Assembly (NCBI GenBank): GCA_014360495.1 | Contig: JACIXR010000004.1 | Location: forward strand, 67,983 to 131,982 | Reading direction: 5' to 3' | Origin: a bacterium | GTDB lineage: Bacteria > Armatimonadota > JACIXR01 | Length of the DNA stretch: 64,000 nucleotides | Part shown: positions 1 through 64,000 of the stretch, piece after piece | How the letters are laid out: each line of letters opens with the position of its first letter | How positions within the stretch are numbered: position 1 is the stretch's first letter | Position numbers and translations under genes: made by a program | The notes under the pieces: generated by a model | What the model saw: only the letters and a program-made list of their open reading frames with translations | Told to the model about the DNA's origin: nothing | Databases searched by the model: none

Positions 1-299
1 TTGGAAGAGTAGTGGTGGAGGCTTGGTCAGCAGGGAAGGCGGTTGTAGGAAGCGATGTTGGAGGAATAAGGGATTTGATAGATGATGGTGAGACCGGTTT
101 GCTTGTTCCGCCGGCAAATCCCTTTTCATTGGCTGAGGCTTTAGAGAAATTAATAAAACAGGAATCTCTGGCGAGAAAATTAGGGGATAAGGGAAAGGAA
201 AAAGCGGAGTTATATAGTGTATCCGCTATGATGGAAAAGACAGTTAAGCTTTATAATTTTTTACTAAAGAGGAAATGCGGAAGGTTGATGTACAAATAA
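1..299 (+). CDS. Glycosyltransferase family 4 (GT1 fold), C-terminal fragment; the 5' end lies upstream of the window
   Basis: The reading frame is open from nt 3 with no upstream stop. The C-terminal region EAWSAGKAVVGSDVGGIRDLIDDGETGLLVPP matches the GT4 E-x7-E / 'GGxxE...G.LV' motif region. Confidence 0.6.
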   Translation, partial: GRVVVEAWSAGKAVVGSDVGGIRDLIDDGETGLLVPPANPFSLAEALEKLIKQESLARKLGDKGKEKAELYSVSAMMEKTVKLYNFLLKRKCGRLMYK

Positions 300-502
300 G
301 GTCAGAGTAATTTTCGCAATTCGCCCCAATAGTTCAGACATAGAAGAGCGATAGCAAAATAAAGCCGCAGGTAGTTATACGCCGCCGTGCCAAAGGTGCA
401 AGCATAAGGAATCTTATCATCTCGTCTATTGGCTCTTGTGGTGGAATAAACGCCTCTGGGTTAAGAAGCAAGATGTTGTTTCACCCTGCGAGCCTTACTG
501 CT

Positions 503-1261
503 TTATTTTCCATGTATTAGGATGCCAATTCCGCCCCAGCCTTGGTTTCTGTCTTTGATGATTTCTCGCCATCGGTTTGGGTATCTTTTACATAATTCTT
601 TCCAAAAATCGTGAACGCGGCATTCGGGGTTACGAAGCGGGAAGACAACATCGTGAAAAGCAATTATACCACCATACCTGACAAGATTAGAGTACATTTC
701 AAAGTCCTTCCTAACCCCTTCATAGGTATGGTCTCCATCAATAAAAAGGAAATCCAAAAAATTGCCTTTTAATATCTCGCGAACTTTCGCCAATGTTTCC
801 TCTTTATGTGAGTCCGTTCTTAAAAGGATAAGTTTTTGCTTCGGCTTGGCAAAAGCTTTATAAATTGGAATTCTCAACTCAGGATAACCACCTCCAAACT
901 TCCCATAGGGTAAATCTACGCTTATTATAACCGCGTCCTCTCTGGCTAACTTGCAGAAGCAAAACAAACTTCCACCATATGCTGTTCCTATTTCCAATAT
1001 AAACCTTGGATTGAGTTCCTTAAATATCTTTAAAAGCTCCAAGAATTCCTCTTTTATTTGCATTGGTTTTATTGCACCGAGGCAGAATCGGGAGCAAAAA
1101 CTCAATACCTCCTCTGGTTCAAGGGAAGAGAAATTGCTGAGCGCCTTCTTTGATAAATTGGTAGAAAGAAAATAATCTCTTAACTTTTTCAAAAACACAA
1201 TCACACCTTCAGGTAGGGTTCCCTTTATCGCTTCTACACTTTTGTTGAATATTCTAAACAT
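503..1261 (-). CDS. Class I SAM-dependent methyltransferase, CmcI/cephalosporin-hydroxylase-like; probable sugar O-methyltransferase
   Basis: The motifs ILEIGTAYGGS, FLFIDGDHTYEGV and GGIIAFHDV are typical of the CmcI/TylF-like methyltransferase fold found in O-antigen loci. Confidence 0.55.
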   Translation of the reverse strand: MFRIFNKSVEAIKGTLPEGVIVFLKKLRDYFLSTNLSKKALSNFSSLEPEEVLSFCSRFCLGAIKPMQIKEEFLELLKIFKELNPRFILEIGTAYGGSLFCFCKLAREDAVIISVDLPYGKFGGGYPELRIPIYKAFAKPKQKLILLRTDSHKEETLAKVREILKGNFLDFLFIDGDHTYEGVRKDFEMYSNLVRYGGIIAFHDVVFPLRNPECRVHDFWKELCKRYPNRWREIIKDRNQGWGGIGILIHGK

Positions 1262-1286
1262 CTTATCTACCTCAATTTCCTTTCAC

Positions 1287-2276
1287 CTAATCATTGCTCC
1301 CTTTATTTTCTAAGGCTGGAGGGAGATATCTGTCAAGGATAAAATATACTCCCAAAATTAAAGCGAAGGGAATGTATAAGAGGTGAGGGGAAAAGATTAT
1401 GGGAAGAAGAGAGGAGAAACAGACGAGAAAGAATAGAAGGAGAGAAGTGAGATTAACGGATTTTACCTTCGCAAGAAGCCTGTGGGGCAGATGGTCTTTG
1501 TCAGTGGAGGTAAGCAGGGGCTTTAATTTCTTAACCCCTCTCCTATATCTTTTGTAATGAACTACTATGAAATCAAGGCAAGGATATATAAAGGGAAAAA
1601 GGGGAAGAAGACCTTGAAGAGGGGAAAGTTGAGAGGAAATTTGAAGTGCTGTCGCTGAGAGAATGGCAGAGAGAAAATATGAACCGCCATCCCCCATAAA
1701 CATTGAGGCAGGATGAAGATTATGGGGAAGCCAGCCTAAAATACAACCAATAAGCACAATAAGAAAAGGTATATCTTTTCCAAAAATAAACGAATATATA
1801 AGGAGGGAAAAAGCTATAGCGAGGGAAGTTGCTCCCGCTGAGCCATCAACAACATCCCAACAATTAAAGGAATTCACTGCACCCATAATGAATAAAACCA
1901 CTAAAAGACTATTGAGATAGCGAATGGGAATAAAGGGGAACCTCCAAGCTGTGTATATGGTCACAAGGGCGAAAAGGAATTGAAGGGGCAATCTGTATAG
2001 CGCCCTTATGTCTAATAAGTCGTCAAGCGTTCCCAAAAGCAAAAAGGCAAGGACGGAAACGAGAAGATAGTAGGGAAGGGTGAAATTGAAAATTGCGAGG
2101 GATAATAGAAAAGAAGAGAAAATCGCCATTCCTCCAAGGTATGGGATGGGTCTTTGGTGAATCTTGCTCCCACGAGAGGGGTCATCAAGAAAGCCGAGCT
2201 TCAAAGCAAGAGCTTTGAATAGAGGGGAAAGAAATAGGGTTAAGAAAAAGGGAAAGAAAAGAGGAACAAGTTTCAT
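1287..2276 (-). CDS. Polyprenyl-phosphate sugar-1-phosphate transferase, MraY/WecA family (initiating transferase)
   Basis: It is a polytopic membrane protein with the motifs LGFLDD, NSFNCWDVVDGSAG and HNLHPASMFMGDGGS, which are typical of WecA/WbpL/MraY. Confidence 0.75.
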   Translation of the reverse strand: MKLVPLFFPFFLTLFLSPLFKALALKLGFLDDPSRGSKIHQRPIPYLGGMAIFSSFLLSLAIFNFTLPYYLLVSVLAFLLLGTLDDLLDIRALYRLPLQFLFALVTIYTAWRFPFIPIRYLNSLLVVLFIMGAVNSFNCWDVVDGSAGATSLAIAFSLLIYSFIFGKDIPFLIVLIGCILGWLPHNLHPASMFMGDGGSYFLSAILSATALQISSQLSPLQGLLPLFPFIYPCLDFIVVHYKRYRRGVKKLKPLLTSTDKDHLPHRLLAKVKSVNLTSLLLFFLVCFSSLLPIIFSPHLLYIPFALILGVYFILDRYLPPALENKGSND

Positions 2277-3268
2277 TGGGAATCAACCACCTCTCTCAAG
2301 GACCTTGCTATATATTCCACCTCAGAATCACCCAGGGAAGGGTATATGGGAATGGAGAGGGCGGTTTTGTAAATGGCATCTGTTTTGGGATAGTCAGGAA
2401 TAGAAAGGTAGTGGTGAATTGGCTTATAAAGCGGTCGCTTGCACTCTATCCCTCTTTCTAGCATTTTTCTTCTAACTTCCTCAAATTCATTCACACGGAT
2501 GACAAAGCGATAATAGACGGAATAAGCAAAGGGTTTATCCTCGGGTGGAAGTGCGATGTTTAGCCCCTTGAGCGCTCCTCTATAATAGCTTGCTATTTCC
2601 CTTCTCCTTTTTATGAAGGAAGGAAGTTTTCCCAATTGAACAAGTCCGATGCTCGCGGAGATATCGCTCATTTTGTAATTGAAGCGAAGCCTGTATTCTT
2701 CAAATTCGTCGTATTCCCTTAAATCCTTTATTCTCTCCAACAAATTAAGGTCATTTGAAAGGACCGCTCCTCCCTCTCCGGTCGTAATCATCTTTGTTGC
2801 ATAAAAGGAAGCAATCGCGATGTCACCCCAACTGCCAAGCTTCCGCCCTTTATACTCACCGCCTATGCTTTGGGCGATATCCTCTATAATCCAAATGCCT
2901 TTATTGGTAAACTCATCTATGGGAGCAGGATGTCCAAATAAATGTGGTATAATGCAAGCTTTTGTCCTGTTAGTGAGCCTCCTTCTAAAGTCGTCAGGAG
3001 AGAGGTTGAAATCATCACCACAATCAACGAGAACTGGTTGGGCGCCTACATAAAGAATGGCGTTGAGGAGGGCGGAACAGACATAAGAGGGAATTAACAC
3101 TTCGTCCCCTTCCTTTAAACCAAGTGCGAGTAGGGCAAGGTGAAGGGCAGATGTTCCGCTTGATGTCGCTACCGCACCCCTAACACCGATGAAATGCGCC
3201 AATCCATCTTCAAATTTCTCCACCATTTTCCCTTGAGCGATATATCCCGATAATATAGTTCGCCTCAC
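2273..3268 (-). CDS. DegT/DnrJ/EryC1/StrS-family PLP-dependent sugar aminotransferase
   Basis: The motifs ATSSGTSALHLAL, IIPHLFGHP and SFYATKMITTGEGG (catalytic Lys) are present. The exact start is uncertain: my manual reading of the printed sequence near 3240 is 1 nt out of register with the track protein, so I kept the track coordinates. Confidence 0.75.
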   Translation of the reverse strand: MRRTILSGYIAQGKMVEKFEDGLAHFIGVRGAVATSSGTSALHLALLALGLKEGDEVLIPSYVCSALLNAILYVGAQPVLVDCGDDFNLSPDDFRRRLTNRTKACIIPHLFGHPAPIDEFTNKGIWIIEDIAQSIGGEYKGRKLGSWGDIAIASFYATKMITTGEGGAVLSNDLNLLERIKDLREYDEFEEYRLRFNYKMSDISASIGLVQLGKLPSFIKRRREIASYYRGALKGLNIALPPEDKPFAYSVYYRFVIRVNEFEEVRRKMLERGIECKRPLYKPIHHYLSIPDYPKTDAIYKTALSIPIYPSLGDSEVEYIARSLREVVDSQ

Positions 3269-3315
3269 AGCATCAGCTTCATCTTCACCAAGAGTGGGGC
3301 GGGAATGAGGAATCT

Positions 3316-4026
3316 TTATATCACTCGTTCTAATTTACCCCCTTTCTTCAATATTTCAACGCTCTTCTCTCCGCAATTGAAGAGCAGGTCCACTATCGCT
3401 AAATCGGGTATGAAGCCGATTTGGGGAAAGCGCTGAGGATAAACGGGGCATTCCCAGCGTTGAACCCAAACCTCTATTCCGTTTTCCTTAAAGGATTGAA
3501 GGTCCAGATATTCCTCCAATGCTTTCTCACCGGTGAGATAGGCGTCTGCGCCTACAGCCTTGCAGATATTTAATAGCTTCTCGGAACCTTTACCTTCCGC
3601 GCCCAGAGCGGTGGAACGAACTACGGGTGTTTTTATGTTTAAGATGGATAGAAAAACTTCCAACATCTTCCCGTTGAGCTCGCCGAGAAACGCTGGAGTG
3701 TTTGTTTCGTAAAAGGGCTGGAGGAAGTGAATGTAGTCCTTGTAAAAGGGGGCGGAGTTGTAGTTCGTTTTAAGGGCATAAAGGTGTTTCTCCCTCCAGC
3801 GCGAGGTGTTTTCTATTATGGTTTCTCCGATGCTTTGACCGAATTTATGGATAACTGGAACAGTTAAATAAATCGCGCCTTGGGCGCTTTTTATCTTGTT
3901 CCTATTATGCCATTCTCCCTTAACGAACTGTGCATCATCAAGGAGAATGAAAAGCTCTGCCTCCATAATCTTATGGAAGTATCTCAACCATGGGAGATAA
4001 TGAGGTTGATGAATTGCGACGAGCAT
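3316..4026 (-). CDS. WbqC-like family protein (polysaccharide biosynthesis accessory protein)
   Basis: MLVAIHQPHYLPWLRYFHKI matches the WbqC-family N-terminus. The likely start is the internal Met, which places it just after the stop of the upstream PIG-L gene (the track ORF extends to 4077). Confidence 0.6.
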   Translation of the reverse strand: MLVAIHQPHYLPWLRYFHKIMEAELFILLDDAQFVKGEWHNRNKIKSAQGAIYLTVPVIHKFGQSIGETIIENTSRWREKHLYALKTNYNSAPFYKDYIHFLQPFYETNTPAFLGELNGKMLEVFLSILNIKTPVVRSTALGAEGKGSEKLLNICKAVGADAYLTGEKALEEYLDLQSFKENGIEVWVQRWECPVYPQRFPQIGFIPDLAIVDLLFNCGEKSVEILKKGGKLERVI

Positions 4027-4027
4027 A

Positions 4028-4756
4028 TCAAAGCACCAGCCTGTGGCAGATAAATGCCTCCGCTGCCTTGACCCCAACCTGCGAGCCCCTCATCCTTGCC
4101 AATCTCTCCAAATTTTCAAAACTCGCGAAATGGGGCTCGGGACGCAATTGAGAGGAATGGAGAGAGAGGGCTTTCAACTTTACCTCGAGGAATTCCGATA
4201 TATCTACATACACATTGGGATGAAAAGGGATATAACTCCAACAATGATGCGGGCATTCAGCGGATAAGACCATATTCACGAAGTGTCTCGTTGAGGGGTC
4301 GTGGGGACGGAGAGCGGCGAAGGCTGACTCAAATACTATCCGATGGTCAAGGGTATATGAGGGGAAGGGGATTATCACCATCGTTGGTTTGATTTTGTTT
4401 ATCGCAAGTTTCCCTTTATCCTCCAATAATTCTATCAAATCACGCTGGGGGAAAGTATCCAAGCGGAGGTGATATCTGCTTTCCTTAAGGAGCAGGTCCC
4501 AATCATCAACATTAAGAAATTGAGCACAACGAGATATCTCAGAAAGCCTTGTCTCATTGTCAACCTTTACCCTTTGCCCTTCTTTGTATGCGAAAATCTC
4601 CCCACTATTTACTATAACGAGGAAAACCTTTCCACCAAGGCTCTTAACCTTTGCCATAGTGCCGGCGCAGTGAAACGCCTCATCATCTGGATGAGGCATT
4701 ATCACTAACAACCTTTGCTTTGAGAGGAGTGAATCTCCCAATTTTTCTTGCACCAT
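4028..4756 (-). CDS. PIG-L/LmbE-family N-acetylglucosaminyl deacetylase
   Basis: LLVIMPHPDDEAFHCAGT contains the signature PIG-L HPDDE motif. Confidence 0.7.
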   Translation of the reverse strand: MVQEKLGDSLLSKQRLLVIMPHPDDEAFHCAGTMAKVKSLGGKVFLVIVNSGEIFAYKEGQRVKVDNETRLSEISRCAQFLNVDDWDLLLKESRYHLRLDTFPQRDLIELLEDKGKLAINKIKPTMVIIPFPSYTLDHRIVFESAFAALRPHDPSTRHFVNMVLSAECPHHCWSYIPFHPNVYVDISEFLEVKLKALSLHSSQLRPEPHFASFENLERLARMRGSQVGVKAAEAFICHRLVL

Positions 4757-5706
4757 TCTATGGTCATCACCAATCCTTCCTCAAGACTTACCTTTGGCTC
4801 GAAGCCGAGAAGTTTTCTCGCCTTATTTATATTGGGCACCCTGCGGGGCACATCCTCATGCTTTGAGCCGAAGTAATCTTCGTATGGGATGTGAATGATG
4901 GGCGAAGGGGAATTCGTGAGCTTCTTGATGAGGTTCGCTAAATCAACTATTCTTATTTCATTTTTAGGGGAACCTATGTTGAAGACCTCGCCAATAGCTT
5001 CGTTTTTTGTTCCAGCGAGAATAGTTCCCTCAACAGCATCGCTCACATAGGTGAAGGAACGGGTCTGGTTTCCTGTGCCGTGTACGGTGATTGGTTCTCC
5101 CGTTAGAGCCTGACGGATGAAGTTTGCGATTACTGTTCCATAGCCGAGGGAATTTATCCTTGGTCCATATATATTGAAATATCTCACGCAGGTCACAGGC
5201 AACCCGCTATGATAATAGGCGAAGGCGAGATGTTCGTCAAGCGCTTTGGCGGTGCTATAGCACCAACGGGGAATCCAGGTGGGACCGAGAAGCCTGCTTG
5301 TTCTTTCGCTCAGGGGAATTCTGCGATTTCGCCCATAGACCTCCGAGGAGGAGGCAAGAACAACCCTCCTCTTGTATTTATGAGCTGAAGCCAATATATT
5401 GAGAGTTCCTTCTACATTGACGAGAATAGTTAGGAGAGTATTGTCAACCACATACTTTACCCCCACTATTGCTGCAAGATGATAAACCGTGTCGCTTTTC
5501 TCAATTAGCGCATCAACGAGTTCCTTGTCCAGGATGTCTCCCTTTATGAAATGGAAATTTTTGTTAGATTTAGCTTTGGATAGATTAGCTTCGTTATCCT
5601 TGATGAAAAGATTATCCAGCGCAAAAACCTCGTGACCCAAAGATAGAAGGGCATCAACCAAATGAGAACCTATAAAACCTGCTCCTCCGGTAACTAATAT
5701 TCTCAT
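4705..5706 (-). CDS. NAD-dependent epimerase/dehydratase (SDR), nucleotide-sugar epimerase or decarboxylase-like
   Basis: It has the Rossmann motif MRILVTGGAGFIGSHLV and the catalytic Y-x3-K motif (YSTAKAL). A GGAGGG ribosome-binding site sits directly upstream of the ATG. Confidence 0.8.
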   Translation of the reverse strand: MRILVTGGAGFIGSHLVDALLSLGHEVFALDNLFIKDNEANLSKAKSNKNFHFIKGDILDKELVDALIEKSDTVYHLAAIVGVKYVVDNTLLTILVNVEGTLNILASAHKYKRRVVLASSSEVYGRNRRIPLSERTSRLLGPTWIPRWCYSTAKALDEHLAFAYYHSGLPVTCVRYFNIYGPRINSLGYGTVIANFIRQALTGEPITVHGTGNQTRSFTYVSDAVEGTILAGTKNEAIGEVFNIGSPKNEIRIVDLANLIKKLTNSPSPIIHIPYEDYFGSKHEDVPRRVPNINKARKLLGFEPKVSLEEGLVMTIEWCKKNWEIHSSQSKGC

Positions 5707-5996
5707 ATGACCCTCCTGCGAAATCTTTCCTTAATTTTAAAAATTGCACAAAAAATTGCAAGCAAAAATTTTAAAAATTATTATAGTTTTGATCTTTCTC
5801 TCTTAAAGGAGAATGTTTTCAAAGGGGAAAAATAATGACATATTGCTTAACTGTTTCACGAGGGAAAGACTCTAAGGAGGTTATAGCTATGCCTTAGCCC
5901 AAGCGAAGAGGACTTTGTCTATTGCATTCCTTCTATTTGAAGGTTAGATTATATCTAAGAAAAATTCCAGATTCTAAGACAAGTTTAAAAATGTCT

Positions 5997-7373
5997 TTAT
6001 TGTTTCTGTGAACCCTTTATTTTCTTTGCGATTTCCTTTAATTTCTCTATAAGGACGACCAAATCATTTTTTCTTGGCAAAAAGATATCTTTTAATGATA
6101 TTTTCTCCAATTTTTGGAAGAAGATGAGAATGACGAAAAAAGCAAGGGAATAGGCAATTGAGGAGGCTATGCTCGCCCCAATTATCCCCCAGCGAGGGAT
6201 TAGAAGGAAATCTAAAAGGATGGTTAAGATGGAACCAGTGAGACTTCCGTATAAGTTATATTGGGGGTAACCTCTACCGAGGATATGGTGTGCGAGAAAA
6301 CCTGTATACATCCAGGATATTATGCCCGGGAGAAGGTAAGGAATGACAGAGATTGAGGGGCGAAACGCGGAACCGAATAGGAGGGGAATAATTAAAGGGG
6401 CGAAAAAATAGAGGATTAAAGCGGAAGGGAGGTAATAAAAGGGAAGAAGGCGGGTGAGTAAAGAGGTTAAACTCCTTGCCTCTTGAGGGGAAACAGATGA
6501 AACTTGGGGGAATAAAACGATGTGAATTGAAGCGGCGAAAAGCCGTAAAAGCTCTGTGTAGTTCACGCCGGTCATATATAACCCTACATGTCTAGCCCCT
6601 AAATACGCATTCACAACAAAGACATCAAATCGAGTATTGACCATCCACAGAATGTCTCCAAGGGAAATTACCGCGCCATATTTCAGCATGCCTTTTAATA
6701 CTTCCCTATTAAGGTGAGGGGAAAAATGCTCTGGGCGAATCACATCGTTCAGGAAATAGAAAGATAAAGCGGTGCTAATGGGGATTAAAAACCACTCAGA
6801 GGCTAAAGCCCCCCATACTCCCCATTTCAGTAGGATTAGGAAAGAGGCAAGGAGGACAAGGCGAAAAAAGATGGAGAGCGTGTTTATTAGGAAAGAATAA
6901 TTGAATCTTCTTAAAGCCAAAAGGCTATAGCTTAGAGGGGATAAGTAAACTGTTAATAAGCTGATGAGGAGAGAGACCCGTAGTAAAAGAGAGGGAACAC
7001 CCTTGAGGAAAGAGGAGGCGAGGTAGGGAGTTAGAAGAATGAAAGCGAATGTCAGGGGAAAGAAAAAATAGAGGACGAAGGAACAGAATGACCCGATTAT
7101 ATCCTTTATTGGGTATTTCTTATTCGCGATGAAATATTCAAGGGCGATAGGGAGACCCAAGAGGACCATTACCTGGTAGAAGGAAAGGAAGGTCTGGAGG
7201 GTATTGACTATTCCTTTTCCCCTTGGACCCAAATAGCGAGCGACTATAATTGAGCCGACTATTCCCAAGACAAAGGAGAGAATCCTTGAAGCAAAGTGAT
7301 AGATGACATTTACGCTGAAGGAAGGTGCGCTTCTATCTTTTCTTATGAGTTTTTCTATAGTCGTTCTAAACAT
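5997..7373 (-). CDS. Wzx-type oligosaccharide/O-antigen flippase (MOP superfamily polysaccharide biosynthesis protein)
   Basis: It encodes a 458-aa protein with about 12-14 hydrophobic helices and polysaccharide-biosynthesis-protein architecture. It is the last gene of the minus-strand sugar operon. Confidence 0.65.
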   Translation of the reverse strand: MFRTTIEKLIRKDRSAPSFSVNVIYHFASRILSFVLGIVGSIIVARYLGPRGKGIVNTLQTFLSFYQVMVLLGLPIALEYFIANKKYPIKDIIGSFCSFVLYFFFPLTFAFILLTPYLASSFLKGVPSLLLRVSLLISLLTVYLSPLSYSLLALRRFNYSFLINTLSIFFRLVLLASFLILLKWGVWGALASEWFLIPISTALSFYFLNDVIRPEHFSPHLNREVLKGMLKYGAVISLGDILWMVNTRFDVFVVNAYLGARHVGLYMTGVNYTELLRLFAASIHIVLFPQVSSVSPQEARSLTSLLTRLLPFYYLPSALILYFFAPLIIPLLFGSAFRPSISVIPYLLPGIISWMYTGFLAHHILGRGYPQYNLYGSLTGSILTILLDFLLIPRWGIIGASIASSIAYSLAFFVILIFFQKLEKISLKDIFLPRKNDLVVLIEKLKEIAKKIKGSQKQ

Positions 7374-7583
7374 TTAGAAAATCATAAAGAAATCAACGAG
7401 AAGGGTCTTCACTTTCCTATCCAAGATACCAGGTCGCGAGCAAGATATCATCTTTCCTTCATCTGCTATTTTCCTATAGTTTTTAGAAAATCTTGGCTTT
7501 GTTAAAAGAATAGAATCTCTATTTATTTTAACTATTTAACCTCCTTCTCGTTGCTTTTCTCTTCTCAAAAATTATGATAAAAG

Positions 7584-7605
7584 ATAAAATCAAGTCAAGT
7601 TTTAT
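7584..7605. promoter_or_regulatory. 22-bp dyad element ATAAAATCAAGTCAAGTTTTAT, copy 1. On the minus strand it reads ATAAAACTTGACTTGATTTTAT, which contains a -35-like TTGACT
   Basis: It is an exact 22/22 duplicate of the element at 9246-9267. The outer arms ATAAAA/TTTTAT are inverted, and the core is a tandem TCAAG TCAAG. On the minus strand TTGACT is followed by a 17-nt spacer and then ATAATT (a -10-like box). Confidence 0.5.
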
Positions 7606-8036
7606 ACTTTTTGCTCATCTATTGATTCACTTTATTACTTTTTTGTTCATAGAGCTCTCAGCACTTGTATGATTCTCCAAGCTAGATTTGCTCTTATTCC
7701 GAATTTCTTAAAGTGTTCCAAGCAAATGAGAACTGCACTTTTTTAAAAGTTTTATAATCTCCACAATTAAATAAGTTCTTTAAAGGTATCATAAAATAGA
7801 CCAATTTTAGGCGCTTCATCAACCAAAGCCATTTTCAATTGAAAATTGAGTTTATCCTAACCCATGTTTTAGCTTTAACAATAAATGAGGGATATTTAAA
7901 GGAATTAAGATAAAAGGTAATATTTGAAACAAAAGTCAAGTCCGCTTTTCTTAAAAAGTCGTTTTTTTATCAGTTGAGGAATTACATTAGCAAATAAAGT
8001 AGAGAAGATTGTGTTTGTAATGGACACAAATAGCGC

Positions 8037-9095
8037 TTAATAGCTTATTTCTTTATATATTTCAACAAGGCGATGCGCTAATTTCACTGCGTCGTGATAC
8101 TTTTCCGCATATTGACGACTTCGCTTGCCAATTTCATGTCGTAACTTTCCATCCTTTAGGAGATTTTCAAGAACATCCACCAGATTATCTTGGTTAGCAT
8201 TAACTATAGGCAAGTCGGGAGGATATTTTTCGCGAATAGAGGGTTTAATATAACAAATTACTGGTTTGCCAAAAGCCATAGCTTCTACACTCCCCATTCC
8301 GTAGAACCCCAAAACGAATTGGTCAAGGAATATATCAGCCCTCTGCATAATTTGGAGAGCTTCTCTATGAGGCATATTTTTAACTAAAATAAACTGAAAA
8401 TCGTGTTTTTCCTTTAATAACTCAACCGCTTTTAGCACGGCGCTGGTGCCCTTTAAAACTGGTTCGCTTGGAGCATGCACAACGATTGGGCGCCGAACAG
8501 TTGGGTCGGGATAGAAAGGCTTAAATTCCGAAAGGAAGAGACGTTGAAACACAAGATAACTCTTCGTCCAGAGGTTTGGGAAGAGATATTGTTGCATTTC
8601 GACTGGCACTATGCAAGCGAAACCCGATTTCGCAAACAAGCTTTGATTACGATACGATTTTTCTAAACTGACACCTCTAAGAGCTTTGTAATAATCCATG
8701 ATGGGTAATGAATAAGGGTTGTCTTTTGCCTCTACCTCGGGAATCCTTATATCTGAGCCTTGCCATTCAACAACACCGGGTTTTTTAAGAAGCTTTAAAT
8801 ATCCCAGGTCCATTCTTCCTAGGCGCGTTGGAAGGGCAGGTTCACCATAATACCAGTGAATAACATCCGCCCATTGGGCAAATTTTAAAAAAAGATATGT
8901 TGCTCGTATCCACACAATAACATAATTTGCTATTTTTTTTCTCGGAGGAAACCTTAAATTCACAAGTCCCTCAGAGGACCACATGGGCGAATTGTTATAT
9001 GCCAGGCTGCGAACATCAACTCCAATTTCCCTCAAACCTTTAACTGTGTGATACATATAGGAGGCAAGATTAACAGGGAGATGAAGAACCCTCAT
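8037..9095 (-). CDS. Glycosyltransferase, GT4-like
   Basis: The C-terminal domain has the motifs GFYGMGSVEAMAFGKPVIC and QYAEKY. An AAGGAG ribosome-binding site lies 8 nt upstream, so the likely true start is ATG at 9095 (MRVLHLPV...). The track ORF begins at an upstream in-frame ATG at 9137. Confidence 0.55.
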   Translation of the reverse strand: MRVLHLPVNLASYMYHTVKGLREIGVDVRSLAYNNSPMWSSEGLVNLRFPPRKKIANYVIVWIRATYLFLKFAQWADVIHWYYGEPALPTRLGRMDLGYLKLLKKPGVVEWQGSDIRIPEVEAKDNPYSLPIMDYYKALRGVSLEKSYRNQSLFAKSGFACIVPVEMQQYLFPNLWTKSYLVFQRLFLSEFKPFYPDPTVRRPIVVHAPSEPVLKGTSAVLKAVELLKEKHDFQFILVKNMPHREALQIMQRADIFLDQFVLGFYGMGSVEAMAFGKPVICYIKPSIREKYPPDLPIVNANQDNLVDVLENLLKDGKLRHEIGKRSRQYAEKYHDAVKLAHRLVEIYKEISY

Positions 9096-9097
9096 TT

Positions 9098-9208
9098 TTA
9101 TCGCTCCTTGATTTTGCGAGCGGGAACACCTGCCCATATTTTATAGGGCGGAACACTATCACGGATTTCTATATTCTCAAGATGGAAGGTGAGCACTTCT
9201 TTTTTCAT
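9098..9208 (-). pseudogene. 36-aa ORF resembling only the extreme C-terminus of a hexapeptide-repeat (LbH) acyltransferase; probable gene remnant
   Basis: The manual translation is MKKEVLTFHLENIEIRDSVPPYKIWAGVPARKIKER*. The 'VPPY.I.AG.PAR.I' stretch is the conserved C-terminal tail of LbH acetyltransferases. A good ribosome-binding site (AAAGGAGGGATACTAA ATG) precedes it. Its stop codon is 2 nt from the GT4 start. Confidence 0.35.
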
Positions 9209-9245
9209 TTAGTATCCCTCCTTTATTTGAAAATGTACCAGGATA

Positions 9246-9267
9246 TAAAAATCAAGTCAAGTTTTAT
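9246..9267. promoter_or_regulatory. 22-bp dyad element ATAAAATCAAGTCAAGTTTTAT, copy 2; probable promoter for the minus-strand remnant ORF and GT4 gene
   Basis: It is identical to the copy at 7584-7605, and the flanks also share similarity (TTTTAT-n-CT(T)TCATC). On the minus strand it reads TTGACT, then 17 nt, then TACATT, about 40 nt before the ribosome-binding site at 9220. Confidence 0.5.
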
Positions 9268-9285
9268 TTGTGCTTTTCATCCTTG

Positions 9286-9650
9286 CTACCTATAGCCGTG
9301 ACAAGTGGGGCAGGCGCCATAGGGGGAGTTGAAGGAAAACTTTTTCGGCTCCAGTTCGCCCATACTGAATCCGCAAATCGGACAGGCGAATTCCTCTGAG
9401 AAATAGAGCTCTTCCCCGTCCATCACGCTAACTATCACCTGTCCCTTGCCCATCTTCAAAGCCGTCTCAAGGGAATCGGTTAATCTTCCCTTTATCCCTT
9501 CCCTCAAGACTATCCTGTCAACAATCACCTCAATGTGATGGATTTTGTATTTATCAAGTAGGGGGGATTTCCTCCTCGGCGAGATTTAGCATCTGCCAAT
9601 CTACCCTTGTGTTGCCTTGCGCCTCTGATGATAATCTTGTCCTGGGGCAT
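9286..9650 (-). pseudogene. uvrA: uvrA relic (excinuclease ABC subunit A). About 14 N-terminal codons are fused by frameshift and deletion to a segment around residues 225-300. The rest of the roughly 940-aa protein is absent
   Basis: On the minus strand from 9650 the sequence reads MPQDKIIIRGARQH, which is the UvrA N-terminus (M-DKIIVRGAREHNLKN). The frame is then lost. The ORF 9286-9528 encodes DRIVLREGIKGRLTDSLETAL...FACPICGFSMGELEPKKFSFNSPYGACPTCHG, which matches the UvrA zinc-finger region (FACPICGYS...LFSFNNPAGACPTCDGLG). It terminates immediately before the 22-bp element. Confidence 0.6.
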
Positions 9651-9894
9651 GGGTTCTCTTTAAATTGATTTTAGCGAAGGGAAGATAAAAGTCAAGATAG
9701 TGGTAATTCCTCGTAGAGGGAGAAGATATTCTCATGGCTTTCAAGAAGGCGTTGTAGTAATGGGGTTTCGTTGTCATAGCGTGGGTTGAGTTTTTTGTCT
9801 TTGGGAGCGGTAGCGAAGAAATGATAGAAAGGTGGACAAGAAGAGATTGCCACGGGCTCCCTACAGGAGCCCTCGCAATGAGGGGTAGTATATT

Positions 9895-10443
9895 CTACTT
9901 GTCGGTTTCCTCTTCCTTTTCCGAGCCTCGTTTAGCGAAAGTATAGGCTTCCATTGCGAAAGCGAAGTTTAGAAATCCCCAGAGGAGGAAGAACCAGGGG
10001 ATTTTGAAGGCGAAGGGGATGATAACGAAGATTGCGCCAAGCACTATTCCAGCGATTCCTTTTGATGTATCGCCGTTATACAACTGCCCCAAGCCCGCGA
10101 ACACAAGGGAAAGTAGCCCGGCGATTAAAGGGAATCTTTTCACGGGAGGAAGGTTCAAATCAAATTTTCCCGCTTCCTCGTTTATTTTCAAAACCGTTCT
10201 CGCCAACTTCTTCTCCACTTCTCCCGCGGAGGGATTCTTCTCCAAAGCCTTTTTATAAAATGATAGAGCTTCTTGCAAATCGCCTTGCATTGATTTTATA
10301 TCCCCCATTAACTCCAGAGCGGATGGGTCTTCAGGCTCCTCATTCAGTATCTGTTGGCAGGTGGAGATGGCTTTTTTAATCTCGCCTCTTTTTAGATAAA
10401 GAAGAGCGAAGCGCAGAAGCTTTTCCTTTTCCTCCTCATTCAT
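9895..10443 (-). CDS. TPR-repeat protein with a C-terminal TM2-like double transmembrane domain
   Basis: The N-terminus has TPR-like helices (KAISTCQQILNEEPEDPSALELMGD...ALSFYKKALEKNP). The C-terminus has GLGQLYNGDTSKGIAGIVLGAI plus a second helix. Confidence 0.55.
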   Translation of the reverse strand: MNEEEKEKLLRFALLYLKRGEIKKAISTCQQILNEEPEDPSALELMGDIKSMQGDLQEALSFYKKALEKNPSAGEVEKKLARTVLKINEEAGKFDLNLPPVKRFPLIAGLLSLVFAGLGQLYNGDTSKGIAGIVLGAIFVIIPFAFKIPWFFLLWGFLNFAFAMEAYTFAKRGSEKEEETDK

Positions 10444-10729
10444 ACCAGATTTCCTCCAATTTATAATATTCCCTCGCCTCAGGGGAGAAAATATGCACTA
10501 TCACATCGCCGCAATCTATTAGAGACCATTTCAAGGCATCTATTCCTTCAATTGAAATTGGAGGGGTGCCGCTTTTCTCAAGGCTTTCCTCCACCGCTTC
10601 TATCAAGGCTCTTGCGTGAGTATCAGATGTAGCAGAGCAAATCACGAAGTAATCCGCAATCACCGTCTTATCCCTGGTTCTGATAACGACTACATCCTCC
10701 GCCTTCTTTTTCTCTAAAATCCTTGCCAA
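10436..10729 (-). CDS. rsfS: Ribosome silencing factor RsfS (Iojap family)
   Basis: DYFVICSATSDTHARAL and VIVHIFSPEAREYYKLEEIW match the RsfS signature. It starts at TTG, and a stop codon lies immediately upstream in frame. Confidence 0.8.
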   Translation of the reverse strand: MARILEKKKAEDVVVIRTRDKTVIADYFVICSATSDTHARALIEAVEESLEKSGTPPISIEGIDALKWSLIDCGDVIVHIFSPEAREYYKLEEIWYE

Positions 10730-10840
10730 TAAACCCGCTTTACCCTTTGGGGTTTTTGGTTTCTTGGAATTCTTCTTTTCCTCCAGTTATTCTCCTCCTT
10801 TCTTTTTGGTTTTATTTAAAAAAATTCTATAAAAAACACC

Positions 10841-12001
10841 TCAAGGGGTAAAGTCCTTTCCTAATATAACCGTGAAATCCGCCTTCCCTGGGTTGCCATT
10901 CTTTTTGATTTCACCACAACCCAGGGTTTCCTTTAAAACCCTCGTTGATTCATTTAAGCCATCGGTATGAACCATAATGACAGTTTTATTATGGGAGAAG
11001 CTCTCCGCATTTCCTATATAAACCACGCTGAAGCCGAGCTCTGAGAGCTTTTGCGCCGCTTTAGAAGCTGCTCCGGGAATCCCTCCCCCGTTGAGAACCT
11101 CAACCGTCGGTCCGCTTTCCTGCACGCTGGGATTCAATATCCTCTGGGCTATAAATTGTAAGTCATCAGTATCTGGTTCGTAATAACTAACACCATTTAT
11201 AGTCATTGGTCTTCCCGGCAAAACGGCGGTTTCCACGATGGGCAATTCTTTTCCATATTTCTTGGCGAGAAACAAGAGGTCTGAGAGCGTGAAATTGGTC
11301 TCCACATTTTTGTAAATTTCTTTTAAAAGGAAGGGAAGGCGAGGAAGGACGGCGGGGGAGCGAATTTTGTTCAAGAGCGCGAGGATGAATCTCTGTTGTC
11401 TCTTTATCCTCGCTAAATCGCCGAGGGATTCGTGCCTGAATCTAACGAATCCCATCGCTTGATAACCATTAAGATGCTGATAACCCTTCTTTAAGTTTAT
11501 ATACAAATGTTGCGTGTCGTCTTTATAATGCATATCTCTATCAACATAGATATCTATTCCGCCAAGGGCATCCACTATCTTCTGGAAGCCCTCTACTTTA
11601 ACTTTGACATAATAATCTATGGGAATGCCCAGTAGATTGCTTATCGCTTCTTTCGTAGCCTCTATTCCACTGATAACAATCGCCGAGTTTATTTTATCTT
11701 CTCTTCCCGCCGCCGGAATATATACTCTTGTATCTCTGGGGATGGAGAGAATGAAGCCTTTATTGCTCGCCAAATCCAACGAGCCGACGATTATCGTATC
11801 GCTTCTTCCCTCTCCTTTGGGCATATTTATTCCTTGGTCTTGTCCCACTATGAGGACGGTTATCCTTCCCTGTGGGGAAAAAGAGGTGTTAAGCATGGGG
11901 AGAGGACGTTCGCTTCTGCCGTAGTAATATCCGGCGTAGAAGCTTGCTGGCATCAAAACGAGAACGACTATTCCTATTAGCAGCAACTTCCGCAAATTCA
12001 T
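10841..12001 (-). CDS. LytR-CpsA-Psr (LCP) family cell-envelope polymer transferase with a C-terminal LytR_C domain
   Basis: It has an N-terminal TM anchor. The LCP core has RITVLIVGQDQG, GRSDTIIVGSLD and SIPRDTRVYIP, and the C-terminal domain has EVLNGGGIPGAASKAAQKL. Confidence 0.8.
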   Translation of the reverse strand: MNLRKLLLIGIVVLVLMPASFYAGYYYGRSERPLPMLNTSFSPQGRITVLIVGQDQGINMPKGEGRSDTIIVGSLDLASNKGFILSIPRDTRVYIPAAGREDKINSAIVISGIEATKEAISNLLGIPIDYYVKVKVEGFQKIVDALGGIDIYVDRDMHYKDDTQHLYINLKKGYQHLNGYQAMGFVRFRHESLGDLARIKRQQRFILALLNKIRSPAVLPRLPFLLKEIYKNVETNFTLSDLLFLAKKYGKELPIVETAVLPGRPMTINGVSYYEPDTDDLQFIAQRILNPSVQESGPTVEVLNGGGIPGAASKAAQKLSELGFSVVYIGNAESFSHNKTVIMVHTDGLNESTRVLKETLGCGEIKKNGNPGKADFTVILGKDFTP

Positions 12002-12657
12002 CTTCCTCCTGTGTACAGATTGTGTTTGTAGATGTAGTTTTCAACTGTGTCCAAGACGAGATATTTTATCGGCTTGCCCTCCTTGACACGCCTGCGTATC
12101 TCGGTTGAAGAGATATTGATTTCCGTAATCTTGAGGAATTCAATGGAGTTATTGTTGATGGGGCGGAGCTTTTCCTTTACTTTCTCAATATCGTAGCCCG
12201 GGCGGGTCACGGCGATGAACTTGCAAAGCTGGAGGATTTCCCTTCCTTGTTTCCATGAAAGAATTTCCGCGATGGCATCAGCTCCCGTTATGAAATATAT
12301 CTCCGCTCCGGGATAGAGTTTGCGGAATTCCTTCACGGTATCAATGGCGTATGAGGGACCGCCCCGTTCTATTTCTATTCTTGATACCTCAAAATAGGGA
12401 TTGGTATAGATGGAGAGGAGAACCATAGCGTAGCGATGTTCGGGATTGGTTACGGGGACATCGGGTTTATGGGGAGGTTGGTAATTGGGGACGAAGATGA
12501 CCTTATCCAAGCCGAAGACGGCTCTCGCCTCCTCAGCGGCGACGAGATGACCTATATGAATGGGGTCAAAGGTTCCTCCCATTATTCCGATTTTCATATT
12601 ACTATAATTATCTCTTAGTTTGACTTTATCGTCAATATCGTATGTTTCCAAATTCAT
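11998..12657 (-). CDS. nadD: Nicotinate-nucleotide adenylyltransferase
   Basis: GIMGGTFDPIHIGHL and VIFVPNYQPPHK are present. The true start is probably the internal Met (MKIGIMGG), about 20 codons into the track ORF. Confidence 0.85.
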   Translation of the reverse strand: MNLETYDIDDKVKLRDNYSNMKIGIMGGTFDPIHIGHLVAAEEARAVFGLDKVIFVPNYQPPHKPDVPVTNPEHRYAMVLLSIYTNPYFEVSRIEIERGGPSYAIDTVKEFRKLYPGAEIYFITGADAIAEILSWKQGREILQLCKFIAVTRPGYDIEKVKEKLRPINNNSIEFLKITEINISSTEIRRRVKEGKPIKYLVLDTVENYIYKHNLYTGGR

Positions 12658-12705
12658 TGCTAAGAAGAAGATTCCTCCTTTATTGAAGTTAGGTTAAAAA
12701 ATTTG

Positions 12706-12733
12706 TTGACAAAATCACAAGTTGTGCTATAAA
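12706..12733 (+). promoter_or_regulatory. Sigma70-type promoter of the trp operon: TTGACA, a 16-nt spacer, then TATAAA(T)
   Basis: TTGACAaaatcacaagttgtgcTATAAAT lies 14 nt upstream of the leader ATG. Both hexamers are consensus or near-consensus. Confidence 0.55.
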
Positions 12734-12747
12734 TTAAGTAAATAAAA

Positions 12748-12822
12748 ATGAGTACCCCCTTCGTTGTTGCTATTATTTGGCAGTGGCAATGGACGAAGGG
12801 GGCGTATCCGCAGGCTGAATAA
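12748..12822 (+). CDS. trpL: trp operon leader peptide (24 aa) with three Trp codons within five residues
   Basis: The manual translation is ATG AGT ACC CCC TTC GTT GTT GCT ATT ATT TGG CAG TGG CAA TGG ACG AAG GGG GCG TAT CCG CAG GCT GAA TAA, giving MSTPFVVAIIWQWQWTKGAYPQAE*. It is too short to appear in the ORF track, and its ribosome-binding site is weak and AT-rich. Confidence 0.6.
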   Translation: MSTPFVVAIIWQWQWTKGAYPQAE

Positions 12823-12828
12823 AATTTT

Positions 12829-12872
12829 TCAGCCACGGGTATGCCCCCCAAGCGGGCATTACCCGTGGCTGA
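12829..12872 (+). promoter_or_regulatory. Attenuator hairpin. TCAGCCACGGGTATGCCC pairs with GGGCATTACCCGTGGCTGA (about 18 bp). Its 3' arm can alternatively pair with the 5' arm of the terminator, acting as an antiterminator
   Basis: It starts 7 nt after the leader stop codon. ACCCGTGGCT (12861-12870) is complementary to AAGCCACGGGT (12908-12918). A further 10-bp pairing, CCCCCTTCGT (12755-12764) with ACGAAGGGGG (12793-12802), brackets the Trp codons. Confidence 0.55.
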
Positions 12873-12907
12873 ACGGGTAGCCCTCCTTAATTCCCCCCAA
12901 CCTTAAT

Positions 12908-12943
12908 AAGCCACGGGTAATAAAGCCCGTGGCTTATTTTTTT
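12908..12943 (+). terminator. Rho-independent attenuator/terminator upstream of trpE: AAGCCACGGG-taataaag-CCCGTGGCTT, then ATTTTTTT
   Basis: It is a perfect 10-bp GC-rich stem followed by a run of seven T, located between the leader peptide and the trpE ribosome-binding site (AAGGAGGTG). Confidence 0.65.
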
Positions 12944-12958
12944 AAGGAGGTGACTACA

Positions 12959-14395
12959 TTGGAGCCTGCGAAAAACGAGTTTAAAAAATTGGCAAAACAG
13001 TTTGAGTTAATCCCTGTATGGGATTCCTTCCTCTATGACGAGGAAACGCCGATTTCCCTGTTCAGGAAGTTAGCGGGAAAAGAAAGATATGCATTCCTCT
13101 TGGAGAGCGCCGAAAGGGGTGAGGTGCTGGGAAGATATTCCTTCATAGGCTATAAACCGACCTTTGTCTGGGAGACAAGGAACGGAGAAGACCCTCTGAA
13201 GCCCCTGCGTCAACATGTTCTCTCCAAGAAATCTCCCTTAATAGAAGGCTTGCCTCCTTTTCTCGGTGGTGCAGTTGGATTCATAGGGTATGACGCGATA
13301 AGAATCTGGGAGAGATTGCCGAGTTGGGGGATTGATGACCTCCGCCTACCGACCTCAATTATGATGCTCTTCCATACCGTTCTCATAATAGACCATCTTA
13401 AGAGGGACCTGACAATCGTCAGGATGGTTGAGGTGGAGGATGATGCTGATTCAGCTTATAACCGAGCGAGGGACAGCATAGATGAGCTTAAAAGGATGTT
13501 GTTGAGTCAGGGAAGGAATTCCAATGGAGTTGTCTTGGAAAGGGGGAAAAGAACTATGGGAGAAATAGAAACGAGCATAAGCGATGAGGAATTCATAAAG
13601 GCGGTTGAGCGGGCAAAGGGCTATATTGAGGCAGGTGATATATTCCAAGTCGTTCTCTCGCGTCGTTTCGCCCTTCCCTTTGAGGGAAATCCCTTTGATG
13701 TCTATCGCATACTCCACAGCATAAATCCTTCCCCTTATATGTTCTATTTAAAGATGGGGGATTTGGAGTTGGTGGGTTCCTCTCCGGAGGTAATGGTGAG
13801 GGTACAGAATGGGGTTGTGACGCAGAGGCCGATAGCGGGAACGAGACCGAGGGGAAGGACGCCTGAGGAGGATAAGCGGTTAGAGAGCGAGCTTCTCGCT
13901 GATGAGAAGGAGAGGGCGGAGCATCTAATGCTCGTTGACCTCGCAAGGAACGATGTAGGCAAAGTCTGCGAGTATGGGAGCGTTGTTGTGCCTCGTTTTA
14001 TGGTGATTGAACGCTATTCCCATGTTATGCATATCGTTTCCTATGTTGAGGGGAAGTTGAGGGAGGATAAGGACGCTTTGGATGCTCTCCAAGCTTCCTT
14101 TCCCGCCGGCACTGTTTCGGGAGCGCCCAAGGTAAGGGCTATGGAGATAATTGAGGAATTGGAGCCAGTGAGAAGGGGACCATATTCAGGCGTTGTGGGT
14201 TATCTCAGCTTCAACGGCAATTTGGATACCTGCATAACAATCAGGACGGCGGTTTTCCATAGAGGGAAGGTTTATGTGCAGGCGGGAGCGGGCATCGTGG
14301 CTGATTCCAATCCCCAGAGGGAACTTCTGGAAATAGAGAATAAGGCAAAGGCATTGATAAAGGCGATAGAAAAGTATCAGGAGGGAGAGCTATGA
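12959..14395 (+). CDS. trpE: Anthranilate synthase component I
   Basis: The motifs [49 protein letters not shown] and CITIRT are present. The likely start is TTG at 12959, 6 nt after the AAGGAGGTG ribosome-binding site. The track's GTG at 12929 lies inside the terminator stem. Confidence 0.9.
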
Positions 14396-14961
14396 GGATA
14401 CTGCTGATAGATAATTACGATTCCTTTGTTTATAACTTGGCACAGTATCTGGGAGAGTTGGGATGCGAGCTGGTTGTTTTCCGCAACGACCAAATATCGC
14501 TGGATGATGTAGGGGAATTGAAACCAGAGGCAATAGTGATATCGCCTGGTCCGGGAAGACCTGAAGATGCCGGCATCTGCGTTGAGGTGATAAGACGCTA
14601 CGGGGGAAGGATTCCCATCTTCGGCGTTTGTTTGGGTCATCAGGCGATTGGCTACGCCTTTGGAGGGGATATCGTGAAGGCGAGGAAACTGATGCACGGG
14701 AAGGTCTCTCTCATTCACCACAATGGAAAAAGCGTTTTCAGCGGTATTCCTTCTCCCTTTTTCGCCACTCGCTATCATTCCTTGGCGATTAAAAGGGAAA
14801 GCCTCCCATCTTGTTTGGAGCTCCTCGCTTGGACTGATGATGGAGAGGTGATGGCGGTAAAACACAAGGATTTCTACATCGTGGGGGTGCAATTTCACCC
14901 TGAATCAATAGCAACTCAATATGGCAAGGAAATTTTGAAAAACTTTTTGGAAAGGAGGTAA
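14392..14961 (+). CDS. trpG: Anthranilate synthase component II (glutamine amidotransferase)
   Basis: It has [26 protein letters not shown] and GVQFHPES (a class I GATase catalytic triad). Its start overlaps the trpE stop in an ATGA arrangement. Confidence 0.9.
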
Positions 14962-14966
14962 GAAAA

Positions 14967-15995
14967 ATGAAACATGTTTTGGAAAAGCTTTTGGATAAGC
15001 GGAATCTCGCTATGGAGGAGGCTTATGGGGTAATGAGCGATATAATGGAGGGGAAGACGACACCAGCGCAAATCGGGGCGTTTCTCATTGCTTTGCGGTT
15101 GAAGGGCGAAACTGTTGATGAGGTATCGGGCTTCGCTCAGGCGATGAGGGATAAGGCATTGAGATTGGAGTATCCAGGAAATCTGTTGGATACCTGTGGA
15201 ACTGGCGGAGACGGGATGGGAACTATAAACATATCAACTCTCTCCGCTTTCGTCGTAGCTGGTGCGGGAGTGAAGGTGGCTAAGCACGGAAACCGTTCCG
15301 TATCCTCGCTCTGTGGCAGCGCCGATTTGCTGGAGGGGTTGGGCGTTAAAATTGATATTCCTCCCTCTACGGCGAAGAGATGTTTGGATGAGTGCAATTT
15401 CTCATTTCTCTTCGCTCCCCTTTATCATCCTGCTATGCGCTATGCAGCTGGTGCGCGGAAAGAGATTGGGGTTAGAACGGTTTTCAACATCCTTGGTCCC
15501 TTGACGAATCCCGCAAGGGTGAAAAGACAATTGCTTGGAGTGTTTTCCCCCTCTCTGACATCCTTTATCGCCTCTGTATTGGGAAGGTTGGGGGTGGAAA
15601 GGGCTATGGTTGTGAGTAGTTTGGACGGAATGGATGAAATCTCCGTTTCTGCACCTACGAAAGTGAGCGAGCTAAGGGATGGGACGATTTTGGAATATAC
15701 GATAGAGCCTGAGAGGCTTGGTGTTAGAAACCATCCCTTGGAGGAACTAAAGGTTAAAAGCAAGGAGGAAAGCGTAAGGATAGCGGAGGAGATATTAGCT
15801 GGCGAGAGAGAAGGGGCGGTTATGGATGCTGTGCTTATCAATTCGGCTGCCGCTTTAATCGTTGCGGGAATGGCTGATGATTTAAAGGGGGGAATGGAGA
15901 TAGCGAGGGAGTCCATTAGGATGGGATTAGCGATGAGAGTATTGGAAACTCTGCGGAGAATAAGCGAGGAGGAAAAGAGAAATGGGAATCCTTGA
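14967..15995 (+). CDS. trpD: Anthranilate phosphoribosyltransferase
   Basis: It has GTGGDG, NISTLSAFVVAGAGVKVAKHGNRSVSS and FNILGPLTNPA. Confidence 0.9.
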   Translation: MKHVLEKLLDKRNLAMEEAYGVMSDIMEGKTTPAQIGAFLIALRLKGETVDEVSGFAQAMRDKALRLEYPGNLLDTCGTGGDGMGTINISTLSAFVVAGAGVKVAKHGNRSVSSLCGSADLLEGLGVKIDIPPSTAKRCLDECNFSFLFAPLYHPAMRYAAGARKEIGVRTVFNILGPLTNPARVKRQLLGVFSPSLTSFIASVLGRLGVERAMVVSSLDGMDEISVSAPTKVSELRDGTILEYTIEPERLGVRNHPLEELKVKSKEESVRIAEEILAGEREGAVMDAVLINSAAALIVAGMADDLKGGMEIARESIRMGLAMRVLETLRRISEEEKRNGNP

Positions 15996-16746
15996 GGACA
16001 TAATCTCGGCAAAGAGAGAGGAGATAAAATTTCTTAAGTCCGTTCCAATTTCCTTCCCCTCTTTCGTCCTTCCCAGGCGAGATTTTAAATTAGCCCTCCA
16101 ATCAGATGAAATTTCTATAATCGGGGAATTGAAGAAGTGCTCTCCATCGGCGGGAATTATAAGGGAGGATTTCGTTCCCGAGATTTTGGCCAAGGAGATG
16201 GAGGAAGGAGGGGCAAAGGCTTTATCGGTTTTAACGGATAATAAATTTTTCTGTGGTTCTCTTGGTTACATCCCTGGTGTCAAGCTCAAGACGAATTTGC
16301 CGATAGTAATGAAGGATTTCGTGATTGACGAATTTCAGATAGAGCTCGCTCACAAATTGGGAGCGGATGCAGTTCTTTTAATTGCTCGCTGTTTGAAGAG
16401 AGAAGAGGTTAAGAGGTTTTTGGAAATCTCAAGAAGATACGGAATGCATTGCTTGGTTGAGATTTTTGACGAGGAGGATTGGGAGAAGATTAAAGGATTG
16501 CCTTTAGAGATAGTGGGGATAAACAGCAGGGATTTGAGAAGCTTCAATGTTAATTTTGAAAGGATTATTCAGCTTAAAGATTTGCTACCCAAGGATATTC
16601 TGATTGTGGCGGAGAGTGGAGTTAGAGAGAGGGAGCAAATTGAGAGGTTGAGGGAAGCGGGGGTAAAAGCGGTTTTAATTGGGGAGGCATTGATGAGGGC
16701 TAAGGATGTTAAGGCTAAGTTAAGGGAGCTGATGGGAGAATGTTGA
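15982..16746 (+). CDS. trpC: Indole-3-glycerol-phosphate synthase
   Basis: It has IGELKKCSPSAG, KDFVIDEFQI and VVGINSRDL. Confidence 0.9.
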   Translation: MGILEDIISAKREEIKFLKSVPISFPSFVLPRRDFKLALQSDEISIIGELKKCSPSAGIIREDFVPEILAKEMEEGGAKALSVLTDNKFFCGSLGYIPGVKLKTNLPIVMKDFVIDEFQIELAHKLGADAVLLIARCLKREEVKRFLEISRRYGMHCLVEIFDEEDWEKIKGLPLEIVGINSRDLRSFNVNFERIIQLKDLLPKDILIVAESGVREREQIERLREAGVKAVLIGEALMRAKDVKAKLRELMGEC

Positions 16747-17333
16747 GGGTTAAAATTTGCGGGATAACGAATTTGGAGGATGCGCTTATGGCTGTGGAGT
16801 TGGGAGCAGATGCACTGGGTTTCATATTCGCCGATTCTCCAAGGAGAATTGATAGGGAGAAAGCGAGGAAAATCATTTCAAAGTTGCCGCCTTTTATAAC
16901 AGCTGTTGGCGTCTTTGTGAATGAGAGAAGGGAGTTAGTGGAGGAAATAGCTAATGAATGTGGGTTGGACGCGCTGCAATTTCACGGTGAGGAAACTCCC
17001 GATTATTGTAGTCAATTCAGGAAGAAAGTTATAAAGGCTTTTAAGATTAGGACAAAAGATGACTTGGAGAGATTGAGATATTACGATGTGTCCGCATATC
17101 TTTTGGATAGTTCGGTGAGGGGCACTTCTTTTAATTGGGACTTACTGATTGGCTTTCGTTCGGAGAAGCCAATCATTTTGGCTGGCGGATTGAATCCAGA
17201 TAATATAAGCTCCGCTTTGAGCAAATTCCTTCCCTATGGTATTGATGTATCAAGCGGAGTTGAGGAATATCCTGGTAAGAAGGATAGAGAGAAATTGAAG
17301 AAGTTTATGGAGGTGATAAAGAAATGGCGATAA
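16740..17333 (+). CDS. trpF: Phosphoribosylanthranilate isomerase
   Basis: It has [21 protein letters not shown] and [10 protein letters not shown]. Confidence 0.85.
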
Positions 17334-18490
17334 AGGGCTATTTCGGAGAATTTGGAGGGAGATTTGTCCCCGAGACCCTCGTTCCCGCTCTTGAAGAGTT
17401 GGAAAATGCCTACGAGAGGCTAAGGAATTCAAGCGAATTCAAAGCCAAACTCCAGTATTATTTGAGAAACTATGCGGGAAGACCTACTCCCTTGTATTTT
17501 GCTGAGAGGCTTACAAGGGAGCTTGGTGGTGCGAGAATTTATCTAAAGAGGGAGGATTTGCTTCATACCGGTGCCCATAAGATAAACAACGCGATTGGGC
17601 AGGCTCTCTTGGCGATGGAAATGGGGAAAAGAAGGATAATAGCTGAGACGGGGGCTGGTCAGCACGGCGTAGCCACAGCCACCGTATGCGCCCTATTCGG
17701 ACTGGATTGTGTCATCTATATGGGAGAGGAGGATATGAGGAGGCAGAAATTGAATGTCTTTAGGATGAAGCTTCTGGGGGCGGAGGTCGTTCCCGTAAAA
17801 AGCGGCTCAAGGACTCTAAAAGATGCGATAAATGAAGCGCTGAGGGATTGGATAACGAATGTGGATACGACCCATTACCTTCTAGGCTCGGTCGTCGGTC
17901 CTCATCCCTATCCAACGATAGTGAGGGATTTCCAATCCGTGATTGGAGAGGAAACGAGGAGGCAAATCTTGGAGATTGAGGGCAGACTTCCCGATTATCT
18001 CATAGCGTGTGTGGGAGGAGGAAGCAATTCCATAGGTTTTTTCCATCCTTTTTTCAATGATAGAGAGGTTAAGTTCGTAGGGGTGGAAGGCGGTGGAAAT
18101 GAAAGGGGGCATTCGGCTTCCTTGGGGAAGGGTAGGGTAGGGGTTTTGCACGGTAGCAAAACTTATCTACTTCAGGATGAGAAGGGGCAGATAATGACTA
18201 CTCACTCAATTGCGGCGGGATTAGATTATCCCGGCGTTGGTCCCGAGCACGCCTTCTATAAGCAGATAGGGAGGGCTGAATATGTGGCTGTATCGGATAG
18301 TGAAGCTCTTGAGGCTTTTGAGATTTTATCCCGCCTGGAGGGGATAATTCCTGCCCTTGAAAGCGCCCATGCGATTGCATATTGCCTGGAATTAGCCCCC
18401 AAATGCCCAAAGGATAGCGTGATAATCGTCAATCTCTCCGGAAGAGGCGACAAGGATTTGAGCGAGATAATGGAGGTGATGGAGAGATGA
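17324..18490 (+). CDS. trpB: Tryptophan synthase beta subunit
   Basis: It has [16 protein letters not shown] (the PLP lysine) and GGGSNSIG. Confidence 0.95.
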
Positions 18491-19275
18491 ATAGGATTGA
18501 TTATCTGTTTAAGGACAATAAATTCGCTCATATTTTCTATTTAACTGTGGGCGAGTTTCCCATTGAGGAGGAATTGGAGATAATTCATGCCTTGACCGAA
18601 AGCGGCGCGGATTGCCTTGAATTGGGAATACCCTTTTCCGACCCCCTTGCCGATGGAGCGACCATCCAAGAGGCTATGCAGGAGGCTCTCAAGAGAGGAA
18701 CTTCTTTGAAGGACGCTTTGGTGTTCGTAGAGAGGATAAGGGAAAGCTCCGATATACCCCTTCTCTTGATGGGCTATTACAATCCATTCTATCAGTACGG
18801 AATAGAGAGGATTTGTAGAGATGCGAGGGAGAGGGGAGTGGATGGATTCATAATACCCGATTTGCCACCAGAGGAAGCGAAAGAGCTAGTGGAACACGCC
18901 AATAGATACGATTTGCGCACTGTCTTCCTTTTGGCTCCAACAAGCAATGAGGAGAGATATAGGATAGTTGGTTCAGCGACGACGGGGTTCATTTATTATG
19001 TTTCCGTGAAAGGGACTACGGGGGAGAGAGATGAATTGCCAAGGGATATAGAGGAGAAGGTTCCGAGGATAAAGGAGATAACGGGCAAGCCCGTAGTGGT
19101 TGGATTCGGGATTTCCAAGCGGGAGCACGTTAAATGGCTAAGGAGATTCGCTGATGGAGCTGTGATAGGCTCTGCCCTCCTTCGCCTTTTAAAGGAGCAC
19201 AGAAATGATAAAGAGAGGATGTTGAAAGAGGTGAGGCGATTTGTCTCCGACCTCTGCAAGGATGATGCTATTTGA
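18487..19275 (+). CDS. trpA: Tryptophan synthase alpha subunit
   Basis: It has [24 protein letters not shown] and VVGFGIS. Confidence 0.9.
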
Positions 19276-19278
19276 GAG

Positions 19279-20535
19279 CTAAGCGAACTTCTCCGCTTCT
19301 TCCTTGGCTATCCTCACCGTTTCCCTTAGCCTCTCCGGCTGGTTTCTGCAGGTATGGATGTCCTTGAAGATTATCTCAACGACGCAATCTCTTGTTTTCT
19401 CCAGCGCATCCCTCACCATTTTCCTCACAAATTCACCATCAAATTGTTCAGCAGCGAAGATGGGAGCGGGATTGGGCTTCCAGGAGAAAATTGCCCTTTT
19501 GCCCAATCTTTCCGCTCCCTCAGCGACATCAACCCAGGGGCTCATGGATAGTCTGCGGAGATGAGGGATATGTTTTAAGATTATCTCAACCTTCTTGTGT
19601 AGCGGTTCACAGCAGCCGTAAGAGGCTAAGCCGAATCTTGAGAGGAACTTGCCCTCATATTGGAGGGCGAATTCCTCATGCATAGCGGGGGAAACACAGG
19701 CGAATATCTGGGTTGTGGCATGACCCCAAAGGTCCTTCGTCCTTACATGAACGCCATCAAAATCGGGTTGAGGAAGCTCGTCCGTGAACCCCAAACCTCC
19801 TGAGCCACAGTAATGTGCCCCATTATTCAAGCTCAAAACATTTTCCCGTTCATAGAAATCAAGCATCTCCAGCCAAGCGTCAGTCAAAAAGCTGAGCGCG
19901 CGATGGAGCCATTGAGGACGTTCAATCATATCAATGAATAATTGGTCAAATCCCCGCCAGGTGGCGAAGTCGTCTATGATGGCAAACCAGAAATGAGCTG
20001 GACCCCTTTTCTCAACTTTTAGAATATCTCCCACTAAATCGCAAAGTTTCTCGTAATGCTCCTCCGTAGCTTTCCAATCTATCCACAGCCTTGGCTTCTG
20101 CAATTTCTCCAAATCCTTCTCCTCTCTTATCACCGGCTCATATTTCACGGCTCCGTAAGGGTCATCAGGAGAGGTCGTTTGGGGAGCAATTCCAAATCCT
20201 GTGTTATGAATGTAGATTGGCGAGGCAATGGTATCGGTTATAACGCTGTCATCCTGGATGAATTCAGCGTAGTAAAGCCTCATTCTTAGGTCATATTCAA
20301 CCCCTCGGCAAAATGGGTCGGAGCAGGAAAGGCTTTCCCAGGGGAGGACTTCTCGCCAGGAGCCTTCAGGGAAAATGAGGACAAGCGGTCTTATCCTCTT
20401 GAGGGAGTTGTGCTGCTTCCATATCCTCGCCATTTCCTCTTGGCGAGGTTGATGGGCATATTCAGCTACCCTCTTCGCTAAATCCCTTATTAAGGTTATG
20501 TCCCTTTCGGGGAATTTTCCTAAATTCTCTCCCAT
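19279..20535 (-). CDS. Hypothetical protein, possibly a URO-D/MtaA-like TIM-barrel fold, encoded in a carbohydrate-utilisation cluster
   Basis: It is a 418-aa protein without a signal peptide. It is convergent with trpA and co-directional with the downstream sugar isomerase genes. No confident family motif was found; the URO-D-like call is a weak impression only. Confidence 0.3.
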   Translation of the reverse strand: MGENLGKFPERDITLIRDLAKRVAEYAHQPRQEEMARIWKQHNSLKRIRPLVLIFPEGSWREVLPWESLSCSDPFCRGVEYDLRMRLYYAEFIQDDSVITDTIASPIYIHNTGFGIAPQTTSPDDPYGAVKYEPVIREEKDLEKLQKPRLWIDWKATEEHYEKLCDLVGDILKVEKRGPAHFWFAIIDDFATWRGFDQLFIDMIERPQWLHRALSFLTDAWLEMLDFYERENVLSLNNGAHYCGSGGLGFTDELPQPDFDGVHVRTKDLWGHATTQIFACVSPAMHEEFALQYEGKFLSRFGLASYGCCEPLHKKVEIILKHIPHLRRLSMSPWVDVAEGAERLGKRAIFSWKPNPAPIFAAEQFDGEFVRKMVRDALEKTRDCVVEIIFKDIHTCRNQPERLRETVRIAKEEAEKFA

Positions 20536-22010
20536 ATAGGAGGGATGCGCTCCTTTCCCGCTGGTCCTAAGACGATTGGTTTAATTCCCGCTATCTCGCA
20601 GAGGTAGGTTAGAGCACGCACTTTATCTCCGAGAACGGCTAATATGTGGTTGCAGGGGAAAACGCTGACGAATTCCTCAAAGGAGCAATTCAGGCGAGCG
20701 TGGACATGAGGCCAGGTGGGATTAGTTTGTTCGTTGAGGGCTTTCCTTTCCTCCTCGGGAAGCTCAAGGCTCTCGCCGGGGACAATAACCATATAGGGCT
20801 TGTCGTCCCAGAGCCCAAGCCTGGCGAAGGTTAACTTGCAAGGAGCGGCGTCAAAGGATACGGAGGCTCCTCCCGCTTTGAAGTAATATTCAAGGGCGGG
20901 ATAGAATGTTACCTTCTTGAAGTTATCCTCGGGATTGAAGCTCAAGGAGGCGTAGAAACTGGCGTGATTTCCCGAGTTGCAGAAATCCCAAAGGTCCCTA
21001 TCGGGATGATAGAGGCGAACATCCATAAAGAGAACCGGCAATCCGCCGCTTATGTATTTCAGAAGTTGCATAGTCATCGCAGCGTAGGAATCGGCTTCTG
21101 TGGCGCAAACAGTGGGCTCTTTAGGACCGTTCCAATCATAGGGGTCGTTCATAAGCATCTCGGGAACATCTCCGAGGCAAACGTATTCCGTCAACTCCCT
21201 TTGCCCCTTCAACCCGCAGAAATCAAAACCCTTTTCCTCGTTGACCATTCGCATAGCTATGTAGAGGCGAATCTGCGTCCTGAGAGTCTCGGGCGTAAGC
21301 ATCTTCCCATCGTATTTTATCCTGTCGCCCAGAAGGTCGGTAAACCACTTAAATCCCTTCTCCACTTCCGCATCGCTGACCTCTTCCATTCTCTTTACCA
21401 AGAGAAGTTGGTCAATCTGTCTAACTGTCGTTCCGAATGTCTTGATTGTGGGGACGAGATGGAAGTAGCCGGTTTCCATACCCATTGAATGTCCGCCATA
21501 GCAACCGTAGACCTCGTTTTGGATTGTGGTGTAGGCTAGGCTTGCTCGGCACCAATCTATTACCTTATTTTGCGTTTCCTCGTCATCTATCTCGCCGATT
21601 ATCCTATGAGTTCTTATTCCTGCTTGGCGAAGAGCCCCATCAGTTGCGAGCAATCCCACATTGCCGGGGAATTGTCCGTTGTTATTGGAGAGGCTTAAAA
21701 CGGGCACCTTGCCGAGGCTGTTGAGGAATGGCCATGCAAGGAAGGGAAAATCCCAGACATTGTAGAGCATTATCACCTGCTTGCAGTTAGCCCTTGCCAG
21801 TTCTTCTCCCATTTCCTGGGCAACTCTCACGCTCGTTATTATCTTTGACGCCACGATGACCTCAGGTGTCGTCCCATCAACATTTCTCAGCTTTGCCCTA
21901 ATCAGCTTCGCCCATTCCTGGCAAACCCTCATATTTTCCGGGTTGTTTGCCCGCCACACATGCTCCCTTTCATCGTTGAGCATAACGATGCCGATGTTTG
22001 TGCTTTTCAT
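20520..22010 (-). CDS. L-fucose/L-arabinose isomerase family protein (FucI-like, short form)
   Basis: It is 496 aa. The N-terminal Rossmann-like region begins IGIVMLND. The C-terminal region (FMDVRLYHPDRDLWDFCNSGNHASFYA) resembles FucI_C-like isomerases. Confidence 0.45.
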   Translation of the reverse strand: MKSTNIGIVMLNDEREHVWRANNPENMRVCQEWAKLIRAKLRNVDGTTPEVIVASKIITSVRVAQEMGEELARANCKQVIMLYNVWDFPFLAWPFLNSLGKVPVLSLSNNNGQFPGNVGLLATDGALRQAGIRTHRIIGEIDDEETQNKVIDWCRASLAYTTIQNEVYGCYGGHSMGMETGYFHLVPTIKTFGTTVRQIDQLLLVKRMEEVSDAEVEKGFKWFTDLLGDRIKYDGKMLTPETLRTQIRLYIAMRMVNEEKGFDFCGLKGQRELTEYVCLGDVPEMLMNDPYDWNGPKEPTVCATEADSYAAMTMQLLKYISGGLPVLFMDVRLYHPDRDLWDFCNSGNHASFYASLSFNPEDNFKKVTFYPALEYYFKAGGASVSFDAAPCKLTFARLGLWDDKPYMVIVPGESLELPEEERKALNEQTNPTWPHVHARLNCSFEEFVSVFPCNHILAVLGDKVRALTYLCEIAGIKPIVLGPAGKERIPPIWERI

Positions 22011-22028
22011 AATTTATCTACCTCCTTT

Positions 22029-22856
22029 TTATCCCTGAATTATAGCTTCCAAAGCCTTTGCGGTCTCAAAAATCAGAAGTTCGGGATGGAATTTATAGGC
22101 GGGAAGCTCGGCAGTGATAAAGCCTTGATAATTAATCTCCTTCAGCGCCTTGCTTACCTCTGGCCAGTTCACGTCTCCCTCCAGAAGATTTACGAATCCA
22201 TGGATGTTTCCCGCGGAGAGGCGGAAGTCCTTGACATGGACCGCCTTTATCCTTTGCCCCAATATCCTTATCCATTGCTCGGGAAAGCCGAAATTGAGGA
22301 CATTGCCGACATCAAAGTAAGCTCCAACCCACTCGCTTTGGAAGGAATCTATGAAATCCCTCATCTCTAAGGGCGACATAAACATCTTGTTCCAAACATT
22401 TTCCACCCCGATAAAGACCTTGTTCTTCTCCGCCTCGCCTATGAGTTGTTTGATGCCTTCCCTTGCCCTTTCTATCGCAACATCGTAGGGCTCCTCGGGT
22501 GATACAGTGCCCGGCACCAAGAGGAGGACATCCGCTCCAAGCCAACGATTGATGCGGAGGCAAATCTTTGTCTGCTCTATGGATTTCTCCCTTATTGCGC
22601 GGTCGGGAGAGGTCAATCTTACCTGCCAATGAAAGCCGGGGAGGGTTGTTCCCAGCGTAATTCCCGCCTTCTCAGCTTCCTTCCTGAACTCCTTCGCCTC
22701 CTCCTCGCTTATGGAAAGGGGAAGAGTGTAAGGAGGATTTGCCTGCTCTCCGATTATCACCTCTACTCCATCCAAGCCCGCCTCTTTAGCCAGCTGGAAG
22801 AGTTCCTTTGTTGAGAGGTTTGGTGGGAAAGCCCAGACATTGATGCTCTTTTTCAT
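22029..22856 (-). CDS. Sugar-phosphate isomerase/epimerase (xylose-isomerase-like TIM barrel, AP endonuclease 2 family)
   Basis: GLDGVEV, the pattern YFDVGNV, HVKDF and ELPAYKFHPE are typical of this TIM-barrel family. Confidence 0.75.
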   Translation of the reverse strand: MKKSINVWAFPPNLSTKELFQLAKEAGLDGVEVIIGEQANPPYTLPLSISEEEAKEFRKEAEKAGITLGTTLPGFHWQVRLTSPDRAIREKSIEQTKICLRINRWLGADVLLLVPGTVSPEEPYDVAIERAREGIKQLIGEAEKNKVFIGVENVWNKMFMSPLEMRDFIDSFQSEWVGAYFDVGNVLNFGFPEQWIRILGQRIKAVHVKDFRLSAGNIHGFVNLLEGDVNWPEVSKALKEINYQGFITAELPAYKFHPELLIFETAKALEAIIQG

Positions 22857-22871
22857 TTTGTTTTCCTCCTT

Positions 22872-23495
22872 TCAAAAATTTTTCTTTATAAAAGGCAAAA
22901 TGCCTTTGCCCTCCAAAGCCATTTTCCCTCCCCAAAGCCCCACTATAGCTCCACCTATTACATCTATGGTATGATGCGCTCCCGACTGCACCCTCGCAAT
23001 CGCCACCCCGGTTGCCAATAGATAATAGATGAGTTTGTTCTCTGGATGATAGCGGGAGAGGACGGAGGCAATGGCAAATGAGGTAGAGGTATGCCCTGAG
23101 GGAAATGAATCGTAGGATTCTCCATTTGGTCTTTTGCTATGGGTTAGATATTTCAAGCCTAAGGTAACAGTGCCCGTTGTCAAAAGAGCGTTTAAGCAAT
23201 CGTCTCCAATTTTCTCCTTCACATTTATACAAGAAGGACTAACGAGTAAAGAAATCGCTGCTAATGATTTTGTTTGAAAATTCGTTTTTTCTGAAAGAAG
23301 GGCAATGGCACCAAGAGTCTTAGTCTGCAAGTTCGCATCTTCAAATAAATCCTCGGAGTGTATCAAAAGGAGCGAAAGACCTGCTTGAGTGGCTCCCTCG
23401 CCAAGGCAGTTGAGGTTATGGAGCAACTTCTGGGAGGTCTCCCAGGGCAGAGCGAGGGGTACAAGGAAGAAAAGTAAAATTAGAAACTTCGTCAT
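22872..23495 (-). CDS. PAP2-superfamily (type 2 phosphatidic-acid/acid phosphatase) membrane/secreted phosphatase
   Basis: It has a signal peptide and the PAP2 motifs KYLTHSKRPNG, SFPSGHTSTSFA and SGAHHTIDVIGGAIVG. Confidence 0.7.
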   Translation of the reverse strand: MTKFLILLFFLVPLALPWETSQKLLHNLNCLGEGATQAGLSLLLIHSEDLFEDANLQTKTLGAIALLSEKTNFQTKSLAAISLLVSPSCINVKEKIGDDCLNALLTTGTVTLGLKYLTHSKRPNGESYDSFPSGHTSTSFAIASVLSRYHPENKLIYYLLATGVAIARVQSGAHHTIDVIGGAIVGLWGGKMALEGKGILPFIKKNF

Positions 23496-26400
23496 CCTCT
23501 TATAAGCACTTCAACCTTACCCAACAGTCCGGAGGGCTTGGGTTCTCCCACGATGAGATTTTGCATTGTATTGGCGACCTCTATCTCCAACAAGTTCTCT
23601 CCTTCCTTCACGAAATTCGTGATATCCACTTCAAAGGGTTCCCATAGGCGAACATCCACGAGCTCGCCATTGACCTTTATCCCAGCAAGTTCTCCAACCT
23701 TCTCCATCCTAACGACGACATTCTTCCCCGCAATCTTTCCAATATGTATCTTTTGAGAATATATGGCTATGCCGGAGTAGAAGGGATATCCGAAAGTAGT
23801 CCAGCATTCGCCAATCCGTGCCTCTCCGGGTTCCTTGGCGATAACCCATTCTTCGTCTTTCCTTCTCAGGGCGAAATCGCCGATGAGGATTGGTGGGTGT
23901 GCTAAATTAACCGGTTCATATAAGCCAGCTGCGCATCTTATCTCAACTTCGTTTATGCCCTGCTTTAATAGGGAGGAAACATCAGCTGAAAACATAAACC
24001 TATCAAGATAATCGTCGGGTTCCCAATTTTTCACTTGCTCACCGTTTATCAATACCTCTATGTGTTTCGTAGCGCTCTCGTTCCATACAGGTTCGTTTAT
24101 CCCTCCATCCATAATCAACTTTGCCTTCTCTGGAACGGCTTCAACCTCAAAGCTAGTCTTGTATATATGGAGGTAGGTATCGCTATCCCTGCCTGTGACC
24201 CTTGAGGACATCTCATATTTCCAGTTCCTCAAGGGAAGAGCGTTAGGTTTGGCAGTTTTGAATTGCCACTTTTCCTGCAGGAAAACGGGTTCCTCTTGGG
24301 AGAAAGTTTTCTTTTCCTTAGGCATAAGCTCCTCGGGAAGTTCTTCCTCAAGCGATATGAGCAAGGAATTGTTTGGAGGCAAGGTTATATCTAAAATGGT
24401 CTTACCTCTCTTCTCCTGCCATTTGAATGGGAAGGATTCCAGCTTTCCGGTCTCGGCGTTCCAAACGAGGGGAATCCCTCCCTCCGATAGCTCTGCCTGG
24501 AAGCTGACTGTTCTGTGTCTTGATGTATTGACAAAGAAGTAAAAGCTTTTCTCTCCCTTCATATAATGGAGGGAAACGATATCGCGTGCGGGTTTCTTAT
24601 CCTCAAGCACCAACATATCTGGTTCAATGATTTCGCTCAAAATGGAGAACAGCTCTTGTTCCAATTCCTCTTGTGGGAGGTCATGGGCGCCTCTTATGAA
24701 TATAGCCTCGCCTTTCTCGTGTTTCTTCCTGTAAATCTTCTTCTCCATTTTCTCCGGATTCAATTTCGCCTCTTCGGGCTCCACGCCGAAGAGGAAACAC
24801 AGCCTCTCCAATAGTTCCCTGTCTTCACCCGCCTCAAAGGATGTGTGGGGAAGCGAGCCCAGAGCGATGACCTTTCCATCCTCCGCTAGAAAATCCTCTA
24901 TCACTTCCACAGTTTCCCAGGATAACATCGTTAGGGTTGGGAGAACAAGAACTTTATATTCCTCAAGGACATCGGAGCATGTCTCGTCCATAACCCAGAT
25001 TTTACCCCTTTGGAATAGTGTCCTTTGTTGGAGAATTTCCTCAGAGATGTAATCAAAGTCGAATCCAATTCTCAGAAGCGCCTCGCTTGTCTTGTTGAAT
25101 CCAAGGATAATTTTCTCCGTTTCCCTTGTTGGTTGAGGAGTGATTGAAGCCCACATAGATTTGATGGGGTAAAGGACGGCTACATCGGCGATATGATTGC
25201 CGTGGGAGAAGATATAGCTGAGGCGAGCTACATAGTCCGCGAACTTCTTATAATATTTCCAGAAGGGAGCACGATAGAACTCATCAGGTGGGCATTCCCA
25301 TTTTCTGAATCCCTGAATGGAGTAATAAAACGCGTGGGGCATAACCAAATTAACTCCCAAGGCTATTAGCCAGTCCGTAAGCCATTTCAAGGTATTTAAG
25401 GATATTCCCCATTGGGAAGCCAAACCGAATGCTTCGCACATAACTCTTGGCTTTTCCAAAAGATGGGCGGCGGAGGAGGCAAACTTAGGACCGACGAGAT
25501 TGTTTAAGCCCCAGGGAGTATCCGGTTGCGGCCAGGTGAGCTCGCAGAGGAGGTCAACTCCCCCGAAATGCATATATTGAGCACCGCGGAAGAAATCTCC
25601 CTGATGGCGTGTATGGTGATAGAGTTCACCCTCAGATAGGACATGCCCGATGAAATTAAGGTTCACCTTATCGCAGAACTCATAAATCTGCTTGAAGAAA
25701 GCGGAGACATATGCTTCCGTTGCCGTGTCTCGGAAGTGGGCGCGGACCATGGGAGTTAGAGGTCCAACATCTTCAAAGAGGGCTGGGAGGGCTTTATAGA
25801 GGGAATATCCAAATCTTCTCTCAAAGAGGGAAGGGAGGCTGGCTGTCCAGGGAATCGCCTCAGAGGGGTTGTAATCCATAGCGGGTTCATCGGTGAAGAT
25901 TCCCCAAACAGTGGAGCCGAATTCGTCCTTGAATCGTTTCGCATATTCCTTATGGGTTAGCTCTATGAACCTCTTTATTGCGTCCGGATTTAGAGTATCA
26001 ACAGCTGAGCCGAAAAAGAGACCAGAGGTGAGGTATCTGCGAGAGAAAACATAGACTCTAAAATCACTGGATTGGGGAGCTACCCATTCAAATACATCGT
26101 CCTTCACAAAATCGTTAAGGAGGATACCACCACTGTAAAAGTTCTTAATTTTACCATCCTCCAATGGGAAAGCAACAACCGCAATGAGTTCATCCATCTT
26201 GTTTATTTTCAGGGAAACTTTTTCTCCTGCCTTTATTTCCAACCTATGGGCTAAGTATAAACCTGACATTCGGTAGTAGGGATTTTCCGCGACAATCTTA
26301 CCATCGGCATTGGCGGAGGGCCAATTGTTCTCGTCGTAGAGATAAGCTTTCATATCCAATTTCTTGGCTGTCTCTATGCAGGTGCGGATTCTCTCAAACC

Positions 26401-26593
26401 ATTCTTCCGAAAGATAGGGTGTGAGGAGTCCATGGCGGGCGTGAAGGATGAACCCATCCACCCCTTTCTCGTGCATCTCTTTTATCTGTCTTATCAATTC
26501 CTCATCCCTTAAATCCCTATTTAAAAACCAGAAGGGAGCCAGGCGATACTCACTTGTGGGGTTCTGAAACTCCCTTTCCATATCTCCGTTCAT
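23492..26593 (-). CDS. Large (1033 aa) glycoside-hydrolase-like protein with C-terminal galactose-binding-like beta-sandwich domains (possibly GH106/GH2-related)
   Basis: The N-terminus (RLAPFWFLN...EELIRQIKEMHEKGVDGFILHARHGL...YLSEEWFERI) follows a pattern seen in TIM-barrel glycosidases. The C-terminus (VVVRMEKVGELAGIKVNGELVDV...LLEIEVANTMQN) resembles sugar-binding-domain-type jelly rolls. It has no signal peptide. Confidence 0.4.
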   Translation of the reverse strand: MNGDMEREFQNPTSEYRLAPFWFLNRDLRDEELIRQIKEMHEKGVDGFILHARHGLLTPYLSEEWFERIRTCIETAKKLDMKAYLYDENNWPSANADGKIVAENPYYRMSGLYLAHRLEIKAGEKVSLKINKMDELIAVVAFPLEDGKIKNFYSGGILLNDFVKDDVFEWVAPQSSDFRVYVFSRRYLTSGLFFGSAVDTLNPDAIKRFIELTHKEYAKRFKDEFGSTVWGIFTDEPAMDYNPSEAIPWTASLPSLFERRFGYSLYKALPALFEDVGPLTPMVRAHFRDTATEAYVSAFFKQIYEFCDKVNLNFIGHVLSEGELYHHTRHQGDFFRGAQYMHFGGVDLLCELTWPQPDTPWGLNNLVGPKFASSAAHLLEKPRVMCEAFGLASQWGISLNTLKWLTDWLIALGVNLVMPHAFYYSIQGFRKWECPPDEFYRAPFWKYYKKFADYVARLSYIFSHGNHIADVAVLYPIKSMWASITPQPTRETEKIILGFNKTSEALLRIGFDFDYISEEILQQRTLFQRGKIWVMDETCSDVLEEYKVLVLPTLTMLSWETVEVIEDFLAEDGKVIALGSLPHTSFEAGEDRELLERLCFLFGVEPEEAKLNPEKMEKKIYRKKHEKGEAIFIRGAHDLPQEELEQELFSILSEIIEPDMLVLEDKKPARDIVSLHYMKGEKSFYFFVNTSRHRTVSFQAELSEGGIPLVWNAETGKLESFPFKWQEKRGKTILDITLPPNNSLLISLEEELPEELMPKEKKTFSQEEPVFLQEKWQFKTAKPNALPLRNWKYEMSSRVTGRDSDTYLHIYKTSFEVEAVPEKAKLIMDGGINEPVWNESATKHIEVLINGEQVKNWEPDDYLDRFMFSADVSSLLKQGINEVEIRCAAGLYEPVNLAHPPILIGDFALRRKDEEWVIAKEPGEARIGECWTTFGYPFYSGIAIYSQKIHIGKIAGKNVVVRMEKVGELAGIKVNGELVDVRLWEPFEVDITNFVKEGENLLEIEVANTMQNLIVGEPKPSGLLGKVEVLIRG

Positions 26594-26906
26594 CTAAAAT
26601 CCCTCCTCTGCAAGGTTTTGTTTTTTAACTTATTGTAATTATACGCGAAATCAAGTCAAATAGAAAATCAATGTGTGATTCTCGGTTTTGTTGCAAGATT
26701 CATTGGCTAGCCTAATATACATACTGCCTAATTATGAAAAGTCTTTGACTTTTATATCTGTGCTTTAACTTTTTAGGTTTGCTAAGATTTTCCCAACCTA
26801 AGGCTTGGGAAATGAGATTGTCACGCATATTCCGAGCTCGCATCTAAAGCAGTCTTCCTCTTTGGTTGGTATAAAAAGAGGTGGTTCTCATTTTAGCAAG
26901 TCTAAC

Positions 26907-29024
26907 TTATATTGCTTTCATAAGAATAAGGGCGAGGAGTGTTGCTTCTTCAGGTGAGATATCTTCCCGCTCCAAAAAGAAGTTCGCTACAACTCTTTCC
27001 TCCTCGCTCAATTTTCCTAAATCGGAGAATTTCGCCAATCTCTCCGCGAATTTCTTGTAATTTCCCTTCCCAAAATGGCGTAAGGCGAGCATTATTCCCC
27101 TTCTAATCCTTCTCTTTCCCTTACCAACTCTTCTCAATATGCTCTCCACACGCTGGTATAAGGTTAGGAGGTCTAAAGAAAGCAAGGGGTAGAGATTTAT
27201 TCCCATCAATTTTCCAATAGAATAAATCCATTGTCTTTTGAAAAGGGGAGACTTGAACTTTTCCCTGATGCTAAGAAGACTGCTCAATGCGGATTTTTCT
27301 CCCGATTTAGCCAGATAGTAAGAAATGTGTGCTAAAATTTCCTCATCTTCCTCTTCCTGCAAAAGTGAGGGCAGTTTTTCCGCGCCGAGGGTGTCTAATT
27401 CATAAGTTGCCTTAAGAGTTATTTCCCTTCTCCGTCCCAACTTCGCTAAAGCTTCCAAAACTTCGCTTGCGAACATCTTTTCGGTTTCTAAATATCTTTC
27501 TAGGGCTTCAATCGCCTTCTCATTGCCTATTTCTCCCAAAGCTATTATCGCTTCTCTTCTCACCTCGGGATTTGGGTCTTGAAGGAGGTTTATCAAATTA
27601 TCAATTGCGAGGGAAGAGTGTGGAATTGCCAAAGCTTTTATAGCCTTTATTTTTTCTTCTTCCTTTCCGCTTGCCAGCAAGCGGAGCGCCCTAAGGGTTC
27701 CTATAGGTTTTCTAGGCACAATGTCCCTTACAAGTTCTAAGGGAGATTCTTCCTCTCTGTATTCCCTTATTGTCCGAAGAAGTGAAAGCGAGAGTAGGCG
27801 CAGAACGGTGGAGAGAATGAAAAGAATTTTTATATTCGTTAAATCAAGGGCTAAAAAGGTGATGTGTAGTCCTTTTAAGGCGTTCACTATCAAGCCCCCA
27901 AGGAAAGGAGAGACAGCCCCCGTGAGGGAGACGAGGGCGGAATGAATACCGACATAGGACATCCTTTTAATAGGAGGGGAGAACATAAGGAGTAGGTTGA
28001 ACTGGGTTAGCATAATACCCGCCCAGAGAGCGCCGGCGAAGATATTCACCAGATAAAGAAGAATAAGCGAAAGGGTGGGAAAGCGTGGGGTCATAAAAAT
28101 GTAGAAAAAGGGGATAAGGGAAGCGAGGAGGCTTGTTAAAAGGAGGATGCTTTTATTTGAGTATCTATCGGCGAGGTAGCCGAAGAAAGGTTGAGCAAGG
28201 AGCCCTGCTATCCCTGAGGAGATAGATACCAAGACAATCGTTGTATAGGAGAGGTGGAGATATTTGAGCATAAAAACCGAGAAGAATTGCCCGGGCATAA
28301 TCACTGCGAAATTCCAAAGGGATATGAAAAAGGTATAAAATTTGAAGTTTTTATCCTTAAGCGGAAGGACGAGCTCATGGATAAGAGAAAGGTCTTTTTG
28401 AGGTTCTCTATAGGGTTCCGGTTGTAGAAATATTATGATTATCTCAACTATGGCGAATAAGGCAGCGGTTGCGAAGACGAGAGGGAAGGCTATCTTTTTA
28501 GGCAATACATCTACGAGCCTTCCCATAGATAAGGAAACGACCATCCCTGCCAATCCAGCATACATATTTCTGCGTGCGAAATATCGTCCCCTGATATCCT
28601 CGGGAACGATATCACCCAACCAGCTGACATAGGGTGGATTTGTGAGAGAAATAAATATATTAAAAAGGGTGTAAGAAGCGAAGAAAAGAAATAGGGAATA
28701 GGAGAGGGATTTGAAGAATGGAAGGAAGATGATGGGTATCCAAAATAGGATGGAGAAGATGTAGAATATGTTGGTGAAGAATTTTCTCGTTAGTCTTGAT
28801 TTCTCCGCCCAGAAAGAAGCAAGGGGTTGAACAACGCCCGCGAGGACTGGAATTGCTCCCAATAAACCTATTTCCAAGCTCTTTGCTCCCAAATAGAGAG
28901 CGAATCCCGTTATGAAGACACCAGTCCAAAGGTTGTAGGCGCAGGTGCCTATTATTGCTCCCCAATTGAACAGGCGAAGCGCCTTTGTCGTTTCTTGATG
29001 AGAAAGGGTTGTCTTAGCCCTCAC
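26907..29024 (-). CDS. MFS transporter (about 12 TM) fused to a C-terminal cytoplasmic domain of about 230 aa of HEAT / PBS-lyase-like repeats
   Basis: The N-terminal 470 aa are polytopic. The C-terminus has repeated units ([40 protein letters not shown] and [10 protein letters not shown]). Its start overlaps the kdsA stop by about 10 nt. Confidence 0.65.
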
Positions 29025-29835
29025 TTTCTTTGACTATACGGAATATCTTCACGGCTAATTCAAGAATTGGGAACAGGCTATTTAAGGGGAGCATTGTCGC
29101 TGAATCGGATAGAGCTTTTGTTGGCTCTGGGTGGGTTTCAAGGAATATAGCATCAACGCCAACAGCGCAGGCGGCTCTTAATAGATAGGGAGCCATTTCC
29201 CTATCTCCCCCAGAAACTCCCTTTCCCGCTCCGGGCATCTGCACGCTATGCGTTGCATCAAAAACAACAGGGTAGCCGAAACTTTTCATAATGACCAATG
29301 AACGGAAATCTACCACCAAGTTGTTATAGCCAAAAGAAGTTCCTCTCTCGCAGAGAAGGATGTTTTTATTGCCCGTGCTTTCAATCTTCTCAACAACATA
29401 ACGCATATCCCAGGGAGCGAGGAATTGCCCTTTCTTGACATTTATTGGCTTTCCTGTCCTGCCGGCTGATAACAAAAGGTCAGTCTGCCGGCATAGAAAT
29501 GCGGGAATCTGTAGAGCATCAACGATTCTGCCAACGATTGAGGCTTCAGCTGGGGAATGGACATCCGTTAGAACGGGGACTCCTACCTTTTCCCTTACCG
29601 TTTGGAGTATCTCCAATCCCTTCGCCAATCCGGGACCGCGAAATGAGCTTATTGATGTTCTGTTAGCCTTGTCATAGGAGGATTTGAAAACATATCCTAT
29701 TTTCAATTTTTCACATATCTCTTTTAATTTGAAGGCTACCTCAAGACAGAGCTCCTCGCTTTCAATAACACATGGCCCCGCTATCAGAACAAGTTTATCT
29801 CCACCTACAACGACATTTCCGATTTTCACTTGCAT
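29014..29835 (-). CDS. kdsA: 3-deoxy-8-phosphooctulonate (KDO-8-P) synthase
   Basis: It has IAGPCVIES and DVHSPAEA and is a 273-aa (beta/alpha)8 protein, typical of KdsA. Confidence 0.9.
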
Positions 29836-30557
29836 CCCAATAGTTTTCTCACCCTTTCCAAGTCCTCAGGAGTGTCAACGCCGACTGGGCTATAATCAAC
29901 GAGAACGATTTTTATCTTGAAGCCGTGTTCCAAAGCCCTCAATTGTTCCAATGACTCAGTCCTTTCCAAGGGAGTTTGGGGAAGAGAAACGAATTTGAGG
30001 AGAAAATCCTTTCTATAGCCATAGATTCCGATGTGTCTTAATGTGGGAGCGATGGGATTGCGATAAAAGGGGATTGGAGAGCGGGAAAAATAAAGAGCTA
30101 TCCCATTTCGGTCGGTAACTACTTTCACCACATTGCTATTACCCCTTTCCTCATTGTTTGCTAAGGTTGCAGCTGAGGTCATAGGGGTTACCTCATCGCT
30201 TTCCCTTAGCGCCTCAGCTACTTTATCAATGACCTCCGGCGGAATTAGGGGTTCGTCCCCTTGGATATTTATGACGAAATCGCAATCAATTTTTCTCGCA
30301 ACCTCAGCGCAGCGGTCTGTTCCAGAAGGATGAGAGGGAGAGGTCATAACAGCCTTGCCCCCGAATTTCTCAACAGCTTTCAAGATTCGTTCGTCGTCTG
30401 TAGCAACCAGGACATCCTCCAAGAGTTTAGATTTTTTTGCCTGTTCGTAAACGTATTGAATAAGAGGTTTCCCGCAGATGTTCGCTAAGGGTTTTCCAGG
30501 CAGGCGAGTTGCGGAATAGCGGGCGGGAATTATGCCTATGATTTTCATTTCTTGCAA
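29826..30557 (-). CDS. kdsB: 3-deoxy-manno-octulosonate cytidylyltransferase (CMP-KDO synthetase)
   Basis: It has [19 protein letters not shown] and NIQGDEPLI. Confidence 0.85.
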
Positions 30558-31036
30558 TACCTCTCCACTATAGTTTTTATTATATTGCTTGTGGACTTCC
30601 CTTCAACTCCCTTCGCTATCATAACCTGTCCTCCCAATGAACGAACCAATTTAGCCTCGGGAAGCTCATCGGGTGATTGATAATCTCCTCCCTTGATATG
30701 GACATCGGGCTTTATCAACTTGATAAGCTCATCGGGGACGGTTTCCTCAAAGATGACCACGAAGTCCACCATTTCCAAGGACGCTAATATCTCCGCCCTT
30801 TCCTCCTGCCCCATAATGGGTCTACTTTCTCCCTTTATTTTTCTCACCGATTCGTCGCTATTTAAACCAACAATGAGAATATCGCCTTTGCTTTTCGCTT
30901 CCCTTAAATAGCGGATATGACCTAAATGGATGATGTCAAAGCAACCGTTCGTGAAAACTATCCTCTTCCCTTCCGACCTCAATCTTCCTACTAAATCAGC
31001 GATTTTCTCCCTTTCAATTATCTTTTCCATCTTCAT
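30545..31036 (-). CDS. hldC: D-glycero-beta-D-manno-heptose-1-phosphate adenylyltransferase (RfaE domain II as a stand-alone protein)
   Basis: It is a cytidylyltransferase-like protein with VFTNGCFDIIHLGHIRYL and FVVIFEE, 163 aa long. Confidence 0.8.
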   Translation of the reverse strand: MKMEKIIEREKIADLVGRLRSEGKRIVFTNGCFDIIHLGHIRYLREAKSKGDILIVGLNSDESVRKIKGESRPIMGQEERAEILASLEMVDFVVIFEETVPDELIKLIKPDVHIKGGDYQSPDELPEAKLVRSLGGQVMIAKGVEGKSTSNIIKTIVERYCKK

Positions 31037-32040
31037 TCCTGTGGCAGTTGACCCACAAGCTCCAGCATTTCTCTTGGAGTGGGCTGAGCAGTGCCTAGTT
31101 TCCTCACAACAACTGCGGCAGCTATACTGGCAATTTCCATTGCCTCTCTGAGGGAAGTTCCCGCCTTCAAACTCAAAGCCAGAGAAGCCATAACAGTGTC
31201 GCCGGCTCCCGTTACATCGTGAACTTCCGTAGCCAGCGCGGGGATATGAATTTCTTCGTCCTCTTTATAGAGTCTCATTCCTCTCTCGCCCATTGTTATC
31301 AAGACCCCCTTTGCCTCCAATTGCCTAAGGAGCCTCATTCCCACCTCATCTATCGGGAGAGATTCCGTTGCATCGCCAACGGCGAAGCGGGCTTCCTTCT
31401 CGTTGGGACAGAGAAGAAAGGCGCCCTTGAAGAGGTTGATGTTTTGAGGCTTTGGGTCTACTATGAGGAGGCAATCGTGTGGCTCGCTTACTTCAACGAG
31501 GAGTTTGGCAACTTCCGGATGGAAGAAGCCCTTATTATAGTCAGATGCTATTATTATGCCTTTGTTTGTCGTTAATTTTTGGATTTTTTCCTTTGCTTTT
31601 GCTAAAATCTCGCCCTCAATTGGTTTCCTGCTTTCCCTATCTATCCTCACGACCTGCTGGGTGTGAGCGATAATCCTGTTCTTGCAAGTCGTGGGACGGG
31701 AAGGGTCTACTATGATTCCCTGAATATCAATATCTCTTTTCATTAATTCTTCTAAGAGGAATTTGCCGTATTCATCATCTCCGATAACTCCTAAAAGCTT
31801 ACATTTTCCACCCAATGCAGTGATATTTGCCGCCGTGTTAGCGGCGCCTCCGGGAACGAAGAAACGGTGTTCAATCTCCACAATGGGGACGGGTGCTTCC
31901 GGCGATATCCGGTTGACCCTTCCGATGTTGTATTCGTCAAGGATTAAATCGCCGAGGACGACGATTTCCAACTCCTTGAAGCTATTCAGTATTTCCTTAA
32001 GCCTTCTTTTCTTCATTTTCTGAGCCGAAATGCTGGTCAA
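31033..32040 (-). CDS. hldA: D-glycero-beta-D-manno-heptose-7-phosphate kinase (RfaE domain I, PfkB-family carbohydrate kinase)
   Basis: It has VLGDLILDEY, GGAANTAANI and DVTGAGDT (the PfkB signature). Confidence 0.8.
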   Translation of the reverse strand: MTSISAQKMKKRRLKEILNSFKELEIVVLGDLILDEYNIGRVNRISPEAPVPIVEIEHRFFVPGGAANTAANITALGGKCKLLGVIGDDEYGKFLLEELMKRDIDIQGIIVDPSRPTTCKNRIIAHTQQVVRIDRESRKPIEGEILAKAKEKIQKLTTNKGIIIASDYNKGFFHPEVAKLLVEVSEPHDCLLIVDPKPQNINLFKGAFLLCPNEKEARFAVGDATESLPIDEVGMRLLRQLEAKGVLITMGERGMRLYKEDEEIHIPALATEVHDVTGAGDTVMASLALSLKAGTSLREAMEIASIAAAVVVRKLGTAQPTPREMLELVGQLPQE

Positions 32041-32593
32041 TTGCCTCGCAGATTAGATGCCCAATCATAAGATGGAAGGTTTGGATTAGGGGGGTATTCT
32101 TTGAGGGAACGACGAAAGCCATATCGGCTTCCTTTGCTAAATCGCCTCCCTCGCCGCCGCTTAAAGCGATTGTGTAGGCACCCTTTCTCTTTCCCGTTTT
32201 CACTCCCTCAATCACGCTTTTTGACTTCCCGCTTGTTGAGATGCCGATAACGATATCCTTTTCGCTAGCTAATGCCTCTACTTGGCGGGCGAAGACGACA
32301 TCAAAAGAATAGTCGTTGGACAAAGCTGTAAGGATGGATGTGTTAGTTGTTAGGGCGAGGGCGGGAAGCGGTTTTCTTTCTCTCTTAAATCTGCCGATTA
32401 GCTCGGCGGCGATATGCTGGGCATCGGCGGCGGAGCCGCCACAGCCGAAAAGCAGAACCTTGCCTCCATCTTCAAGAGCTTTGATGATTTTAGCACAGCA
32501 TATGCCTATTTTCTCCCTCTCTTTCTTCAGCCAAGAGAGAAGGGAATCCAGTTCTTTTATATACTCCTCTAAGAACCCTTCAACATTCATCAT
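31997..32593 (-). CDS. gmhA: Phosphoheptose isomerase (SIS domain)
   Basis: It has LLFGCGGSAADAQHIAAELIGRF and IGISTSGKS. Confidence 0.85.
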   Translation of the reverse strand: MMNVEGFLEEYIKELDSLLSWLKKEREKIGICCAKIIKALEDGGKVLLFGCGGSAADAQHIAAELIGRFKRERKPLPALALTTNTSILTALSNDYSFDVVFARQVEALASEKDIVIGISTSGKSKSVIEGVKTGKRKGAYTIALSGGEGGDLAKEADMAFVVPSKNTPLIQTFHLMIGHLICEAIDQHFGSENEEKKA

Positions 32594-32651
32594 ATATTTA
32601 GATTTTATTCATTTTTGCCAGATATTCAATTGGATTATAGAATAATTTTGT

Positions 32652-33686
32652 ATGAAACCAAAAGGAGTAGAGAGAATCCAAAGGTCTCCTTACTATTTTC
32701 TTGAAAAACTTGGGATTTTAGACGCACTTATAGCTCGCAAAATAGTAGAGGGAAGATTGCCTTTATATATACTATCTTACCATCGTTTTTCACCGAGAAA
32801 AAGGATAATCAGGTCTACCCCGCCCTGCATCGATATCAACTCTTTCCGAGAGCAAATAGAATTTTTATGCAGAAATTTTGAAGTCATTCCCCTTTCAATT
32901 ATTGCGCATTGTATCCATAAAAGGGAGCCTTTCCCCAAGAATTCCGTAGCGATAACGATTGATGATGGATACAAAGACAATTATCTCTTAGCTTATCCTA
33001 TTTTAAAGGAAAATAAAGTTCCAGCGACTATTTTTCTCACTACCTCATATATAGATGGGAAGCAAACGCCTTGGGAAGCAAAGGTTTCCTTTGCAATTTC
33101 CCATACCAGCATAAAGGAATTGTCATTGGAAGGGATAGGGAGATTCAATCTACGAGGAGAAAAAAGGAGATATATTGCGAGGGAAATGATAATAAAAAGG
33201 TTAAAGAAGGTATCCGAAAAGAGGAAGAAAGTTCTTATAGAAAAGCTGATAAAAAGATGCGATGTAGAGATTCCTCCCTGTTTAGGAAAAGAATTGATGT
33301 TATCTTGGAATGAGATAAGAGAAATGAACGGGGAGGGGATAGAATTCGGCGCCCATACGGTTCATCACCCTGAATTGACGAACATCCCTCTAACGGAGGC
33401 GAAATGGGAGATAGAAGAGTCAAAAAGGGAGCTTGAGGAAGGATTAGGGAAGCAAGTTTTCGCATTTGCCTATCCGAGCGGTATTTACAATAAGGGAATA
33501 GTCCGATTGGTAAAAAATGCTGGATTTCTCTGTGCGGTTACCACCAGTTTAAGAGAGGTTAAGCCTTGGTCCAATCCTTACGAATTGGGGAGGGCAATAG
33601 GGATAGATGAGGACTTCAGCAAGTTCAAGGCTATAGTTTCCGGAATTTATGAAAGGATAAATACCTGTTGGGGCTTATTGAGATAA
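32652..33686 (+). CDS. Polysaccharide deacetylase (CE4, NodB-homology domain)
   Basis: It has AITIDDGYKDNY, ATIFLTTSYIDG, GAHTVHHPEL and AFAYPSG. Confidence 0.75.
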   Translation: MKPKGVERIQRSPYYFLEKLGILDALIARKIVEGRLPLYILSYHRFSPRKRIIRSTPPCIDINSFREQIEFLCRNFEVIPLSIIAHCIHKREPFPKNSVAITIDDGYKDNYLLAYPILKENKVPATIFLTTSYIDGKQTPWEAKVSFAISHTSIKELSLEGIGRFNLRGEKRRYIAREMIIKRLKKVSEKRKKVLIEKLIKRCDVEIPPCLGKELMLSWNEIREMNGEGIEFGAHTVHHPELTNIPLTEAKWEIEESKRELEEGLGKQVFAFAYPSGIYNKGIVRLVKNAGFLCAVTTSLREVKPWSNPYELGRAIGIDEDFSKFKAIVSGIYERINTCWGLLR

Positions 33687-34877
33687 CAAGCCGAAGAGGA
33701 TATCTTTAACAAGCTTTCCCACGCGTTCTCTAGAGAATTGGAGAGCTATTTCCCGACACAATCCCCTTGTTTCGGGTGGCAATCTCACAGCCTGCTGAAG
33801 GGCAGAAGCCAGTGATTCTACATCTCCCTCTTCTACGATAAATCCTTGGACTCCAGGTTGAATGAATTCGCTTGTTCCGATAGCGGATGATACGACGATA
33901 GGGATACCACAGGAGAGAGCTTCAAGGGAAACAAGAGGTATCCCCTCATAAAGAGATGGGAGGACAAATGTGTCCGCTGCATTGTAATATATTGGCAAGT
34001 TACTATGGGGAATTTTTCCTAAAAAAATCACATCTTTTTCTAAATCGAGCCCTTCAACCAAAGTCCGGAGTTTCTTTTCAAGGGTTCCCTTTCCGATTAG
34101 AAGGAGAAGACTATTGGGATTTTGCTGCTTGAAAATTTTGAAGGCATGAATGAGGATATTGGGTGCCTTTAGGGGGTCTAATCCGCCGACGAAGAGGAAG
34201 ATGAAATGGTCATCAGGAAGGTTCAAAATTTTCCTCGCTTCTAACCTATCTTTAGGAACGAAAGTATCGGTATCCAATAAAAGGGGGACAAATAACGCCT
34301 TCTCACCTAGCAAGGGTTCCTTTTCCTTAAGATAGGAGAGTTGTGATTTGTCAGCGCTTATTAGAATTTTTTTCAAATAGGGCGAGTATCTCTTGATAAG
34401 GAAAATATGTAAAAGCCCCTGGATGTAATTGGCAAACCAATTGGGGATATATCTTCTCAGTTTCCAAAGCCTGGGATATCTAAGGGCAAGCATTTCTTTG
34501 AAGCATCCATGGATATGGAGAATCGCCGGCTTTCTAAGATTAGTAAGGGGGAGAAAATCAATCTCTTGGAGATAAATGATATCGGGATTCGTCTTTTCAA
34601 TTTCCTTCCAAGCTTTTCGCAATGTGACGAAGGTATCAAAAGGTCTCCCTATAAATGGTCTATTAAGATAAGGGTCTAAGAAGGAAAATGTTGTTCCCTC
34701 TATCTTCTTTTCTCGCCAGAATTTTCTTTTATTTTCCTTATCGTCCTTGCCCAGTAAATAAACATCCATAAATCTTGATAGGTATAGGGCTATATCCCTT
34801 GAAAAATGCAAAGCACCCTTTGCGGGTTCTCCCACAAAATCTCCTCTCATTGCCATAAGAAGCCGTGGTTTATTCAT
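33675..34877 (-). CDS. Glycosyltransferase family 4
   Basis: It has FLFVGGLDPLKAPNILIHAF and EGIPLVSLEALSCGIPIVVS (the E-x7-E motif). Confidence 0.75.
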   Translation of the reverse strand: MNKPRLLMAMRGDFVGEPAKGALHFSRDIALYLSRFMDVYLLGKDDKENKRKFWREKKIEGTTFSFLDPYLNRPFIGRPFDTFVTLRKAWKEIEKTNPDIIYLQEIDFLPLTNLRKPAILHIHGCFKEMLALRYPRLWKLRRYIPNWFANYIQGLLHIFLIKRYSPYLKKILISADKSQLSYLKEKEPLLGEKALFVPLLLDTDTFVPKDRLEARKILNLPDDHFIFLFVGGLDPLKAPNILIHAFKIFKQQNPNSLLLLIGKGTLEKKLRTLVEGLDLEKDVIFLGKIPHSNLPIYYNAADTFVLPSLYEGIPLVSLEALSCGIPIVVSSAIGTSEFIQPGVQGFIVEEGDVESLASALQQAVRLPPETRGLCREIALQFSRERVGKLVKDILFGLLSQ

Positions 34878-35886
34878 TTTCCATCACCATCAATTTTTCA
34901 ATTTCTTCGCCTATTTCCTTGGCGTTTAGTGTCTTGAGGCATATTGGTTTCCTGCATTTCTTTTTACTCCAGCAAGGAGAACAAGAAATTGGTTTATAAA
35001 GCACACGAACCTTTGCGCCAAGCGGAGAAGTTCTTTTAGGGTCGGTTGCGGTATAGATGCCCAAAGTCGGCACTCCCAAACAAGCAGCTATGTGAGTGAG
35101 TCCACTATCCTGACCAACGAAAACAGAGCAAAATTTGAGCAGAGCTATGGATTCTCGTAGGGAAAGGTGTCCAGCTAAGTTATGAATTTTTTCCTGTTCT
35201 AAGGTCCTACCAAGCTCCTCAAATTCTGTTCCTCCGAATAAAAAAACATTCCCCTTTGCTTTGAGCATATTAAGAAGTTCGTTTAAGGTAGGTAGGTGCC
35301 ATCTCTTAAATGTGGTGCTCCCTCCGAGAAGGATACCAAAGATTGGCTCGTTAGCTTCTTTTGTAAGTGCATCAGCCAATTCCCTTGCCCTATTAGTTTC
35401 TTCTTCCGATAGAAAAATCTCGGGGATTAAGGTTGATTTTCTCCCTCCAGCTGCAATCGCCAGCTTGACATAATCTAAGACGCAATGGTCTTCAGGGTTT
35501 TCCTTTATCGTAAAATTATAGAAAAGAAAGGTTGCAGGATTGAAGAAACCAAAGCGCCTTTTGCATCCACTCAGAAAAGAAAGGAGAGCTAATTCCACGG
35601 ATTTTGAGGAAAAAGATAAGCACATATCATAATTTCTCGTCTTTATTTGTTTTAACAATTCTCTTTTCTCTTCCACTCTTTTCGGGCGAACGAATATCGA
35701 ATCTATCCAAGGATTTTTCTTCAATACCTCTGCGCCGTTGGCTCCTAGCACGACATCTATAGGAGTGGTTTGGTAGCCCTCCTTCAGGGTCTTTATAGCG
35801 GGAAGAGTGAAGATGACGTCCCCGATGAAATTCTGGTTTAATACTAAAATCCTTTTCATGCCAATTTTCTTTTCCAAAGCCGCCAA
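34870..35886 (-). CDS. ADP-heptose:LPS heptosyltransferase (GT9)
   Basis: It has MKRILVLNQNFIGDVIFTLPAIKTLK, GSTTFKRW and VGQDSGLTHIAACLGVPTLGIY. Confidence 0.8.
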   Translation of the reverse strand: MAALEKKIGMKRILVLNQNFIGDVIFTLPAIKTLKEGYQTTPIDVVLGANGAEVLKKNPWIDSIFVRPKRVEEKRELLKQIKTRNYDMCLSFSSKSVELALLSFLSGCKRRFGFFNPATFLFYNFTIKENPEDHCVLDYVKLAIAAGGRKSTLIPEIFLSEEETNRARELADALTKEANEPIFGILLGGSTTFKRWHLPTLNELLNMLKAKGNVFLFGGTEFEELGRTLEQEKIHNLAGHLSLRESIALLKFCSVFVGQDSGLTHIAACLGVPTLGIYTATDPKRTSPLGAKVRVLYKPISCSPCWSKKKCRKPICLKTLNAKEIGEEIEKLMVMENE

Positions 35887-36374
35887 TATAAGTCTTCAAT
35901 CTTGGAAGGTAAAATAGCAGCTAAAAACGATTCCCACGCACCTGCTAGTAGGAGATAAATGCGAGCAAAGGGGAATCCAACTCGTTGAAGGGCGAGCTTT
36001 AGAGGTTCCTTCGACGAATGAGTTAAATATTGTGGAGGTGCATTCCGCCTGGCGCCACTTGGAGTTATATGAGTGGAGATGATGTGAGGCTGTCTTTCTT
36101 TGAACAATTTAATCAAAGAGAGGAAAATAGTGATAATTGTTCCTGCCTCTATGAGAGTTATCATTGAGTTTTTAGGATAGGGGAATCCTCCCATTTTCTC
36201 TTCTTCGATTTTCGTCCTTATCCTTCTTAAAATCGCAAGTTCACGCTCCCATTCAGGAGACATGTTTTCAATTATCGCCTTTAAACTTCTTTCCATACCA
36301 CCATTAAACCAATGGGCAGCAATGAAAAGAACTTTCTTTTTGCTAAATTGAGAGTTTGAGCCTGGCCCCATCAA
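35856..36374 (-). pseudogene. 172-aa ORF corresponding only to a GT4 N-terminal domain (no catalytic C-domain); probable truncated glycosyltransferase
   Basis: KVLFIAAHWFNGGMERSL...HIISTHITPSG resembles Glyco_trans_4-like_N. The ORF ends inside the start of the next heptosyltransferase gene, and the EX7E-containing half is missing. Confidence 0.35.
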
Positions 36375-37374
36375 TTACTTCCTCCTCCGTTATCAATTTC
36401 ATACATTCTTTATGGTGGCAAATTCTCTTTCTGCAGGGACTACAGTGCAATTTCTTATAAAGAACTTCGTTTTTCTCTCCATACGGTCCCTGTATTTTAG
36501 GGTTCGTGGGACCGAAGAGGGCGATTACAGGAGTATCTACCGCTGAGGCCATATGCATAGCACCTGAATCAACCGAAATCGCCAACAACGACTTCTCCAA
36601 CACCGCTGCTGCTTCTCTTAAACTCGTTTTTCCCGTTAAATCAATCGGGCGATGCTTCATATATCTTATTATATCTCGTGTATGAAAAACATCTTGTTTT
36701 CCACCTATGAAAACGACTTGGAAACCATCTTCCATAAGAGCATCTCCTACTCTTGCCCATCGTTCAGGAAGCCATCTCTTGGAATCCCAAGTCGTTCCGG
36801 GACAGAGAGCTACTATCGGTTTTTCGGTATTCAATGACTTCTCTGCCCTTCTTCGTTCTTCATCGGTTAGATAAATTTTAGGCTTGAGAACCAAAGCCTT
36901 CTTCTTGACCTTGAGAATATTGCTCTCTATATTCATCCTGTTGCGATTTGAAATATCTAAAGCAACATAAGCGGCGAGCAAATTATTCTCAACTGCGTGA
37001 AAGAAAGGAACATTGGGAACGCAAGAATCATAGAATATGTGGGAACCTCTTTCCACTTTTTCCTTTCCTATTCTCTTTTTGGCTCCACTAAGAAAAGCGA
37101 ATATGGCGGATTTGAACAGGGATTGAAGGTCAAGACACATACCCCATTTCCTTTTTCTCAACTCAATTAACGCGCTCAAAATTCCCTTGATGCTTTTCCT
37201 TGAAACAACGAGCTCATCTATATAAAGGTTGTTTTTGAGGATGGAGGCGTTTCTTTCCTCCACAAGCCAGCAGATGAAAGCATCGGGAGCTTCCTCCTCT
37301 ATCGCCTGAGGAACAGGGGTTGACAAGATTACATCTCCGAGAGAGCTCATCCTGATTATAAGGAATTTTTCCAT
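36343..37374 (-). CDS. ADP-heptose:LPS heptosyltransferase (GT9), second copy
   Basis: It has MEKFLIIRMSSLGDVILSTP, GTTWDSKRW and VDSGAMHMASAVDTPVIALFGPTNP. Confidence 0.8.
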   Translation of the reverse strand: MEKFLIIRMSSLGDVILSTPVPQAIEEEAPDAFICWLVEERNASILKNNLYIDELVVSRKSIKGILSALIELRKRKWGMCLDLQSLFKSAIFAFLSGAKKRIGKEKVERGSHIFYDSCVPNVPFFHAVENNLLAAYVALDISNRNRMNIESNILKVKKKALVLKPKIYLTDEERRRAEKSLNTEKPIVALCPGTTWDSKRWLPERWARVGDALMEDGFQVVFIGGKQDVFHTRDIIRYMKHRPIDLTGKTSLREAAAVLEKSLLAISVDSGAMHMASAVDTPVIALFGPTNPKIQGPYGEKNEVLYKKLHCSPCRKRICHHKECMKLITEEEVIDGARLKLSI

Positions 37375-38471
37375 CTTTGCCTCATCTCAAGATTTTGAAG
37401 ATAAACCCTCTCGTAATTTTTTACAGCGATTTTTATATCAAACTCTTTTATAGCTTTCTCCCTGCCTCTTTCACCAAACTCTTTTCTTAACTTCTCGTCT
37501 TTCGCCAATCGCAAAATCGCATTTGCAAGGGCTTCGGGATCGCGAGGAGGAACGAGAATCCCCGTGATTTCATCTTCAACCACTTCTGGTATTCCTCCTA
37601 CATCGGTAGCTACAATTGGTTTTCCGCTCGCCATTGCTTCTATTAGAACGATTCCAAAACCCTCCCAGTCTGATGACAAAGCGAAGATATCGCAATCTGC
37701 TAAAATCTCTGGTATATCGGAACGCCAACCCCAAAAGAAAACTTTCTCTTCCAATCCAAGCTTTTTAACTCTATTTTCCACTTTTCTCCTCAAACTCCCA
37801 TCTCCTACTAAATGAAGTCTTAGATTGGGCATTTCTTTAACAGCTTTGGAGAATGCTTCCACGAGGAGAAGATGGTTCTTGGCTTTTTTGAACTTTCCTA
37901 TGTTCAAAATCTTGATTAGATTATCACCTTTCCTTCTATCCCTGAAATATTCCCTTGAGGGAATCCCGTTGTAAATAACAACAGAGTCAACTCCATAAGT
38001 TGCTTTAACCGAGCGCGCTACTTCCTTTGAAATGCTGACCGGTATTACATTGAGATATTTGAACGCCATCCGGTTTAAGCCTCTGAAGAAAAAGGATGTA
38101 TCGTATTTAGCTAAGTTGTGGATTGTGTGGATGTGGACTGGAATACGGGCAAGGTGTGAGGGGATGAGGACATAGCGAATAGCTCTTAAATGGGTGTGGA
38201 TGACATCGGGTTTAAATGATTTAAAGAGATTCGTGAGACGGGAAATGGTTAAGGGGTGGAATGTCCAGCGGAGATTGAGGAAGAACATAGGGATGCGATT
38301 TCGTCTTAATTCGGATTCCAGGAAGGAATGCGTCTTCCTTACCAAGACGCAGACCGCTATTTCAAATTTTTCCTTGTCAAAATTCTTGCATAAATCAACG
38401 AGAAACCTCTGAGCACCACCAATGTCCAGGGAGGGGATGATTTGGAGGAGACGAATTTTTTTATTGGGCAT
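37356..38471 (-). CDS. Glycosyltransferase family 4
   Basis: It has IRLLQIIPSLDIGGAQRFL and EGFGIVLIEAMASGKPIVATDVGGIPEVV. Confidence 0.8.
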   Translation of the reverse strand: MPNKKIRLLQIIPSLDIGGAQRFLVDLCKNFDKEKFEIAVCVLVRKTHSFLESELRRNRIPMFFLNLRWTFHPLTISRLTNLFKSFKPDVIHTHLRAIRYVLIPSHLARIPVHIHTIHNLAKYDTSFFFRGLNRMAFKYLNVIPVSISKEVARSVKATYGVDSVVIYNGIPSREYFRDRRKGDNLIKILNIGKFKKAKNHLLLVEAFSKAVKEMPNLRLHLVGDGSLRRKVENRVKKLGLEEKVFFWGWRSDIPEILADCDIFALSSDWEGFGIVLIEAMASGKPIVATDVGGIPEVVEDEITGILVPPRDPEALANAILRLAKDEKLRKEFGERGREKAIKEFDIKIAVKNYERVYLQNLEMRQRWKNSL

Positions 38472-39156
38472 GTTTTTCCAGGATTTCTCCGATTTTCCTC
38501 GCTTGATTTTCCCAACTGAATTCCTTGACCTTCTCCCATTCTATCTTTTCTATTTTGTGTTCAATGTAAAAGTTCTTTAATGCCCTCAACAAGAACTCCT
38601 CTACTTCTTCTGCCGTTTCACAATTTGTCCCTATTCCAAGTTTTTCAATCAATTTCCCAGCGAGGTTGTATTTTGAGCCAATGCTTAGAATAGGACGTCT
38701 TGCCCCCATATATTCAAAGAGCTTGCCTGAATAAAAATACCAGTCGGATTCGTTAAATTCTAAAGGGAGCAAAAGGTAGGTAGCTCTAAGTTCCTCTCGC
38801 ACGACAACGCTATGAGAGGTCCATGGACAGAGTTTGAAAAGTTCTTTGAGCTCCGGATATTCAGTAAGTTTGGATAAAATAACATCCATCCATGTTCCCC
38901 CATATATTGAGCCAGCGAATAGCAGTGTAAATACATTGTCAATTTCTACATCTGATGGGAAATCTTCTGGGTCAAAGGCGTTGTGGATGATATAAACAGG
39001 TCTATCGGAAAAGGAGGCATCTCTAAAGGGTTCAAGGAGGCATACGGAGATTTCAAATTTGCTCCTATCCATTCGCCTTGACAAATTTACAATAAGGCGT
39101 TCCATACCGCCGTAATGAAGAAATTGGATTATATGCAGGATTTTAATCTTCTGCAT
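38461..39156 (-). CDS. Atypically short (231 aa) GT4-like protein: about 45 aa of the GT4 N-domain fused to a GT4 C-domain; possibly internally deleted
   Basis: ILHIIQFLHYGGMERLIVNL is followed almost directly by the linker and C-domain (TLLFAGSIY...SGKLFEYMGARRPILSIG). About 120 aa of the N-domain are absent. Confidence 0.4.
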   Translation of the reverse strand: MQKIKILHIIQFLHYGGMERLIVNLSRRMDRSKFEISVCLLEPFRDASFSDRPVYIIHNAFDPEDFPSDVEIDNVFTLLFAGSIYGGTWMDVILSKLTEYPELKELFKLCPWTSHSVVVREELRATYLLLPLEFNESDWYFYSGKLFEYMGARRPILSIGSKYNLAGKLIEKLGIGTNCETAEEVEEFLLRALKNFYIEHKIEKIEWEKVKEFSWENQARKIGEILEKHAQ

Positions 39157-40774
39157 AGCGGAAGTTGAGGGACCTTATTATCTCCTTAACTATTGGCACG
39201 AAGCGGGGGGAAACGCTTAAATGTTCAACGCCAATTCTTATCAGCCTCGGTATAAACGTTCGTTCACCGGCGATTTCACCGCAAACCCCTATCTCCTTTC
39301 CATATCTCTTAGCTTCCTTTACAGCGATTTTGATTAACCGCCAAAGGGAAGGGTGAGCGGGATTGTAGAGTTCGCTCACATCTTTTCCCGCTCTGTCAAC
39401 CGCGAGAGTATATTGGAGGAGGTCATTTGTTCCGATGCTGAAGAAATCGCAGAATTTAGCCATCTTGGAAAGGCAAAGGGCACAAGCTGGCGTTTCAACC
39501 ATTATACCCACCGGGATTTCTCCCACTAACTCTTTTATCTCTTTTACTTCCTCAGGGAAGGAAACCATAGGCAAAATAATGGAAATATTTGGGTACTCTT
39601 CGTGAGCTTCTATTATCGCCTCCAATTGTGGGTAGAGAAGTTCCTTTCTCTTGAGGAGCAACCTTATTCCTCGGAGTCCAAGCGCGGGATTGGGCTCATT
39701 GGGAAGATTTAGGAACTGGAATGGCTTATCAGCTCCGATATCAAAGAGCCTTATATGCACTGGTTTGGGATGGAAAACCTTCCCCGCCATCCTATAAACC
39801 CTCAAATGGGTTTCTTTTCTAAGGGCATCCTCGCCCTGGAAAAGAAGGAATTCCGTGCGGAAAATCCCTATCCCATCCGCTCCCATCTTCTTTGCTTCCT
39901 CAATTTCCTCGGGATTTCCCACATTGGCATAAACGACGATTCTTTTCCCTTCCTTCGTTATCGCTGGCAAATGCCTCTTGGCAATTGCTTCTCTCTCTTC
40001 TTTTTGTCGCAGTGCTTCCTTTTCCATATAGATTTTTTGAAGCCTATCGGATGGTTCGATTATGACTTCCCCTTTCTCTCCATCCAAAATCAACATTTCT
40101 CCATTGCGGACTATTTCCGTAATCCGTTGGCAAGATGTTAACATTGGAATTCCTTTCGCTCTTGCTAGGATGGCGCTGTGTGAAAAAGGACTCCCCGCTG
40201 AACTTATGAATCCCTTTGGCTTCCATCTTTCAAATTCCACTATATGGGATGGCAGTATTTCCTCGCTTACTATTATTGAGTCCTCAGGAATTAATAACTC
40301 GTTCCCAATTATAACTTCCTTTATCCTTCGCATTACATCCTTTATATCATCCGCTCGGCTTCTGAATCTCTCGTCGTGAAGGGATTCAAATAAAGAGACA
40401 ACTTCGTCCTCTACTTCGTTTAAAGCTTCGCCAAGGCTTTTCCCATCCTCTATCTTTTCGTTTACCTTACCCCATATCTCAGGGTCCTCAAGGAGAAGCA
40501 TATGGGAAAAGAATATATCGCCTTCCTCCTCTCCCACTTTTTCGCTATCCAATTGCAGATTCTCCCTCAATTTGCTCTTGGCTTTTTCAAGAAGGAGCAA
40601 GGCTTCCTCGCCCTTCACCTTAAGGGAGAAGGAATCCTTTTGCGATAGTAGGTATGCTTTACCTATCGCAAATCCCGGCGACGCAGGGAGGCATTTAATC
40701 CTTTTCAATCTCCAATATCTCCCCTTGTATCGTTTGTTTGAGATTTTCCCAAAATTCTTCCTCACCTTCACCAC
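39143..40774 (-). CDS. ptsI: Phosphoenolpyruvate-protein phosphotransferase (PTS Enzyme I)
   Basis: It has ASPGFAIGKAYLL, the phosphohistidine domain SPFSHSAILARAKGIPMLT and the PEP-utilising TIM barrel GIFRTEFLLF / NDLLQYTLAVDRA. The true start is probably a TTG near 40711, giving a small overlap with ptsH. Confidence 0.8.
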   Translation of the reverse strand: MVKVRKNFGKISNKRYKGRYWRLKRIKCLPASPGFAIGKAYLLSQKDSFSLKVKGEEALLLLEKAKSKLRENLQLDSEKVGEEEGDIFFSHMLLLEDPEIWGKVNEKIEDGKSLGEALNEVEDEVVSLFESLHDERFRSRADDIKDVMRRIKEVIIGNELLIPEDSIIVSEEILPSHIVEFERWKPKGFISSAGSPFSHSAILARAKGIPMLTSCQRITEIVRNGEMLILDGEKGEVIIEPSDRLQKIYMEKEALRQKEEREAIAKRHLPAITKEGKRIVVYANVGNPEEIEEAKKMGADGIGIFRTEFLLFQGEDALRKETHLRVYRMAGKVFHPKPVHIRLFDIGADKPFQFLNLPNEPNPALGLRGIRLLLKRKELLYPQLEAIIEAHEEYPNISIILPMVSFPEEVKEIKELVGEIPVGIMVETPACALCLSKMAKFCDFFSIGTNDLLQYTLAVDRAGKDVSELYNPAHPSLWRLIKIAVKEAKRYGKEIGVCGEIAGERTFIPRLIRIGVEHLSVSPRFVPIVKEIIRSLNFRYAED

Positions 40775-40973
40775 TTATCCGAAAGCTTATGACATCACCC
40801 ATCTCGCCTTGAAGGGTTAAAATGGCGCTCAAGCTCTTACCGTTCACTTCTCTGCCGTCCTTCTCCAGAATTATCTCCAGCTTGGGGTATTTTAGGGCTA
40901 AAGCCACGAGCTGAGCGGCGGGTCTTGCATGGAGTCCATCTTCTCTAGTCAATCTCAATTTAGCCTTCAACAT
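40695..40973 (-). CDS. ptsH: Phosphocarrier protein HPr
   Basis: It has the GLHARPAA motif (active-site His15) and the VNGKSLSAI region (Ser46 conserved). Confidence 0.8.
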   Translation of the reverse strand: MLKAKLRLTREDGLHARPAAQLVALALKYPKLEIILEKDGREVNGKSLSAILTLQGEMGDVISFRISGEGEEEFWENLKQTIQGEILEIEKD

Positions 40974-40988
40974 TTTAAATTTATTTTA

Positions 40989-42470
40989 TCATTTTCCCTC
41001 AAGCTTTTTCAAGTTCACCCCAGGAAAATAAAAATAAATGATTTGAGAGTAATTGTAGCCCTTCCTTGCCAAACCTCCACCTCCCCATTGGCAGAAACCT
41101 ATCCCATGTCCGGAGCCACCACCTATAATCTTAAATAAATTCTTTCCCCCTATGCTTTGTTTCTCAATGTAAAACAGGAGGCTTGGCAAACTTCCCTCAG
41201 AGGCAATTTGACCATTGCCAAATGCCCAGCGAATGGATTCCCCTTCCAATCTTATTTCGTTATCTTCGGTTTCTATAATTAGCGAATTCACCCTTCCAGA
41301 AGCCGTCCTTTTCTTAACTCTTATATCTTTTATTTTCCCCAACTTGAAATCGGGATTATTAAGAAGAATTGGAAGGGAGCGAGAGAAAATCTTCTGCAAT
41401 TCATCTTCCCCGTACTCGCGAACCCAACGAAAATTGGTAGCCGATTGGCAATTGAAATCCTTTGCTTTTAAAAACTTTTTAAGATTTTCCTCGTTGGAGA
41501 GGTCATAGGAGCTTGAACCATCAATCCTTGATTTTAGATAGGGAAGGGCTATTCCCCATACGCTTCCATCTTCCGTTATCCCTCCGCATGAGGAATGGAA
41601 AGGGGTTAAAGCAGGTTTCCCGTTATAGGTTATAATTATTCCTTTCGTATCCTCAATAGCTTTATTTAATTTTTCCTTTTCGTATTCGTAGCAGAGATAA
41701 ACCTGGCAATGACGGGAGCTGCAGAGGTCAAATCCTTCCGCCTTATGGCGACCCAATGAGTAAATGGCATAGGTGCGGGCGATTATGGCTTGTGCCTTCA
41801 AGCATTCTGCAGGAAAATCTTGTGGTATCTCAGCGGGCAAGACACCTTTGAGATAATCCTCCAAATCCAATTCATTTATCAAAATTGGAAGGAAATCCTT
41901 GTTTGTGCGGATTTCCAACACCCCTCTATATCTTTTTGCTTTCCCTCCTTTGCCCAAAGAGATTTTCAGCAGGGAATTCTCCGATTCGCTATTTGGGACT
42001 ATTCGGAGACAAGAAGTGGCTGGCAAGACCATTTTCCCTTCTCCTGAATCCACTTCAATCCGTGCTTCCAATTTATCCTCCTCAAAAGTGAGGATGTCTA
42101 ACCGATAATTTTTAACCCTCTCAAGAAATCCCTTTCTTGCGGAATCCGTTGCAAATCTAATGAAAGCTTCCCTTCCGTTTCTTTTCACCTCGTAGCCCAA
42201 TCTTTGCGCTTCCTTAGTCAAGTAGGATGCTTCTATTTCGTTAGGGCAGACGATTTTGAGGCAATAATTCCTAACGGACCTCCGAAGGAAGGCAATGGAT
42301 AGATTAGTAAGGGATGAGTTTATTATCTCCCCAGTAGAGGCATTAATGAAGGAGAAGGGGGTATCAGAAGAGATGGACAAATTGCTCCATCCCTTGGCTA
42401 TCTCAACTCTAACGGTTAAAGGTAGGCAAAAGCTGGCAAAAAAGAGTAAAAGTGGGAAAATCTTCCTCAA
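40989..42470 (-). CDS. SpoIID/LytB-domain protein (peptidoglycan lytic transglycosylase / amidase-activator family), secreted
   Basis: It has a signal peptide and the SpoIID domain: LKAQAIIARTYA, FDLCSSRHCQVY, TPFHSSCGG and GHGIGFCQWGGGGLARKG. Confidence 0.75.
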   Translation of the reverse strand: MRKIFPLLLFFASFCLPLTVRVEIAKGWSNLSISSDTPFSFINASTGEIINSSLTNLSIAFLRRSVRNYCLKIVCPNEIEASYLTKEAQRLGYEVKRNGREAFIRFATDSARKGFLERVKNYRLDILTFEEDKLEARIEVDSGEGKMVLPATSCLRIVPNSESENSLLKISLGKGGKAKRYRGVLEIRTNKDFLPILINELDLEDYLKGVLPAEIPQDFPAECLKAQAIIARTYAIYSLGRHKAEGFDLCSSRHCQVYLCYEYEKEKLNKAIEDTKGIIITYNGKPALTPFHSSCGGITEDGSVWGIALPYLKSRIDGSSSYDLSNEENLKKFLKAKDFNCQSATNFRWVREYGEDELQKIFSRSLPILLNNPDFKLGKIKDIRVKKRTASGRVNSLIIETEDNEIRLEGESIRWAFGNGQIASEGSLPSLLFYIEKQSIGGKNLFKIIGGGSGHGIGFCQWGGGGLARKGYNYSQIIYFYFPGVNLKKLEGK

Positions 42471-42471
42471 A

Positions 42472-43425
42472 TTATAGCCTGATCACCGTCCCTCTCTTGG
42501 AGGAATTCTGCACAGCGAGGCAGACCTGAAGGGCGTTTTTGCCTACCTCGGCATCTATCTCCACTGGTTTTCCCTCCCTTATGCAATTGACGAAATAAAG
42601 AAGCTCTTCATAATAGGGGTCAACATCTTGTGGTAAAGGATATTCCTCTGGGTCCTTGTCGCCTTCTTTAAGGATAACTTTTCCGTAATCCTTCATAATT
42701 ACGACGCCCCTTGTCCCGATTATTCCCACTGCTGAAAAACCGAGCGGGTTTGACCAGGAGGAACCGAGAACGCCTATCCCCTTTGGAAAATCAATTATTG
42801 CCCATACATTATCCTCAATCGTCAAATCGGGGGTCGATTTGAGGGTTTTTCCATAAACCTTTGAGGGTTTCCCTCCCAGCCAAAGAAGGAAATCTATATC
42901 GTGGGTATTGAACTCAACCGTCATTCCGCCACTCTTCTTGGGGTCAAATAGCCAAGATGTTCTGGGAAGACCGCCCATCCTGTTTATCCAAGCCACAACA
43001 AGCTCTCCTATCCTTCCGCTAGCTAAAATCTCCTTTAAGGCTTTGAAGGATGGGAAGAAGCGCAGGACATAGCCGACCATCAATTGCACGTTGTTTTCTT
43101 GAACGGCTTTAACGATTCTATCCGCCTGGCGCATCGTGAGGGCGAGCGGCTTCTCAACAAATATGTGCTTTCCCTCCGAGGCAGAGCGAACTATCTCTCT
43201 GCAATGGACAAATGGAGGAGTGCAGATAATCACCGCATCTACCTTATCAAGATGCTTTTCCCAACCTTTGACGAATTCAGAGCCCACCTCCTGTGCTAAC
43301 CGTTTCCCTGCTTCTGGATTGACATCCGCTACCCAGGCTATCTCCGTATCCTCTATTCTGAGCAGATTCTTGGAATGGAGCCTGCCCATTCCTCCCGCTC
43401 CTATAATTCCAAATCGCAGTTTCAT
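42472..43425 (-). CDS. Gfo/Idh/MocA-family NAD(P)-dependent oxidoreductase
   Basis: It has LRFGIIGAGGMGRLH and EKPLALT. Confidence 0.8.
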   Translation of the reverse strand: MKLRFGIIGAGGMGRLHSKNLLRIEDTEIAWVADVNPEAGKRLAQEVGSEFVKGWEKHLDKVDAVIICTPPFVHCREIVRSASEGKHIFVEKPLALTMRQADRIVKAVQENNVQLMVGYVLRFFPSFKALKEILASGRIGELVVAWINRMGGLPRTSWLFDPKKSGGMTVEFNTHDIDFLLWLGGKPSKVYGKTLKSTPDLTIEDNVWAIIDFPKGIGVLGSSWSNPLGFSAVGIIGTRGVVIMKDYGKVILKEGDKDPEEYPLPQDVDPYYEELLYFVNCIREGKPVEIDAEVGKNALQVCLAVQNSSKRGTVIRL

Positions 43426-43481
43426 AAATTAATCGCCTCCTATCTGAAATTTTGCTTACTCTATTTTAATTCATTGTTATA

Positions 43482-44648
43482 ATGAAAACAAACCAAATTT
43501 ATTCAAACGATGAGACTATGTCCAATTTGAATGATTTTGAGAAAGTGGTTGATATAATCCTCAATATAGCGGATTTCAATGCCATTGAGCAGGGAAAAGA
43601 GAGGCAATCCGCTATTTGGGAGAATAGAGAGCCTGACTATCTTCCGATAATTTTGAGCGATTGGAATACCCCAGAGCTGAAGGGATTTAAACACTGGACC
43701 CTTAAGGAGCAGTTTTACGATAAGGAAAAGATGTTGCTTGAGCAGTTGAAAGGCTTGGTTGGGATAGCTAAAACTCACAGCGATGCCCAATTGTGCATAA
43801 GGGTTAATATGGGGGTGGGAATCCTTCCCAGCGTTTTCGGTCTGCGTGCTGTGTTCCCGCAAGACGACCAGATGCCCTGGTTTATTGGCAATCTCTCAAA
43901 GGAAGAGATATTAAGGTTAGAAATGCCATCCGATATCAGGCAGAGAGGGCTTATGCCATTTATTATTGAATATCTCCAATACTTCAAAAGCGTTCTTCCC
44001 GAGGGAATCCATATATATTGCTTTGACACTCAGGGGCCATTTGATATCGCCCATTTAATAAGAGGGCATCAAATCTACTTTGACTTATACGATGACCCCG
44101 AAGCCGCACATCATCTTTTAGATATATCAACGCAACTCTATATTGAAGCAACGAAGATATTCAAGGAAATAGTTGGCGAGCCCTTTTGCTCTGGCTATCA
44201 TGGAACGCTTTATATGAGCGGAGGAGGAGTGCGTCTTTGCGACGATTCCTCCGTCAATCTCTCTCCCTCTCTCTTCAAGGAGTTTTCTCTCCCATACATA
44301 AAGAGGGCGCTTGCTCCCTTTGGTGGAGGGTGGGTACATTTTTGTGGAGATGGTAATCATCTTTTGGATATGTATTTGGAGTTGGAAGAGGTGAAGGGAT
44401 TGAATTTCGGAAATCCAGAGAAATACGATTACGAGAAGACGATGGAGAAGATAACCTCAAAGGGAAAGTTTTATGTCGGTTATATTCCGAGAAGGGAAAA
44501 GGAGAGTTTGGAGGATTATTTTAAGAGAATCCTGTCGCCCCTGAAGAGCAAGAGGGGGTTAATTCTGCAGATGAATAGAGGAGGGGAAAGCGCCTCAGAA
44601 ACGCTTGACTTATGGCGTTCCTTACAGGATAAACTCTTTAGTTATTAG
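43482..44648 (+). CDS. Uroporphyrinogen-decarboxylase-like (URO-D superfamily) protein of unknown function
   Basis: It is 388 aa. [16 protein letters not shown] resembles the URO-D/MtaA HxCG region. It is the second such paralog in the window. Confidence 0.45.
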
Positions 44649-46086
44649 AGGCGGATTTCACTTTCTCCAATTCGTCTTTGAGTATTTTGGAGGCAAGGGA
44701 TGGATTGGCTTTCCCCTTTGTTTTCCTCATTATCTGCCCCATAAGATATCCCATTGCCTTCTCCTTGCCTTTTAGATATTGCTCAACTGCGTCCGTTTCC
44801 TCTTTAATCACTGCCTCCACCACTTTCCTTATCTCCGCTTCATCCGTTATCTGTAATAAGCCCCTCTTTTCTATAATCTCTTTTGGCGGAGTCCCCTTCA
44901 AAACCACTTCCGGGAAGATATCTTTGGCAATTTTTATACTTATTATCCCGTCGTCCATCAGCTTGAGCATCTCCACTAACAATCCAGCTTTGAAAGGCAC
45001 TTCCTCTATGCTCTTCTTCTCAGTATTTAGGATTCCTTGAAAGTCAGATATCAGCCAGTTAGCTATCTTTTTAGGATAGGGATAAAGGGAAACAGCTTCC
45101 TCAAAAATTTTTGACAAAGGGAGAGAAAGGACGAGGATGTGGGCTTCCTCTTTTGATAGACCCATCTCCCGCACGAACCTTTCCTCCTTATTTGCTGGTA
45201 GCTCGGGAATTCTTTTCTTTATTTCCTCCAACCATTCCTCGCTCACGACTATGGGAGGGATATCGGGCTCTGGGAAGTAGCGATAATCGTGAGCTTCCTC
45301 CTTGCCTCGCATTGAGAAGGTCTCCTTCTTCTCCTCATTCCATCCTCTCGTTTCCTGTTCAATCTTTCCTCCTGCTCCCAATATCTTCAATTGGCGATTT
45401 ATCTCGTATTCCAATGCTTCTGCGACCGCTCTTATTGAGCCCAAGTTCTTTATCTCAACCTTCGTTCCCCAAGTATTTGTTTCCAAATCGTAAAGAGATA
45501 TATTCGGCTCGCATCTTAAAGAACCCTCCTCCATCTTTCCATCGCAGACGCCGAGATACTGCAAAAGGAGGCGAAGTCGCTCCATATACTCCTTCGCTTC
45601 CTCAGGGGAGTTGATGTCTGGCTCTGTCACTATCTCCATCAAGGGGACGCCTGAGCGATTGAAATCTATGTAGCTCTTATCGCCTACATGGATTAGCCTA
45701 CCAGTGTCTTCCTCTAAATGCACTCTTCTTATGCGTATGACTTTCTTCCTCCCACCAACCTCTATTTCCAAAGTTCCCTCTTTACCTATGGGGAGTTCGT
45801 ATTGGCTGATTTGGTAGTTCTTTGGTAAATCGGGATAAAAATAATTCTTCCTCGCGAACTTAGCAAGAGGAGCAATTTGGCAGTTTAAGGCTAAAGCAGT
45901 CATAATAGTGAACTCCACAGCTTTCTTATTGGTCACGGGAAGGACCCCGGGAAATCCAAGGCAGATTGGACAGGTCTGGGTATTGGGGGCTTCCCCGAAT
46001 TTAGTCGGGCAGCGGCAAAACATCTTCGTTGTTGTGAGGAGCTCGGCGTGGACCTCCATTCCGATAACGGGAAGATATCTTGGCAT
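44638..46086 (-). CDS. gatB: Asp-tRNA(Asn)/Glu-tRNA(Gln) amidotransferase subunit B
   Basis: It has [37 protein letters not shown] and a C-terminal YqeY-like domain. Confidence 0.9.
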
Positions 46087-46102
46087 ACATCTCCTCCTTT
46101 TT

Positions 46103-47047
46103 TCAGAGACTCTCTATATATTTTAGCAGATTTTGGAAGGATTGAGGAAGAGGGGAATTGAAGGTTAAATGTTCGTTTTTGAAAGGATGGAGGAAGGAAA
46201 GATAATAGGCGAAAAGCGCCTGCCCATTTAATTCCTTGAGAAGATTTCGCATTTCAGGGGAGTAGCTGTGTTTCGGTGCGTAGAGCTGGTCTCCTACTAT
46301 GGGATGTCCTAAAAAGGCGCAATGGACACGCACTTGATGTGTTCTACCAGTATACAAAATAGCTTCCAATAAAGAGAATCCCTTATAATTCTTTATTCTC
46401 CTCAGCATAGTCTTTGCCTCTTTGCCTCTTTTGTGGACTATCACTTTATCGCTATGGGGAACTCTCATAAGCGGCATATCAACTATTTTTTCCTCATAAG
46501 GGAATTCCTTGTGAACAAGGGCGATGTAGCGTCTATCAATCTGCTTCTCTCTTATCATTTTAGCGAGCTTGAGGTGAGCGGGGTCGGTCTTGGCTACTAT
46601 CAAGAGCCCGCCAGTATCTCTATCCAAGCGGTGGACGATACCGGGACGCAGGGGAGAGCCAATTGAGGAAAGGTTGAAGCGGGAAAGAAGAGCATTAACG
46701 AGGGTTCCGCTCCTTTTATTACCCACTGGATGGGTAAGCATTCCGAAAGGTTTCTCCACAACCGCTAAAAATTCGTCTTCGTACAGAATATTTATGTCTA
46801 TCTTCTCCGGTTTTATCTCAAGGGGAGGAGGTGGGGGAATTATCACTTCTATTTCCTCGCCTCCTTTAAGCTTATAAGAGGGCTTGACATTTCTTCCATC
46901 AACGAAAACATTTCCTTGTTTAATCAATTGCTCTATTCGACTGCGAGATAGGCGGGGGTAGAGGCATTCGCTCAAATACACGTCTAACCTCTTCCCCTTA
47001 TCTTTTCCGATAACCTTTATGTTTTCTCCCTTTTCAATCTCAGCCAA
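46103..47047 (-). CDS. rluD: 23S rRNA pseudouridine synthase, RluA/RluD family
   Basis: It has an S4 domain (RLDVYLSE...[18 protein letters not shown]) and the catalytic [15 protein letters not shown] motif. Confidence 0.8.
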
Positions 47048-47766
47048 AGGCAGACACCGATTATGAAAAGGACTAAACTCGCCATCTGACCTTGCGTGAT
47101 TCCATCAAGGAGAATCTCGGCAGTTGCCCCTTTTCTCAGGATTTCCGCGAGGGAACGGTAGAAAGCGTATAGCATCATATAGAGAGCAAAGGTTTGTCCA
47201 GCAGCGCTTTTTCTTTTGTCATACCACAAAAGGAGGAACATGAAGAGGATGTTAGCTGCGAAGGCGTAGAGCTGAACGGGATGACGTGGTTCCGGAGGAA
47301 AGACGGTGGGGAATTTGACTCCGATGGGAAGGCTGGTGGGGACACCGTAGCAACAGCCGTTGAGGAAACAGCCTATACGTCCGAATGCATAGCCGAGAGT
47401 AAGGGAAGGGGTAAGTAGGTCGGCTAATTGCCAAAAGTTTACATTTCTACGCCTGGCGAAGATGATTGCGGTGAGGACACCCGCTCCAAGAGAGCCATAG
47501 AAGGAGAGTCCGCCGTTCCAAATCGCTATTATTTGAATTGGGTTATGGAAGTAAAAACGCAAATTGAGTAGGACATAAACGAATCTTCCACCTATTATCC
47601 CGGCTAAGAGGAGGTAAAGAGCCAAATCCAAGATGGCGGATTTGGAAATTGAGTATTTTTCCGCCCTTTTTATCGCCAACCAATAACCGAGGATAAAGCC
47701 AATCAATAGCATAGTGCCCCAGGAACGCACCGCTAAGGGACCAATTTTAAATATTATCGGATACAT
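47017..47766 (-). CDS. lgt: Prolipoprotein diacylglyceryl transferase
   Basis: It has IGPLAVRSWG, the G...GGRF motif and the signature GCFLNGCCYG. Confidence 0.85.
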   Translation of the reverse strand: MYPIIFKIGPLAVRSWGTMLLIGFILGYWLAIKRAEKYSISKSAILDLALYLLLAGIIGGRFVYVLLNLRFYFHNPIQIIAIWNGGLSFYGSLGAGVLTAIIFARRRNVNFWQLADLLTPSLTLGYAFGRIGCFLNGCCYGVPTSLPIGVKFPTVFPPEPRHPVQLYAFAANILFMFLLLWYDKRKSAAGQTFALYMMLYAFYRSLAEILRKGATAEILLDGITQGQMASLVLFIIGVCLWLRLKREKT

Positions 47767-48295
47767 CTTCCTTTCCTCCCTTTTTCCTCAAAGTGGATAT
47801 AAGTGTGAGTATAACGCCTAATAAGATGCAGATATCCGCGATATTGAAAACTGGCCAAAAGCGGATATGGATGAAGTCGACCACATAACCAAGCCTGATT
47901 CTATCAAGGATATTTCCCAATGCCCCTCCAACGATTAAATAAAGATAAGGTGAATGCTCTCGCCAGAAATAAACAAGCAGAATGACAATAGTTAAGCTGA
48001 GGAGGGAGAGGAAGAGGGAATTGAAAGCGGAGAGCGCTCCGAAAGCAATCCCTTTATTTTCGGTTAGAGTTAGGTAGAGGAAGCGAGGAATTAGGGGAAC
48101 GGAGATGCCGGATGGACAGTTCTTCAAAGCCCAAATCTTGCTAACTTGGTCGATGATAAAGGCTGAGAGGGCAAGGGCAATTTTCAGCAAGGTTTTATCT
48201 TTCTGTCCCGCAAGATGGAGGCACATCTCTCGCATAAATCTGGATACTCCTGGTCCTTTCCCACGCTTTCCTTTATCTGCCAACAGCGAGCGCAT
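47747..48295 (-). CDS. lspA: Lipoprotein signal peptidase II
   Basis: It has FIIDQVSK, NKGIAFG and FNIADICI. The real start is probably an internal Met, which reduces the apparent overlap with ileS. Confidence 0.8.
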   Translation of the reverse strand: MRSLLADKGKRGKGPGVSRFMREMCLHLAGQKDKTLLKIALALSAFIIDQVSKIWALKNCPSGISVPLIPRFLYLTLTENKGIAFGALSAFNSLFLSLLSLTIVILLVYFWREHSPYLYLIVGGALGNILDRIRLGYVVDFIHIRFWPVFNIADICILLGVILTLISTLRKKGGKEDVSDNI

Positions 48296-50967
48296 TTTTC
48301 TCCCTTTGCCTTTGATATCACAACCTTTATGCCCTCAACCTCTTTGCTTTCCTCAGGGGCTTCGGAAAGGAGATGGTAACTCGCCGAAGATGTTATCAAT
48401 ATATCGGAAAGCTTGCTATCCACAATCTTCAAGACCTGATAATCTTCCTCCGGCAAGTATACCTCCACACTCGCCTCCAAGGGATTAGAGATGAGCCCCT
48501 TCGCTCGTTCTTCCTCTATCTGTTTGTAGATTTTCCTTCTCAAATTCAATATCCTGTCCCAATTCCTCTCCAATTCCTCGTTGATAAACACCTCTTTTAC
48601 AGAGGGCCAATCCATAAGGTGAACGCTTTCTGGTTTCCCCTCCCAATTCGGAAGATTTTGGAACGCTTCTTCAGATGTATGTGGCATTATGGGCGCGAGG
48701 ATGGTTATCATTGTCTGGGCAATTTGAAAAAGGGTAGTTTGTGCTGATAGGCGTTCAAAAGAGTTGGGTGGATATATGTAAAGGCGGTCCTTGAGGATAT
48801 CAAGATAAAACGCGGAGAGCCAATTGACGCAAAAATCCAAAACCATATGGTAAACTCTATGGAATTGGAATTGCTCATAGGCATCAGTGATAGCGGATAC
48901 CAACCTCTGCAATTTTGACAGCATAAACTTATCCAAACTCACCAAGCGTTCGTAGGGAAGAGGATTGGCGGGATTGAAGTCGTAGAGATTGCCCAATATG
49001 AATCTGATTGTGTTTCTTATCTTGCGGTAGGATTCAGCAACCTGCCCAACGATTTCAAATGACATATGCACATCTTCCGTGCAATTGAGGGAGGATATCC
49101 ATAGCCTAAGGACATCTGCGCCGAACCGCTCCACAACTTCCAGAGGAGATATCACATTCCCCAAGCTTTTATGCATCGGATGTCCCTCCGCATCCAACAC
49201 CCATCCATTCGTTATCACTGTCTTATAAGGAGCTTGCCCCTTGATGGCGACGGCTATCATAAGAGAAGAGTTGAACCATCCCCTATGTTGGTCTGAGCCC
49301 TCAAGGTATATGTCTGCTGGCCAGCGGTGTCCCTTTCTTTTTTCCAAAACGCATAGGTGGCTGGAGCCTGAATCAAACCAAACATCAAGTATATCCTTTT
49401 CCTTTCGGAATGAGGAAGCTCCACACTTGGGACAGGTAAACCCCTCAGGCAGAATTTCCTCTGGCGGCAGCTCAAACCAAGCATCGGAACCCTTTTCCTT
49501 GATTAGATTGTAAACTCTCTCCACAGTTTTTGGGGTGATGATTACCTCTCCGCAATTCTCACAGTAAAATGCGGGTATCCCAACGCCCCAAGCCCTCTGG
49601 CGGGATAGACACCAATCGGGGCGAGTTTTCACCATGTTATAAATGCGGTTAATCATTTGGGGAGGAATCCAGCGGGTTTTCTCTATTTCTTGAAGGCATT
49701 TTTCCCTGTGCCCTTGATGGTCTATGTTCATAAACCACTGGATAGTGGCTCTGAATATCAGGGGATTTTTACATCTCCAACAGTGAGGATACTCGTGAGT
49801 TATCTCGCCTGACTTGAGAAGAAGCCCTCTTTCCTCCAAAACCCTTATAACAGCCTGATTACCCTCTCCCATTACAGGGAGACCAGCGAATTCTCCCGCT
49901 TCCTCAGTGAACACCCCATCTGCGTTCACTGGACTGAGGATGGGGAGATTGTAAGCCTTCCCAACAAGGTAGTCTTCCTCACCATGTCCGGGAGCGGAAT
50001 GCACGAGTCCTGAACCCTGCTCCGAAGTGACGAATTCGCTGAGCACGATGGGCGATTCACGAGGGAAGAAGGGGTGAGAGAAGACAACGCCTTCCAGTTC
50101 TCGTCCCTTTAATTTCTTCTCAACCCTTGCTTCTCCCCATCCAAGTTCCTCCCTAACCTTCTCAAGCAATTCCTCAGCCACAACATATCTCTTACCATTT
50201 ACATTCACAACGAGATAATGGAAATCAGGATGAACCATTATGGCGACATTTCCTGGGATTGTCCAAGGCGTGGTTGTCCAGATGATTGCATAAGCATCTT
50301 CAACCTTTCCCTTGCCATCCTTCAAGGGAAATGCGACCCAGATGGAGGGGGAGACCTTCTCCTTATATTCTATCTCCGCCTCAGCGAGGGCGGTTTTGCA
50401 ATGGAAGCACCAGAGAATAGGCTTTAATGTGCGATAAATGTAGCCTTTAAAATAAAGTTCGCCGAAAATACGCACGAGTTCAGCTTCGTATTCGTTATCC
50501 ATTGTCAGATAGGGATTTTCCCAATCACCTATTATCCCCAATCGCTTGAACTGTTTTTTCTGTACCTCAATGAAGTGAGCTGCAAAAGCACGACATCGCT
50601 GGCGAATGAGGATTATATTGGGCTCTATCTTCTCCTTAAGGATTTCCTCCTGCACTTCCTTTTCAATCGGCATCCCGTGATTATCCCAACCGGGGACGAA
50701 GGGGGCATAGAATCCCTTCAACATCTTATAACGAACGATTATATCCTTGAGAATCTTATTAAGAGCGTGCCCCATATGAATATCTCCGTTGGAATAAGGG
50801 GGTCCATCGTGAAGTATGAAGATAGGATTGCCCTCCCTTTTTGCGAGGATTTTTTCGTAGAGTTTCATCTCGTCCCATTTTCTTTGAAAATCTATTTCCC
50901 TGATAGGGAGGTTTGCTTTCATAGGGAAGTGGGTTTTGGGGAGGTTGAGGGTTTCGCTGTAGTCCAA
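48184..50967 (-). CDS. ileS: Isoleucyl-tRNA synthetase
   Basis: It has the HIGH-region motif PYSNGDIHMGHALN, the KMSKS region (KSLGN) and a C-terminal zinc finger (CARCWQ...CERCA). It is 927 aa. Confidence 0.95.
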   Translation of the reverse strand: MDYSETLNLPKTHFPMKANLPIREIDFQRKWDEMKLYEKILAKREGNPIFILHDGPPYSNGDIHMGHALNKILKDIIVRYKMLKGFYAPFVPGWDNHGMPIEKEVQEEILKEKIEPNIILIRQRCRAFAAHFIEVQKKQFKRLGIIGDWENPYLTMDNEYEAELVRIFGELYFKGYIYRTLKPILWCFHCKTALAEAEIEYKEKVSPSIWVAFPLKDGKGKVEDAYAIIWTTTPWTIPGNVAIMVHPDFHYLVVNVNGKRYVVAEELLEKVREELGWGEARVEKKLKGRELEGVVFSHPFFPRESPIVLSEFVTSEQGSGLVHSAPGHGEEDYLVGKAYNLPILSPVNADGVFTEEAGEFAGLPVMGEGNQAVIRVLEERGLLLKSGEITHEYPHCWRCKNPLIFRATIQWFMNIDHQGHREKCLQEIEKTRWIPPQMINRIYNMVKTRPDWCLSRQRAWGVGIPAFYCENCGEVIITPKTVERVYNLIKEKGSDAWFELPPEEILPEGFTCPKCGASSFRKEKDILDVWFDSGSSHLCVLEKRKGHRWPADIYLEGSDQHRGWFNSSLMIAVAIKGQAPYKTVITNGWVLDAEGHPMHKSLGNVISPLEVVERFGADVLRLWISSLNCTEDVHMSFEIVGQVAESYRKIRNTIRFILGNLYDFNPANPLPYERLVSLDKFMLSKLQRLVSAITDAYEQFQFHRVYHMVLDFCVNWLSAFYLDILKDRLYIYPPNSFERLSAQTTLFQIAQTMITILAPIMPHTSEEAFQNLPNWEGKPESVHLMDWPSVKEVFINEELERNWDRILNLRRKIYKQIEEERAKGLISNPLEASVEVYLPEEDYQVLKIVDSKLSDILITSSASYHLLSEAPEESKEVEGIKVVISKAKGEKCARCWQIKESVGKDQEYPDLCERCASILRDRKIKPC

Positions 50968-50969
50968 AG

Positions 50970-51815
50970 CTATACACCTCCTATCTTGGAGAGGAAGTCG
51001 GAAAGGGCTTCCTGCCAGTTTCTAAGGGGGGTAAAGCCGAAGCTTTCCCAGCAGAGTGAACGGAGGGCGGAATAGGGAGGACGCTTAGCGGGGCTGGGCC
51101 ACTCCGAAGAAGTTATGGGATTTATTTTTGTGTCCAATCCCGAGAGGGAAACTATCCGCTGGGCGAAATTAAACCAAGATGTTTCTCCGCTGTTAGTTAT
51201 ATGATAAATGCCATAGAAAGGAGAATATATGAGCTGAGAGATTGCCTGGGCTAAATCGTATGTATAGGTTGGGGAGACAATCTGATCGGCAACCACGCCC
51301 AAAGGTTTTCCTTCCCCCGCTTTATTCAAAATGGTTGTCACAAAATTTTTCCCCTTCTCGCCGAATAAAGCCGCTGTCCTGATGATGAAGAAGCGTTTCA
51401 AGAGCATGGAGACCATCTTCTCGCCACCCAGTTTTGATTTCCCATATTGATTTATTGGATTTGGCTCGTCTATCTCAACATAGGGCTTTCCCTTACTGCC
51501 ATCAAATACATAATCCGTGCTGATGTAAACAAGGAGTGCATCAAGATGGGCGCAGGCGGTGGCAACCGCCCAGGTTCCAACTGTGTTAACGAGATAGGCT
51601 TTATTCGGCTCAAGTTCGCATTGGTCCACATTTGTGAAGGCGGCGCAATGGATAACCGCATCAGGTTTCAGGTAGGAAAAGACATCTAAAACCTTCTTTG
51701 TATCCGTAACATCCAAGTCCTCTTTGGATAAAGGTATGAGTTCCTCTTTATCCGAGAGGACTTTCTGAATATCGGAAGCTAACATTCCTTTTGCGCCTGT
51801 CAAAATTATTCTCAT
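50970..51815 (-). CDS. rfbD: dTDP-4-dehydrorhamnose reductase
   Basis: It has MRIILTGAKGMLAS and the RmlD-like SDR features YISTDYVFDG and YGKSK. Confidence 0.8.
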   Translation of the reverse strand: MRIILTGAKGMLASDIQKVLSDKEELIPLSKEDLDVTDTKKVLDVFSYLKPDAVIHCAAFTNVDQCELEPNKAYLVNTVGTWAVATACAHLDALLVYISTDYVFDGSKGKPYVEIDEPNPINQYGKSKLGGEKMVSMLLKRFFIIRTAALFGEKGKNFVTTILNKAGEGKPLGVVADQIVSPTYTYDLAQAISQLIYSPFYGIYHITNSGETSWFNFAQRIVSLSGLDTKINPITSSEWPSPAKRPPYSALRSLCWESFGFTPLRNWQEALSDFLSKIGGV

Positions 51816-51895
51816 GGCATTAGAAAGGGGAGAAACATTATGATGGCTTTTGATATTTTATATCAGAAAATCATTAAATTGGCAAGGAGAAGGCT

Positions 51896-53179
51896 TTAAA
51901 TCTTTCTCAGCTCATCTATATTCTTCCTTATCTTCAAAATAGCCTCTACTATTTTCTCCATATCGCTTTTTGGACCGAGGAAGATGGAATGAGGGAATGC
52001 GCAGGCTTCCTCCTTCGCCGCTTTTTCCACAACTGGAAGATAGAGCTTGTAGTAGTCAATTTCCTTGCCGTAAAGTGGGCATTTTATTGGGCATCCAGTT
52101 CTTCCGAAGCCCTCTTCTTTGAAGAGGGGCATTTTATAGAGCGGTTCAATGTGGCCTGTCCAGCAAGGAATTCCTTCAGCGGAAAGCGCTTGGAGGAACT
52201 TGTCCCGGGATATACCATCCCACTTCTCTGATATGAATTTGAAATGCCAATAATAGAAACACCAGCGGGTTACCCTTGGGTCGCGATATATCGGCTCTAT
52301 ACCCTCAACTTCCTTCAAAAGCTCTATAAGGTAATTTGAATTTCGTTCCCTTATCTCTATTTGCTCGGGGAATCTCTTGAGCTGAGCTAAGCCGATGGCA
52401 GCTTGCCATTCAGTCATTCTCAAATTCGTTCCGAGAAGATAATGCTCATAGAATCCTTTCCCAGGGAGCCTTCCTATGTGGTGATAGGCAAAGGTTTTCT
52501 CATAAATCTCCTCATCGTTTGTTATTACCATTCCACCTTCCCCACAGGTTAAGGTCTTTCCCATTTGAAAGCTGAAGGTGCCCGCATCAGCGACCGCGCC
52601 TGTCCCTATACCTTTCCATTGGGAGCCGTGAGAATGGGCACAGTCCGCTATGACATAGATGTTGTGCTTTTTGGCGATTTCGTTTAGGGCATCGTAATCG
52701 CAGGGCATACCGCCTACATCCACTGGTATTATAGCTTTCGTTCTCGGAGTGATAGCGTCTTCAACTGCTTTGGGGTCTATGGTGTAATTGCGAGGGTCAA
52801 TATCCACGAAAATGGGGATGGCGTTGACCCTTAAAACAGCTGTTACTGTGGCGATAAAGGTTGCAGGTGGGACAATTACTTCATCTCCTCCCTCCACTCC
52901 AATCGCTTTGAGAGCAGCTTCTATAGCCACTGTTCCATTGCAGACCGCTACCCCGAATTTCGCTCCCTGAAATTCCGCAAAGGCTCTCTCAAACTGACCG
53001 ACCTTTGATTTCCAATATCCCTCATGGGTATAATCCCAACCCCATCCTCCAAACCACCATATCCCGCTATCCAGAACCTCCATTAATTCCTTTCTCTCCT
53101 CTTCGCCAAAGATTGGCCACGATTTACCAAGTGGTTCCTTTATCAGGGGTTCGCCTCCGCAAATAGCTAACTTTGCCAT
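51896..53179 (-). CDS. DegT/DnrJ/EryC1-family PLP-dependent aminotransferase/dehydratase (long form, 427 aa)
   Basis: It has VAVCNGTVAIEAAL, DEVIVPPATFIAT and FSFQMGKTLTCGEGG (the PLP lysine). Confidence 0.7.
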   Translation of the reverse strand: MAKLAICGGEPLIKEPLGKSWPIFGEEERKELMEVLDSGIWWFGGWGWDYTHEGYWKSKVGQFERAFAEFQGAKFGVAVCNGTVAIEAALKAIGVEGGDEVIVPPATFIATVTAVLRVNAIPIFVDIDPRNYTIDPKAVEDAITPRTKAIIPVDVGGMPCDYDALNEIAKKHNIYVIADCAHSHGSQWKGIGTGAVADAGTFSFQMGKTLTCGEGGMVITNDEEIYEKTFAYHHIGRLPGKGFYEHYLLGTNLRMTEWQAAIGLAQLKRFPEQIEIRERNSNYLIELLKEVEGIEPIYRDPRVTRWCFYYWHFKFISEKWDGISRDKFLQALSAEGIPCWTGHIEPLYKMPLFKEEGFGRTGCPIKCPLYGKEIDYYKLYLPVVEKAAKEEACAFPHSIFLGPKSDMEKIVEAILKIRKNIDELRKI

Positions 53180-53976
53180 TTCTTTCTCATCTCCTCGTAA
53201 AAGTCTTTATAGGATTTGACCTCTATGCCTTTCTCTAATGCATATTCTATCAAAAAGGAAATTTGTGACAATTTGGGGTCCTTTATCGCTGTATGGTCAT
53301 GTGCACCGTATCCCCAAGCGTAATCCCTTTCCTTCACCAAATCGGCACATTCCTTAAGATATCTTTTGTACCCCTCCATATCCTCACCGTGAATCCAATA
53401 CCAGTAGATATCTTGATATCCCTGATTTGGACATTCCAATATATCGGGAAAGCCGGAGTGCTCATACCAGAAGGGTTGAACTTCAAAGGGAGTGGGCTGA
53501 TAATCCTTTTCATTCCTCGCCCAGGTGCGGGTGAACCTTATGCCGATTTTATGGAGAATTTCCAATATATCGGGTCTATCACATAACCCACGATAATATC
53601 CCCAAGGTCCCGTTAACCCGATGCAATCAACTCCCAGCATTTCCTTTAAGAGCCTTGAAGCTTTGCTCACATCTTCCTCTATTTGCTCAAGCGTTCCACC
53701 CCTCACCATTTGAATCTTCTCCCCATCGTCAATATACACAGTTTTCAAGAGGAGATGGGAATAAGTATGTTGCTGGAGGTCGAATAAAGAGCTTTTAACG
53801 AAGGGCTTAAAAACCTCTGCGCCCACAATCTCAAGCGTTCTTCCTACGATAAAGAATGTGCAGGGAGCGGAGTAACGATTATGCACTTCCCAAGCGATAT
53901 CCAGAAACTTCTTCGTGATTTCGGGTTCGTTCGCCTCAACATCATAACCTATAAGGAGATATGGCATAGTTTTCAC
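53167..53976 (-). CDS. Polysaccharide-deacetylase-like (CE4 superfamily, GYDVE variant) protein
   Basis: LLIGYDVE and TFFIVGRTLE parallel the NodB motifs 1 and 2, but with the variant first motif seen in PuuE-like members. Confidence 0.5.
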   Translation of the reverse strand: MKTMPYLLIGYDVEANEPEITKKFLDIAWEVHNRYSAPCTFFIVGRTLEIVGAEVFKPFVKSSLFDLQQHTYSHLLLKTVYIDDGEKIQMVRGGTLEQIEEDVSKASRLLKEMLGVDCIGLTGPWGYYRGLCDRPDILEILHKIGIRFTRTWARNEKDYQPTPFEVQPFWYEHSGFPDILECPNQGYQDIYWYWIHGEDMEGYKRYLKECADLVKERDYAWGYGAHDHTAIKDPKLSQISFLIEYALEKGIEVKSYKDFYEEMRKKWQS

Positions 53977-54012
53977 CAGTCTAATTATAAGAGAAAACTA
54001 AATTCCATCAAA

Positions 54013-55842
54013 TTATTTTATCCTTAAAATAAATTCTATGAGGGCAGGAAACTCTTGTTCTCTCCTCGTAACATCAACGAGGACAACATATTGACCAGGG
54101 GATATGTGGAAAGGGATGGAGAAGGGAAGGAGAATGAAGCTTTCCTCCTTGCCTTCAATTTTTCTCTCAACCCATTGGGAGACATTAGCACAGGCAAGTT
54201 CTTGAGGGAAGCGAGGTTTGATTTTGAATTTGATTCTCTGGGCAGAATGGTTCTTTATGATTATCTTGACATTTCCCGTTTCCCCTGGAGAGAGCTCTAG
54301 TTCATAGGGATAAGCGAAAGCCCAGTAGGGGTCTATGCCGAAATTTGGATTTTCCCAAGGGAGAAGCTCTCCCATTAGTTTCTCTCGCTCCTTTAAGGTC
54401 CTTCGCCAAAGAGCGACCTCCTGTGATGAAATGGAGAAGGGGGTGTCTATGTGGCTGTTGAATGTAAGCTTTGGCTTTATCTCTTCCAACAATCTCAAGC
54501 AGTAATCGTATCCTTCGTTTTCCGAGAGGAAATTGCGGTTGTAGGCGCAGTAATCGTCCAAGCCTGTGGGAGTAAAGGAATCTCCGCAGAAAAAGAGGCG
54601 ATTGCCTTTACCTTCAACTAAAAGGCCGCTATGATAAAGGGTCTGTCCAGGGAAATGATAAGCGGTCAGTTTGAATTCCTCCCATTGCCAGGATTCGCCA
54701 TTCCTAACAATCCTGTCAATTTGGATAGGATTGGGAGAAAGGCAGGGAAGCTTCCAAGCTTTGGGATTGGAAACGACTTTAGCCACGGATTCCTCCGCTA
54801 TTACTTCGCAGGAAAATCTTTGCCGGAGTAGGGGAATTGCATCGGTGTGGTCATCGTGGATGTGGGTTATCCAAAGCCCGTCTACCTTATCAATCTTGCC
54901 TTCCTGAATCAGGGCTTCAATTTCTTTTATGGCATCTTCGCTTCCGCAATCCAAAATGAAGGCTCTTCTTTTATCGCTAATTATAAGCCAGCTGGTTCCG
55001 ATATGGAGGAGGAAAGGAGGTGTTTTCCTCAAAGGTGCGGAGGCGAGAGGTCCTTTTTGACTTTGTTCTGAAAGAAGACGGGGGAAATAATGCCAAAGCG
55101 CTGAACTTGAGAGATAATTCTCGTAGCATTTCTTAAATCTTTCTTCAAGCAGGTCCACAGCTACCTTTGGCTCAGTGATTATCTTCCCGTGCGAGGGAAC
55201 AAAAGCCTTGATTCCCATCTCAAGAAGCCCTCTAAGGCTTTCTATTACTTTTCTCCAGGCAAACATAAAGCCGTGATAATCGGTGAGATTCCCAAAACCC
55301 TTTTGTAAGCTGAAAACATCAAATATTTTTCCTTTATCGTAAATCAAATCGCCGCAGAATGCGATTTTCTCATCTTTTACCTCCACTATGAAGCTCATAC
55401 TTCCATCTGTATGCCCGGGAGTGGATAAAGCGGTTATCTTCGCCGGTCCCCAGGAGATTTCCTCTCCGCTTCTCAATGGCGAATCTACTTTTATTGGCTC
55501 TGCTATGAGGAGATTTTGACGAAAATAGTAGAGATGGTATCTTTTAGTAGGGTCGTTCCAATATTTTTCCACATCTTCAAACAAACTTCTCTCTTTTTCT
55601 GGAACTGCTATCCAAGTTCCTCTCTCAAGGGCTTCCTTAACGCCAAGGGCTTGGTCTCTGTGATGATGGGTGAAAAGAACCCCATCTATCTTCTTTATCC
55701 CATATTTGCCCAAGATTTTAAGAACCTCACCAGTCCCAAAATCTATTAAGAGGGCTTCCCAACCGTTTCTGATTACTCCCACATTTATGGCTCCCAGGAA
55801 AACTGAAAGATTTTCATTGAAGGAAATAAAATTTGAGCTCAT
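54013..55842 (-). CDS. Tandem MBL-fold metallo-hydrolase (two metallo-beta-lactamase-like domains)
   Basis: The first domain has VLFTHHHRDQ and the second has LWITHIHDDHTDA (H-x-H-x-D-H motifs). Confidence 0.7.
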   Translation of the reverse strand: MSSNFISFNENLSVFLGAINVGVIRNGWEALLIDFGTGEVLKILGKYGIKKIDGVLFTHHHRDQALGVKEALERGTWIAVPEKERSLFEDVEKYWNDPTKRYHLYYFRQNLLIAEPIKVDSPLRSGEEISWGPAKITALSTPGHTDGSMSFIVEVKDEKIAFCGDLIYDKGKIFDVFSLQKGFGNLTDYHGFMFAWRKVIESLRGLLEMGIKAFVPSHGKIITEPKVAVDLLEERFKKCYENYLSSSALWHYFPRLLSEQSQKGPLASAPLRKTPPFLLHIGTSWLIISDKRRAFILDCGSEDAIKEIEALIQEGKIDKVDGLWITHIHDDHTDAIPLLRQRFSCEVIAEESVAKVVSNPKAWKLPCLSPNPIQIDRIVRNGESWQWEEFKLTAYHFPGQTLYHSGLLVEGKGNRLFFCGDSFTPTGLDDYCAYNRNFLSENEGYDYCLRLLEEIKPKLTFNSHIDTPFSISSQEVALWRRTLKEREKLMGELLPWENPNFGIDPYWAFAYPYELELSPGETGNVKIIIKNHSAQRIKFKIKPRFPQELACANVSQWVERKIEGKEESFILLPFSIPFHISPGQYVVLVDVTRREQEFPALIEFILRIK

Positions 55843-55894
55843 TTCGTAGAAAGTTATAAGGATAAGGATTCATAATGTCAAAACTATTTCCTCT

Positions 55895-57445
55895 GTGACC
55901 TTGCGAGTGAAAAGCTGTATCGGTATAATATTAATAAGAATGAGCCAGCAGTCGCCATTCCATTTTTTATTTGCCTTTATATTTTTACTCTCGTCCTTCT
56001 CATATCCCCAGAAAGAGGGGAAATGCAATTTATATCTTTTTGGACGGCAATTTGATAATATTGATTATTTCCTTGAAAACAACGATGTCTATCTCGCCCT
56101 TGATATATCTCCTCTTTCACCTCTCTTGAGAAATTCACAATTGAAAACCGTTAAGAGGGGAGGGAAAAACTATTACTCTCTCAACGAGCTAAAATGCGTT
56201 CAGAGCTTATCATGCAAGTGGGATGGGGAAAGGAAATGTGCGAACATCGCGATTAAATTAAAAAGGGAGAACATAATATGGGAGAGGAATCCCTCTGCCC
56301 TATCTTTTCAAATTACCTTGCCTATTCCCCTTTCGTTTGAAACCGGCATCCTTTCCAATCCCCCGAGGGCATTTGTTGATATCAAAGGTGCCCATCTTTA
56401 CCCCGCTAAAATAGAGGAGGAGATAGGCGATAATTTAAAAATGAGAGTAGCCCAGCACGCAATATCCCCAGATATCGTTAGATTCGTTATAGACCTTCCT
56501 CCTTCCCCACCGAAAGTGGAGTTCTCTCCCTCTCCCTCAAAGCAGATAAAGATTTTCTTCCCCTCTCTTCTTTCGGGAAAGGGCAGTGGGTTGGAGGCAA
56601 TTGAATTGAAAAAAGTGGATGAGGCTGTGGTAGCCTCCTTGAGATTAACCCAGCTCAGCGAATACAAAACCCTTCTCCTAAAGAATCCACCCCGGCTCGC
56701 CATAGATATTACGCCATCATATCTCTCCTCTTCTCTTTCCTGTCCCGAGACATTACCTCCCATATCTCAGGTTAGATGGTCACAATTCTCCAACGATCCA
56801 CCTACTGTGAGGGTGGTATTTGATTTGGAGAGGGAGATTGGCGTGGATATAAGAAGCAAGCCCTCGCTTATAGAGATTAAATTCGGTTCCTTTTTCGAGA
56901 GGGATTTGAGGAAATTGGAAGATTTGAGAATCGTTATAGACCCTGGACACGGCGGTTCAGATTGTGGCGCGATAGGGACAAGTGGACTGATGGAGAAGGA
57001 AATCAACTTGGATATAGCTAAGAGGATAAAGAATCTTCTCCCGAACGTATTTCTTACCCGAGAGGAAGATGTGTATGTTTCTCTGCAAGGGAGGGTGGAT
57101 TTTGCCACCCAAGTGAACGCGGATATATTCATAAGCATTCATAATAATGCCCTACCAAATGCGAAGGGGACGGGAACGGAGACCTATTATTTCCGAGAAG
57201 ATAGCTTGGAGTTGGCACAATACATTCATAAGGCGCTCATTTCCAAGTTGGGACTTCCCGATGGAGGGGTAAGGAGGAGAGAATTTTATGTGATAAAGAA
57301 CTCCCCCTGTCCATCTGTGCTGATAGAGGGAGCTTATATATCCAATCCTGAGGAAGAGAAGCTCTTGGCTAGCGAGGATTTTCGCCAGAAGATAGCCGAG
57401 GCGGTCGTTGAAGGATTGAAGCAATACTTTGGGAGGGAGAGATGA
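55895..57445 (+). CDS. N-acetylmuramoyl-L-alanine amidase (Amidase_3, AmiC-like) with N-terminal AMIN-like domains
   Basis: The C-terminus has IVIDPGHGGSDCGAIG, DIFISIHNNA and GTETYY. The N-terminal repeated domains of about 100 aa (RVAQHAISPDIVRFVIDL / VRWSQFSNDPPTVRVVFDL) are AMIN-like. Confidence 0.8.
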   Translation: MTLRVKSCIGIILIRMSQQSPFHFLFAFIFLLSSFSYPQKEGKCNLYLFGRQFDNIDYFLENNDVYLALDISPLSPLLRNSQLKTVKRGGKNYYSLNELKCVQSLSCKWDGERKCANIAIKLKRENIIWERNPSALSFQITLPIPLSFETGILSNPPRAFVDIKGAHLYPAKIEEEIGDNLKMRVAQHAISPDIVRFVIDLPPSPPKVEFSPSPSKQIKIFFPSLLSGKGSGLEAIELKKVDEAVVASLRLTQLSEYKTLLLKNPPRLAIDITPSYLSSSLSCPETLPPISQVRWSQFSNDPPTVRVVFDLEREIGVDIRSKPSLIEIKFGSFFERDLRKLEDLRIVIDPGHGGSDCGAIGTSGLMEKEINLDIAKRIKNLLPNVFLTREEDVYVSLQGRVDFATQVNADIFISIHNNALPNAKGTGTETYYFREDSLELAQYIHKALISKLGLPDGGVRRREFYVIKNSPCPSVLIEGAYISNPEEEKLLASEDFRQKIAEAVVEGLKQYFGRER

Positions 57446-57963
57446 AGAGCAACAGAAAATTTGTTTTCCTTATCATCCTTCTTGTTGTTTTCATGAGCCT
57501 GGTTTTCTATATTCGTGCTAAGAAGGTTGTTAGGGAAAGGAGAATCTGGCAGGAAGTGGTGCTTTACCTTGCGGATTTTTCCTCTCCCAAAGGACCTTCA
57601 CTCGTCCCCGTGAAGATGAAAGTGGAGAAGGAAGATGCATTGAATTCAGCCATAGAGCTTTTAATACATCCACCGCCTTATTTGAGAGGCGTTTCCTCCC
57701 CGTTGCCCAGGGGGACACGGCTCATCTCCGCTGAGGTCAAAGGGGATACCGCCTATCTCAATTTCTCAAAGGAGCTGAAGGATAATTTCCTCGGTGGTTC
57801 TACGAACGAAATGCTCGTCGTTTACGGCATTGTTAACACAGCTTGCTCAATAAACGGGATAAAGAGGGTTCAGATATTGATAGAGGGGAAAAACATAGAA
57901 AGCCTTGGTGGTCATCTTGAGATAATGGAGCCTTTGGAGCCGAATAGGGAAATAGTGAGATGA
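57442..57963 (+). CDS. GerMN-domain protein (sporulation/germination-associated lipoprotein-like domain), membrane anchored
   Basis: It has an N-terminal TM segment. LVPVKMKV...ALNSAIELLIHPP...TAYLNFSKEL...GGHLE matches the GerMN fold pattern. Its start overlaps the amidase stop. Confidence 0.6.
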   Translation: MKSNRKFVFLIILLVVFMSLVFYIRAKKVVRERRIWQEVVLYLADFSSPKGPSLVPVKMKVEKEDALNSAIELLIHPPPYLRGVSSPLPRGTRLISAEVKGDTAYLNFSKELKDNFLGGSTNEMLVVYGIVNTACSINGIKRVQILIEGKNIESLGGHLEIMEPLEPNREIVR

Positions 57964-58754
57964 ATAAACCGATAGGTATTTTTGACTCTGGAGTAGGTGG
58001 GCTAACCGTCGCTAAGGCTATATCCGAGATTCTGCCGAACGAATCTTTTCTCTATTTTGCCGATACGAAGAACCTCCCCTATGGGGAGCATTCACCAGAG
58101 GAAATTGAAGGTTTTGCCCTCCGCATAATCTCATTTCTCGTGAGCAGGGGAATCAAGTTGTTGGCGATAGCATGCAATTATTCCTCAGCCGTCGTTTTGG
58201 ATAAGGCACGGCGAATTTATCCCTCCCTCCCCATCCTCGGCGTCTTGCAGGCGGGAGCGAGATTAGCGGTTTCTCAACCATTTGAGAGGATAGGTGTATT
58301 GGCTACGAGGGGAACGGTGAAAACGCGGATGTTCCCAAGGGAAATAAAGAATTTAAACCCTCAAATGAAAGTTTTACAGGCAAGTTGCCCGCCACTCGTC
58401 TCCCTCATAGAGAGCTTTGCACCTGAGTCAGAGATTCGCTCTGTCGTTAGGGATTGCCTGAAAAGATTGAAGAGAAAGGGAGTAGAGGCGTTGGTTTTGG
58501 GTTGCACACACTATCCCTTGGTGAGGGGAATAATAGAGGAGGAAATGGGAGGGGTAAAGATATTGGACCCAGCTGAGGAACTGGCGAGGGAGGTAAAAAG
58601 GATATTGGAGAAAGAGAATCTTATCTCGGATGATTGTCCAAAGCATCGTTTCTTTGTCTCGGGAGATGATAGCTCGCTGAGGAAATTTGTGCCCTCTCTT
58701 TTGGGAATTGATATAATAGAGATTGAACACCAAGATTTTGAAGGAGGTTTTTGA
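57960..58754 (+). CDS. murI: Glutamate racemase
   Basis: It has IGIFDSGVGGLTV, LAIACNYSSAV and LGCTHYPL. Confidence 0.9.
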   Translation: MNKPIGIFDSGVGGLTVAKAISEILPNESFLYFADTKNLPYGEHSPEEIEGFALRIISFLVSRGIKLLAIACNYSSAVVLDKARRIYPSLPILGVLQAGARLAVSQPFERIGVLATRGTVKTRMFPREIKNLNPQMKVLQASCPPLVSLIESFAPESEIRSVVRDCLKRLKRKGVEALVLGCTHYPLVRGIIEEEMGGVKILDPAEELAREVKRILEKENLISDDCPKHRFFVSGDDSSLRKFVPSLLGIDIIEIEHQDFEGGF

Positions 58755-59497
58755 TGTTGAGAATTGACGGAAGGAGCTACGACCAGCTGCGCCCTATCGT
58801 CTTTAAGAGGGGCGTGTCCAAGTATGCGGAGGGCTCCTGCTATATTGAACAGGGAGATACGAAGCTGATTTGCACCGCAACGATTGAGGATGAGAAGGTC
58901 CCTCAATTCCTTCGCGGCTCGGGAAGCGGCTGGATAACCGCTGAATATGGAATGCTCCCTCGCTCCACAAGAACTCGCATACCGAGGGAGAGCTCAAAGA
59001 GCTTTCCCATCGGTAGGGTGATGGAGATAAGGAGGATGATAGGGAGGAGCTTGAGAGCAGCCTTTGACCTTCAGAAGTTGGGAGAGCGAACCATCACCGT
59101 GGATTGCGATGTTTTAACTGCTGATGGAGGGACGAGATGCGCTGCTGTTAACGCAGGTTTTGTGGCGGTCGTTGAGGCTATGGATTATCTCAGAAATATG
59201 GGTGTTCTGAAAAGCATCCCGATATTGGATTTCATAGCCTCAATAAGCGCTGGGATAGTTATGGGGAAGGAGATGTTAGACCTCTGTTTCGAAGAGGATT
59301 CCACCGCTTCAGTGGATATGAATGTGGTGATGACGGAGAAAGGGAGGATAGTTGAATTGCAGGCAACAGCTGAGGGCGTTCCTTTCAGCAAGGAGCAGTT
59401 GGACCGTCTTTTGGAGATGGCGAGACCGGCCATACTTCACATAATAGCCCTTCAAAAAGCGGTTCTAAAGGATATCTTAGAGAAGAAAGGAGGTTGA
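58751..59497 (+). CDS. rph: Ribonuclease PH
   Basis: It has LRPIVFKRGVSKYAEGSC, TAEYGMLPRST and DCDVLTADGGTRCA. Confidence 0.9.
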   Translation: MMLRIDGRSYDQLRPIVFKRGVSKYAEGSCYIEQGDTKLICTATIEDEKVPQFLRGSGSGWITAEYGMLPRSTRTRIPRESSKSFPIGRVMEIRRMIGRSLRAAFDLQKLGERTITVDCDVLTADGGTRCAAVNAGFVAVVEAMDYLRNMGVLKSIPILDFIASISAGIVMGKEMLDLCFEEDSTASVDMNVVMTEKGRIVELQATAEGVPFSKEQLDRLLEMARPAILHIIALQKAVLKDILEKKGG

Positions 59498-59506
59498 AGA
59501 GTAAAA

Positions 59507-60004
59507 ATGGGAAATTTTTGGACCAATTTCCAATTTTATGTGCCCTATCTCGTTATCGCTGATACCTTTTTGGCGCTACTCTCCATTTTCCTCATCCTAT
59601 CCCTTGTAGGAAGAGTGAGGGAGACAAAGCGCCTCCTCAAGTGGCTTTCCGAGGCCGAAAGGGTAGAGGATGTGAGGTTGCTTCTTCAAAGACAGAGGGT
59701 TTTTATGGACGAGGTTGAGAGGAACTTCAATCACCTAAGGGAAAAACTTGAAGAGTTAAATATAAAACAACTTGATAACATCCAGAAGGTGGGTTTCATC
59801 CGCTTTGACGCCTTCAAGGATATAGGTGGTGAGCTGAGTTTTTCCCTCGCCTTGCTCAATGGAAAGAACGAGGGAGTTGTTATAAGCAGTCTGCACGGGA
59901 GGGAAGGTTCAAGGGTTTATGGGAAAACAGTAAAGGACGGTGTCTCCAGCTTCCCCCTTTCAGATGAGGAGAAGGAAGCAATAAAGAGGGCGTTGGGTGA
60001 TTGA
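59507..60004 (+). CDS. DUF4446-family membrane protein
   Basis: It has an N-terminal TM helix. VGFIRFDAFKDIGGELSFSLALLNGKNEGVVISSLHGREGSRVYGK and a C-terminal LSDEEKEAIKRA match the DUF4446 pattern. Its stop overlaps the chaperonin start. Confidence 0.5.
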   Translation: MGNFWTNFQFYVPYLVIADTFLALLSIFLILSLVGRVRETKRLLKWLSEAERVEDVRLLLQRQRVFMDEVERNFNHLREKLEELNIKQLDNIQKVGFIRFDAFKDIGGELSFSLALLNGKNEGVVISSLHGREGSRVYGKTVKDGVSSFPLSDEEKEAIKRALGD

Positions 60005-61584
60005 AGATGGCTGGAGAGGTTAAGAATGTATCTAAATCTGATGTAGACGAGAGGTTATCAGCCCTATTGAACAATGCGTCGGCGATTAGGGCTGTTGCCT
60101 CCTCCGTTGAGGGGACGATAGGTCCCAAGGGGCTGAACTGTATGCTTGTTGATAGGTTTGGTGATGTCGTGATTACGAACGATGGAGCGACGATATTGAG
60201 CAAGATAGAAGTGAATCATCCCGCTGGGAAGATGCTGATAAACGCGGCTAAGGCGCAGGATGAGGAAGTGGGGGATGGAACAACAACTGTAACCCTTCTT
60301 GCCTCAGCTCTCATCTCCGAGGGAGTTAATCAGGTCATAAGGGGAGTGCCAATCGCTAAGGTGATAGAGGGGATAAGAGTGGGGATAAAAAGGGCGATTT
60401 CTCTTTTGGAGAAGCACAGCAGACCGATAGAGGATTTCTCATCCCCTCTTTTGTATCGCGCCGCTTATGTTGCTGGGAGGGAAAACGAGGACATCGCTAG
60501 GATAGCGGTTGAGGCGGCGAAAATTATGGGGAAGGAGAAGCTTCTTGACCCTTCTTTCAAATTGAAAGATATGGTAGTGGCGAAGGAGGGAGCGGAAAAC
60601 GAGGTGTTTCTGGGATTGATTATAGAGAAGGAAAGGATGAATCGGCAGATGCCACGCCGAGTTGAGCAAGCTCAAATCTTGGTCGTTGACGACGCCTTGG
60701 AGCCGGAGGAGATAGAGGATGACGCCCTCGCGACCGAGAGCGGTTTCAGGGAATATCAGAGGTTGAAGGAGGAATTCAAGAAAGGAATTGAAAAAATCAT
60801 ATCACTAGGAGTTAAGTTCGTAGCGGTTTCAAAGGGGGTGGATAGAGTAGCGGAGGAGATGCTGACGGATGCGGGTGTGATGGTTTTGAGGCGTCTTTCC
60901 AACAAGGATATAAGCAAGATATCGGAGCATACTGGTGCGAAGCCGATAAAGAGGACATCCCTGGCGAAGAGCAAGGAGGAGTTGCAGTCATTCCTTGGCT
61001 ATGCCGATGTGATATATCACGACGAGAGATTGGAACATACACGGATAATAGGAGGGAAGGGCAAGCCTATGGCGACAATTCTCGTGGGTGCAGCAACGGA
61101 GGAGGTGAAGGAGGAAACGGAGAGGATTGCGAAGGACGCCGCAGCTGCTGTCCAGATGGCGATGAAGGGTGGGGTCTTGCCGGGAGGTGGAGCTATTGAG
61201 CTCTATGCGATAAAGGAGGTTCAGAAGGCGAGGGAGGAGATAAAGGGGATGGCTGTTTACGGGGTAGATTGCGTCATAGAGGCTCTCAAGAAGCCACTCA
61301 CCCACATAGTCCTAAATGCCGGCTTCAATCCTCTTGAGAAAATCGGTGATGTCCTAGCCAGACAGGCTAAAGAGGATAACGACGCTTTGGCAATAGATTG
61401 CGATACGGGAGAGGTTGTGGATATGATGGAATTGGGGATAGTTGACCCAACTCCGGTGAAGATATTTGCCCTCAAGACAGCGGGAGAGCTCGCCGAGGCA
61501 ATTCTGAGGATAAACATGATAATAAAGAAGAAGGAGGAACCACCATCTGAGGAAAAGGAGTCAACGGAAAAGGGGAACATTTGA
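60001..61584 (+). CDS. Thermosome/CCT-like (group II-type, 'archaeal-like') chaperonin, 527 aa
   Basis: GPKGLNCMLVDRFGDVVITNDGATIL..AGKML...AQDEEVGDGTTTVTLLA matches the thermosome signatures (GPKGMDKMLVD..GD.VITNDGATIL, ...DDEVGDGTT). It lacks the GroEL N-terminal motif and the GGM tail. The length is typical of group II/III chaperonins. Confidence 0.8.
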   Translation: MKMAGEVKNVSKSDVDERLSALLNNASAIRAVASSVEGTIGPKGLNCMLVDRFGDVVITNDGATILSKIEVNHPAGKMLINAAKAQDEEVGDGTTTVTLLASALISEGVNQVIRGVPIAKVIEGIRVGIKRAISLLEKHSRPIEDFSSPLLYRAAYVAGRENEDIARIAVEAAKIMGKEKLLDPSFKLKDMVVAKEGAENEVFLGLIIEKERMNRQMPRRVEQAQILVVDDALEPEEIEDDALATESGFREYQRLKEEFKKGIEKIISLGVKFVAVSKGVDRVAEEMLTDAGVMVLRRLSNKDISKISEHTGAKPIKRTSLAKSKEELQSFLGYADVIYHDERLEHTRIIGGKGKPMATILVGAATEEVKEETERIAKDAAAAVQMAMKGGVLPGGGAIELYAIKEVQKAREEIKGMAVYGVDCVIEALKKPLTHIVLNAGFNPLEKIGDVLARQAKEDNDALAIDCDTGEVVDMMELGIVDPTPVKIFALKTAGELAEAILRINMIIKKKEEPPSEEKESTEKGNI

Positions 61585-61602
61585 AACAACTTGAAAGGAG
61601 GT

Positions 61603-64000
61603 TTAACAAACAATGATTAAAGGAAATAAGGAGGGTTTTTACCTCCTCCTTTTTCTCTTTTTCCCTTTTTTACTCTACTCCGCTCCCATTAAGTTGAGAA
61701 TAGCAAATAAAACTAATGAAACCCTCCATCATAAGATAGTTTCTTACAACATCTCCCTTGCTAGCACTCCCAAGGTGATGGAAAATGGGGTTGAGGTGCC
61801 TGCCCAGTTCAATAAGGAAACTGGACAGCTTTTAATCCTCCTTCCCGGCATAACCAAGCCCAACGAGGAAAGGGAGCTTTTGCTCTATCCGGAGGAGAAA
61901 CCGAGCGGAAAAACGGACCTCGCAGTTGAGGAGGGTAAGGATTACATAAAAATAAGCAATAGCTATTTCTCCGTTGTGCATCCGAAGAGGGGAAGCGGTG
62001 GTTTTCCCACTTTCATTTCCTTTTCGGTCTCGGGAAACAGGGAGCAATTCGTTTTTGAGGACCGCCTTTACGAGAAGAACGAGGGCTACTTCACCCTCAG
62101 AACTGACCCCGAATCCACTGCGAGGATTACCTCCAAAGGACCCTTGGAGGTAGTGGTTGAGGCAAGAGCTCGCTACTATTCTAACGGGCGTTATGCTCGG
62201 GGGAACGCAAGGGCGACCTATATTTATAGATATTTCGCCTATAGCCCATATGTTGAAGTATCAGCCAAGGTGGAGAAGGACGATGACTTTACGTGGAGCG
62301 AGCTCCACTTCCTACAGATTTCTCGCAAGGATAATTCATTTTTCCTCTGGGCAGGAGGAGAGCCCCTTAAACAGGGAAGATTTACGGATTCCCGTAAAGG
62401 GATTGGTTTAGATAGATGGGCTATGATGTTCAATACGGATGACGCCATAGGTCTCTATTCCGAAAAGGGCATCTCCCTTTATGATGGGCTTGATTATTAT
62501 AACTACATTCAAGAGGTTCCCACTTCTTTTGAGGAAAAGGAGAGAAATCTTCACGCCTGGCTGTATCTCGGAGCTCCTCCGAGTAATCTTGAGGAAACGT
62601 TCAAGCCGGTAAAGGAGGTCAAAATGGAAATCAATCCAATTCCGATAGCTTCTCCTACTTATCATTCACCGAAATATAAGATTGAAAACGAGCATATAAG
62701 AATAGATTTAGCTTCTGAAGATGAGGGAATGGGGGTTGTGGGGTTGGTGAATAAATTGAGCGGTCAACCCTTCCTTGCCCTTCCGAGGGAGGTTAAACCC
62801 CTTATTTGGCGATTGATTTTCTCCAAGATGGGCAGCGACAATATAACGATTGATAATACTCAGCCAGCGAAGAGAAGCGTCAAAATAAATAAAGGTGAGA
62901 AGGAGGTTATCTGCGAATTGAGATGGTTGGGAATGGACCTCGGTGAAGAGAAGGGAGTGATTGATGTATCAGTTCAAATAGAGATTCCCATCAAATCCTC
63001 TCTCAGCTTCTGGCGGATTTCCGTTAAAAATAGGAGCAATGTATATGGACTTTGGGAAATTCATTTCCCCCTTCTTTATCCTTTAGGGAAATCTAAGGAG
63101 GTTGATGTCGCTGTTCCTCGCTCTAATTGGGGTTATCTTTATCATCAGCTTGAGGGGAGAGTTTCCGGCTATTATCCATCCTGTGATTGGCCAATGCAGT
63201 TTCTTTCCATAAATATGACAGATAGCGGTCTCTATCTGGCTTGCCATGACCCATCCGCTTGGACTAAGTCCTTCTTCTATAAGCCGGGGGATGAATTCTA
63301 CTTCAATGTGAGGGCGGAGAATATGGGTGTTCCTGGCTCGGGATACGATTCTTTCAATTATGTAATTGGAGCCTTCAAGGGCGATTGGATTAAAGCCTGC
63401 AAGATTTATAGAGATTGGGCTGTGAAGAACGCTCCCTGGACGAGTAAAGGACCTCTTACGAAACGCGAGGATACGCCGAAAATAATAAAAGAGTTGGGGC
63501 TATGGATGTTAGGTGGTGGGACGAAAGACGAGGTAGTTCCAAATATGCTGAGGGCTCAGGAGTTCTTCCAGGTTCCTATTGGCATCCATTGGTATAATTG
63601 GCATCAAATAGGTTTTGATACGGAATATCCCAATTACTTCCCCTACAAGCCGGGCTTCCCCGAGGGAGTGAAGGAGCTCACGAAGAGGGGAATGATAGCG
63701 ATGCCATATATCAATGGCAGGCTTTGGGATTCATCTTTGGATAGCTTCAAGAACGAGGCTATCAGATGGTGCGCCAAGCAGGTGAATGGTCAACCCTATA
63801 TTGAGGTTTATAATCCTCAGGTCAAGCATGCAGTGATGTGCCCCGCGACTAAGTTCTGGCAGGATAAGATAAACTCCATAGTGGAAAGGCTTATAAAGGA
63901 GTGCGGTGTGAACGCTATTTATATTGACCAGATTGGAGCGGCGGGCTCGGTTCTCTGCTTTGATAAATATCATGGGCATCCCCTGGGTGGTGGTGGCTAC
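61603..64000 (+). CDS. Large secreted hypothetical protein (more than 799 aa; the 3' end lies beyond the window), possibly a glycoside-hydrolase-like TIM barrel
   Basis: An AAAGGAGGT ribosome-binding site precedes the ATG at 61603. The N-terminus has a signal/TM segment (FYLLLFLFFPFLLYSAPI). The frame is open to the window end, which is why the ORF track omits it. The C-terminal portion (WYNWHQIGFDTEYPNYFPYKPGF...YIDQIGAAG) resembles GH-like catalytic barrels. Confidence 0.5.

What the first reader, a model, noticed from the sequence alone, without database searches (positions are those of the whole stretch)
9286..9650. Degraded uvrA relic: N-terminal 14 codons joined to a zinc-finger segment (around residues 225-300), with the remaining 85% or so of the gene absent
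On the minus strand, MPQDKIIIRGARQH (the UvrA N-terminus) is followed by frame loss. Then comes an ORF of about 80 aa matching UvrA, ...DRIVLREGIKGRLTDSLETAL...FACPICGFSMGELEPKKFSFNSPYGACPTCHG. It stops exactly where the 22-bp ATAAAACTTGACTTGATTTTAT element begins. This is a gene-decay scar in the middle of a surface-polysaccharide locus. It implies either an ancient local deletion or insertion history, or loss of a uvrA paralog.
Basis: seen in the sequence. Interest (0 to 1): 0.6.

Follow-up and report, generated by a model that had tools for sequence, protein, structure and literature searches.

The report
Leftover uvrA fragment beside inserted island
This is a real but dead fragment of the DNA-repair gene uvrA, and it is a decayed partial copy left at the edge of an inserted block of about 19 sugar-coat genes, while an intact uvrA sits at the other end of that block on the same contig, so the organism has not lost the gene.

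Summary
On the minus strand, 9650-9607 is uvrA nt 1-44 and 9608-9294 is uvrA nt 537-850 (codons 180-283; PDB UvrA E=2e-36). The fragment carries a 494-nt internal deletion, an extra C in a C-run and four substitutions.

The fragment ends 26 nt before the repeated element, not at it. It lies at the edge of the polysaccharide locus, not in its middle.

Exact-sequence look-ups place the window on a 266,941-nt NCBI MAG contig. Protein accessions there run in gene order: YchF 529, intact 950-aa UvrA 530, 19 island genes 531-549, TPR 552. Relatives (L005, L177, L185) and a strain with an identical flank (L001+L172) have TPR-uvrA-ychF with no island.

So the relic is a partial 5' duplicate of uvrA (promoter plus the first 850 nt). 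It was left on the TPR side when a roughly 20-kb polysaccharide island entered between TPR and uvrA, and it has decayed since. The relic-island junction recurs in independent assemblies from at least six samples.

The mechanism is inferred: single-crossover or other duplicative insertion. The far junction could not be read. This is an ordinary kind of insertion scar, of low to moderate interest.

The parts
9668..9695 (-). uvrA promoter-like site retained upstream of the relic (TTGACT, 16-nt spacer, TAAAAT)
   Evidence: 10 of 12 consensus matches. The same sequence lies upstream of the intact uvrA in L001/L172, with one spacer difference at 9678.
9607..9650 (-). uvrA nt 1-44: start codon plus codons 1-14, with one synonymous difference at 9609 (CAT to CAC)
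9607..9608 (-). Internal deletion junction. 494 nt of uvrA (about nt 45-538) are missing. The junction has AA microhomology. An alternative reading is a 488-nt deletion between the imperfect repeats AAGGCAACA and AAGGCTTCA plus loss of one AAGGGT unit.
   Evidence: BLAST of L001 and L172 against the window; junction contexts.
9294..9608 (-). uvrA nt 537-850 (codons 180-283): the C-terminal half of the UvrB-binding domain plus the CPICG...CPTCHG zinc module. It is 98.4% identical to the intact gene. Differences: G183W (9598), V238 synonymous (9430), R267K (9344), C281 synonymous (9301).
9561..9566 (-). C6 run where the intact gene has C5; a +1 frameshift inside the relic
9525..9650 (-). 41-aa ORF that the native start codon now opens (MPQDKIIIRGARQH followed by out-of-frame residues)
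   Evidence: It is not on record as a called gene.
9286..9528 (-).
   Evidence: It is not on record as a protein.
9268..9293 (-). 26 nt of unassigned sequence between the end of uvrA homology and the repeated element; the outermost visible island sequence
   Evidence: It is present unchanged in Logan contigs L085-L087 and L168-L171.
9248..9267 (-). Copy 1 of a 20-nt exact repeat (ATAAAACTTGACTTGATTTT on the minus strand). It holds the -35 hexamer of the promoter-like site at 9260-9232.
7586..7605 (-). Copy 2 of the 20-nt repeat. It holds the -35 hexamer of the promoter-like site at 7598-7571, upstream of the flippase gene.
9098..9208 (-). 36-aa ORF whose last 20 residues resemble the C-terminus of a hexapeptide acetyltransferase; a possible second gene remnant at the island edge
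   Evidence: weak, E=0.034; 65% over 20 aa against the L005 acetyltransferase.
1..9293 (-). TPR-proximal part of the inserted polysaccharide island. It holds GT (MBC7329549), flippase (548), epimerase, PIG-L deacetylase, WbqC, aminotransferase, GT4 (WecA-like), methyltransferase (542) and the start of GT 541. The island continues beyond the window's left end down to gene 531. GC is 41.6% against 45.3% for the core.
9895..10443 (-). TPR protein gene (MBC7329552.1), the last core gene before the relic. In relatives uvrA follows it directly.

Best explanation
The relic is a non-functional partial duplicate of the 5' end of the organism's own class I uvrA. It consists of the promoter, codons 1-14 and codons 180-283.

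The ancestral gene order in this lineage is nadD-LCP-rsfS-TPR-uvrA-ychF. In the window's genome, a block of 19 polysaccharide-biosynthesis genes lies between TPR and uvrA. About 14.2 kb of the block was seen and six genes were not, so it is roughly 20 kb in total.

On the TPR side the block is bordered by a copy of the uvrA promoter plus the first 850 nt of the gene. On the other side it is bordered by the complete uvrA-ychF pair. Both copies are on the same strand.

Inferred step: the duplication arose with the insertion. The most likely route is a single (Campbell-type) crossover between the chromosome and incoming circular DNA that carried a uvrA 5' fragment ending at nt 850, or some other duplicative or illegitimate insertion. 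The redundant truncated copy, under no selection, then lost 494 nt, gained a +1 C and took four to five substitutions. The full copy stayed intact.

The relic does nothing for DNA repair. At most, its promoter may read into the island.
For: Shown:
- uvrA homology and exact anatomy.
- An intact allele sits at the same site in a strain whose 10.7-kb flank is identical (L001+L172).
- TPR-uvrA-ychF adjacency without an island holds in relatives L005, L177 and L185, and uvrA-ychF adjacency in L088 and L090.
- The window's proteins are exact matches to NCBI proteins of one 266,941-nt contig. Their accessions and locus tags run in gene order: MoxR 521, Pol IV 526, YchF 529, UvrA 530, Wzy-like 538, GTs 539-541, methyltransferase 542, flippase 548, GT 549, a 53-aa ORF 551, TPR 552, RsfS 553, LCP 554, IleRS 590.
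- The relic is closest to the species' own gene: 98.4% identity, against 92%, 90%, 87% and 79% for L090, L088, L089 and L005.
- Four of the five changes in the 3' segment are unique to the relic when compared against four outgroups, and they include G183W, R267K and the frameshift.
- The relic-island junction is identical in Logan contigs from SRR11866713, -714, -715, -724 (the -724 contig is also listed for two further samples) and SRR28822788. All of these contigs start 30 nt upstream of the relic/intact SNP at 9301, as expected for a k=31 assembly graph that holds both copies.
- The island's GC content is below that of every equal-sized core window.
Against: - The far junction (gene 531 against the region upstream of the intact uvrA) was not seen, so duplication of the promoter and spacer there is inferred only from the complete 950-aa product.
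- The 494-nt deletion junction, the C6 run and three substitutions are seen only in the window. No independent contig covers them.
- No recombinase or att-like repeat was seen in the 14 kb of island available.
- All seven differences from the island-free strain cluster in 9678-9301, with none in the next 10.7 kb (Fisher p=6e-11). Explaining this needs an extra assumption: recombinational transfer of relic plus island into this background, or excision producing the island-free strain.
Confidence: 0.7

Rival explanations
1. The relic is what remains of the genome's only uvrA at its native site. Most of the gene, together with ychF, was deleted or replaced by the polysaccharide locus, leaving the organism without nucleotide excision repair.
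For: Within the 64-kb window there is no other uvrA, no ychF and no Pol IV gene. The relic sits exactly where relatives have the intact gene.
Against: An intact 950-aa UvrA (MBC7329530.1) and YchF (MBC7329529.1) are recorded on the same 266,941-nt contig, 19 genes beyond the relic, and the downstream synteny is preserved (Pol IV 526, MoxR 521).
Confidence: 0.04
2. The relic comes from a once-complete second copy of uvrA, produced by a tandem or segmental duplication. That copy was later truncated at nt 850 by the island's arrival or by a deletion, and then decayed further.
For: The evidence shows two uvrA-derived sequences in direct orientation with 98.4% identity. It does not show whether the duplicated segment ever extended beyond nt 850.
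Against: This needs more events: a full duplication, then a truncation that happens to coincide with the island edge. None of the relatives examined has a second uvrA or uvrA traces in the TPR-uvrA spacer.
Confidence: 0.13
3. The island is a site-specific integrative element that targets uvrA and carries its own replacement 5' end, in the way SXT/R391 elements use the 5' end of prfC. On this reading the relic is the displaced resident 5' end, and 9293/9294 is an att junction.
For: The geometry fits: a displaced 5' fragment on one side and a functional gene on the other. There is presence/absence polymorphism between near-identical strains. [quoted passage not shown]
Against: No integrase, excisionase or transfer gene appears among the 13 island genes seen; all are polysaccharide genes. 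The UvrA of the island-bearing MAG is identical to that of the island-free samples, so there is no sign of a foreign 5' end. The duplicated length of at least 850 nt is far longer than typical att sites.
Confidence: 0.08
4. The relic is an assembly artefact. The MAG contig would be a chimeric or collapsed path through a mixture of strains, and a normal uvrA would span this position.
For: The source is a metagenome-assembled genome. Island-free and island-bearing haplotypes both exist in public data. The internal deletion junction and the C6 run have no independent support.
Against: The 3' junction and 9.3 kb of island are reproduced base for base by a different assembler in at least six samples from two projects. 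A junction with 2-nt microhomology cannot be made by k-mer overlap. The relic carries its own unique substitutions.
Confidence: 0.05

Closest known systems
Class I UvrA, excinuclease ABC subunit A (NCBIfam NF001503 / TIGR00630; structures 2R6F, 3PIH)
   Same: The sequence is derived from it. Codons 1-14 and 180-283 align with the UvrB-binding domain end and the zinc module (E=2e-36 to 2r6f). It is 98.4% identical in DNA to the species' own intact gene.
   Different: Only 12.5% of the gene is present. Both ATP-binding modules are missing. There are two frame changes and premature stops. The score is 116 bits against a family cut-off of 1147. It is a pseudogene fragment, not a family member in any functional sense.
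Campbell-type (single-crossover) integration of circular DNA that carries a 5' gene fragment. It leaves one truncated and one complete copy flanking the insert (textbook bacterial genetics; stated from my own knowledge).
   Same: The layout matches: promoter plus truncated 5' copy, then inserted DNA, then the complete gene, all in direct orientation. The truncated copy ends abruptly at one point (nt 850).
   Different: Neither the circular intermediate nor the reciprocal junction has been seen. The insert is a chromosomal-type polysaccharide gene block, not a recognisable plasmid or phage.
[quoted passage not shown]
   Same: In both cases an island sits at the 5' end of a conserved housekeeping gene and the gene remains functional after insertion.
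   Different: No tyrosine recombinase or transfer genes are seen. The homology is hundreds of nt long rather than a short att site. The target gene and the cargo are different.
Strain-variable O-antigen or capsule loci that are exchanged by homologous recombination in conserved flanking genes (for example E. coli rfb between galF and gnd; stated from my own knowledge)
   Same: This is a polysaccharide gene block with slightly lower GC. It is present or absent between strains whose flanks are identical, and sequence differences pile up right at the boundary.
   Different: Here the alternative allele at this site is no island at all, not a different gene set. One boundary is marked by a partial duplicate of the flanking gene.

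Membership tests
UvrA (class I excinuclease ABC subunit A) | Whole-protein score reaches the curated family cut-off (NF001503: 1147 bits; TIGR00630: 730 bits) | tested here: not met
   116 and 91.5 bits for the frame-corrected translation.
UvrA (class I excinuclease ABC subunit A) | Two ABC ATPase modules (Walker A/B and signature motifs) in a protein of about 940 aa | tested here: not met
   Only nt 1-44 and 537-850 of 2853 are present. Walker A (GLSGSGKS, residues 33-40 of the intact protein) lies in the deleted part, and the C-terminal module is absent.
UvrA (class I excinuclease ABC subunit A) | UvrB-binding domain and zinc module with the CxxC...CxxC motif | tested here: met
   FACPICG...GACPTCHG and the preceding domain align to 2r6f residues 198-299. 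This shows descent from uvrA, not function.
UvrA (class I excinuclease ABC subunit A) | One uninterrupted reading frame | tested here: not met
   A 494-nt deletion (not a multiple of 3), a +1 C and stop codons in all frames.
Pseudogene / gene remnant | Significant homology to a functional gene, disrupted frame, and an intact counterpart at the same position in relatives | tested here: met
Genomic island bounded by direct repeats of a target-gene fragment | Presence/absence polymorphism against an otherwise collinear backbone | tested here: met
   Island-free: L001+L172, L005, L177 and L185. Island-bearing: the window/NCBI contig and the Logan contigs L085-87 and L168-176. The backbone order is preserved on both sides.
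Genomic island bounded by direct repeats of a target-gene fragment | Repeat of the target sequence at both ends, in the same orientation | tested here: inconclusive
   The relic was read directly. The intact uvrA at the other end, and its strand, are inferred from accession order (YchF 529 before UvrA 530) and contig length. The sequence itself was not available.
Genomic island bounded by direct repeats of a target-gene fragment | Recombinase (integrase or transposase) or mobility genes | tested here: inconclusive
   None among the 13 island genes seen. Six genes (MBC7329531-536) were not seen.
Genomic island bounded by direct repeats of a target-gene fragment | Adjacent tRNA/tmRNA gene or deviating base composition | tested here: inconclusive
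   No tRNA or tmRNA in the window, L174, L172 or L177. GC is 42.1% against a core mean of 45.3%, just below the range of equal-sized core windows.

The most novel reading that the evidence does not exclude
The uvrA 5' fragment is not just a scar. It is the homology handle by which a polysaccharide island of about 20 kb enters and leaves the chromosome through single crossovers with uvrA (Campbell-in and Campbell-out). This would give an on/off surface-polysaccharide polymorphism among otherwise identical strains of an uncultured oil-reservoir bacterium. The retained uvrA promoter might also read into the island.
Probability: 0.12. Interest if true: 0.55.

Novelty: new member of a known kind. 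Interest (0 to 1): 0.25.

Why it matters
- It corrects a tempting inference. A reader of this window alone would conclude that the organism has lost nucleotide excision repair. It has not.
- The relic is a dated marker of how and where a strain-specific polysaccharide island was acquired, next to a housekeeping gene whose upstream spacer varies across the genus.
- It shows that short intragenomic repeats of this kind break short-read assemblies at predictable points, here exactly k-1 bases from a distinguishing SNP.
- If the island proves to move by recombination through the uvrA repeats, it would be a simple recombinase-free route for switching a surface structure on and off.

Tried and rejected
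- I looked for uvrA 3' sequence, ychF, Pol IV and an S24 protein elsewhere in the window by tblastn and found none. The 927-aa and 1033-aa ORFs are IleRS and a glycosidase.
- I first read the Logan contig starts at 9331 as proof that relic-bearing and intact strains co-occur. After, the intact copy in the same genome explains them equally well, so I dropped that inference.
- I considered that L001 might be a graph shortcut through an island-bearing genome and rejected it. The contig crosses every point where the relic and the intact copy diverge without breaking, and exact island proteins are not recorded for its sample.
- Long neutral decay alone cannot explain the cluster of differences: 7 in about 390 nt against 0 in 10.7 kb.
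- I tried to reach the far junction through the deacetylase. The full-length protein P0326 exists only in the NCBI record. Its paralog P0386 turned out to be window ORF 32652-33686. The 73% homolog P0327 lies in unrelated loci.
- The relic ORFs (80 aa and 41 aa) are not on record as called genes.
- There is no Rfam family in 7000-10500 and no tRNA or tmRNA.
- The spacers of L185, L177 and L005 hold no uvrA traces.

Full report

Yes. On the minus strand an ATG at 9650 opens MPQDKIIIRGARQH. Downstream, an 80-aa GTG-start ORF (9528-9286) reads ...DRIVLREGIKGRLTDSLETAL...FACPICGFSMGELEPKKFSFNSPYGACPTCHGYR.

I built a frame-corrected translation of 9650-9286. It matches solved UvrA structures (2r6f E=2e-36, residues 198-299 of the tagged chain). 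It also matches the NCBIfam UvrA equivalog NF001503 (E=1e-33, profile positions 178-284 of 943). The score of 116 bits is far below the family cut-off of 1147, as expected for a fragment.

**2. Exact anatomy**

A public Logan contig, L001 (SRR24635346), is 99.98% identical to window 20443-9607 and continues into an intact uvrA. A second contig, L172 (SRR14699989), overlaps L001 perfectly over 1126 nt. It carries the whole 950-aa gene followed by ychF.

Measured against this intact allele:
- Window 9650-9607 is uvrA nt 1-44, with one synonymous difference at 9609.
- The next 494 nt are deleted. The junction at 9607/9608 has only AA microhomology. It can also be read as a 488-nt deletion between the imperfect repeats AAGGCAACA and AAGGCTTCA plus loss of one AAGGGT unit.
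- Window 9608-9294 is uvrA nt 537-850 (codons 180-283).
- This segment carries G183W (9598), an extra C in a C5 run (9566-9561), a synonymous change at 9430, R267K (9344) and a synonymous change at 9301.
- Homology stops at 9294. The remaining 2003 nt of uvrA are absent here.

So 12.5% of the gene is left. The fragment ends 26 nt before the repeated element (9267), not at it.

**3. What lies around it**

Upstream in the direction of transcription are nadD, an LCP-family gene, rsfS and a TPR-protein gene. Downstream are, in order:
- a 36-aa ORF whose tail resembles an acetyltransferase C-terminus;
- a glycosyltransferase gene;
- 660 nt of AT-rich non-coding DNA;
- a flippase gene;
- seven further polysaccharide genes that run to the window's left end.

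The relic therefore sits at the boundary between core genes and the polysaccharide genes. The uvrA promoter-like site (TTGACT-16-TAAAAT, 9695-9668) is retained.

**4. Relatives**

Three species-level relatives and several metagenome contigs were examined:
- L005 (94% UvrA identity) has nadD-LCP-rsfS-TPR-uvrA-ychF.
- L177 (97%, an 83-kb JGI contig) has the trp operon, then nadD-LCP-rsfS-TPR-uvrA-ychF-S24-Pol IV and on to MoxR.
- L185 (96%) has the same order, with a 1.46-kb spacer before uvrA.
- L088 and L090 have uvrA-ychF.

None has an island between TPR and uvrA, and none has uvrA traces in the spacer. The ancestral arrangement is thus TPR-uvrA-ychF.

**5. The decisive result**

Exact-sequence look-ups show that the window's proteins are NCBI proteins of one 266,941-nt contig of a MAG labelled only 'bacterium' (locus-tag prefix H5T88). 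Their accessions follow gene order:

| Accession (MBC73295xx) | Protein |
|---|---|
| 21 | MoxR |
| 26 | Pol IV |
| 29 | YchF |
| 30 | UvrA, 950 aa, identical to the L172 product |
| 37 | polysaccharide deacetylase (assigned by position; NCBI record P0326) |
| 38 | Wzy-like (H5T88_04185) |
| 39-41 | three glycosyltransferases |
| 42 | methyltransferase (window 503-1261) |
| 48 | flippase |
| 49 | glycosyltransferase (window 8037-9095) |
| 51 | a 53-aa ORF in the spacer (H5T88_04250) |
| 52 | TPR |
| 53 | RsfS |
| 54 | LCP |
| 90 | IleRS |

The locus-tag step (65/5 = 13) equals the accession step between 538 and 551. No unlisted locus tags intervene.

Read leftwards from TPR, the genome is TPR, relic, 19 island genes (549 down to 531), uvrA, ychF and on to Pol IV and MoxR. 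This is the order in L177 with the island and the relic added. Because YchF (529) precedes UvrA (530) and the two are always co-directional, the intact gene is on the same strand as the relic. The organism therefore keeps a complete uvrA. The relic is a partial duplicate of its 5' end.

**6. Is the junction real?**

Logan contigs from the following samples reproduce window 9331-1 base for base, apart from one indel in SRR28822788. They extend the island 4.7 kb beyond the window:
- SRR11866713, -714, -715 and -724 (the -724 contig is also listed for two further samples);
- SRR28822788.

All but one of these contigs start at 9331. The first 31-mer of such a contig ends exactly on the relic/intact SNP at 9301. 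This is the signature of a k=31 graph branch between two near-identical copies.

The internal deletion junction, the C6 run and three substitutions have no independent confirmation. A junction with 2-nt microhomology is not something an assembler creates.

**7. How it most likely arose (inferred)**

A truncated copy with its promoter on one side, a complete copy on the other, both in direct orientation, is the product expected of a single (Campbell-type) crossover. The incoming DNA would have been circular and carried a uvrA 5' fragment ending at nt 850. A duplicative illegitimate insertion would give the same layout. The redundant copy then decayed.

Four of the five changes in the 3' segment are unique to the relic when compared against four outgroups. 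Two of them hit conserved residues. The relic is closest to the species' own gene: 98.4% against at most 92% for other lineages.

**8. A puzzle**

All seven differences between the window and the island-free strain lie in 9678-9301, and none lies in the next 10.7 kb (Fisher p=6e-11). Neutral decay alone cannot give this pattern. Two explanations fit, and neither was tested:
- The relic and island moved as a unit into an L001-like background by homologous recombination in the TPR flank and in uvrA.
- The island-free strain arose by recombination between the two uvrA repeats.

**9. Habitat and taxon**

SRR11866724 is one of the Shengli metagenomes (PMC9635834). The nearest named UvrA proteins are from Armatimonadota, at about 66% identity. 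The lineage is otherwise unclassified.

**10. Comparison with known things**

The sequence descends from class I UvrA but fails every functional criterion of that family. The layout works like a Campbell integration.

It superficially resembles SXT/R391 elements, which insert at the 5' end of prfC (PMC2791158). No recombinase was seen among the 13 island genes available, and the UvrA of the island-bearing genome shows no foreign 5' end.

It also resembles strain-variable O-antigen and capsule loci that are exchanged through flanking homology.

**11. Verdict**

'Loss of uvrA' is wrong, and the coordinates and residue range need correcting. This is a new example of a known kind of insertion scar, of low to moderate interest. 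The one point worth following up is whether the uvrA repeats mediate gain and loss of the island.

Noticed in passing
window 7586-7605 and 9248-9267: A 20-nt exact direct repeat (ATAAAACTTGACTTGATTTT on the minus strand), 1662 nt apart. Each copy supplies the -35 hexamer TTGACT of a promoter-like site (9260-9232 and 7598-7571), and similarity extends about 15 nt upstream. It is found only in this island, in two copies. It may be a duplicated promoter/operator.
   Followed up: partly
window 9098-9208 (-): A 36-aa ORF with a good ribosome-binding site. Its last 20 residues (NIEIRDSVPPYKIWAGVPAR) resemble the C-terminus of a hexapeptide acetyltransferase (65% to the L005 enzyme). It may be a second gene remnant at the island edge.
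   Followed up: partly
window 7374-8036: 660 nt with no ORF above 42 aa and about 34% GC, lying between the glycosyltransferase and flippase genes. It may be the residue of deleted genes.
   Followed up: no
window 9838-9881; L090 5271-5308; L185 8605-8650: A hairpin-forming element of about 40 nt (core GCGAGGGCTCCTGTAGGGAGCCCGTGGC) lies just after the TPR gene. It recurs after ychF in L090 (97%) and after TPR in L185 (91%). It occurs only once in this window. It looks like a small dispersed repeat or terminator of the genus.
   Followed up: partly
TPR-uvrA spacer: L005 2918-3017, L001 10549-10794, L177 9535-10001, L185 8539-10001: The spacer ranges from about 100 nt to 1.46 kb among close relatives. 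Its ends are conserved (hairpin and promoter) and its middle varies, holding small unannotated ORFs of 69, 119 and 120 aa. The site seems prone to insertions.
   Followed up: partly
L086/L175 (SRR28822788), equivalent to window 8037-9095: In this sample the glycosyltransferase gene has a 1-nt indel that splits it into 68-aa and 292-aa products instead of one of 352 aa. This is either decay of the island gene in another strain or an assembly error.
   Followed up: no
L174 14028-14041 (about 4.7 kb left of the window start): Every Logan contig of the island stops within 13 nt of the same point inside the deacetylase gene (MBC7329537, by position), in all samples. This implies a repeat or a strain-variable boundary there. 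The cause is unknown.
   Followed up: no
window 9692-9853 (-): A 53-aa ORF in the TPR-uvrA spacer is annotated in NCBI as hypothetical protein MBC7329551.1 (H5T88_04250). One further protein (MBC7329550) lies between it and the glycosyltransferase and could not be identified. The relic itself does not appear as a protein.
   Followed up: partly
window about 29000-38500: A second envelope-sugar cluster lies in the core region. It includes a KDO-8-P synthase-like gene, a CMP-KDO synthetase-like gene, sugar isomerase and kinase genes, a polysaccharide deacetylase gene (32652-33686) and several GT9/GT4 glycosyltransferase genes. It is present unchanged in island-free samples (L179).
   Followed up: no

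Follow-up and report, generated by a model that had tools for sequence, protein, structure and literature searches.

The window examined here, a stretch of 64,000 nucleotides of bacterial DNA, carries a trpE-trpG-trpD-trpC-trpF-trpB-trpA operon on its forward strand (12959–19275), as do all features described below. Each of the seven genes yields an NCBIfam equivalog match, in agreement with the trpEGDCFBA assignment made in a first-pass annotation of the sequence. The trpE ribosome-binding site and start occupy 12944–12961, with AAGGAGG at 12944–12950 and a TTG start codon at 12959. Translated from this codon, TrpE matches TIGR00564 (trpE_most) with a score of 558 bits, against a cut-off of 517.7. 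Only one copy of the trp operon was seen, and no candidate regulator gene adjoins it. The otherwise blank 361-nt intergenic region can now be annotated with a 24-codon open reading frame (ORF) and a transcription terminator. The latter does not mark the 3′ end of the gene before it, since that neighbor, nadD, is divergent.

A sigma-70-type promoter lies at 12706–12733, where the −35 element TTGACA (12706–12711) and the −10 element TATAAA (12728–12733) are separated by a 16-nt spacer, exactly as the near-consensus promoter had been described. It recurs in all orthologues, with TTGAC invariant, a TATnAT-like −10 element and a spacer of 16–17 nt. Judging from promoter spacing, transcription would begin at ~12740–12741. 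The trpL-like leader ORF follows at 12748–12822 and encodes 24 codons (MSTPFVVAIIWQWQWTKGAYPQAE) ending in a stop codon at 12820–12822. Three of five consecutive codons specify Trp, as first reported, with TGG at 12778, 12784 and 12790 (W11, W13 and W15; 12778–12792). Trp makes up 1.3% of the residues in the proteins of the window, and only two of the 590 small ATG-initiated ORFs in these 64 kb contain at least three Trp residues within five codons. The second of these ORFs is located inside trpF and is out of frame.

No Shine-Dalgarno (SD) sequence precedes the leader ATG. Because the −10 element sits 14 nt upstream of this ATG, the predicted 5′ untranslated region (UTR) is only ~7 nt long and A/U-rich; its length is predicted to be the same in all orthologues, and the case for translation of the leader therefore comes from conservation. 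Among 12 aligned orthologues neither the leader ATG nor the TGG codons vary, and the reading frame is preserved despite insertions and deletions; the ATG is also unpaired. These observations suggest that the ORF may be translated. Regulatory upstream ORFs of this kind have precedents. The Corynebacterium glutamicum ilvB leader peptide has no ribosome-binding site according to the account in PMC10272879 (its reference 16), and leaderless Cys upstream ORFs occur in mycobacteria (bioRxiv 10.1101/834739). The resemblance lies in a regulatory upstream ORF that lacks an SD and whose 5′ UTR is very short or missing, although the ~7-nt length given here derives from promoter spacing only.

The leader RNA is highly structured. 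The predicted fold of 12740–12950 has a free energy of −102.7 kcal/mol, compared to −62.2±4.1 for shuffled sequences (z = −9.9), and none of 200 shuffles matches it. At the 3′ end is an intrinsic terminator, T (12905–12943), in which a 14-bp stem (12905–12918/12925–12938, seven of the 14 pairs being G-C) leads into seven T residues at 12937–12943. Its arms at 12905–12917 and 12926–12938 are 100% complementary, which confirms the perfect hairpin and T run noted directly before the trpE ribosome-binding site. This terminator is the sole match in the 64 kb to a strict search that required a perfect stem of 9 or more and no fewer than 6 T, and is 97.9% paired across 12 orthologues. Its 5′ arm has a second partner: ATTACCCGTGGCT (12858–12870) is 100% complementary to AGCCACGGGTAAT (12909–12921), and the two can form a 13-bp antiterminator, AT (12858–12921, −25.3 kcal/mol), which is 100% paired in the 12 orthologues. 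The segment first proposed to pair either within a hairpin or with the terminator is therefore present.

That hairpin, B (12828–12873), has perfect 14-nt arms (12828–12841 and 12860–12873) and an energy of −35.7 kcal/mol. It is the long hairpin originally described after the leader stop codon, although it begins 6 nt past the stop rather than 7. Hairpin B is 97.8% paired in the 12 orthologues, and its base shows compensatory changes. Two further hairpins were absent from the first-pass annotation. Hairpin A (12755–12802, −27.7 kcal/mol at 37°C), with arms CCCCCTTCGT and ACGAAGGGGG, encloses the Trp codons and is 89% paired in the same set, including one compensatory replacement of G-C by A-U in which each side of the pair changes its amino acid. 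Hairpin X (12798–12848, −36.9 kcal/mol) carries the leader stop codon at its tip, and is 93% paired, with a U-A to C-G change in orthologue L004 and several G-U/A-U switches. The two overlap by only 5 nt. Hairpin A might serve as a pause or synchronization hairpin, and would be melted by any translating ribosome.

To these pairings we assign six main putative switching segments: S0 (12755–12765), S1 (12793–12820), S2 (12828–12848), S3 (12854–12873), S4 (12905–12921) and S5 (12925–12938). Hairpin A would then be S0:S1a, X S1:S2, B S2:S3, AT S3:S4 and T S4:S5. The pairings are mutually exclusive in that S4 is common to AT and T, S3 to AT and B, and S2 to B and X. Direct repeats link S1 with S3, S2 with S4 and S3 with S5; the motif that antiterminator and terminator have in common is AGCCACGGGUA / UACCCGUGGCU, and the sequence AGCCACGGGTA occurs three times, always within the trp leader, where 0.37 occurrences would be expected. 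Stems of the leader span 13–20 bp, with energies, at 37°C, of between −24 and −37 kcal/mol, and the long ones are computed to drop to E. coli-like stabilities at 70–75°C.

Two other elements lie between B and the operon or overlap B. Hairpin H3 (S3:S3′, 12854–12883, −18.7 kcal/mol) exposes the GGCU of S3 in its loop, and its S3′ strand directly repeats the 3′ portion of S2. The hairpin has energies of −13.6 to −19.0 kcal/mol in nine orthologues and is 87% paired across the 12, among which there is no compensatory change in register. An anti-SD stretch at 12882–12890 (CCTCCTTAA) is 100% complementary to TTAAGGAGG (12942–12950), and, in keeping with the minimum-free-energy fold, might enclose the terminator within a helix and hide the trpE ribosome-binding site. 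Of eight orthologues that gave a result in this comparison (L161 returned none), seven have a 7–9-bp complement to the SD, as CCUCCUU or CACCUCC and at shifting positions; the anti-SD is absent in L004.

The distribution of the leader is narrow and consistent. The related loci form a clade in which TrpE is at least 70% identical, and the Trp-codon run recurs, as the first-pass interpretation would have it, in 13 of 13 loci with DNA upstream of trpE, each having the same leader with 3–4 Trp codons. The peptides are 21–24 amino acids long and read WQWQW, WWWQW, WNWQW or WWQW through the Trp run. An nhmmer profile of the leader, run against all fetched loci, finds a single match at each locus of the clade, in every case just before trpE, and none elsewhere; all 14 copies of the RNA known here precede trpE. 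The leader accompanies trpE even where the upstream neighbor changes, and trp gene order is unchanged as far as the orthologous loci extend. Among more distant trpE loci, 2 of 143 have a Trp-run upstream ORF. Such an ORF before trpE in a Sumerlaeota metagenome-assembled genome (MAG), L011, was considered and rejected, as it shows no significant structure (z = +0.63).

Both alternative sets of pairings are conserved, in keeping with the exclusive structures that were expected on folding. In the 12 orthologues, A+B+T are 94.5% paired, compared to 35–47% for slid controls, with compensatory changes at five pairs; X+AT are 95.7% paired, compared to 28–46%, with two compensatory pairs. The compensatory change in hairpin A alters both encoded amino acids (V/I and T/M), and the peptide C-terminus varies (YPQAE, YLQVE, ARLG or YP followed by the stop) while pairing is maintained. 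Thus, the constraint in these regions is on the RNA and not on the peptide.

Taken on computational evidence, these features make it very probable that trpEGDCFBA expression is set by a ribosome-mediated leader-peptide transcription attenuator that responds to how much charged tRNA-Trp is available. The first-pass annotation had also proposed such an attenuator, and this part of its proposal stands. The four-segment logic of E. coli trpL that it invoked does not. Its 'segment 1', beginning at 12828, lies 36–50 nt past the Trp codons, and a stalled ribosome therefore cannot mask it; the 1:2, 2:3 and 3:4 scheme fails as written, since its 'hairpin 1:2' (our hairpin B) is beyond reach of the stalled ribosome. 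Hairpin X supplies the connection between ribosome position and the switch, which makes this a six-segment leader of the his type rather than a four-segment trpL.

In the model we favor, the terminating fold would consist of A (S0:S1), B (S2:S3) and T (S4:S5), and the read-through fold of X (S1:S2) and AT (S3:S4). When Trp is plentiful, the ribosome would pass the three UGG codons, cover S1 and reach the stop codon at the tip of X, so that X cannot form. S2 would then pair with S3, leaving S4 free for T, and the transcript would end at ~12943. Hairpin B is, in functional terms, the anti-antiterminator of this model, keeping S3 occupied and thereby freeing the terminator to form. When Trp-tRNA is scarce, the ribosome would stall at 12778–12792, upstream of S1, and X would form once S2 has been made. 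X is expected only when S1 is free of the ribosome, and would sequester the 5′ arm of B. S3 would thus remain available to pair with S4, T would be blocked, and RNA polymerase would continue into trpE. The response of termination to Trp is predicted from this scheme.

We modeled the influence of ribosome position in nine orthologues by folding the RNA with ribosome footprints placed at the Trp codons or at the stop codon, both before and after the emergence of S5. When the ribosome sits at the stop codon, X has a probability of 0.00 and both B and T are formed. With the ribosome at any Trp codon, the probability of X is at least 0.76 when S2 emerges. For the window leader before S5 emerges, AT has a probability of 0.86–0.98 under a stall at the Trp codons, as against 0.00 when the ribosome has reached the stop codon. 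In silico, then, formation of X depends on where the ribosome resides.

Equilibrium folding of the full-length leader with the same footprints gives the terminator in most ribosome states, including most Trp stalls; the exceptions are L002 and L166, in which a ribosome stalled at the first Trp codon lowers the probability of T to 0.05–0.25. We rejected this dominance as a refutation of the model because E. coli trpL yields the same result. When put through the same procedure as a positive control, trpL is predicted to form its known 2:3 antiterminator solely in the case where the ribosome is stalled at Trp and segment 4 has yet to emerge, and its terminator has a probability of 0.95 in every full-length state. 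In such models, the informative folding stage is the one preceding emergence of the last terminator arm.

X and B are almost equal in energy, and in a quasi-equilibrium model several orthologues flip to B at some stalls; without a ribosome, the window leader is predicted to adopt a mixed state rather than to terminate cleanly. The estimated barrier for refolding of X to B is 18–21 kcal/mol, which supports kinetic trapping, and we infer that X is held in this way. H3 together with T is more stable than AT, and H3 can capture S3 locally. The barrier from H3 to AT is 14–19 kcal/mol in a nested model (findpath), an upper bound because findpath cannot represent a pseudoknotted route that begins from a loop toehold. 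Given the local capture of S3 and this barrier, read-through requires that AT displace H3 within ~20 nt of synthesis.

Other classes of regulator were considered for the same locus. No Rfam family matches at gathering score across the whole window or at E ≤ 10 within 12500–13100, and this holds for the T-box (RF00230), whose absence had been anticipated, for Trp_leader (RF00513) and for His_leader. TRAP-controlled leaders carry ~9–11 (G/U)AG triplets spaced 2–3 nt apart and overlapping the antiterminator. There are only three such triplets in 12741–12958, scattered rather than arrayed, and we conclude that there is no TRAP site. With neither an Rfam match nor a triplet array, the T-box and TRAP readings were rejected. 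A different trans-acting factor, either an RNA-binding protein that recognizes the CACGGGUA-type motif present in triplicate or H3, or else a small ligand, might switch the attenuator while the upstream ORF is incidental. The three direct copies of a (C)ACGGGTA motif would suit such a factor, as would the leader ATG without an SD and the presence of H3, which is superfluous to a simple ribosome model. The repeats, however, are accounted for by the two alternative partners of every arm, and an incidental ORF would hardly keep its ATG and 3–4 TGG codons invariant or retained in every orthologue, in a frame that survives indels. Moreover, the first Trp codon falls in a loop, where its conservation is not explained by RNA pairing. 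Since, in addition, neither a known RNA family nor a T-box or TRAP site matches and no candidate regulator gene lies beside the operon, we judge this explanation highly improbable.

Still further from likely, to the point of being barely credible, is a TnaC-like arrest peptide, in which the nascent leader peptide senses free tryptophan and stalls the ribosome at or near the stop codon. TnaC is defined by conserved Trp, Asp and terminal Pro residues at fixed spacing, with the stop codon right after Pro. The leader peptide is Trp-rich and partly conserved (PF...W.W.W.KGAYP), and the L001 peptide does end in Pro followed by the stop codon. Nevertheless, L001 is the only one to do so, the Pro being replaced by Leu in L164 and lost in L004, and the orthologous peptides have no conserved Asp at a TnaC-like spacing. 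The conserved residues coincide with segments that pair in the RNA, and the C-terminus varies as pairs are maintained. Arrest is also unnecessary, because a stall at the stop codon under high Trp masks X just as a normally terminating ribosome does. The terminator might instead be largely constitutive, with control exerted mainly on translation through anti-SD:SD pairing, or with the leader transcript acting as a small RNA in trans. The perfect 9-nt complement to the trpE SD, with its equivalents in seven of eight orthologues, fits the translational version, and H3+T is indeed thermodynamically dominant. For the small-RNA version, the precedent is rnTrpL of Sinorhizobium, an attenuator RNA that acts in trans (PMC6614838). 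Yet a strong constitutive terminator would leave the only trp operon copy seen with no route to expression and does not account for AT pairing that is 100% conserved in 12 orthologues, and the anti-SD on which translational control depends is missing in L004. We consider this alternative highly improbable, and note that anti-SD or small-RNA functions could supplement the attenuator instead of replacing it.

The favored reading, a ribosome-controlled attenuator, invites comparison with known systems. Like E. coli trpL, the leader serves the same pathway, combines a short upstream ORF containing clustered UGG codons with an intrinsic terminator just before trpE, and has an antiterminator and a terminator with one strand in common. 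Ribosome position would make the decision in each; the masked-ribosome folding pattern is also the same in both. The E. coli leader, however, has four segments, of which the stalled ribosome masks segment 1, whereas here there are six and S1 would be left free. Two adjacent Trp codons are replaced by three at alternate positions, and stems computed at about −13 to −18 kcal/mol in E. coli compare with −24 to −37 at 37°C here. The present leader further lacks an SD on its ORF, has the extra H3 and anti-SD, and shows no sequence or structure match to RF00513.

The his leader of Salmonella and E. coli is organized in six segments, pairing as A:B, C:D and E:F or as B:C and D:E. Helices alternate with the same parity in the trp leader described here, with three hairpins to terminate and two for read-through. 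In both, the regulatory codons are at the first hairpin, and the terminating ribosome masks the second segment. The likeness is one of architecture only, since the amino acid differs and there is no homology; in the trp leader, A and X overlap by just those 5 nt, the segments are directly repeated and H3 is added. The trpE leader of B. subtilis is subject to dual control by TRAP, through transcription attenuation and an SD-sequestering hairpin. An upstream complement to the trpE SD raises the possibility of a similar translational second layer here, a role that we propose by analogy, but in this leader there is no TRAP array and the sensor would be a ribosome on an upstream ORF rather than a protein. 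The trp attenuators of actinobacteria (Corynebacterium and Streptomyces) carry UGG codons in twos or threes, terminators that are rich in G+C and end in poly-U, and conserved triple-complementary motifs common to antiterminator and terminator (PMC1262725). These are likewise non-proteobacterial attenuators of classical type with UGG codons, terminators and such motifs. Nonetheless, they were described as being of the four-segment kind (PMC1262725), and their lineage and sequences, including the motif, are unrelated to those described here.

By protein comparisons the lineage is not proteobacterial, the case in which the first-pass annotation would have called a trpL-like logic notable. TrpE points to Margulisiibacteriota (56%), the chaperonin to Bacillota and Armatimonadota (60–65%), and IleRS mostly to Armatimonadota (53–56%), each of these being a single-protein placement and indicative only. 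The host is probably a hyperthermophile from an unclassified MAG lineage near Armatimonadota.

Tuning of the switch may come from two additional conserved elements, namely H3, which competes with AT, and the anti-SD, which could shut off trpE translation. A more ambitious proposal, which we hold only tentatively and consider unlikely, is that the SD-less upstream ORF, an H3 relay and the anti-SD jointly constitute multi-layer attenuation adapted to heat at ~80°C. The Trp-sensing ORF of this uncultured, Armatimonadota-like lineage would be nearly leaderless. A seven-segment relay would operate in which H3 acts as a kinetic lock that holds S3 off S2, and its GGCU loop would provide the toehold from which S4 begins the antiterminator. 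The anti-SD would in addition silence trpE translation on transcripts in the terminating form. If this were true, tight transcription-translation coupling would drive gene control in a bacterial hyperthermophile, and a loop-toehold step would join the repertoire of attenuation.

Leader-peptide attenuation is described mostly from Proteobacteria and Actinobacteria, with scattered reports from Firmicutes (PMC2965389, PMC1262725), and no paper linking Armatimonadota with tryptophan attenuation was found in the literature searched. By all computational indications, the Trp leader described here is real and well conserved, a further instance of a textbook control mechanism rather than a novel mechanism. 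With strong comparative support, it extends attenuation to an unclassified, probably hyperthermophilic lineage near Armatimonadota, and adds a compact, well-defined RNA family that is missing from Rfam. Its long stems, E. coli-like at 70–75°C, make it a natural test case for the heat tuning of kinetic RNA switches, and equally for the coupling of transcription and translation at high temperature.

The region preceding the trp operon contains every element from which the first-pass annotation had proposed a leader-peptide attenuator. A promoter (TTGACA at 12706-12711, a 16-nt spacer and TATAAA at 12728-12733) is followed by a Trp-rich leader ORF with an ATG start (12748-12822, encoding MSTPFVVAIIWQWQWTKGAYPQAE and a stop), a long hairpin with perfect 14-nt arms (12828-12841 and 12860-12873), and a perfect terminator hairpin of 13-14 bp (12905-12938) that runs into seven T residues (12937-12943). 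The trpE ribosome-binding site AAGGAGG (12944-12950) and TTG start codon (12959) come directly afterwards, all on the plus strand, and NCBIfam matches identify seven ORFs (12959-19275, plus strand) as the predicted trpE, G, D, C, F, B and A. These leader features are beyond chance. Dinucleotide-shuffled versions of the leader region fold at -62.2 ± 4.1 kcal/mol and the native sequence at -102.7 kcal/mol (z = -9.9); all three copies of the 11-mer AGCCACGGGTA in the window (0.37 expected) fall inside the leader; and a strict terminator search of the 64 kb returns this terminator as its sole match. Among 590 small ORFs, one further example has three Trp residues in five codons (16780-16899, plus strand), and this ORF, out of frame within trpF, was judged to arise by chance.

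Divergent genes on the upstream side of the operon match profiles for nadD, an LCP-family transferase and rsfS. The nadD ORF as listed starts at 12657 (minus strand), and its NadD match begins at residue 19. Because an alternative ATG at 12597 (minus strand, giving MKIGIMGGTFDPIHIGH) fits a promoter-like site on that strand (TTGACG, 17 nt, GATAAT; 12635 to 12607), the trp-nadD intergenic region spans 361 nt with divergent promoters. At the other end, an ORF at 19279-20535 (minus strand) converges with the end of trpA; it and the ORFs at 5997-7373, 8037-9137 and 43482-44648, each 366-458 aa long, match nothing in NCBIfam at the thresholds used. Sugar-active genes (a GH106 rhamnosidase, fucose isomerase and many GT4 glycosyltransferases) are abundant in the window, which yields zero Rfam matches and thus lacks tRNA or rRNA.

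Local folding of the leader reveals a series of five mutually exclusive hairpins, compared with the three recognized previously. These are A (12755-12802, -27.7 kcal/mol, three UGG codons inside), X (12798-12848, -36.9 kcal/mol, missed by the first-pass annotation), B (12828-12873, -35.7 kcal/mol, its “1:2”), an antiterminator AT (12858-12870 with 12909-12921, -25.3 kcal/mol) and the terminator T (12905-12938, -23.9 kcal/mol). The proposal of E. coli-type alternative pairings therefore holds for the mutually exclusive helices and fails in its four-segment mapping: the 5' arm of B starts 36-50 nt downstream of the Trp codons, out of a stalled ribosome's reach, so that scheme has no link from ribosome to switch. 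Hairpin X is the connection between ribosome position and switch. The 5' strand of X begins just past the final Trp codon and ends at the leader stop codon, located at the hairpin tip, and the 5' arm of B doubles as the 3' strand of X.

The most likely mechanism suggested by this arrangement is classical ribosome-mediated attenuation with a six-segment layout (S0 to S5), in which A, B and T (S0:S1, S2:S3 and S4:S5) form the terminating fold and X and AT (S1:S2 and S3:S4) the read-through fold. The his leader, with A:B, C:D and E:F versus B:C and D:E, has the nearest architecture. With ample Trp-tRNA, the ribosome would pass S1 (12793-12820) and reach the stop codon, preventing X; B would form, S4 (12905-12921) would be left free, and T would end the transcript near 12943. 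With low Trp-tRNA, the ribosome would stall at 12778-12792 and leave S1 unmasked, X would form, S3 (12854-12873) would pair with S4, and polymerase would continue into trpE. Hairpin A, which bears the Trp codons, would be opened by the first ribosome and is plausibly a hairpin for pausing and synchronisation, comparable to 1:2 of E. coli. The leader arms are direct repeats (S1 matches S3 at 71% identity across 24 nt, S2 and S4 have AGCCACGGGTA in common, and S3 and S5 have CCCGTGGCT), and each strand thus has two possible partners. This pattern suggests that the leader expanded through duplication of a hairpin module.

To evaluate the alternative folds, nascent transcripts from nine orthologues were folded while a ribosome footprint of 29 nt was kept single-stranded. 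When the ribosome occupies the stop codon, the probability of X is 0.00 and B forms once S3 is out in all nine, with T present in the full-length transcript; in two loci (L081 and L161), AT transiently exceeds B just ahead of S5 emergence. A ribosome placed at any Trp codon allows X to reach at least 0.76 upon emergence of S2, and in the window AT then reaches 0.86-0.98 just before the last terminator arm emerges, compared with 0.00 for the stop-codon position. The energies of X and B differ little in several orthologues, in which the quasi-equilibrium outcome turns to B. X forms before B, and the barrier from X to B is estimated at 18-21 kcal/mol. Full-length equilibrium folding gives the terminator in most ribosome states, from which L002 and L166 depart when the ribosome stalls at the first Trp codon. 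This terminator dominance might be taken to refute switching, a reading we reject because the E. coli trp leader, folded identically from a RefSeq genome, gives 0.95 terminator in every full-length state and shows its known 2:3 antiterminator only with a Trp stall and only ahead of segment 4 emergence (0.48-0.84 versus 0.19 at the stop codon). The window leader thus acts in silico like a canonical kinetic switch: its mutually exclusive folds, which constrained folding had been expected to reveal, are predicted to be selected by ribosome position.

S3 can also pair with the stretch directly downstream to form hairpin H3 (12854-12883, -18.7 kcal/mol), a degenerate duplicate of X (direct repeats D1 and D2) that occurs in all orthologues (-13.6 to -19 kcal/mol) and is 87% paired, with no in-register compensatory change. 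H3 rivals AT, and H3 plus T is more stable than AT. With a modeled barrier of 29-34 kcal/mol from X+H3 to B, H3 may lock S3 away from S2 (12828-12848). The GGCU of S3 is displayed in the H3 loop and could provide a toehold for S4, a pseudoknotted route outside what nested-structure tools score. Upstream of the terminator, the 9-nt CCTCCTTAA (12882-12890) is a perfect complement of the trpE Shine-Dalgarno (SD) region TTAAGGAGG (12942-12950). Anti-SD segments of 7-9 bp (CCUCCUU or CACCUCC) are found at shifting positions in seven of eight orthologues giving a result, the exception being L004, and may add translational silencing of trpE, by analogy with the B. subtilis TRAP system.

Unlike trpE with its AAGGAGG, the leader ORF has no SD before its ATG in any orthologue. 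In most orthologues the -10 box is 14 nt upstream of this ATG (overall range 10-15 nt), implying an A/U-rich 5' UTR of ~7 nt. We infer that the leader ORF is translated. Leader peptides that lack a ribosome-binding site have precedents in Corynebacterium ilvB (reference 16 in PMC10272879) and among the leaderless Cys upstream ORFs of mycobacteria (bioRxiv 10.1101/834739). The leader ATG and TGG codons are invariant or retained in orthologues, including a first Trp codon that resides in a loop, where pairing offers no explanation for its conservation.

In a 12-sequence alignment, the terminating fold is 94.5% paired (35-47% with slid partners) with both-sided changes at five pairs, and the read-through fold is 95.7% paired (28-46%) with both-sided changes at two. 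The sequences are few and related and the covariation is modest, because arm positions are mostly invariant, as expected if each strand must suit two partners. A G-C to A-U change in hairpin A replaces both amino acids encoded there (V to I and T to M), one U-A pair of X is C-G in L004, GCG/GCA and TAT/TAC variation alternates pairs between G-U and A-U or C-G, and the C-terminal leader residues vary (YPQAE, YLQVE, ARLG). The informative leader changes, as read from this alignment, operate at the RNA level.

A TrpE-anchored scan of species-representative genomes identified four relatives (70-80% identity, all MAGs), with the next matches at 53% or below; a metagenome scan added four contigs (93-94%), and protein searches with contig look-ups added six loci (74%). 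All 13 clade loci with upstream DNA carry the leader and retain its Trp codons, bearing out the prediction of conservation in orthologues. Their peptides are MKTPFSIATLWQWQWMKGAYP, MENPFIPAINWWWQWMKGAYPRAK, MQNPFIYAHNWQWQWMKGAYPMAE, MVASFTIARNWWQWMKGARLG, MKNPFIVAINWWWQWMKGAYPEAE and MQNPFIYAINWNWQWLKGAYLQVE, each ending at a stop codon, together with near-identical copies of the window peptide. A leader profile matches once per clade locus, each time directly 5' of trpE, and finds nothing in ~150 further loci or elsewhere in the window. Since the leader is also retained in L164, a locus with a different upstream neighbour, it belongs to the trp operon. Upstream ORFs with three Trp residues in six codons occur in two of 143 more distant trpE loci. 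An unrelated ORF in L011, from a Candidatus Sumerlaeota MAG (about 345-430), encodes MSVRRWWWAFAPCR and a stop with three consecutive Trp codons ~195 nt before trpE; its region does not fold significantly (z = +0.63) and lacks a clear terminator. This ORF could be an independent Trp leader peptide. The upstream ORF of trpE locus L126 encodes VWHWWLAHQ and a stop.

Other tryptophan-responsive systems fit the leader poorly. A T-box is rejected by the absence of an Rfam T-box match in the leader or window, and a TRAP site by the absence of a (G/U)AG array in the leader, both as anticipated. Rfam returned no match to Trp_leader or another family either (gathering score for the window; E ≤ 10 for 12500-13100). 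A TnaC-like arrest peptide is not consistent with the orthologous leader peptides. Judged from sequence, the leader is a member of the functional class of leader-peptide attenuators, and its pathway and codon logic most resemble those of E. coli trpL and the actinobacterial trp attenuators (described in PMC1262725). The initial observation is real and its interpretation essentially correct, with corrections to its detailed model.

The attenuator was deemed notable if its host were non-proteobacterial, and no marker indicates Proteobacteria. The window IleRS is 100% identical to an NCBI protein; its best named out-of-clade relatives (53-56%) belong overwhelmingly to Armatimonadota, among them Fimbriimonadales, strains GBS and GXS, and Candidatus Fervidibacter; chaperonin relatives are from Bacillota and Armatimonadota, and TrpE points toward Margulisiibacteriota. 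The chaperonin (60001-61584, plus strand) is thermosome-like and distinct from GroEL. Its top-scoring NCBIfam profiles are those of archaeal thermosome subunits (about 290 bits, below cut-offs), its relatives are annotated as ‘TCP-1/cpn60 family’ proteins, and its predicted product is a bacterial group II/III-type chaperonin. The IVYWREL fraction of a proteome is related to optimal growth temperature by the Zeldovich relation, which predicts about 80-81 °C from the value of 0.444 for window protein-coding ORFs (12,303 residues). At 75 °C the leader hairpins retain -7 to -16 kcal/mol, the range computed for E. coli attenuator hairpins at 37 °C, and the long G+C-rich stems thus look like thermal adaptation.

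The view in 2010 was that leader peptides are largely restricted to Proteobacteria and Actinobacteria, a first Firmicutes case having been described (PMC2965389), and our literature search found no paper tying Armatimonadota, tryptophan and attenuators together. On sequence evidence, the trp leader represents a new, clade-restricted example of a known regulator type in an uncultured thermophile.

Follow-up and report, generated by a model that had tools for sequence, protein, structure and literature searches.

Organization of the locus

The 64,000-nucleotide stretch of DNA analysed here (the window) contains a gene encoding an MFS transporter domain and HEAT/PBS-lyase-type repeats, matched by Pfam MFS_1 and HEAT_2 within one ORF (Table 1), which agrees with the single-chain fusion of the original prediction. 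The MFS-HEAT gene is the last in a row of overlapping genes with the order gmhA, split hldE, kdsB, kdsA, MFS-HEAT. Its first Met codon comes no earlier than residue 161, and its homologues start at the same position with a TTG or GTG codon, so that the GTG start is credible. Counted from the GTG at 29024, the kdsA stop codon ends 11 nt further on, and the predicted overlap of the MFS-HEAT start with the kdsA stop is therefore present as an 11-nt overlap. The original prediction proposed coupling to a kdsA-kdsB pair; the order of the genes is kdsB-kdsA-MFS. The three-gene stretch upstream of kdsB (30545..32593) is interpreted as gmhA plus a split hldE, putatively the ADP-heptose pathway, and the overlaps of these three genes are 44, 4 and 13 nt. 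Because overlaps of 4-44 nt run along the whole row, it is very likely that MFS-HEAT is co-expressed with the KDO and heptose precursor genes, as had been predicted for KDO biosynthesis.

A consensus scan gives a weak promoter-like site immediately ahead of the gene that opens the row; sites of this kind show no excess (11 found, versus 9.0 +/- 3.1 expected in shuffles). No terminator-like site was found on the minus strand between the end of MFS-HEAT (26907) and the gene that follows it (26593). The neighbourhood is an LPS-core cluster with two GT9 heptosyltransferase-family genes and two GT4 genes, and LpxC and a Kdo transferase were found in the genome.

Table 1. Features of the MFS-HEAT locus (positions are those of the window).
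Feature	Position	Strand	Basis and remarks
MFS-HEAT fusion gene	26907..29024	minus	705 aa, GTG start, TAA stop; ORF list and translation
MFS domain, residues 1-425	27750..29024	minus	12 TM helices, small beta-hairpin (388-395) before TM12; DSSP of model, Foldseek
C-terminal all-helical domain, residues 426-705	26910..27749	minus	Domain model pLDDT 92.3, pTM 0.88
Canonical HEAT/PBS-lyase-type repeats, residues 449-526	27447..27680	minus	Pfam HEAT_2, HEAT, HEAT_EZ, HEAT_PBS
kdsA (3-deoxy-8-phosphooctulonate synthase, KDO-8-P synthase)	29014..29835	minus	NF003543 410 bits (cut-off 242), TIGR01362 394 bits
kdsB (CMP-KDO synthetase)	29826..30557	minus	TIGR00466 248 bits (cut-off 155), NF003952 325 bits
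Cytidylyltransferase-like gene, read as part of split hldE	30545-31036	minus	Pfam; putative name from domain and context
PfkB kinase gene, read as part of split hldE	31033-32040	minus	Pfam; putative name from domain and context
SIS_2 isomerase gene, read as gmhA	31997-32593	minus	Pfam; putative name from domain and context
Promoter-like site TTGAAT-16-TAAAAT	32602..32629	minus	Just upstream of first gene of the row; consensus scan, weak

Integrity of the fused gene

MFS-HEAT is a real single gene and the fusion is no artefact, because four assemblies are identical over this stretch, both domains are present in all 40 aligned homologues, and the AlphaFold model of the full-length chain (pLDDT 87.4, pTM 0.78) has the anticipated single-chain form, with 12 long helices within residues 9-418, taken as the 12 TM helices, and a helical tail (helices 428-704). 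Across positions 26800-29900, four contigs from four studies, some of them possibly the origin of the window's sequence, have 0 differences and 0 gaps, and the exact protein occurs on 7 contigs. The organism occurs in oil-field habitats. The alternative, that two genes were fused by a frameshift introduced in sequencing or assembly, has practically no probability and is refuted: nothing was found in its favour, and it is opposed by the identical contigs, by the two-domain homologues, and by a single stop-free frame of at least 700 aa in the four relatives belonging to the window's family (51-68% identity) and in 29 further genomes of the phylum. Where the original prediction had considered that relatives might have separate ORFs, the relatives have one.

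The transporter half

Pfam MFS_1 (PF07690) matches residues 34-338 with 129.1 bits (cut-off 33.4, E 2.4e-37) and also matches 40 of 40 homologues. The 12-TM MFS fold is borne out by Foldseek comparison with solved MFS transporters (target-normalised TM-score 0.64-0.78, E 2e-8 to 1e-6), the matches including YegT (8zoj, 2e-8), VMAT1, AmpG, SPNS2, NorA, NupG, MelB and MFSD2A at 13-18% identity; phmmer found no MFS chain among PDB sequences at E<=0.01. Among the 40 aligned sequences, the invariant or near-invariant positions are G40, P130, W135, D138, P141, R145-F149, D172, G282, D286 and Q341-L344, among them G282-x-L-x-D286 (TM8-9 loop) and D138...R145-G-R-Y-F (TM4-5). The stretch 282-291, in which G282 is invariant and L284 and D286 are conserved in at least 90% of the 40 sequences, fits the pattern of MFS motif A (G-x-L-x-D-R-x-x-x-K in a cytoplasmic loop), and the conserved loop and helix positions of this half resemble motif A and charge-relay positions. 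These invariant loop and helix positions indicate that the transporter half is under selection. No conserved mid-membrane acidic residue that would point to proton coupling was identified in the MFS half.

Neither the secondary Pfam matches (MFS_2 in 22, LacY in 10 and Sugar_tr in 4 of the 40 homologues) nor the Foldseek ranking discriminate between MFS subfamilies. The suggestion of an AmpG/LplT-like transporter was not sustained: the AmpG model TIGR00901 hits nothing anywhere in the genome, even with the threshold at E<=10 (in a control, 7 of 14 reference genomes gave a match), and none of the nine weak families retrieved by an NCBIfam scan at E<=0.01 is AmpG- or LplT-named. Resemblance to AmpG by fold is likewise unspecific, since many other MFS folds score as well as AmpG does (8zgz; Foldseek rank 3, E 8.7e-8, 16% identity).

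The C-terminal domain

The C-terminal domain comprises about 280 aa (residues 426-705), not the solenoid of about 230 aa originally proposed, and is predicted to be cytoplasmic because it comes after TM12 of a 12-TM MFS. Pfam detects HEAT repeats above cut-off, as expected, with HEAT_2 (PF13646) at residues 449-526 (60.5 bits, cut-off 27.7, E 1.9e-16), HEAT (PF02985) at 474-500 (25.8 bits, cut-off 23.5) and HEAT_PBS (PF03130) at 488-513 (22.6 bits, cut-off 20.9). The predicted series of repeated units is correct for approximately three canonical HEAT units (about residues 455-533) and one degenerate unit (about 559-586), but not for the final ~120 aa, which are a family-specific helical region and not repeats.

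Within model residues ~12-117 the domain is an alpha-solenoid of paired antiparallel helices, with Z of 11.4 against alphaRep and 9.2 against CpcE/F. The VIA-align Z scores are 11.4, 11.1 and 10.9 for alphaRep proteins, 9.4 for deoxyhypusine hydroxylase, 9.2 for CpcE/F lyase, 8.7 for MpeQ and 8.5 for YibA; nearly all of these alignments span only domain-model residues ~7-117 and scarcely extend into the final ~160 residues, which are helical too. The sequence search of the PDB by phmmer retrieves alphaRep proteins with E-values from 1e-29 to 1e-12. With the NCBIfam lyase and NblB models tested (NF045915, NF058515 and NF058505), the protein does not fall within the NblB or phycobiliprotein lyase families, scoring 20.9 for NblB (cut-off 300), 16.4 for CpcF (220) and 14.5 for CpeY (600). 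Co-folding of the MFS half (1-425) with the HEAT half (426-705) with the 40-sequence alignment for both gave a score of 0.02 against a mark of 0.32 in a run without controls, which speaks neither for nor against docking of the two halves. A docking or regulatory module is a reasonable interpretation of the HEAT domain, by analogy with other HEAT-tailed transporters (see below).

Distribution of the MFS-HEAT family

At E<=1e-30 the MFS-HEAT family has 642 representatives, and the sources label its proteins only "MFS transporter". When domain presence is scored with HMMs from the 40-sequence alignment (a regular expression for the HEAT unit, which found 10 of 110 proteins, was too strict), 112 of the 158 proteins examined contain both domains. 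Of 81 genomes sampled from the phylum, whose record titles identify them as Armatimonadota, 34 have the fusion, counted as an open frame of at least 700 aa. The architecture also occurs in clusters with 472, 286 and 100 members that come from Spirochaetota, Chloroflexota and other phyla, and in MAGs that carry the labels Bacillota, Hydrogenedentota and Sumerlaeia. The architecture, which the original prediction had called unusual, is thus widespread, and the protein is a new member of an MFS-HEAT family that is large and conserved, common in Armatimonadota and functionally unstudied. No paper on an MFS_1-HEAT fusion was found in the openly accessible literature searched. In a FastTree phylogeny the fused and unfused forms are clustered, with seven label changes of which at least five are forced by well-supported branches, the direction of change between forms not being readable from this midpoint-rooted tree with several long branches.

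The C-terminal domain is conserved along with its non-repeat tail, which 99 of the 112 two-domain proteins reach, and has an invariant Y612 and the conserved block SP..RRQ...G.L.G....Y.LL. This conservation, together with the lack of a noticed mid-membrane acidic residue, would suit a scaffold or sensor in which the MFS half only anchors the protein or senses a ligand (a "transceptor") and the HEAT repeats recruit cytoplasmic partners to the membrane. Such a role is quite improbable, however: the MFS half is conserved no less than the tail (column means of 0.43-0.65 over residues 1-425 versus 0.35-0.51 over residues 526-705) and retains the loop motifs that functional MFS transporters typically have, and an MFS half with an activity of its own would better account for the 43 of 158 relatives in which it occurs with no HEAT domain.

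Gene order across relatives

The gene order of the window recurs in all four relatives of its family (five of five genomes with kdsA, counting the window), and the kdsA-MFS overlap is 11 nt in the window and three relatives and 4 nt in one relative. The proposed kdsA-MFS synteny holds within this family but not elsewhere: in two sets of loci outside it, kdsA adjacency was found at none of 14 and none of 77. Related loci were collected with an alignment narrower than the 40-sequence one. Placement next to kdsA is therefore specific to one small lineage, a single family. At 53 scorable loci, the upstream gene encodes an unnamed lipoprotein (18 loci), RodA (8), a sugar-isomerase-like protein (6) or something else (21). 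The identity of rodA is given by TIGR02210 (353.5 and 373.8 bits, cut-off 336.7), and one of the genomes with rodA followed by MFS-HEAT is a MAG assigned to Chthonomonas calidirosea; the upstream lipoprotein bears a lipobox, and its gene overlaps MFS-HEAT by 4 nt. Placement in the kdsA operon does not by itself define the substrate, and the LPS link argues only weakly for an envelope substrate because it is confined to one family. Operon position may nevertheless be more informative than assumed, kdsA, rodA and the lipoprotein gene all being envelope-related upstream partners.

A transporter or recycler of envelope precursors, in which the MFS half would move or flip an envelope molecule (candidates being a lysolipid, a muropeptide, a Kdo- or heptose-related sugar or a lipid-linked intermediate) and the HEAT half would dock envelope-biosynthesis enzymes, is consistent with several observations: the gene lies directly downstream of an envelope gene on the same strand in three separate orders, its neighbourhood in the window is the LPS-core cluster with its GT9 and GT4 genes, and the lipid transporters SPNS2 and MFSD2A, as well as AmpG, are among the top Foldseek matches. 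Against this, those three proteins score no better than nucleoside, amine, drug and sugar transporters, the AmpG model has no match in the genome and no AmpG- or LplT-named model appears in the NCBIfam scan, of the 53 loci 21 have some other gene upstream and 6 a sugar-isomerase-like one, and no recurrent partner appears among the first 14 loci outside the family. The label "envelope-related" on the three partners is partly a post-hoc grouping, and gene order in the phylum Armatimonadota is reported to be poorly operonic (PMC4959169). A strictly LPS-specific role is unlikely because the fusion also occurs in the Bacillota-, Hydrogenedentota- and Sumerlaeia-labelled MAGs. On balance, transport or recycling of an envelope precursor is unlikely, though its probability is appreciable. 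It is decidedly doubtful that MFS-HEAT is an envelope factor, most evident in Armatimonadota, whose HEAT domain tethers precursor enzymes or the RodA machinery to a transporter moving or recycling an envelope intermediate; if true, this would explain what is seen in the three orders, namely the coupling to kdsA in one, the position directly downstream of rodA in another and the coupling to a conserved unnamed lipoprotein in the third.

Proposed function

MFS-HEAT is probably an MFS secondary transporter with a HEAT regulatory or protein-binding module, coupled in a lineage-specific manner to a KDO/heptose operon. The 12-TM MFS half, with both ends predicted to be cytoplasmic, would most likely transport a small solute by alternating access, and the C-terminus would run on in the cytoplasm as an alpha-solenoid of about three HEAT/PBS-lyase-type repeats followed by the family-specific helical tail. 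The HEAT half may bind proteins or regulate the transporter, as has been proposed for NTT-HEAT proteins. In the window's family, the gene would have become the last, translationally coupled member of the gmhA / split hldE / kdsB / kdsA operon, and its product would be made together with LPS-core sugar precursors.

Taken alone, the finding is an ordinary annotation refinement of a real and well conserved gene labelled only "MFS transporter". HEAT-tailed secondary transporters as a whole (NTT-HEAT and MFS-HEAT) number hundreds to thousands in several phyla, with no function known for any of them. Should the tail prove to be a docking or gating module, it would represent a new way to couple membrane transport to bacterial cytoplasmic partners, for which a gene locked into a KDO/heptose operon in one deep lineage offers a concrete handle.

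Comparison with known systems

MFS-HEAT has the 12-TM MFS fold in common with generic solved MFS_1 transporters (the nucleoside:H+ symporters YegT and NupG, VMAT1/2, NorA, SPNS2, MFSD2A, MelB and AmpG), of which no subfamily stands out at 13-18% identity and none has a HEAT-repeat tail. AmpG (anhydromuropeptide permease) and LplT (lysophospholipid transporter) are likewise MFS proteins and carry envelope-derived molecules; the AmpG family model has no match in the genome that encodes MFS-HEAT. PBS-lyase-type HEAT proteins (CpcE/F, MpeQ, NblB and E. coli YibA) and the designed alphaRep proteins have the same type of repeat as residues ~432-542, and with CpcE/F-type lyases the repeat is shared but the lyase family is not, the NCBIfam scores being far below cut-off.

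The closest published analogue of MFS-HEAT is the group of NTT-HEAT fusions (PMC5381601, Major et al. 2017), in which HEAT repeats (PF13646/PF02985) are attached at the C-terminal end of a TLC/nucleotide transporter domain, the HEAT part being proposed as a mediator of protein-protein contacts. The two differ in their transporter halves, TLC in NTT-HEAT and MFS_1 in MFS-HEAT, for which PF03219 matches 0 of 40 members at E<=0.01; a search for TLC (PF03219) in the 81 phylum genomes gave no hit, but neither did the control genomes, so that it bears neither way on a common origin of the two HEAT modules. They differ as well in that no cyclic-nucleotide-binding domain follows the MFS_1 half of MFS-HEAT. 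TLC-HEAT clusters lie near the MFS-HEAT protein in the ESM Atlas (score 0.92). Both NTT-HEAT and MFS-HEAT are 12-TM secondary transporters followed by C-terminal HEAT repeats of the same Pfam families, and each is conserved widely among bacteria and uncharacterised in function, with HEAT repeats proposed to make protein contacts.

Gene structure and integrity of the fusion

The 705-codon frame of the MFS-HEAT gene (Table) starts with GTG, its first Met codon not occurring before residue 161; this start is credible because same-family homologues start, with TTG or GTG, at the matching position (MKVKRALSHQE, MRDRRTLTYQE, and MRAKRQLTYLE). Pfam matches to MFS_1 and to the HEAT_2, HEAT, and HEAT_PBS families, each above cut-off, show that the original prediction of an MFS protein with HEAT/PBS-lyase repeats was correct; MFS_2 and MFS_1_like match weakly in addition.

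The fusion is a real single gene. Four relatives in the window's family (three of the same genus and one of a sister genus) each encode the protein in one stop-free frame (715-729 aa, 51-68% identity over residues 1-704), which rules out a frameshift joining two genes, the artefact that had been considered when the fusion was proposed. Both MFS_1 and HEAT_2 are present in all 40 members of an alignment of homologues, the exact protein is recorded on seven contigs, and positions 26800-29900 have no differences and no gaps in contigs of four runs from four studies, some possibly being the window's own source; the probability of an artefactual fusion is negligible. An AlphaFold2 model of the full-length protein, based on the 40-sequence alignment (mean pLDDT 87.4, pTM 0.78), has twelve long helices within residues 9-418; residues 388-395 form a short beta-hairpin, and from 428 to 704 the only secondary structure is helical. 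With twelve transmembrane helices and basic residues clustered in the even-numbered loops, both ends of the protein should be cytoplasmic, and we therefore infer a cytoplasmic HEAT solenoid.

An LPS-core operon ending with the MFS-HEAT gene

The gene is the last of six in a same-strand row (Table), in which neighbours overlap by 4 to 44 nt. From their domains and context, the SIS_2, PfkB, and cytidylyltransferase-like genes probably belong to the ADP-heptose pathway, as gmhA and an hldE split in two; the heptose kinase and the adenylyltransferase are two genes with a 4-nt overlap, not one bifunctional hldE. As originally noted, the MFS-HEAT start overlaps the kdsA stop: the GTG, preceded by a purine-rich stretch, opens an 11-nt overlap that runs to the end of the stop codon. 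Given this overlap and the overlapping gene row, MFS-HEAT is very likely co-expressed and translationally coupled with kdsA. Glycosyltransferase genes of GT9 (heptosyltransferase-family) and GT4, two of each, lie upstream of the row, and LpxC and Kdo transferase are both found in the genome, indicating the LPS-core region of an LPS-making bacterium. A polysaccharide deacetylase gene on the opposite strand separates the glycosyltransferase cluster from the gmhA row.

Downstream, a 313-nt gap precedes a GH106-like gene with its own promoter-like site, the promoter scan overall being at chance level. This gene adjoins the operon in three of the four family relatives; in one of the three it lies on the operon's opposite side and on the opposite strand.

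Features of the window (64,000 nt), of the MFS-HEAT protein, and of other loci (L), genomes (G; G000, the window's own), and contigs (C)
Feature	Position	Strand	Basis or remark
SIS_2 isomerase	31997-32593	-	Pfam
PfkB kinase	31033-32040	-	Pfam; two-gene kinase/adenylyltransferase region 30545-32040
Cytidylyltransferase-like protein	30545-31036	-	Pfam
kdsB	29826-30557	-	TIGR00466, 248 bits, cut-off 155
kdsA	29014-29835	-	NF003543, 410 bits, cut-off 242
MFS-HEAT gene	26907-29024	-	ORF, Pfam
MFS_1	residues 34-338		Pfam 129.1 bits, cut-off 33.4
HEAT_2	residues 449-526		Pfam 60.5 bits, cut-off 27.7
HEAT	residues 474-500		Pfam 25.8 bits, cut-off 23.5
HEAT_PBS	residues 488-513		Pfam 22.6 bits, cut-off 20.9
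LPS-core-type cluster	33675-38471	-	GT4, GT9, family-less 172-aa ORF (35856-36374), GT9, GT4
Polysaccharide deacetylase	32652-33686	+	
GH106-like glycoside hydrolase (1033 aa), PAP2 phosphatase, xylose-isomerase-like TIM-barrel gene	22029-26593	-	after the operon
L-fucose-isomerase-like gene	20520-22010		end overlapped by 418-aa ORF
418-aa ORF	19279-20535	-	no Pfam family at E<=1e-6
Lipobox-bearing protein	L054:4282-4995	+	upstream of MFS-HEAT
Lipobox-protein homologue, own genome	G000:C14:147816-148394 (L111:1489-2103)	-	31% identical
rodA	L099:3774-4955	+	directly upstream of MFS-HEAT
Tandem MFS-HEAT genes	G045:C116:3021-7040		open frames of 817 and 799 aa

Gene neighbourhood across the phylum

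The gmhA-hldE-kdsB-kdsA-MFS row is kept in all four family relatives, with kdsA/MFS-HEAT overlaps of 11 nt in three and 4 nt in the fourth. Neither kdsA nor kdsB occurs within about 8 kb at any of 14 loci of other phylum families (at one of them, a kdsA/DAHP-synthase-like gene of 32% identity lies at a distance of 3 kb), or within up to 5 kb at any of 77 further loci of species-representative genomes, the three positives in that scan being family genomes already counted. The kdsA-MFS synteny thus holds among the relatives and fails outside them: the link to an LPS operon is confined to the window's family and is not general across the phylum.

No recurrent partner emerged from the first 14 loci. 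Neighbour ORFs were clustered, and the immediate same-strand upstream gene was counted at the 53 loci outside the family that have a complete ORF and no less than 900 nt of DNA before it. In 18 of them (mostly Fimbriimonadales; 4-nt overlap) this gene encodes a lipobox-bearing protein of ~230 aa, with no Pfam or NCBIfam family; in eight (Chthonomonadales; TIGR02210 above cut-off) it is rodA; in six (Capsulimonadaceae and others) it is a xylose-isomerase-like TIM-barrel gene 80-520 nt away; and in 21 it is some other gene. The existence of three envelope-related upstream partners (kdsA, rodA, and a lipoprotein) keeps alive the idea that the protein transports or recycles an envelope precursor, but this grouping of partners is post hoc, 27 of the 53 loci fall outside it, and Armatimonadota are reported to have an unusually non-operonic gene order (PMC4959169); we regard the idea as unlikely.

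The lipobox-bearing protein, which is conserved and has a lipobox-like signal peptide, is found upstream of MFS-HEAT at L054 (in the order HIT / lipoprotein / MFS-HEAT), L061, L083, L092, and 14 more loci, and its Atlas clusters carry Armatimonadota labels only; its homologue in the window's own genome sits in a HIT / ZIP / lipoprotein / NfeD row, apart from MFS-HEAT. The rodA arrangement of L099 recurs at seven more Chthonomonadales loci. In L099 and L048, MFS-HEAT is followed by a ~310-aa family-less gene and a shikimate-DH-like gene, and in L099 by an aldo/keto reductase gene too.

The two halves of the protein and their proposed role

Foldseek searches matched the MFS half about equally to many solved MFS transporters at 13-18% identity, including YegT (2e-8) and, up to about 5e-7, VMAT1, AmpG, SPNS2, NorA, NupG, MelB, and MFSD2A; phmmer found no PDB MFS chain at E<=0.01. 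The suggestion of an AmpG/LplT-like carrier was not upheld: an NCBIfam scan returned only mixed transporter models, all far below cut-off, with neither AmpG nor LplT among them, and the AmpG model TIGR00901 had no match anywhere in the genome, even at E<=10. Secondary Pfam matches across the 40 aligned homologues (MFS_1_like 26, MFS_2 22, LacY 10, Sugar_tr 4, PUCC 2, Nuc_H_symport 1, TLC 0) lean at most faintly towards sugar-type carriers. Conserved in this half are a 10-residue segment, which we take to resemble motif A, and, at the turn between TM4 and TM5, a D...PxxxRGRYF block that is invariant. These positions suggest a working alternating-access transporter; that the protein is a non-transporting scaffold or sensor seems quite improbable.

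Modelled alone (residues 426-705, with a separate alignment; pLDDT 92.3), the C-terminal domain gave HEAT-type solenoid matches across its first ~110 residues, later residues being hardly covered by fold searches. The matches were to designed alphaRep (Z 11.4), deoxyhypusine hydroxylase (9.4), CpcE/F lyase (9.2), MpeQ (8.7), and YibA (8.5). Identity as a phycobiliprotein-type lyase or NblB was rejected, NCBIfam scores being far below cut-off; judged by sequence, the domain has the repeat in common with these proteins, and not the enzyme family. The window's protein has about three canonical HEAT units; in other orders, forms of 780-870 aa carry roughly three further ones. A helical region specific to the family makes up the last ~120 residues and contains a conserved SP..RRQ...G.L.G....Y.LL block as well as an invariant Y612.

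We consider it reasonably probable that the protein is a generic transporter with a HEAT docking or regulatory tail. The MFS half would move a small solute by secondary transport, the cytoplasmic solenoid would bind a protein partner or regulate the carrier, and in the window's lineage only, the protein would be co-produced with LPS-core sugar precursors.

Distribution and comparison with known systems

Searching 1.84 billion cluster representatives (phmmer) gave 642 homologues at E<=1e-30. Family HMMs were applied to 158 proteins, of which 148 came from the top 150 representatives and 10 from another search: 112 had both domains, 43 the MFS half only, and three the solenoid only; 99 of the 112 reach the family-specific tail. 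Matches at E<=1e-25 are present in 44 of an even sample of 81 phylum genomes, inside an open frame of at least 700 aa in 34 (manual count of the match table) and only in frames of 474-545 aa in 10. Related loci come from Chthonomonadales, Fimbriimonadales, Capsulimonadaceae, and Armatimonadales. MFS_1+HEAT_2 clusters of the ESM Atlas have 472 (mostly Armatimonadota), 286 (Spirochaetota), and 100 (Chloroflexota) members, and named members also occur in MAGs labelled Bacillota, Hydrogenedentota, and Sumerlaeia; the source names met were 'MFS transporter', 'MFS family permease', or 'HEAT repeat protein', with no others. With long frames in 34 of 81 phylum genomes and Atlas clusters across phyla, the architecture is not the unusual one it was thought to be.

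FastTree analysis of the MFS domain (150 rows, rooted at the midpoint and with several long branches; no direction of evolution drawn) shows the fused (107) and unfused (43) forms clustered, with seven label changes, and the window's clade on a long, fully supported stem. One phylum genome (G045) has two MFS-HEAT genes in tandem. Near-identical DNA to positions 26800-30600 occurs in oil field, oil production facility, and crude oil metagenome runs of several studies, and a landfill run has a smaller share (0.27 of sampled words); none of the runs with this DNA is an RNA run.

The MFS_1-HEAT architecture is plainly already present in public databases, and a literature search found no papers on such fusions. 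Particular to the window's case is the fixed place at the end of a KDO/heptose operon in one deep lineage of oil-field metagenomes. The closest described system is the NTT-HEAT fusion family (PMC5381601), whose carrier is TLC, a family with no match among the 40 MFS-HEAT homologues; NTT-HEAT, like MFS-HEAT, joins a 12-TM carrier to a HEAT domain at the C-terminus, the HEAT Pfam families being shared by both, and is likewise widespread and uncharacterised.
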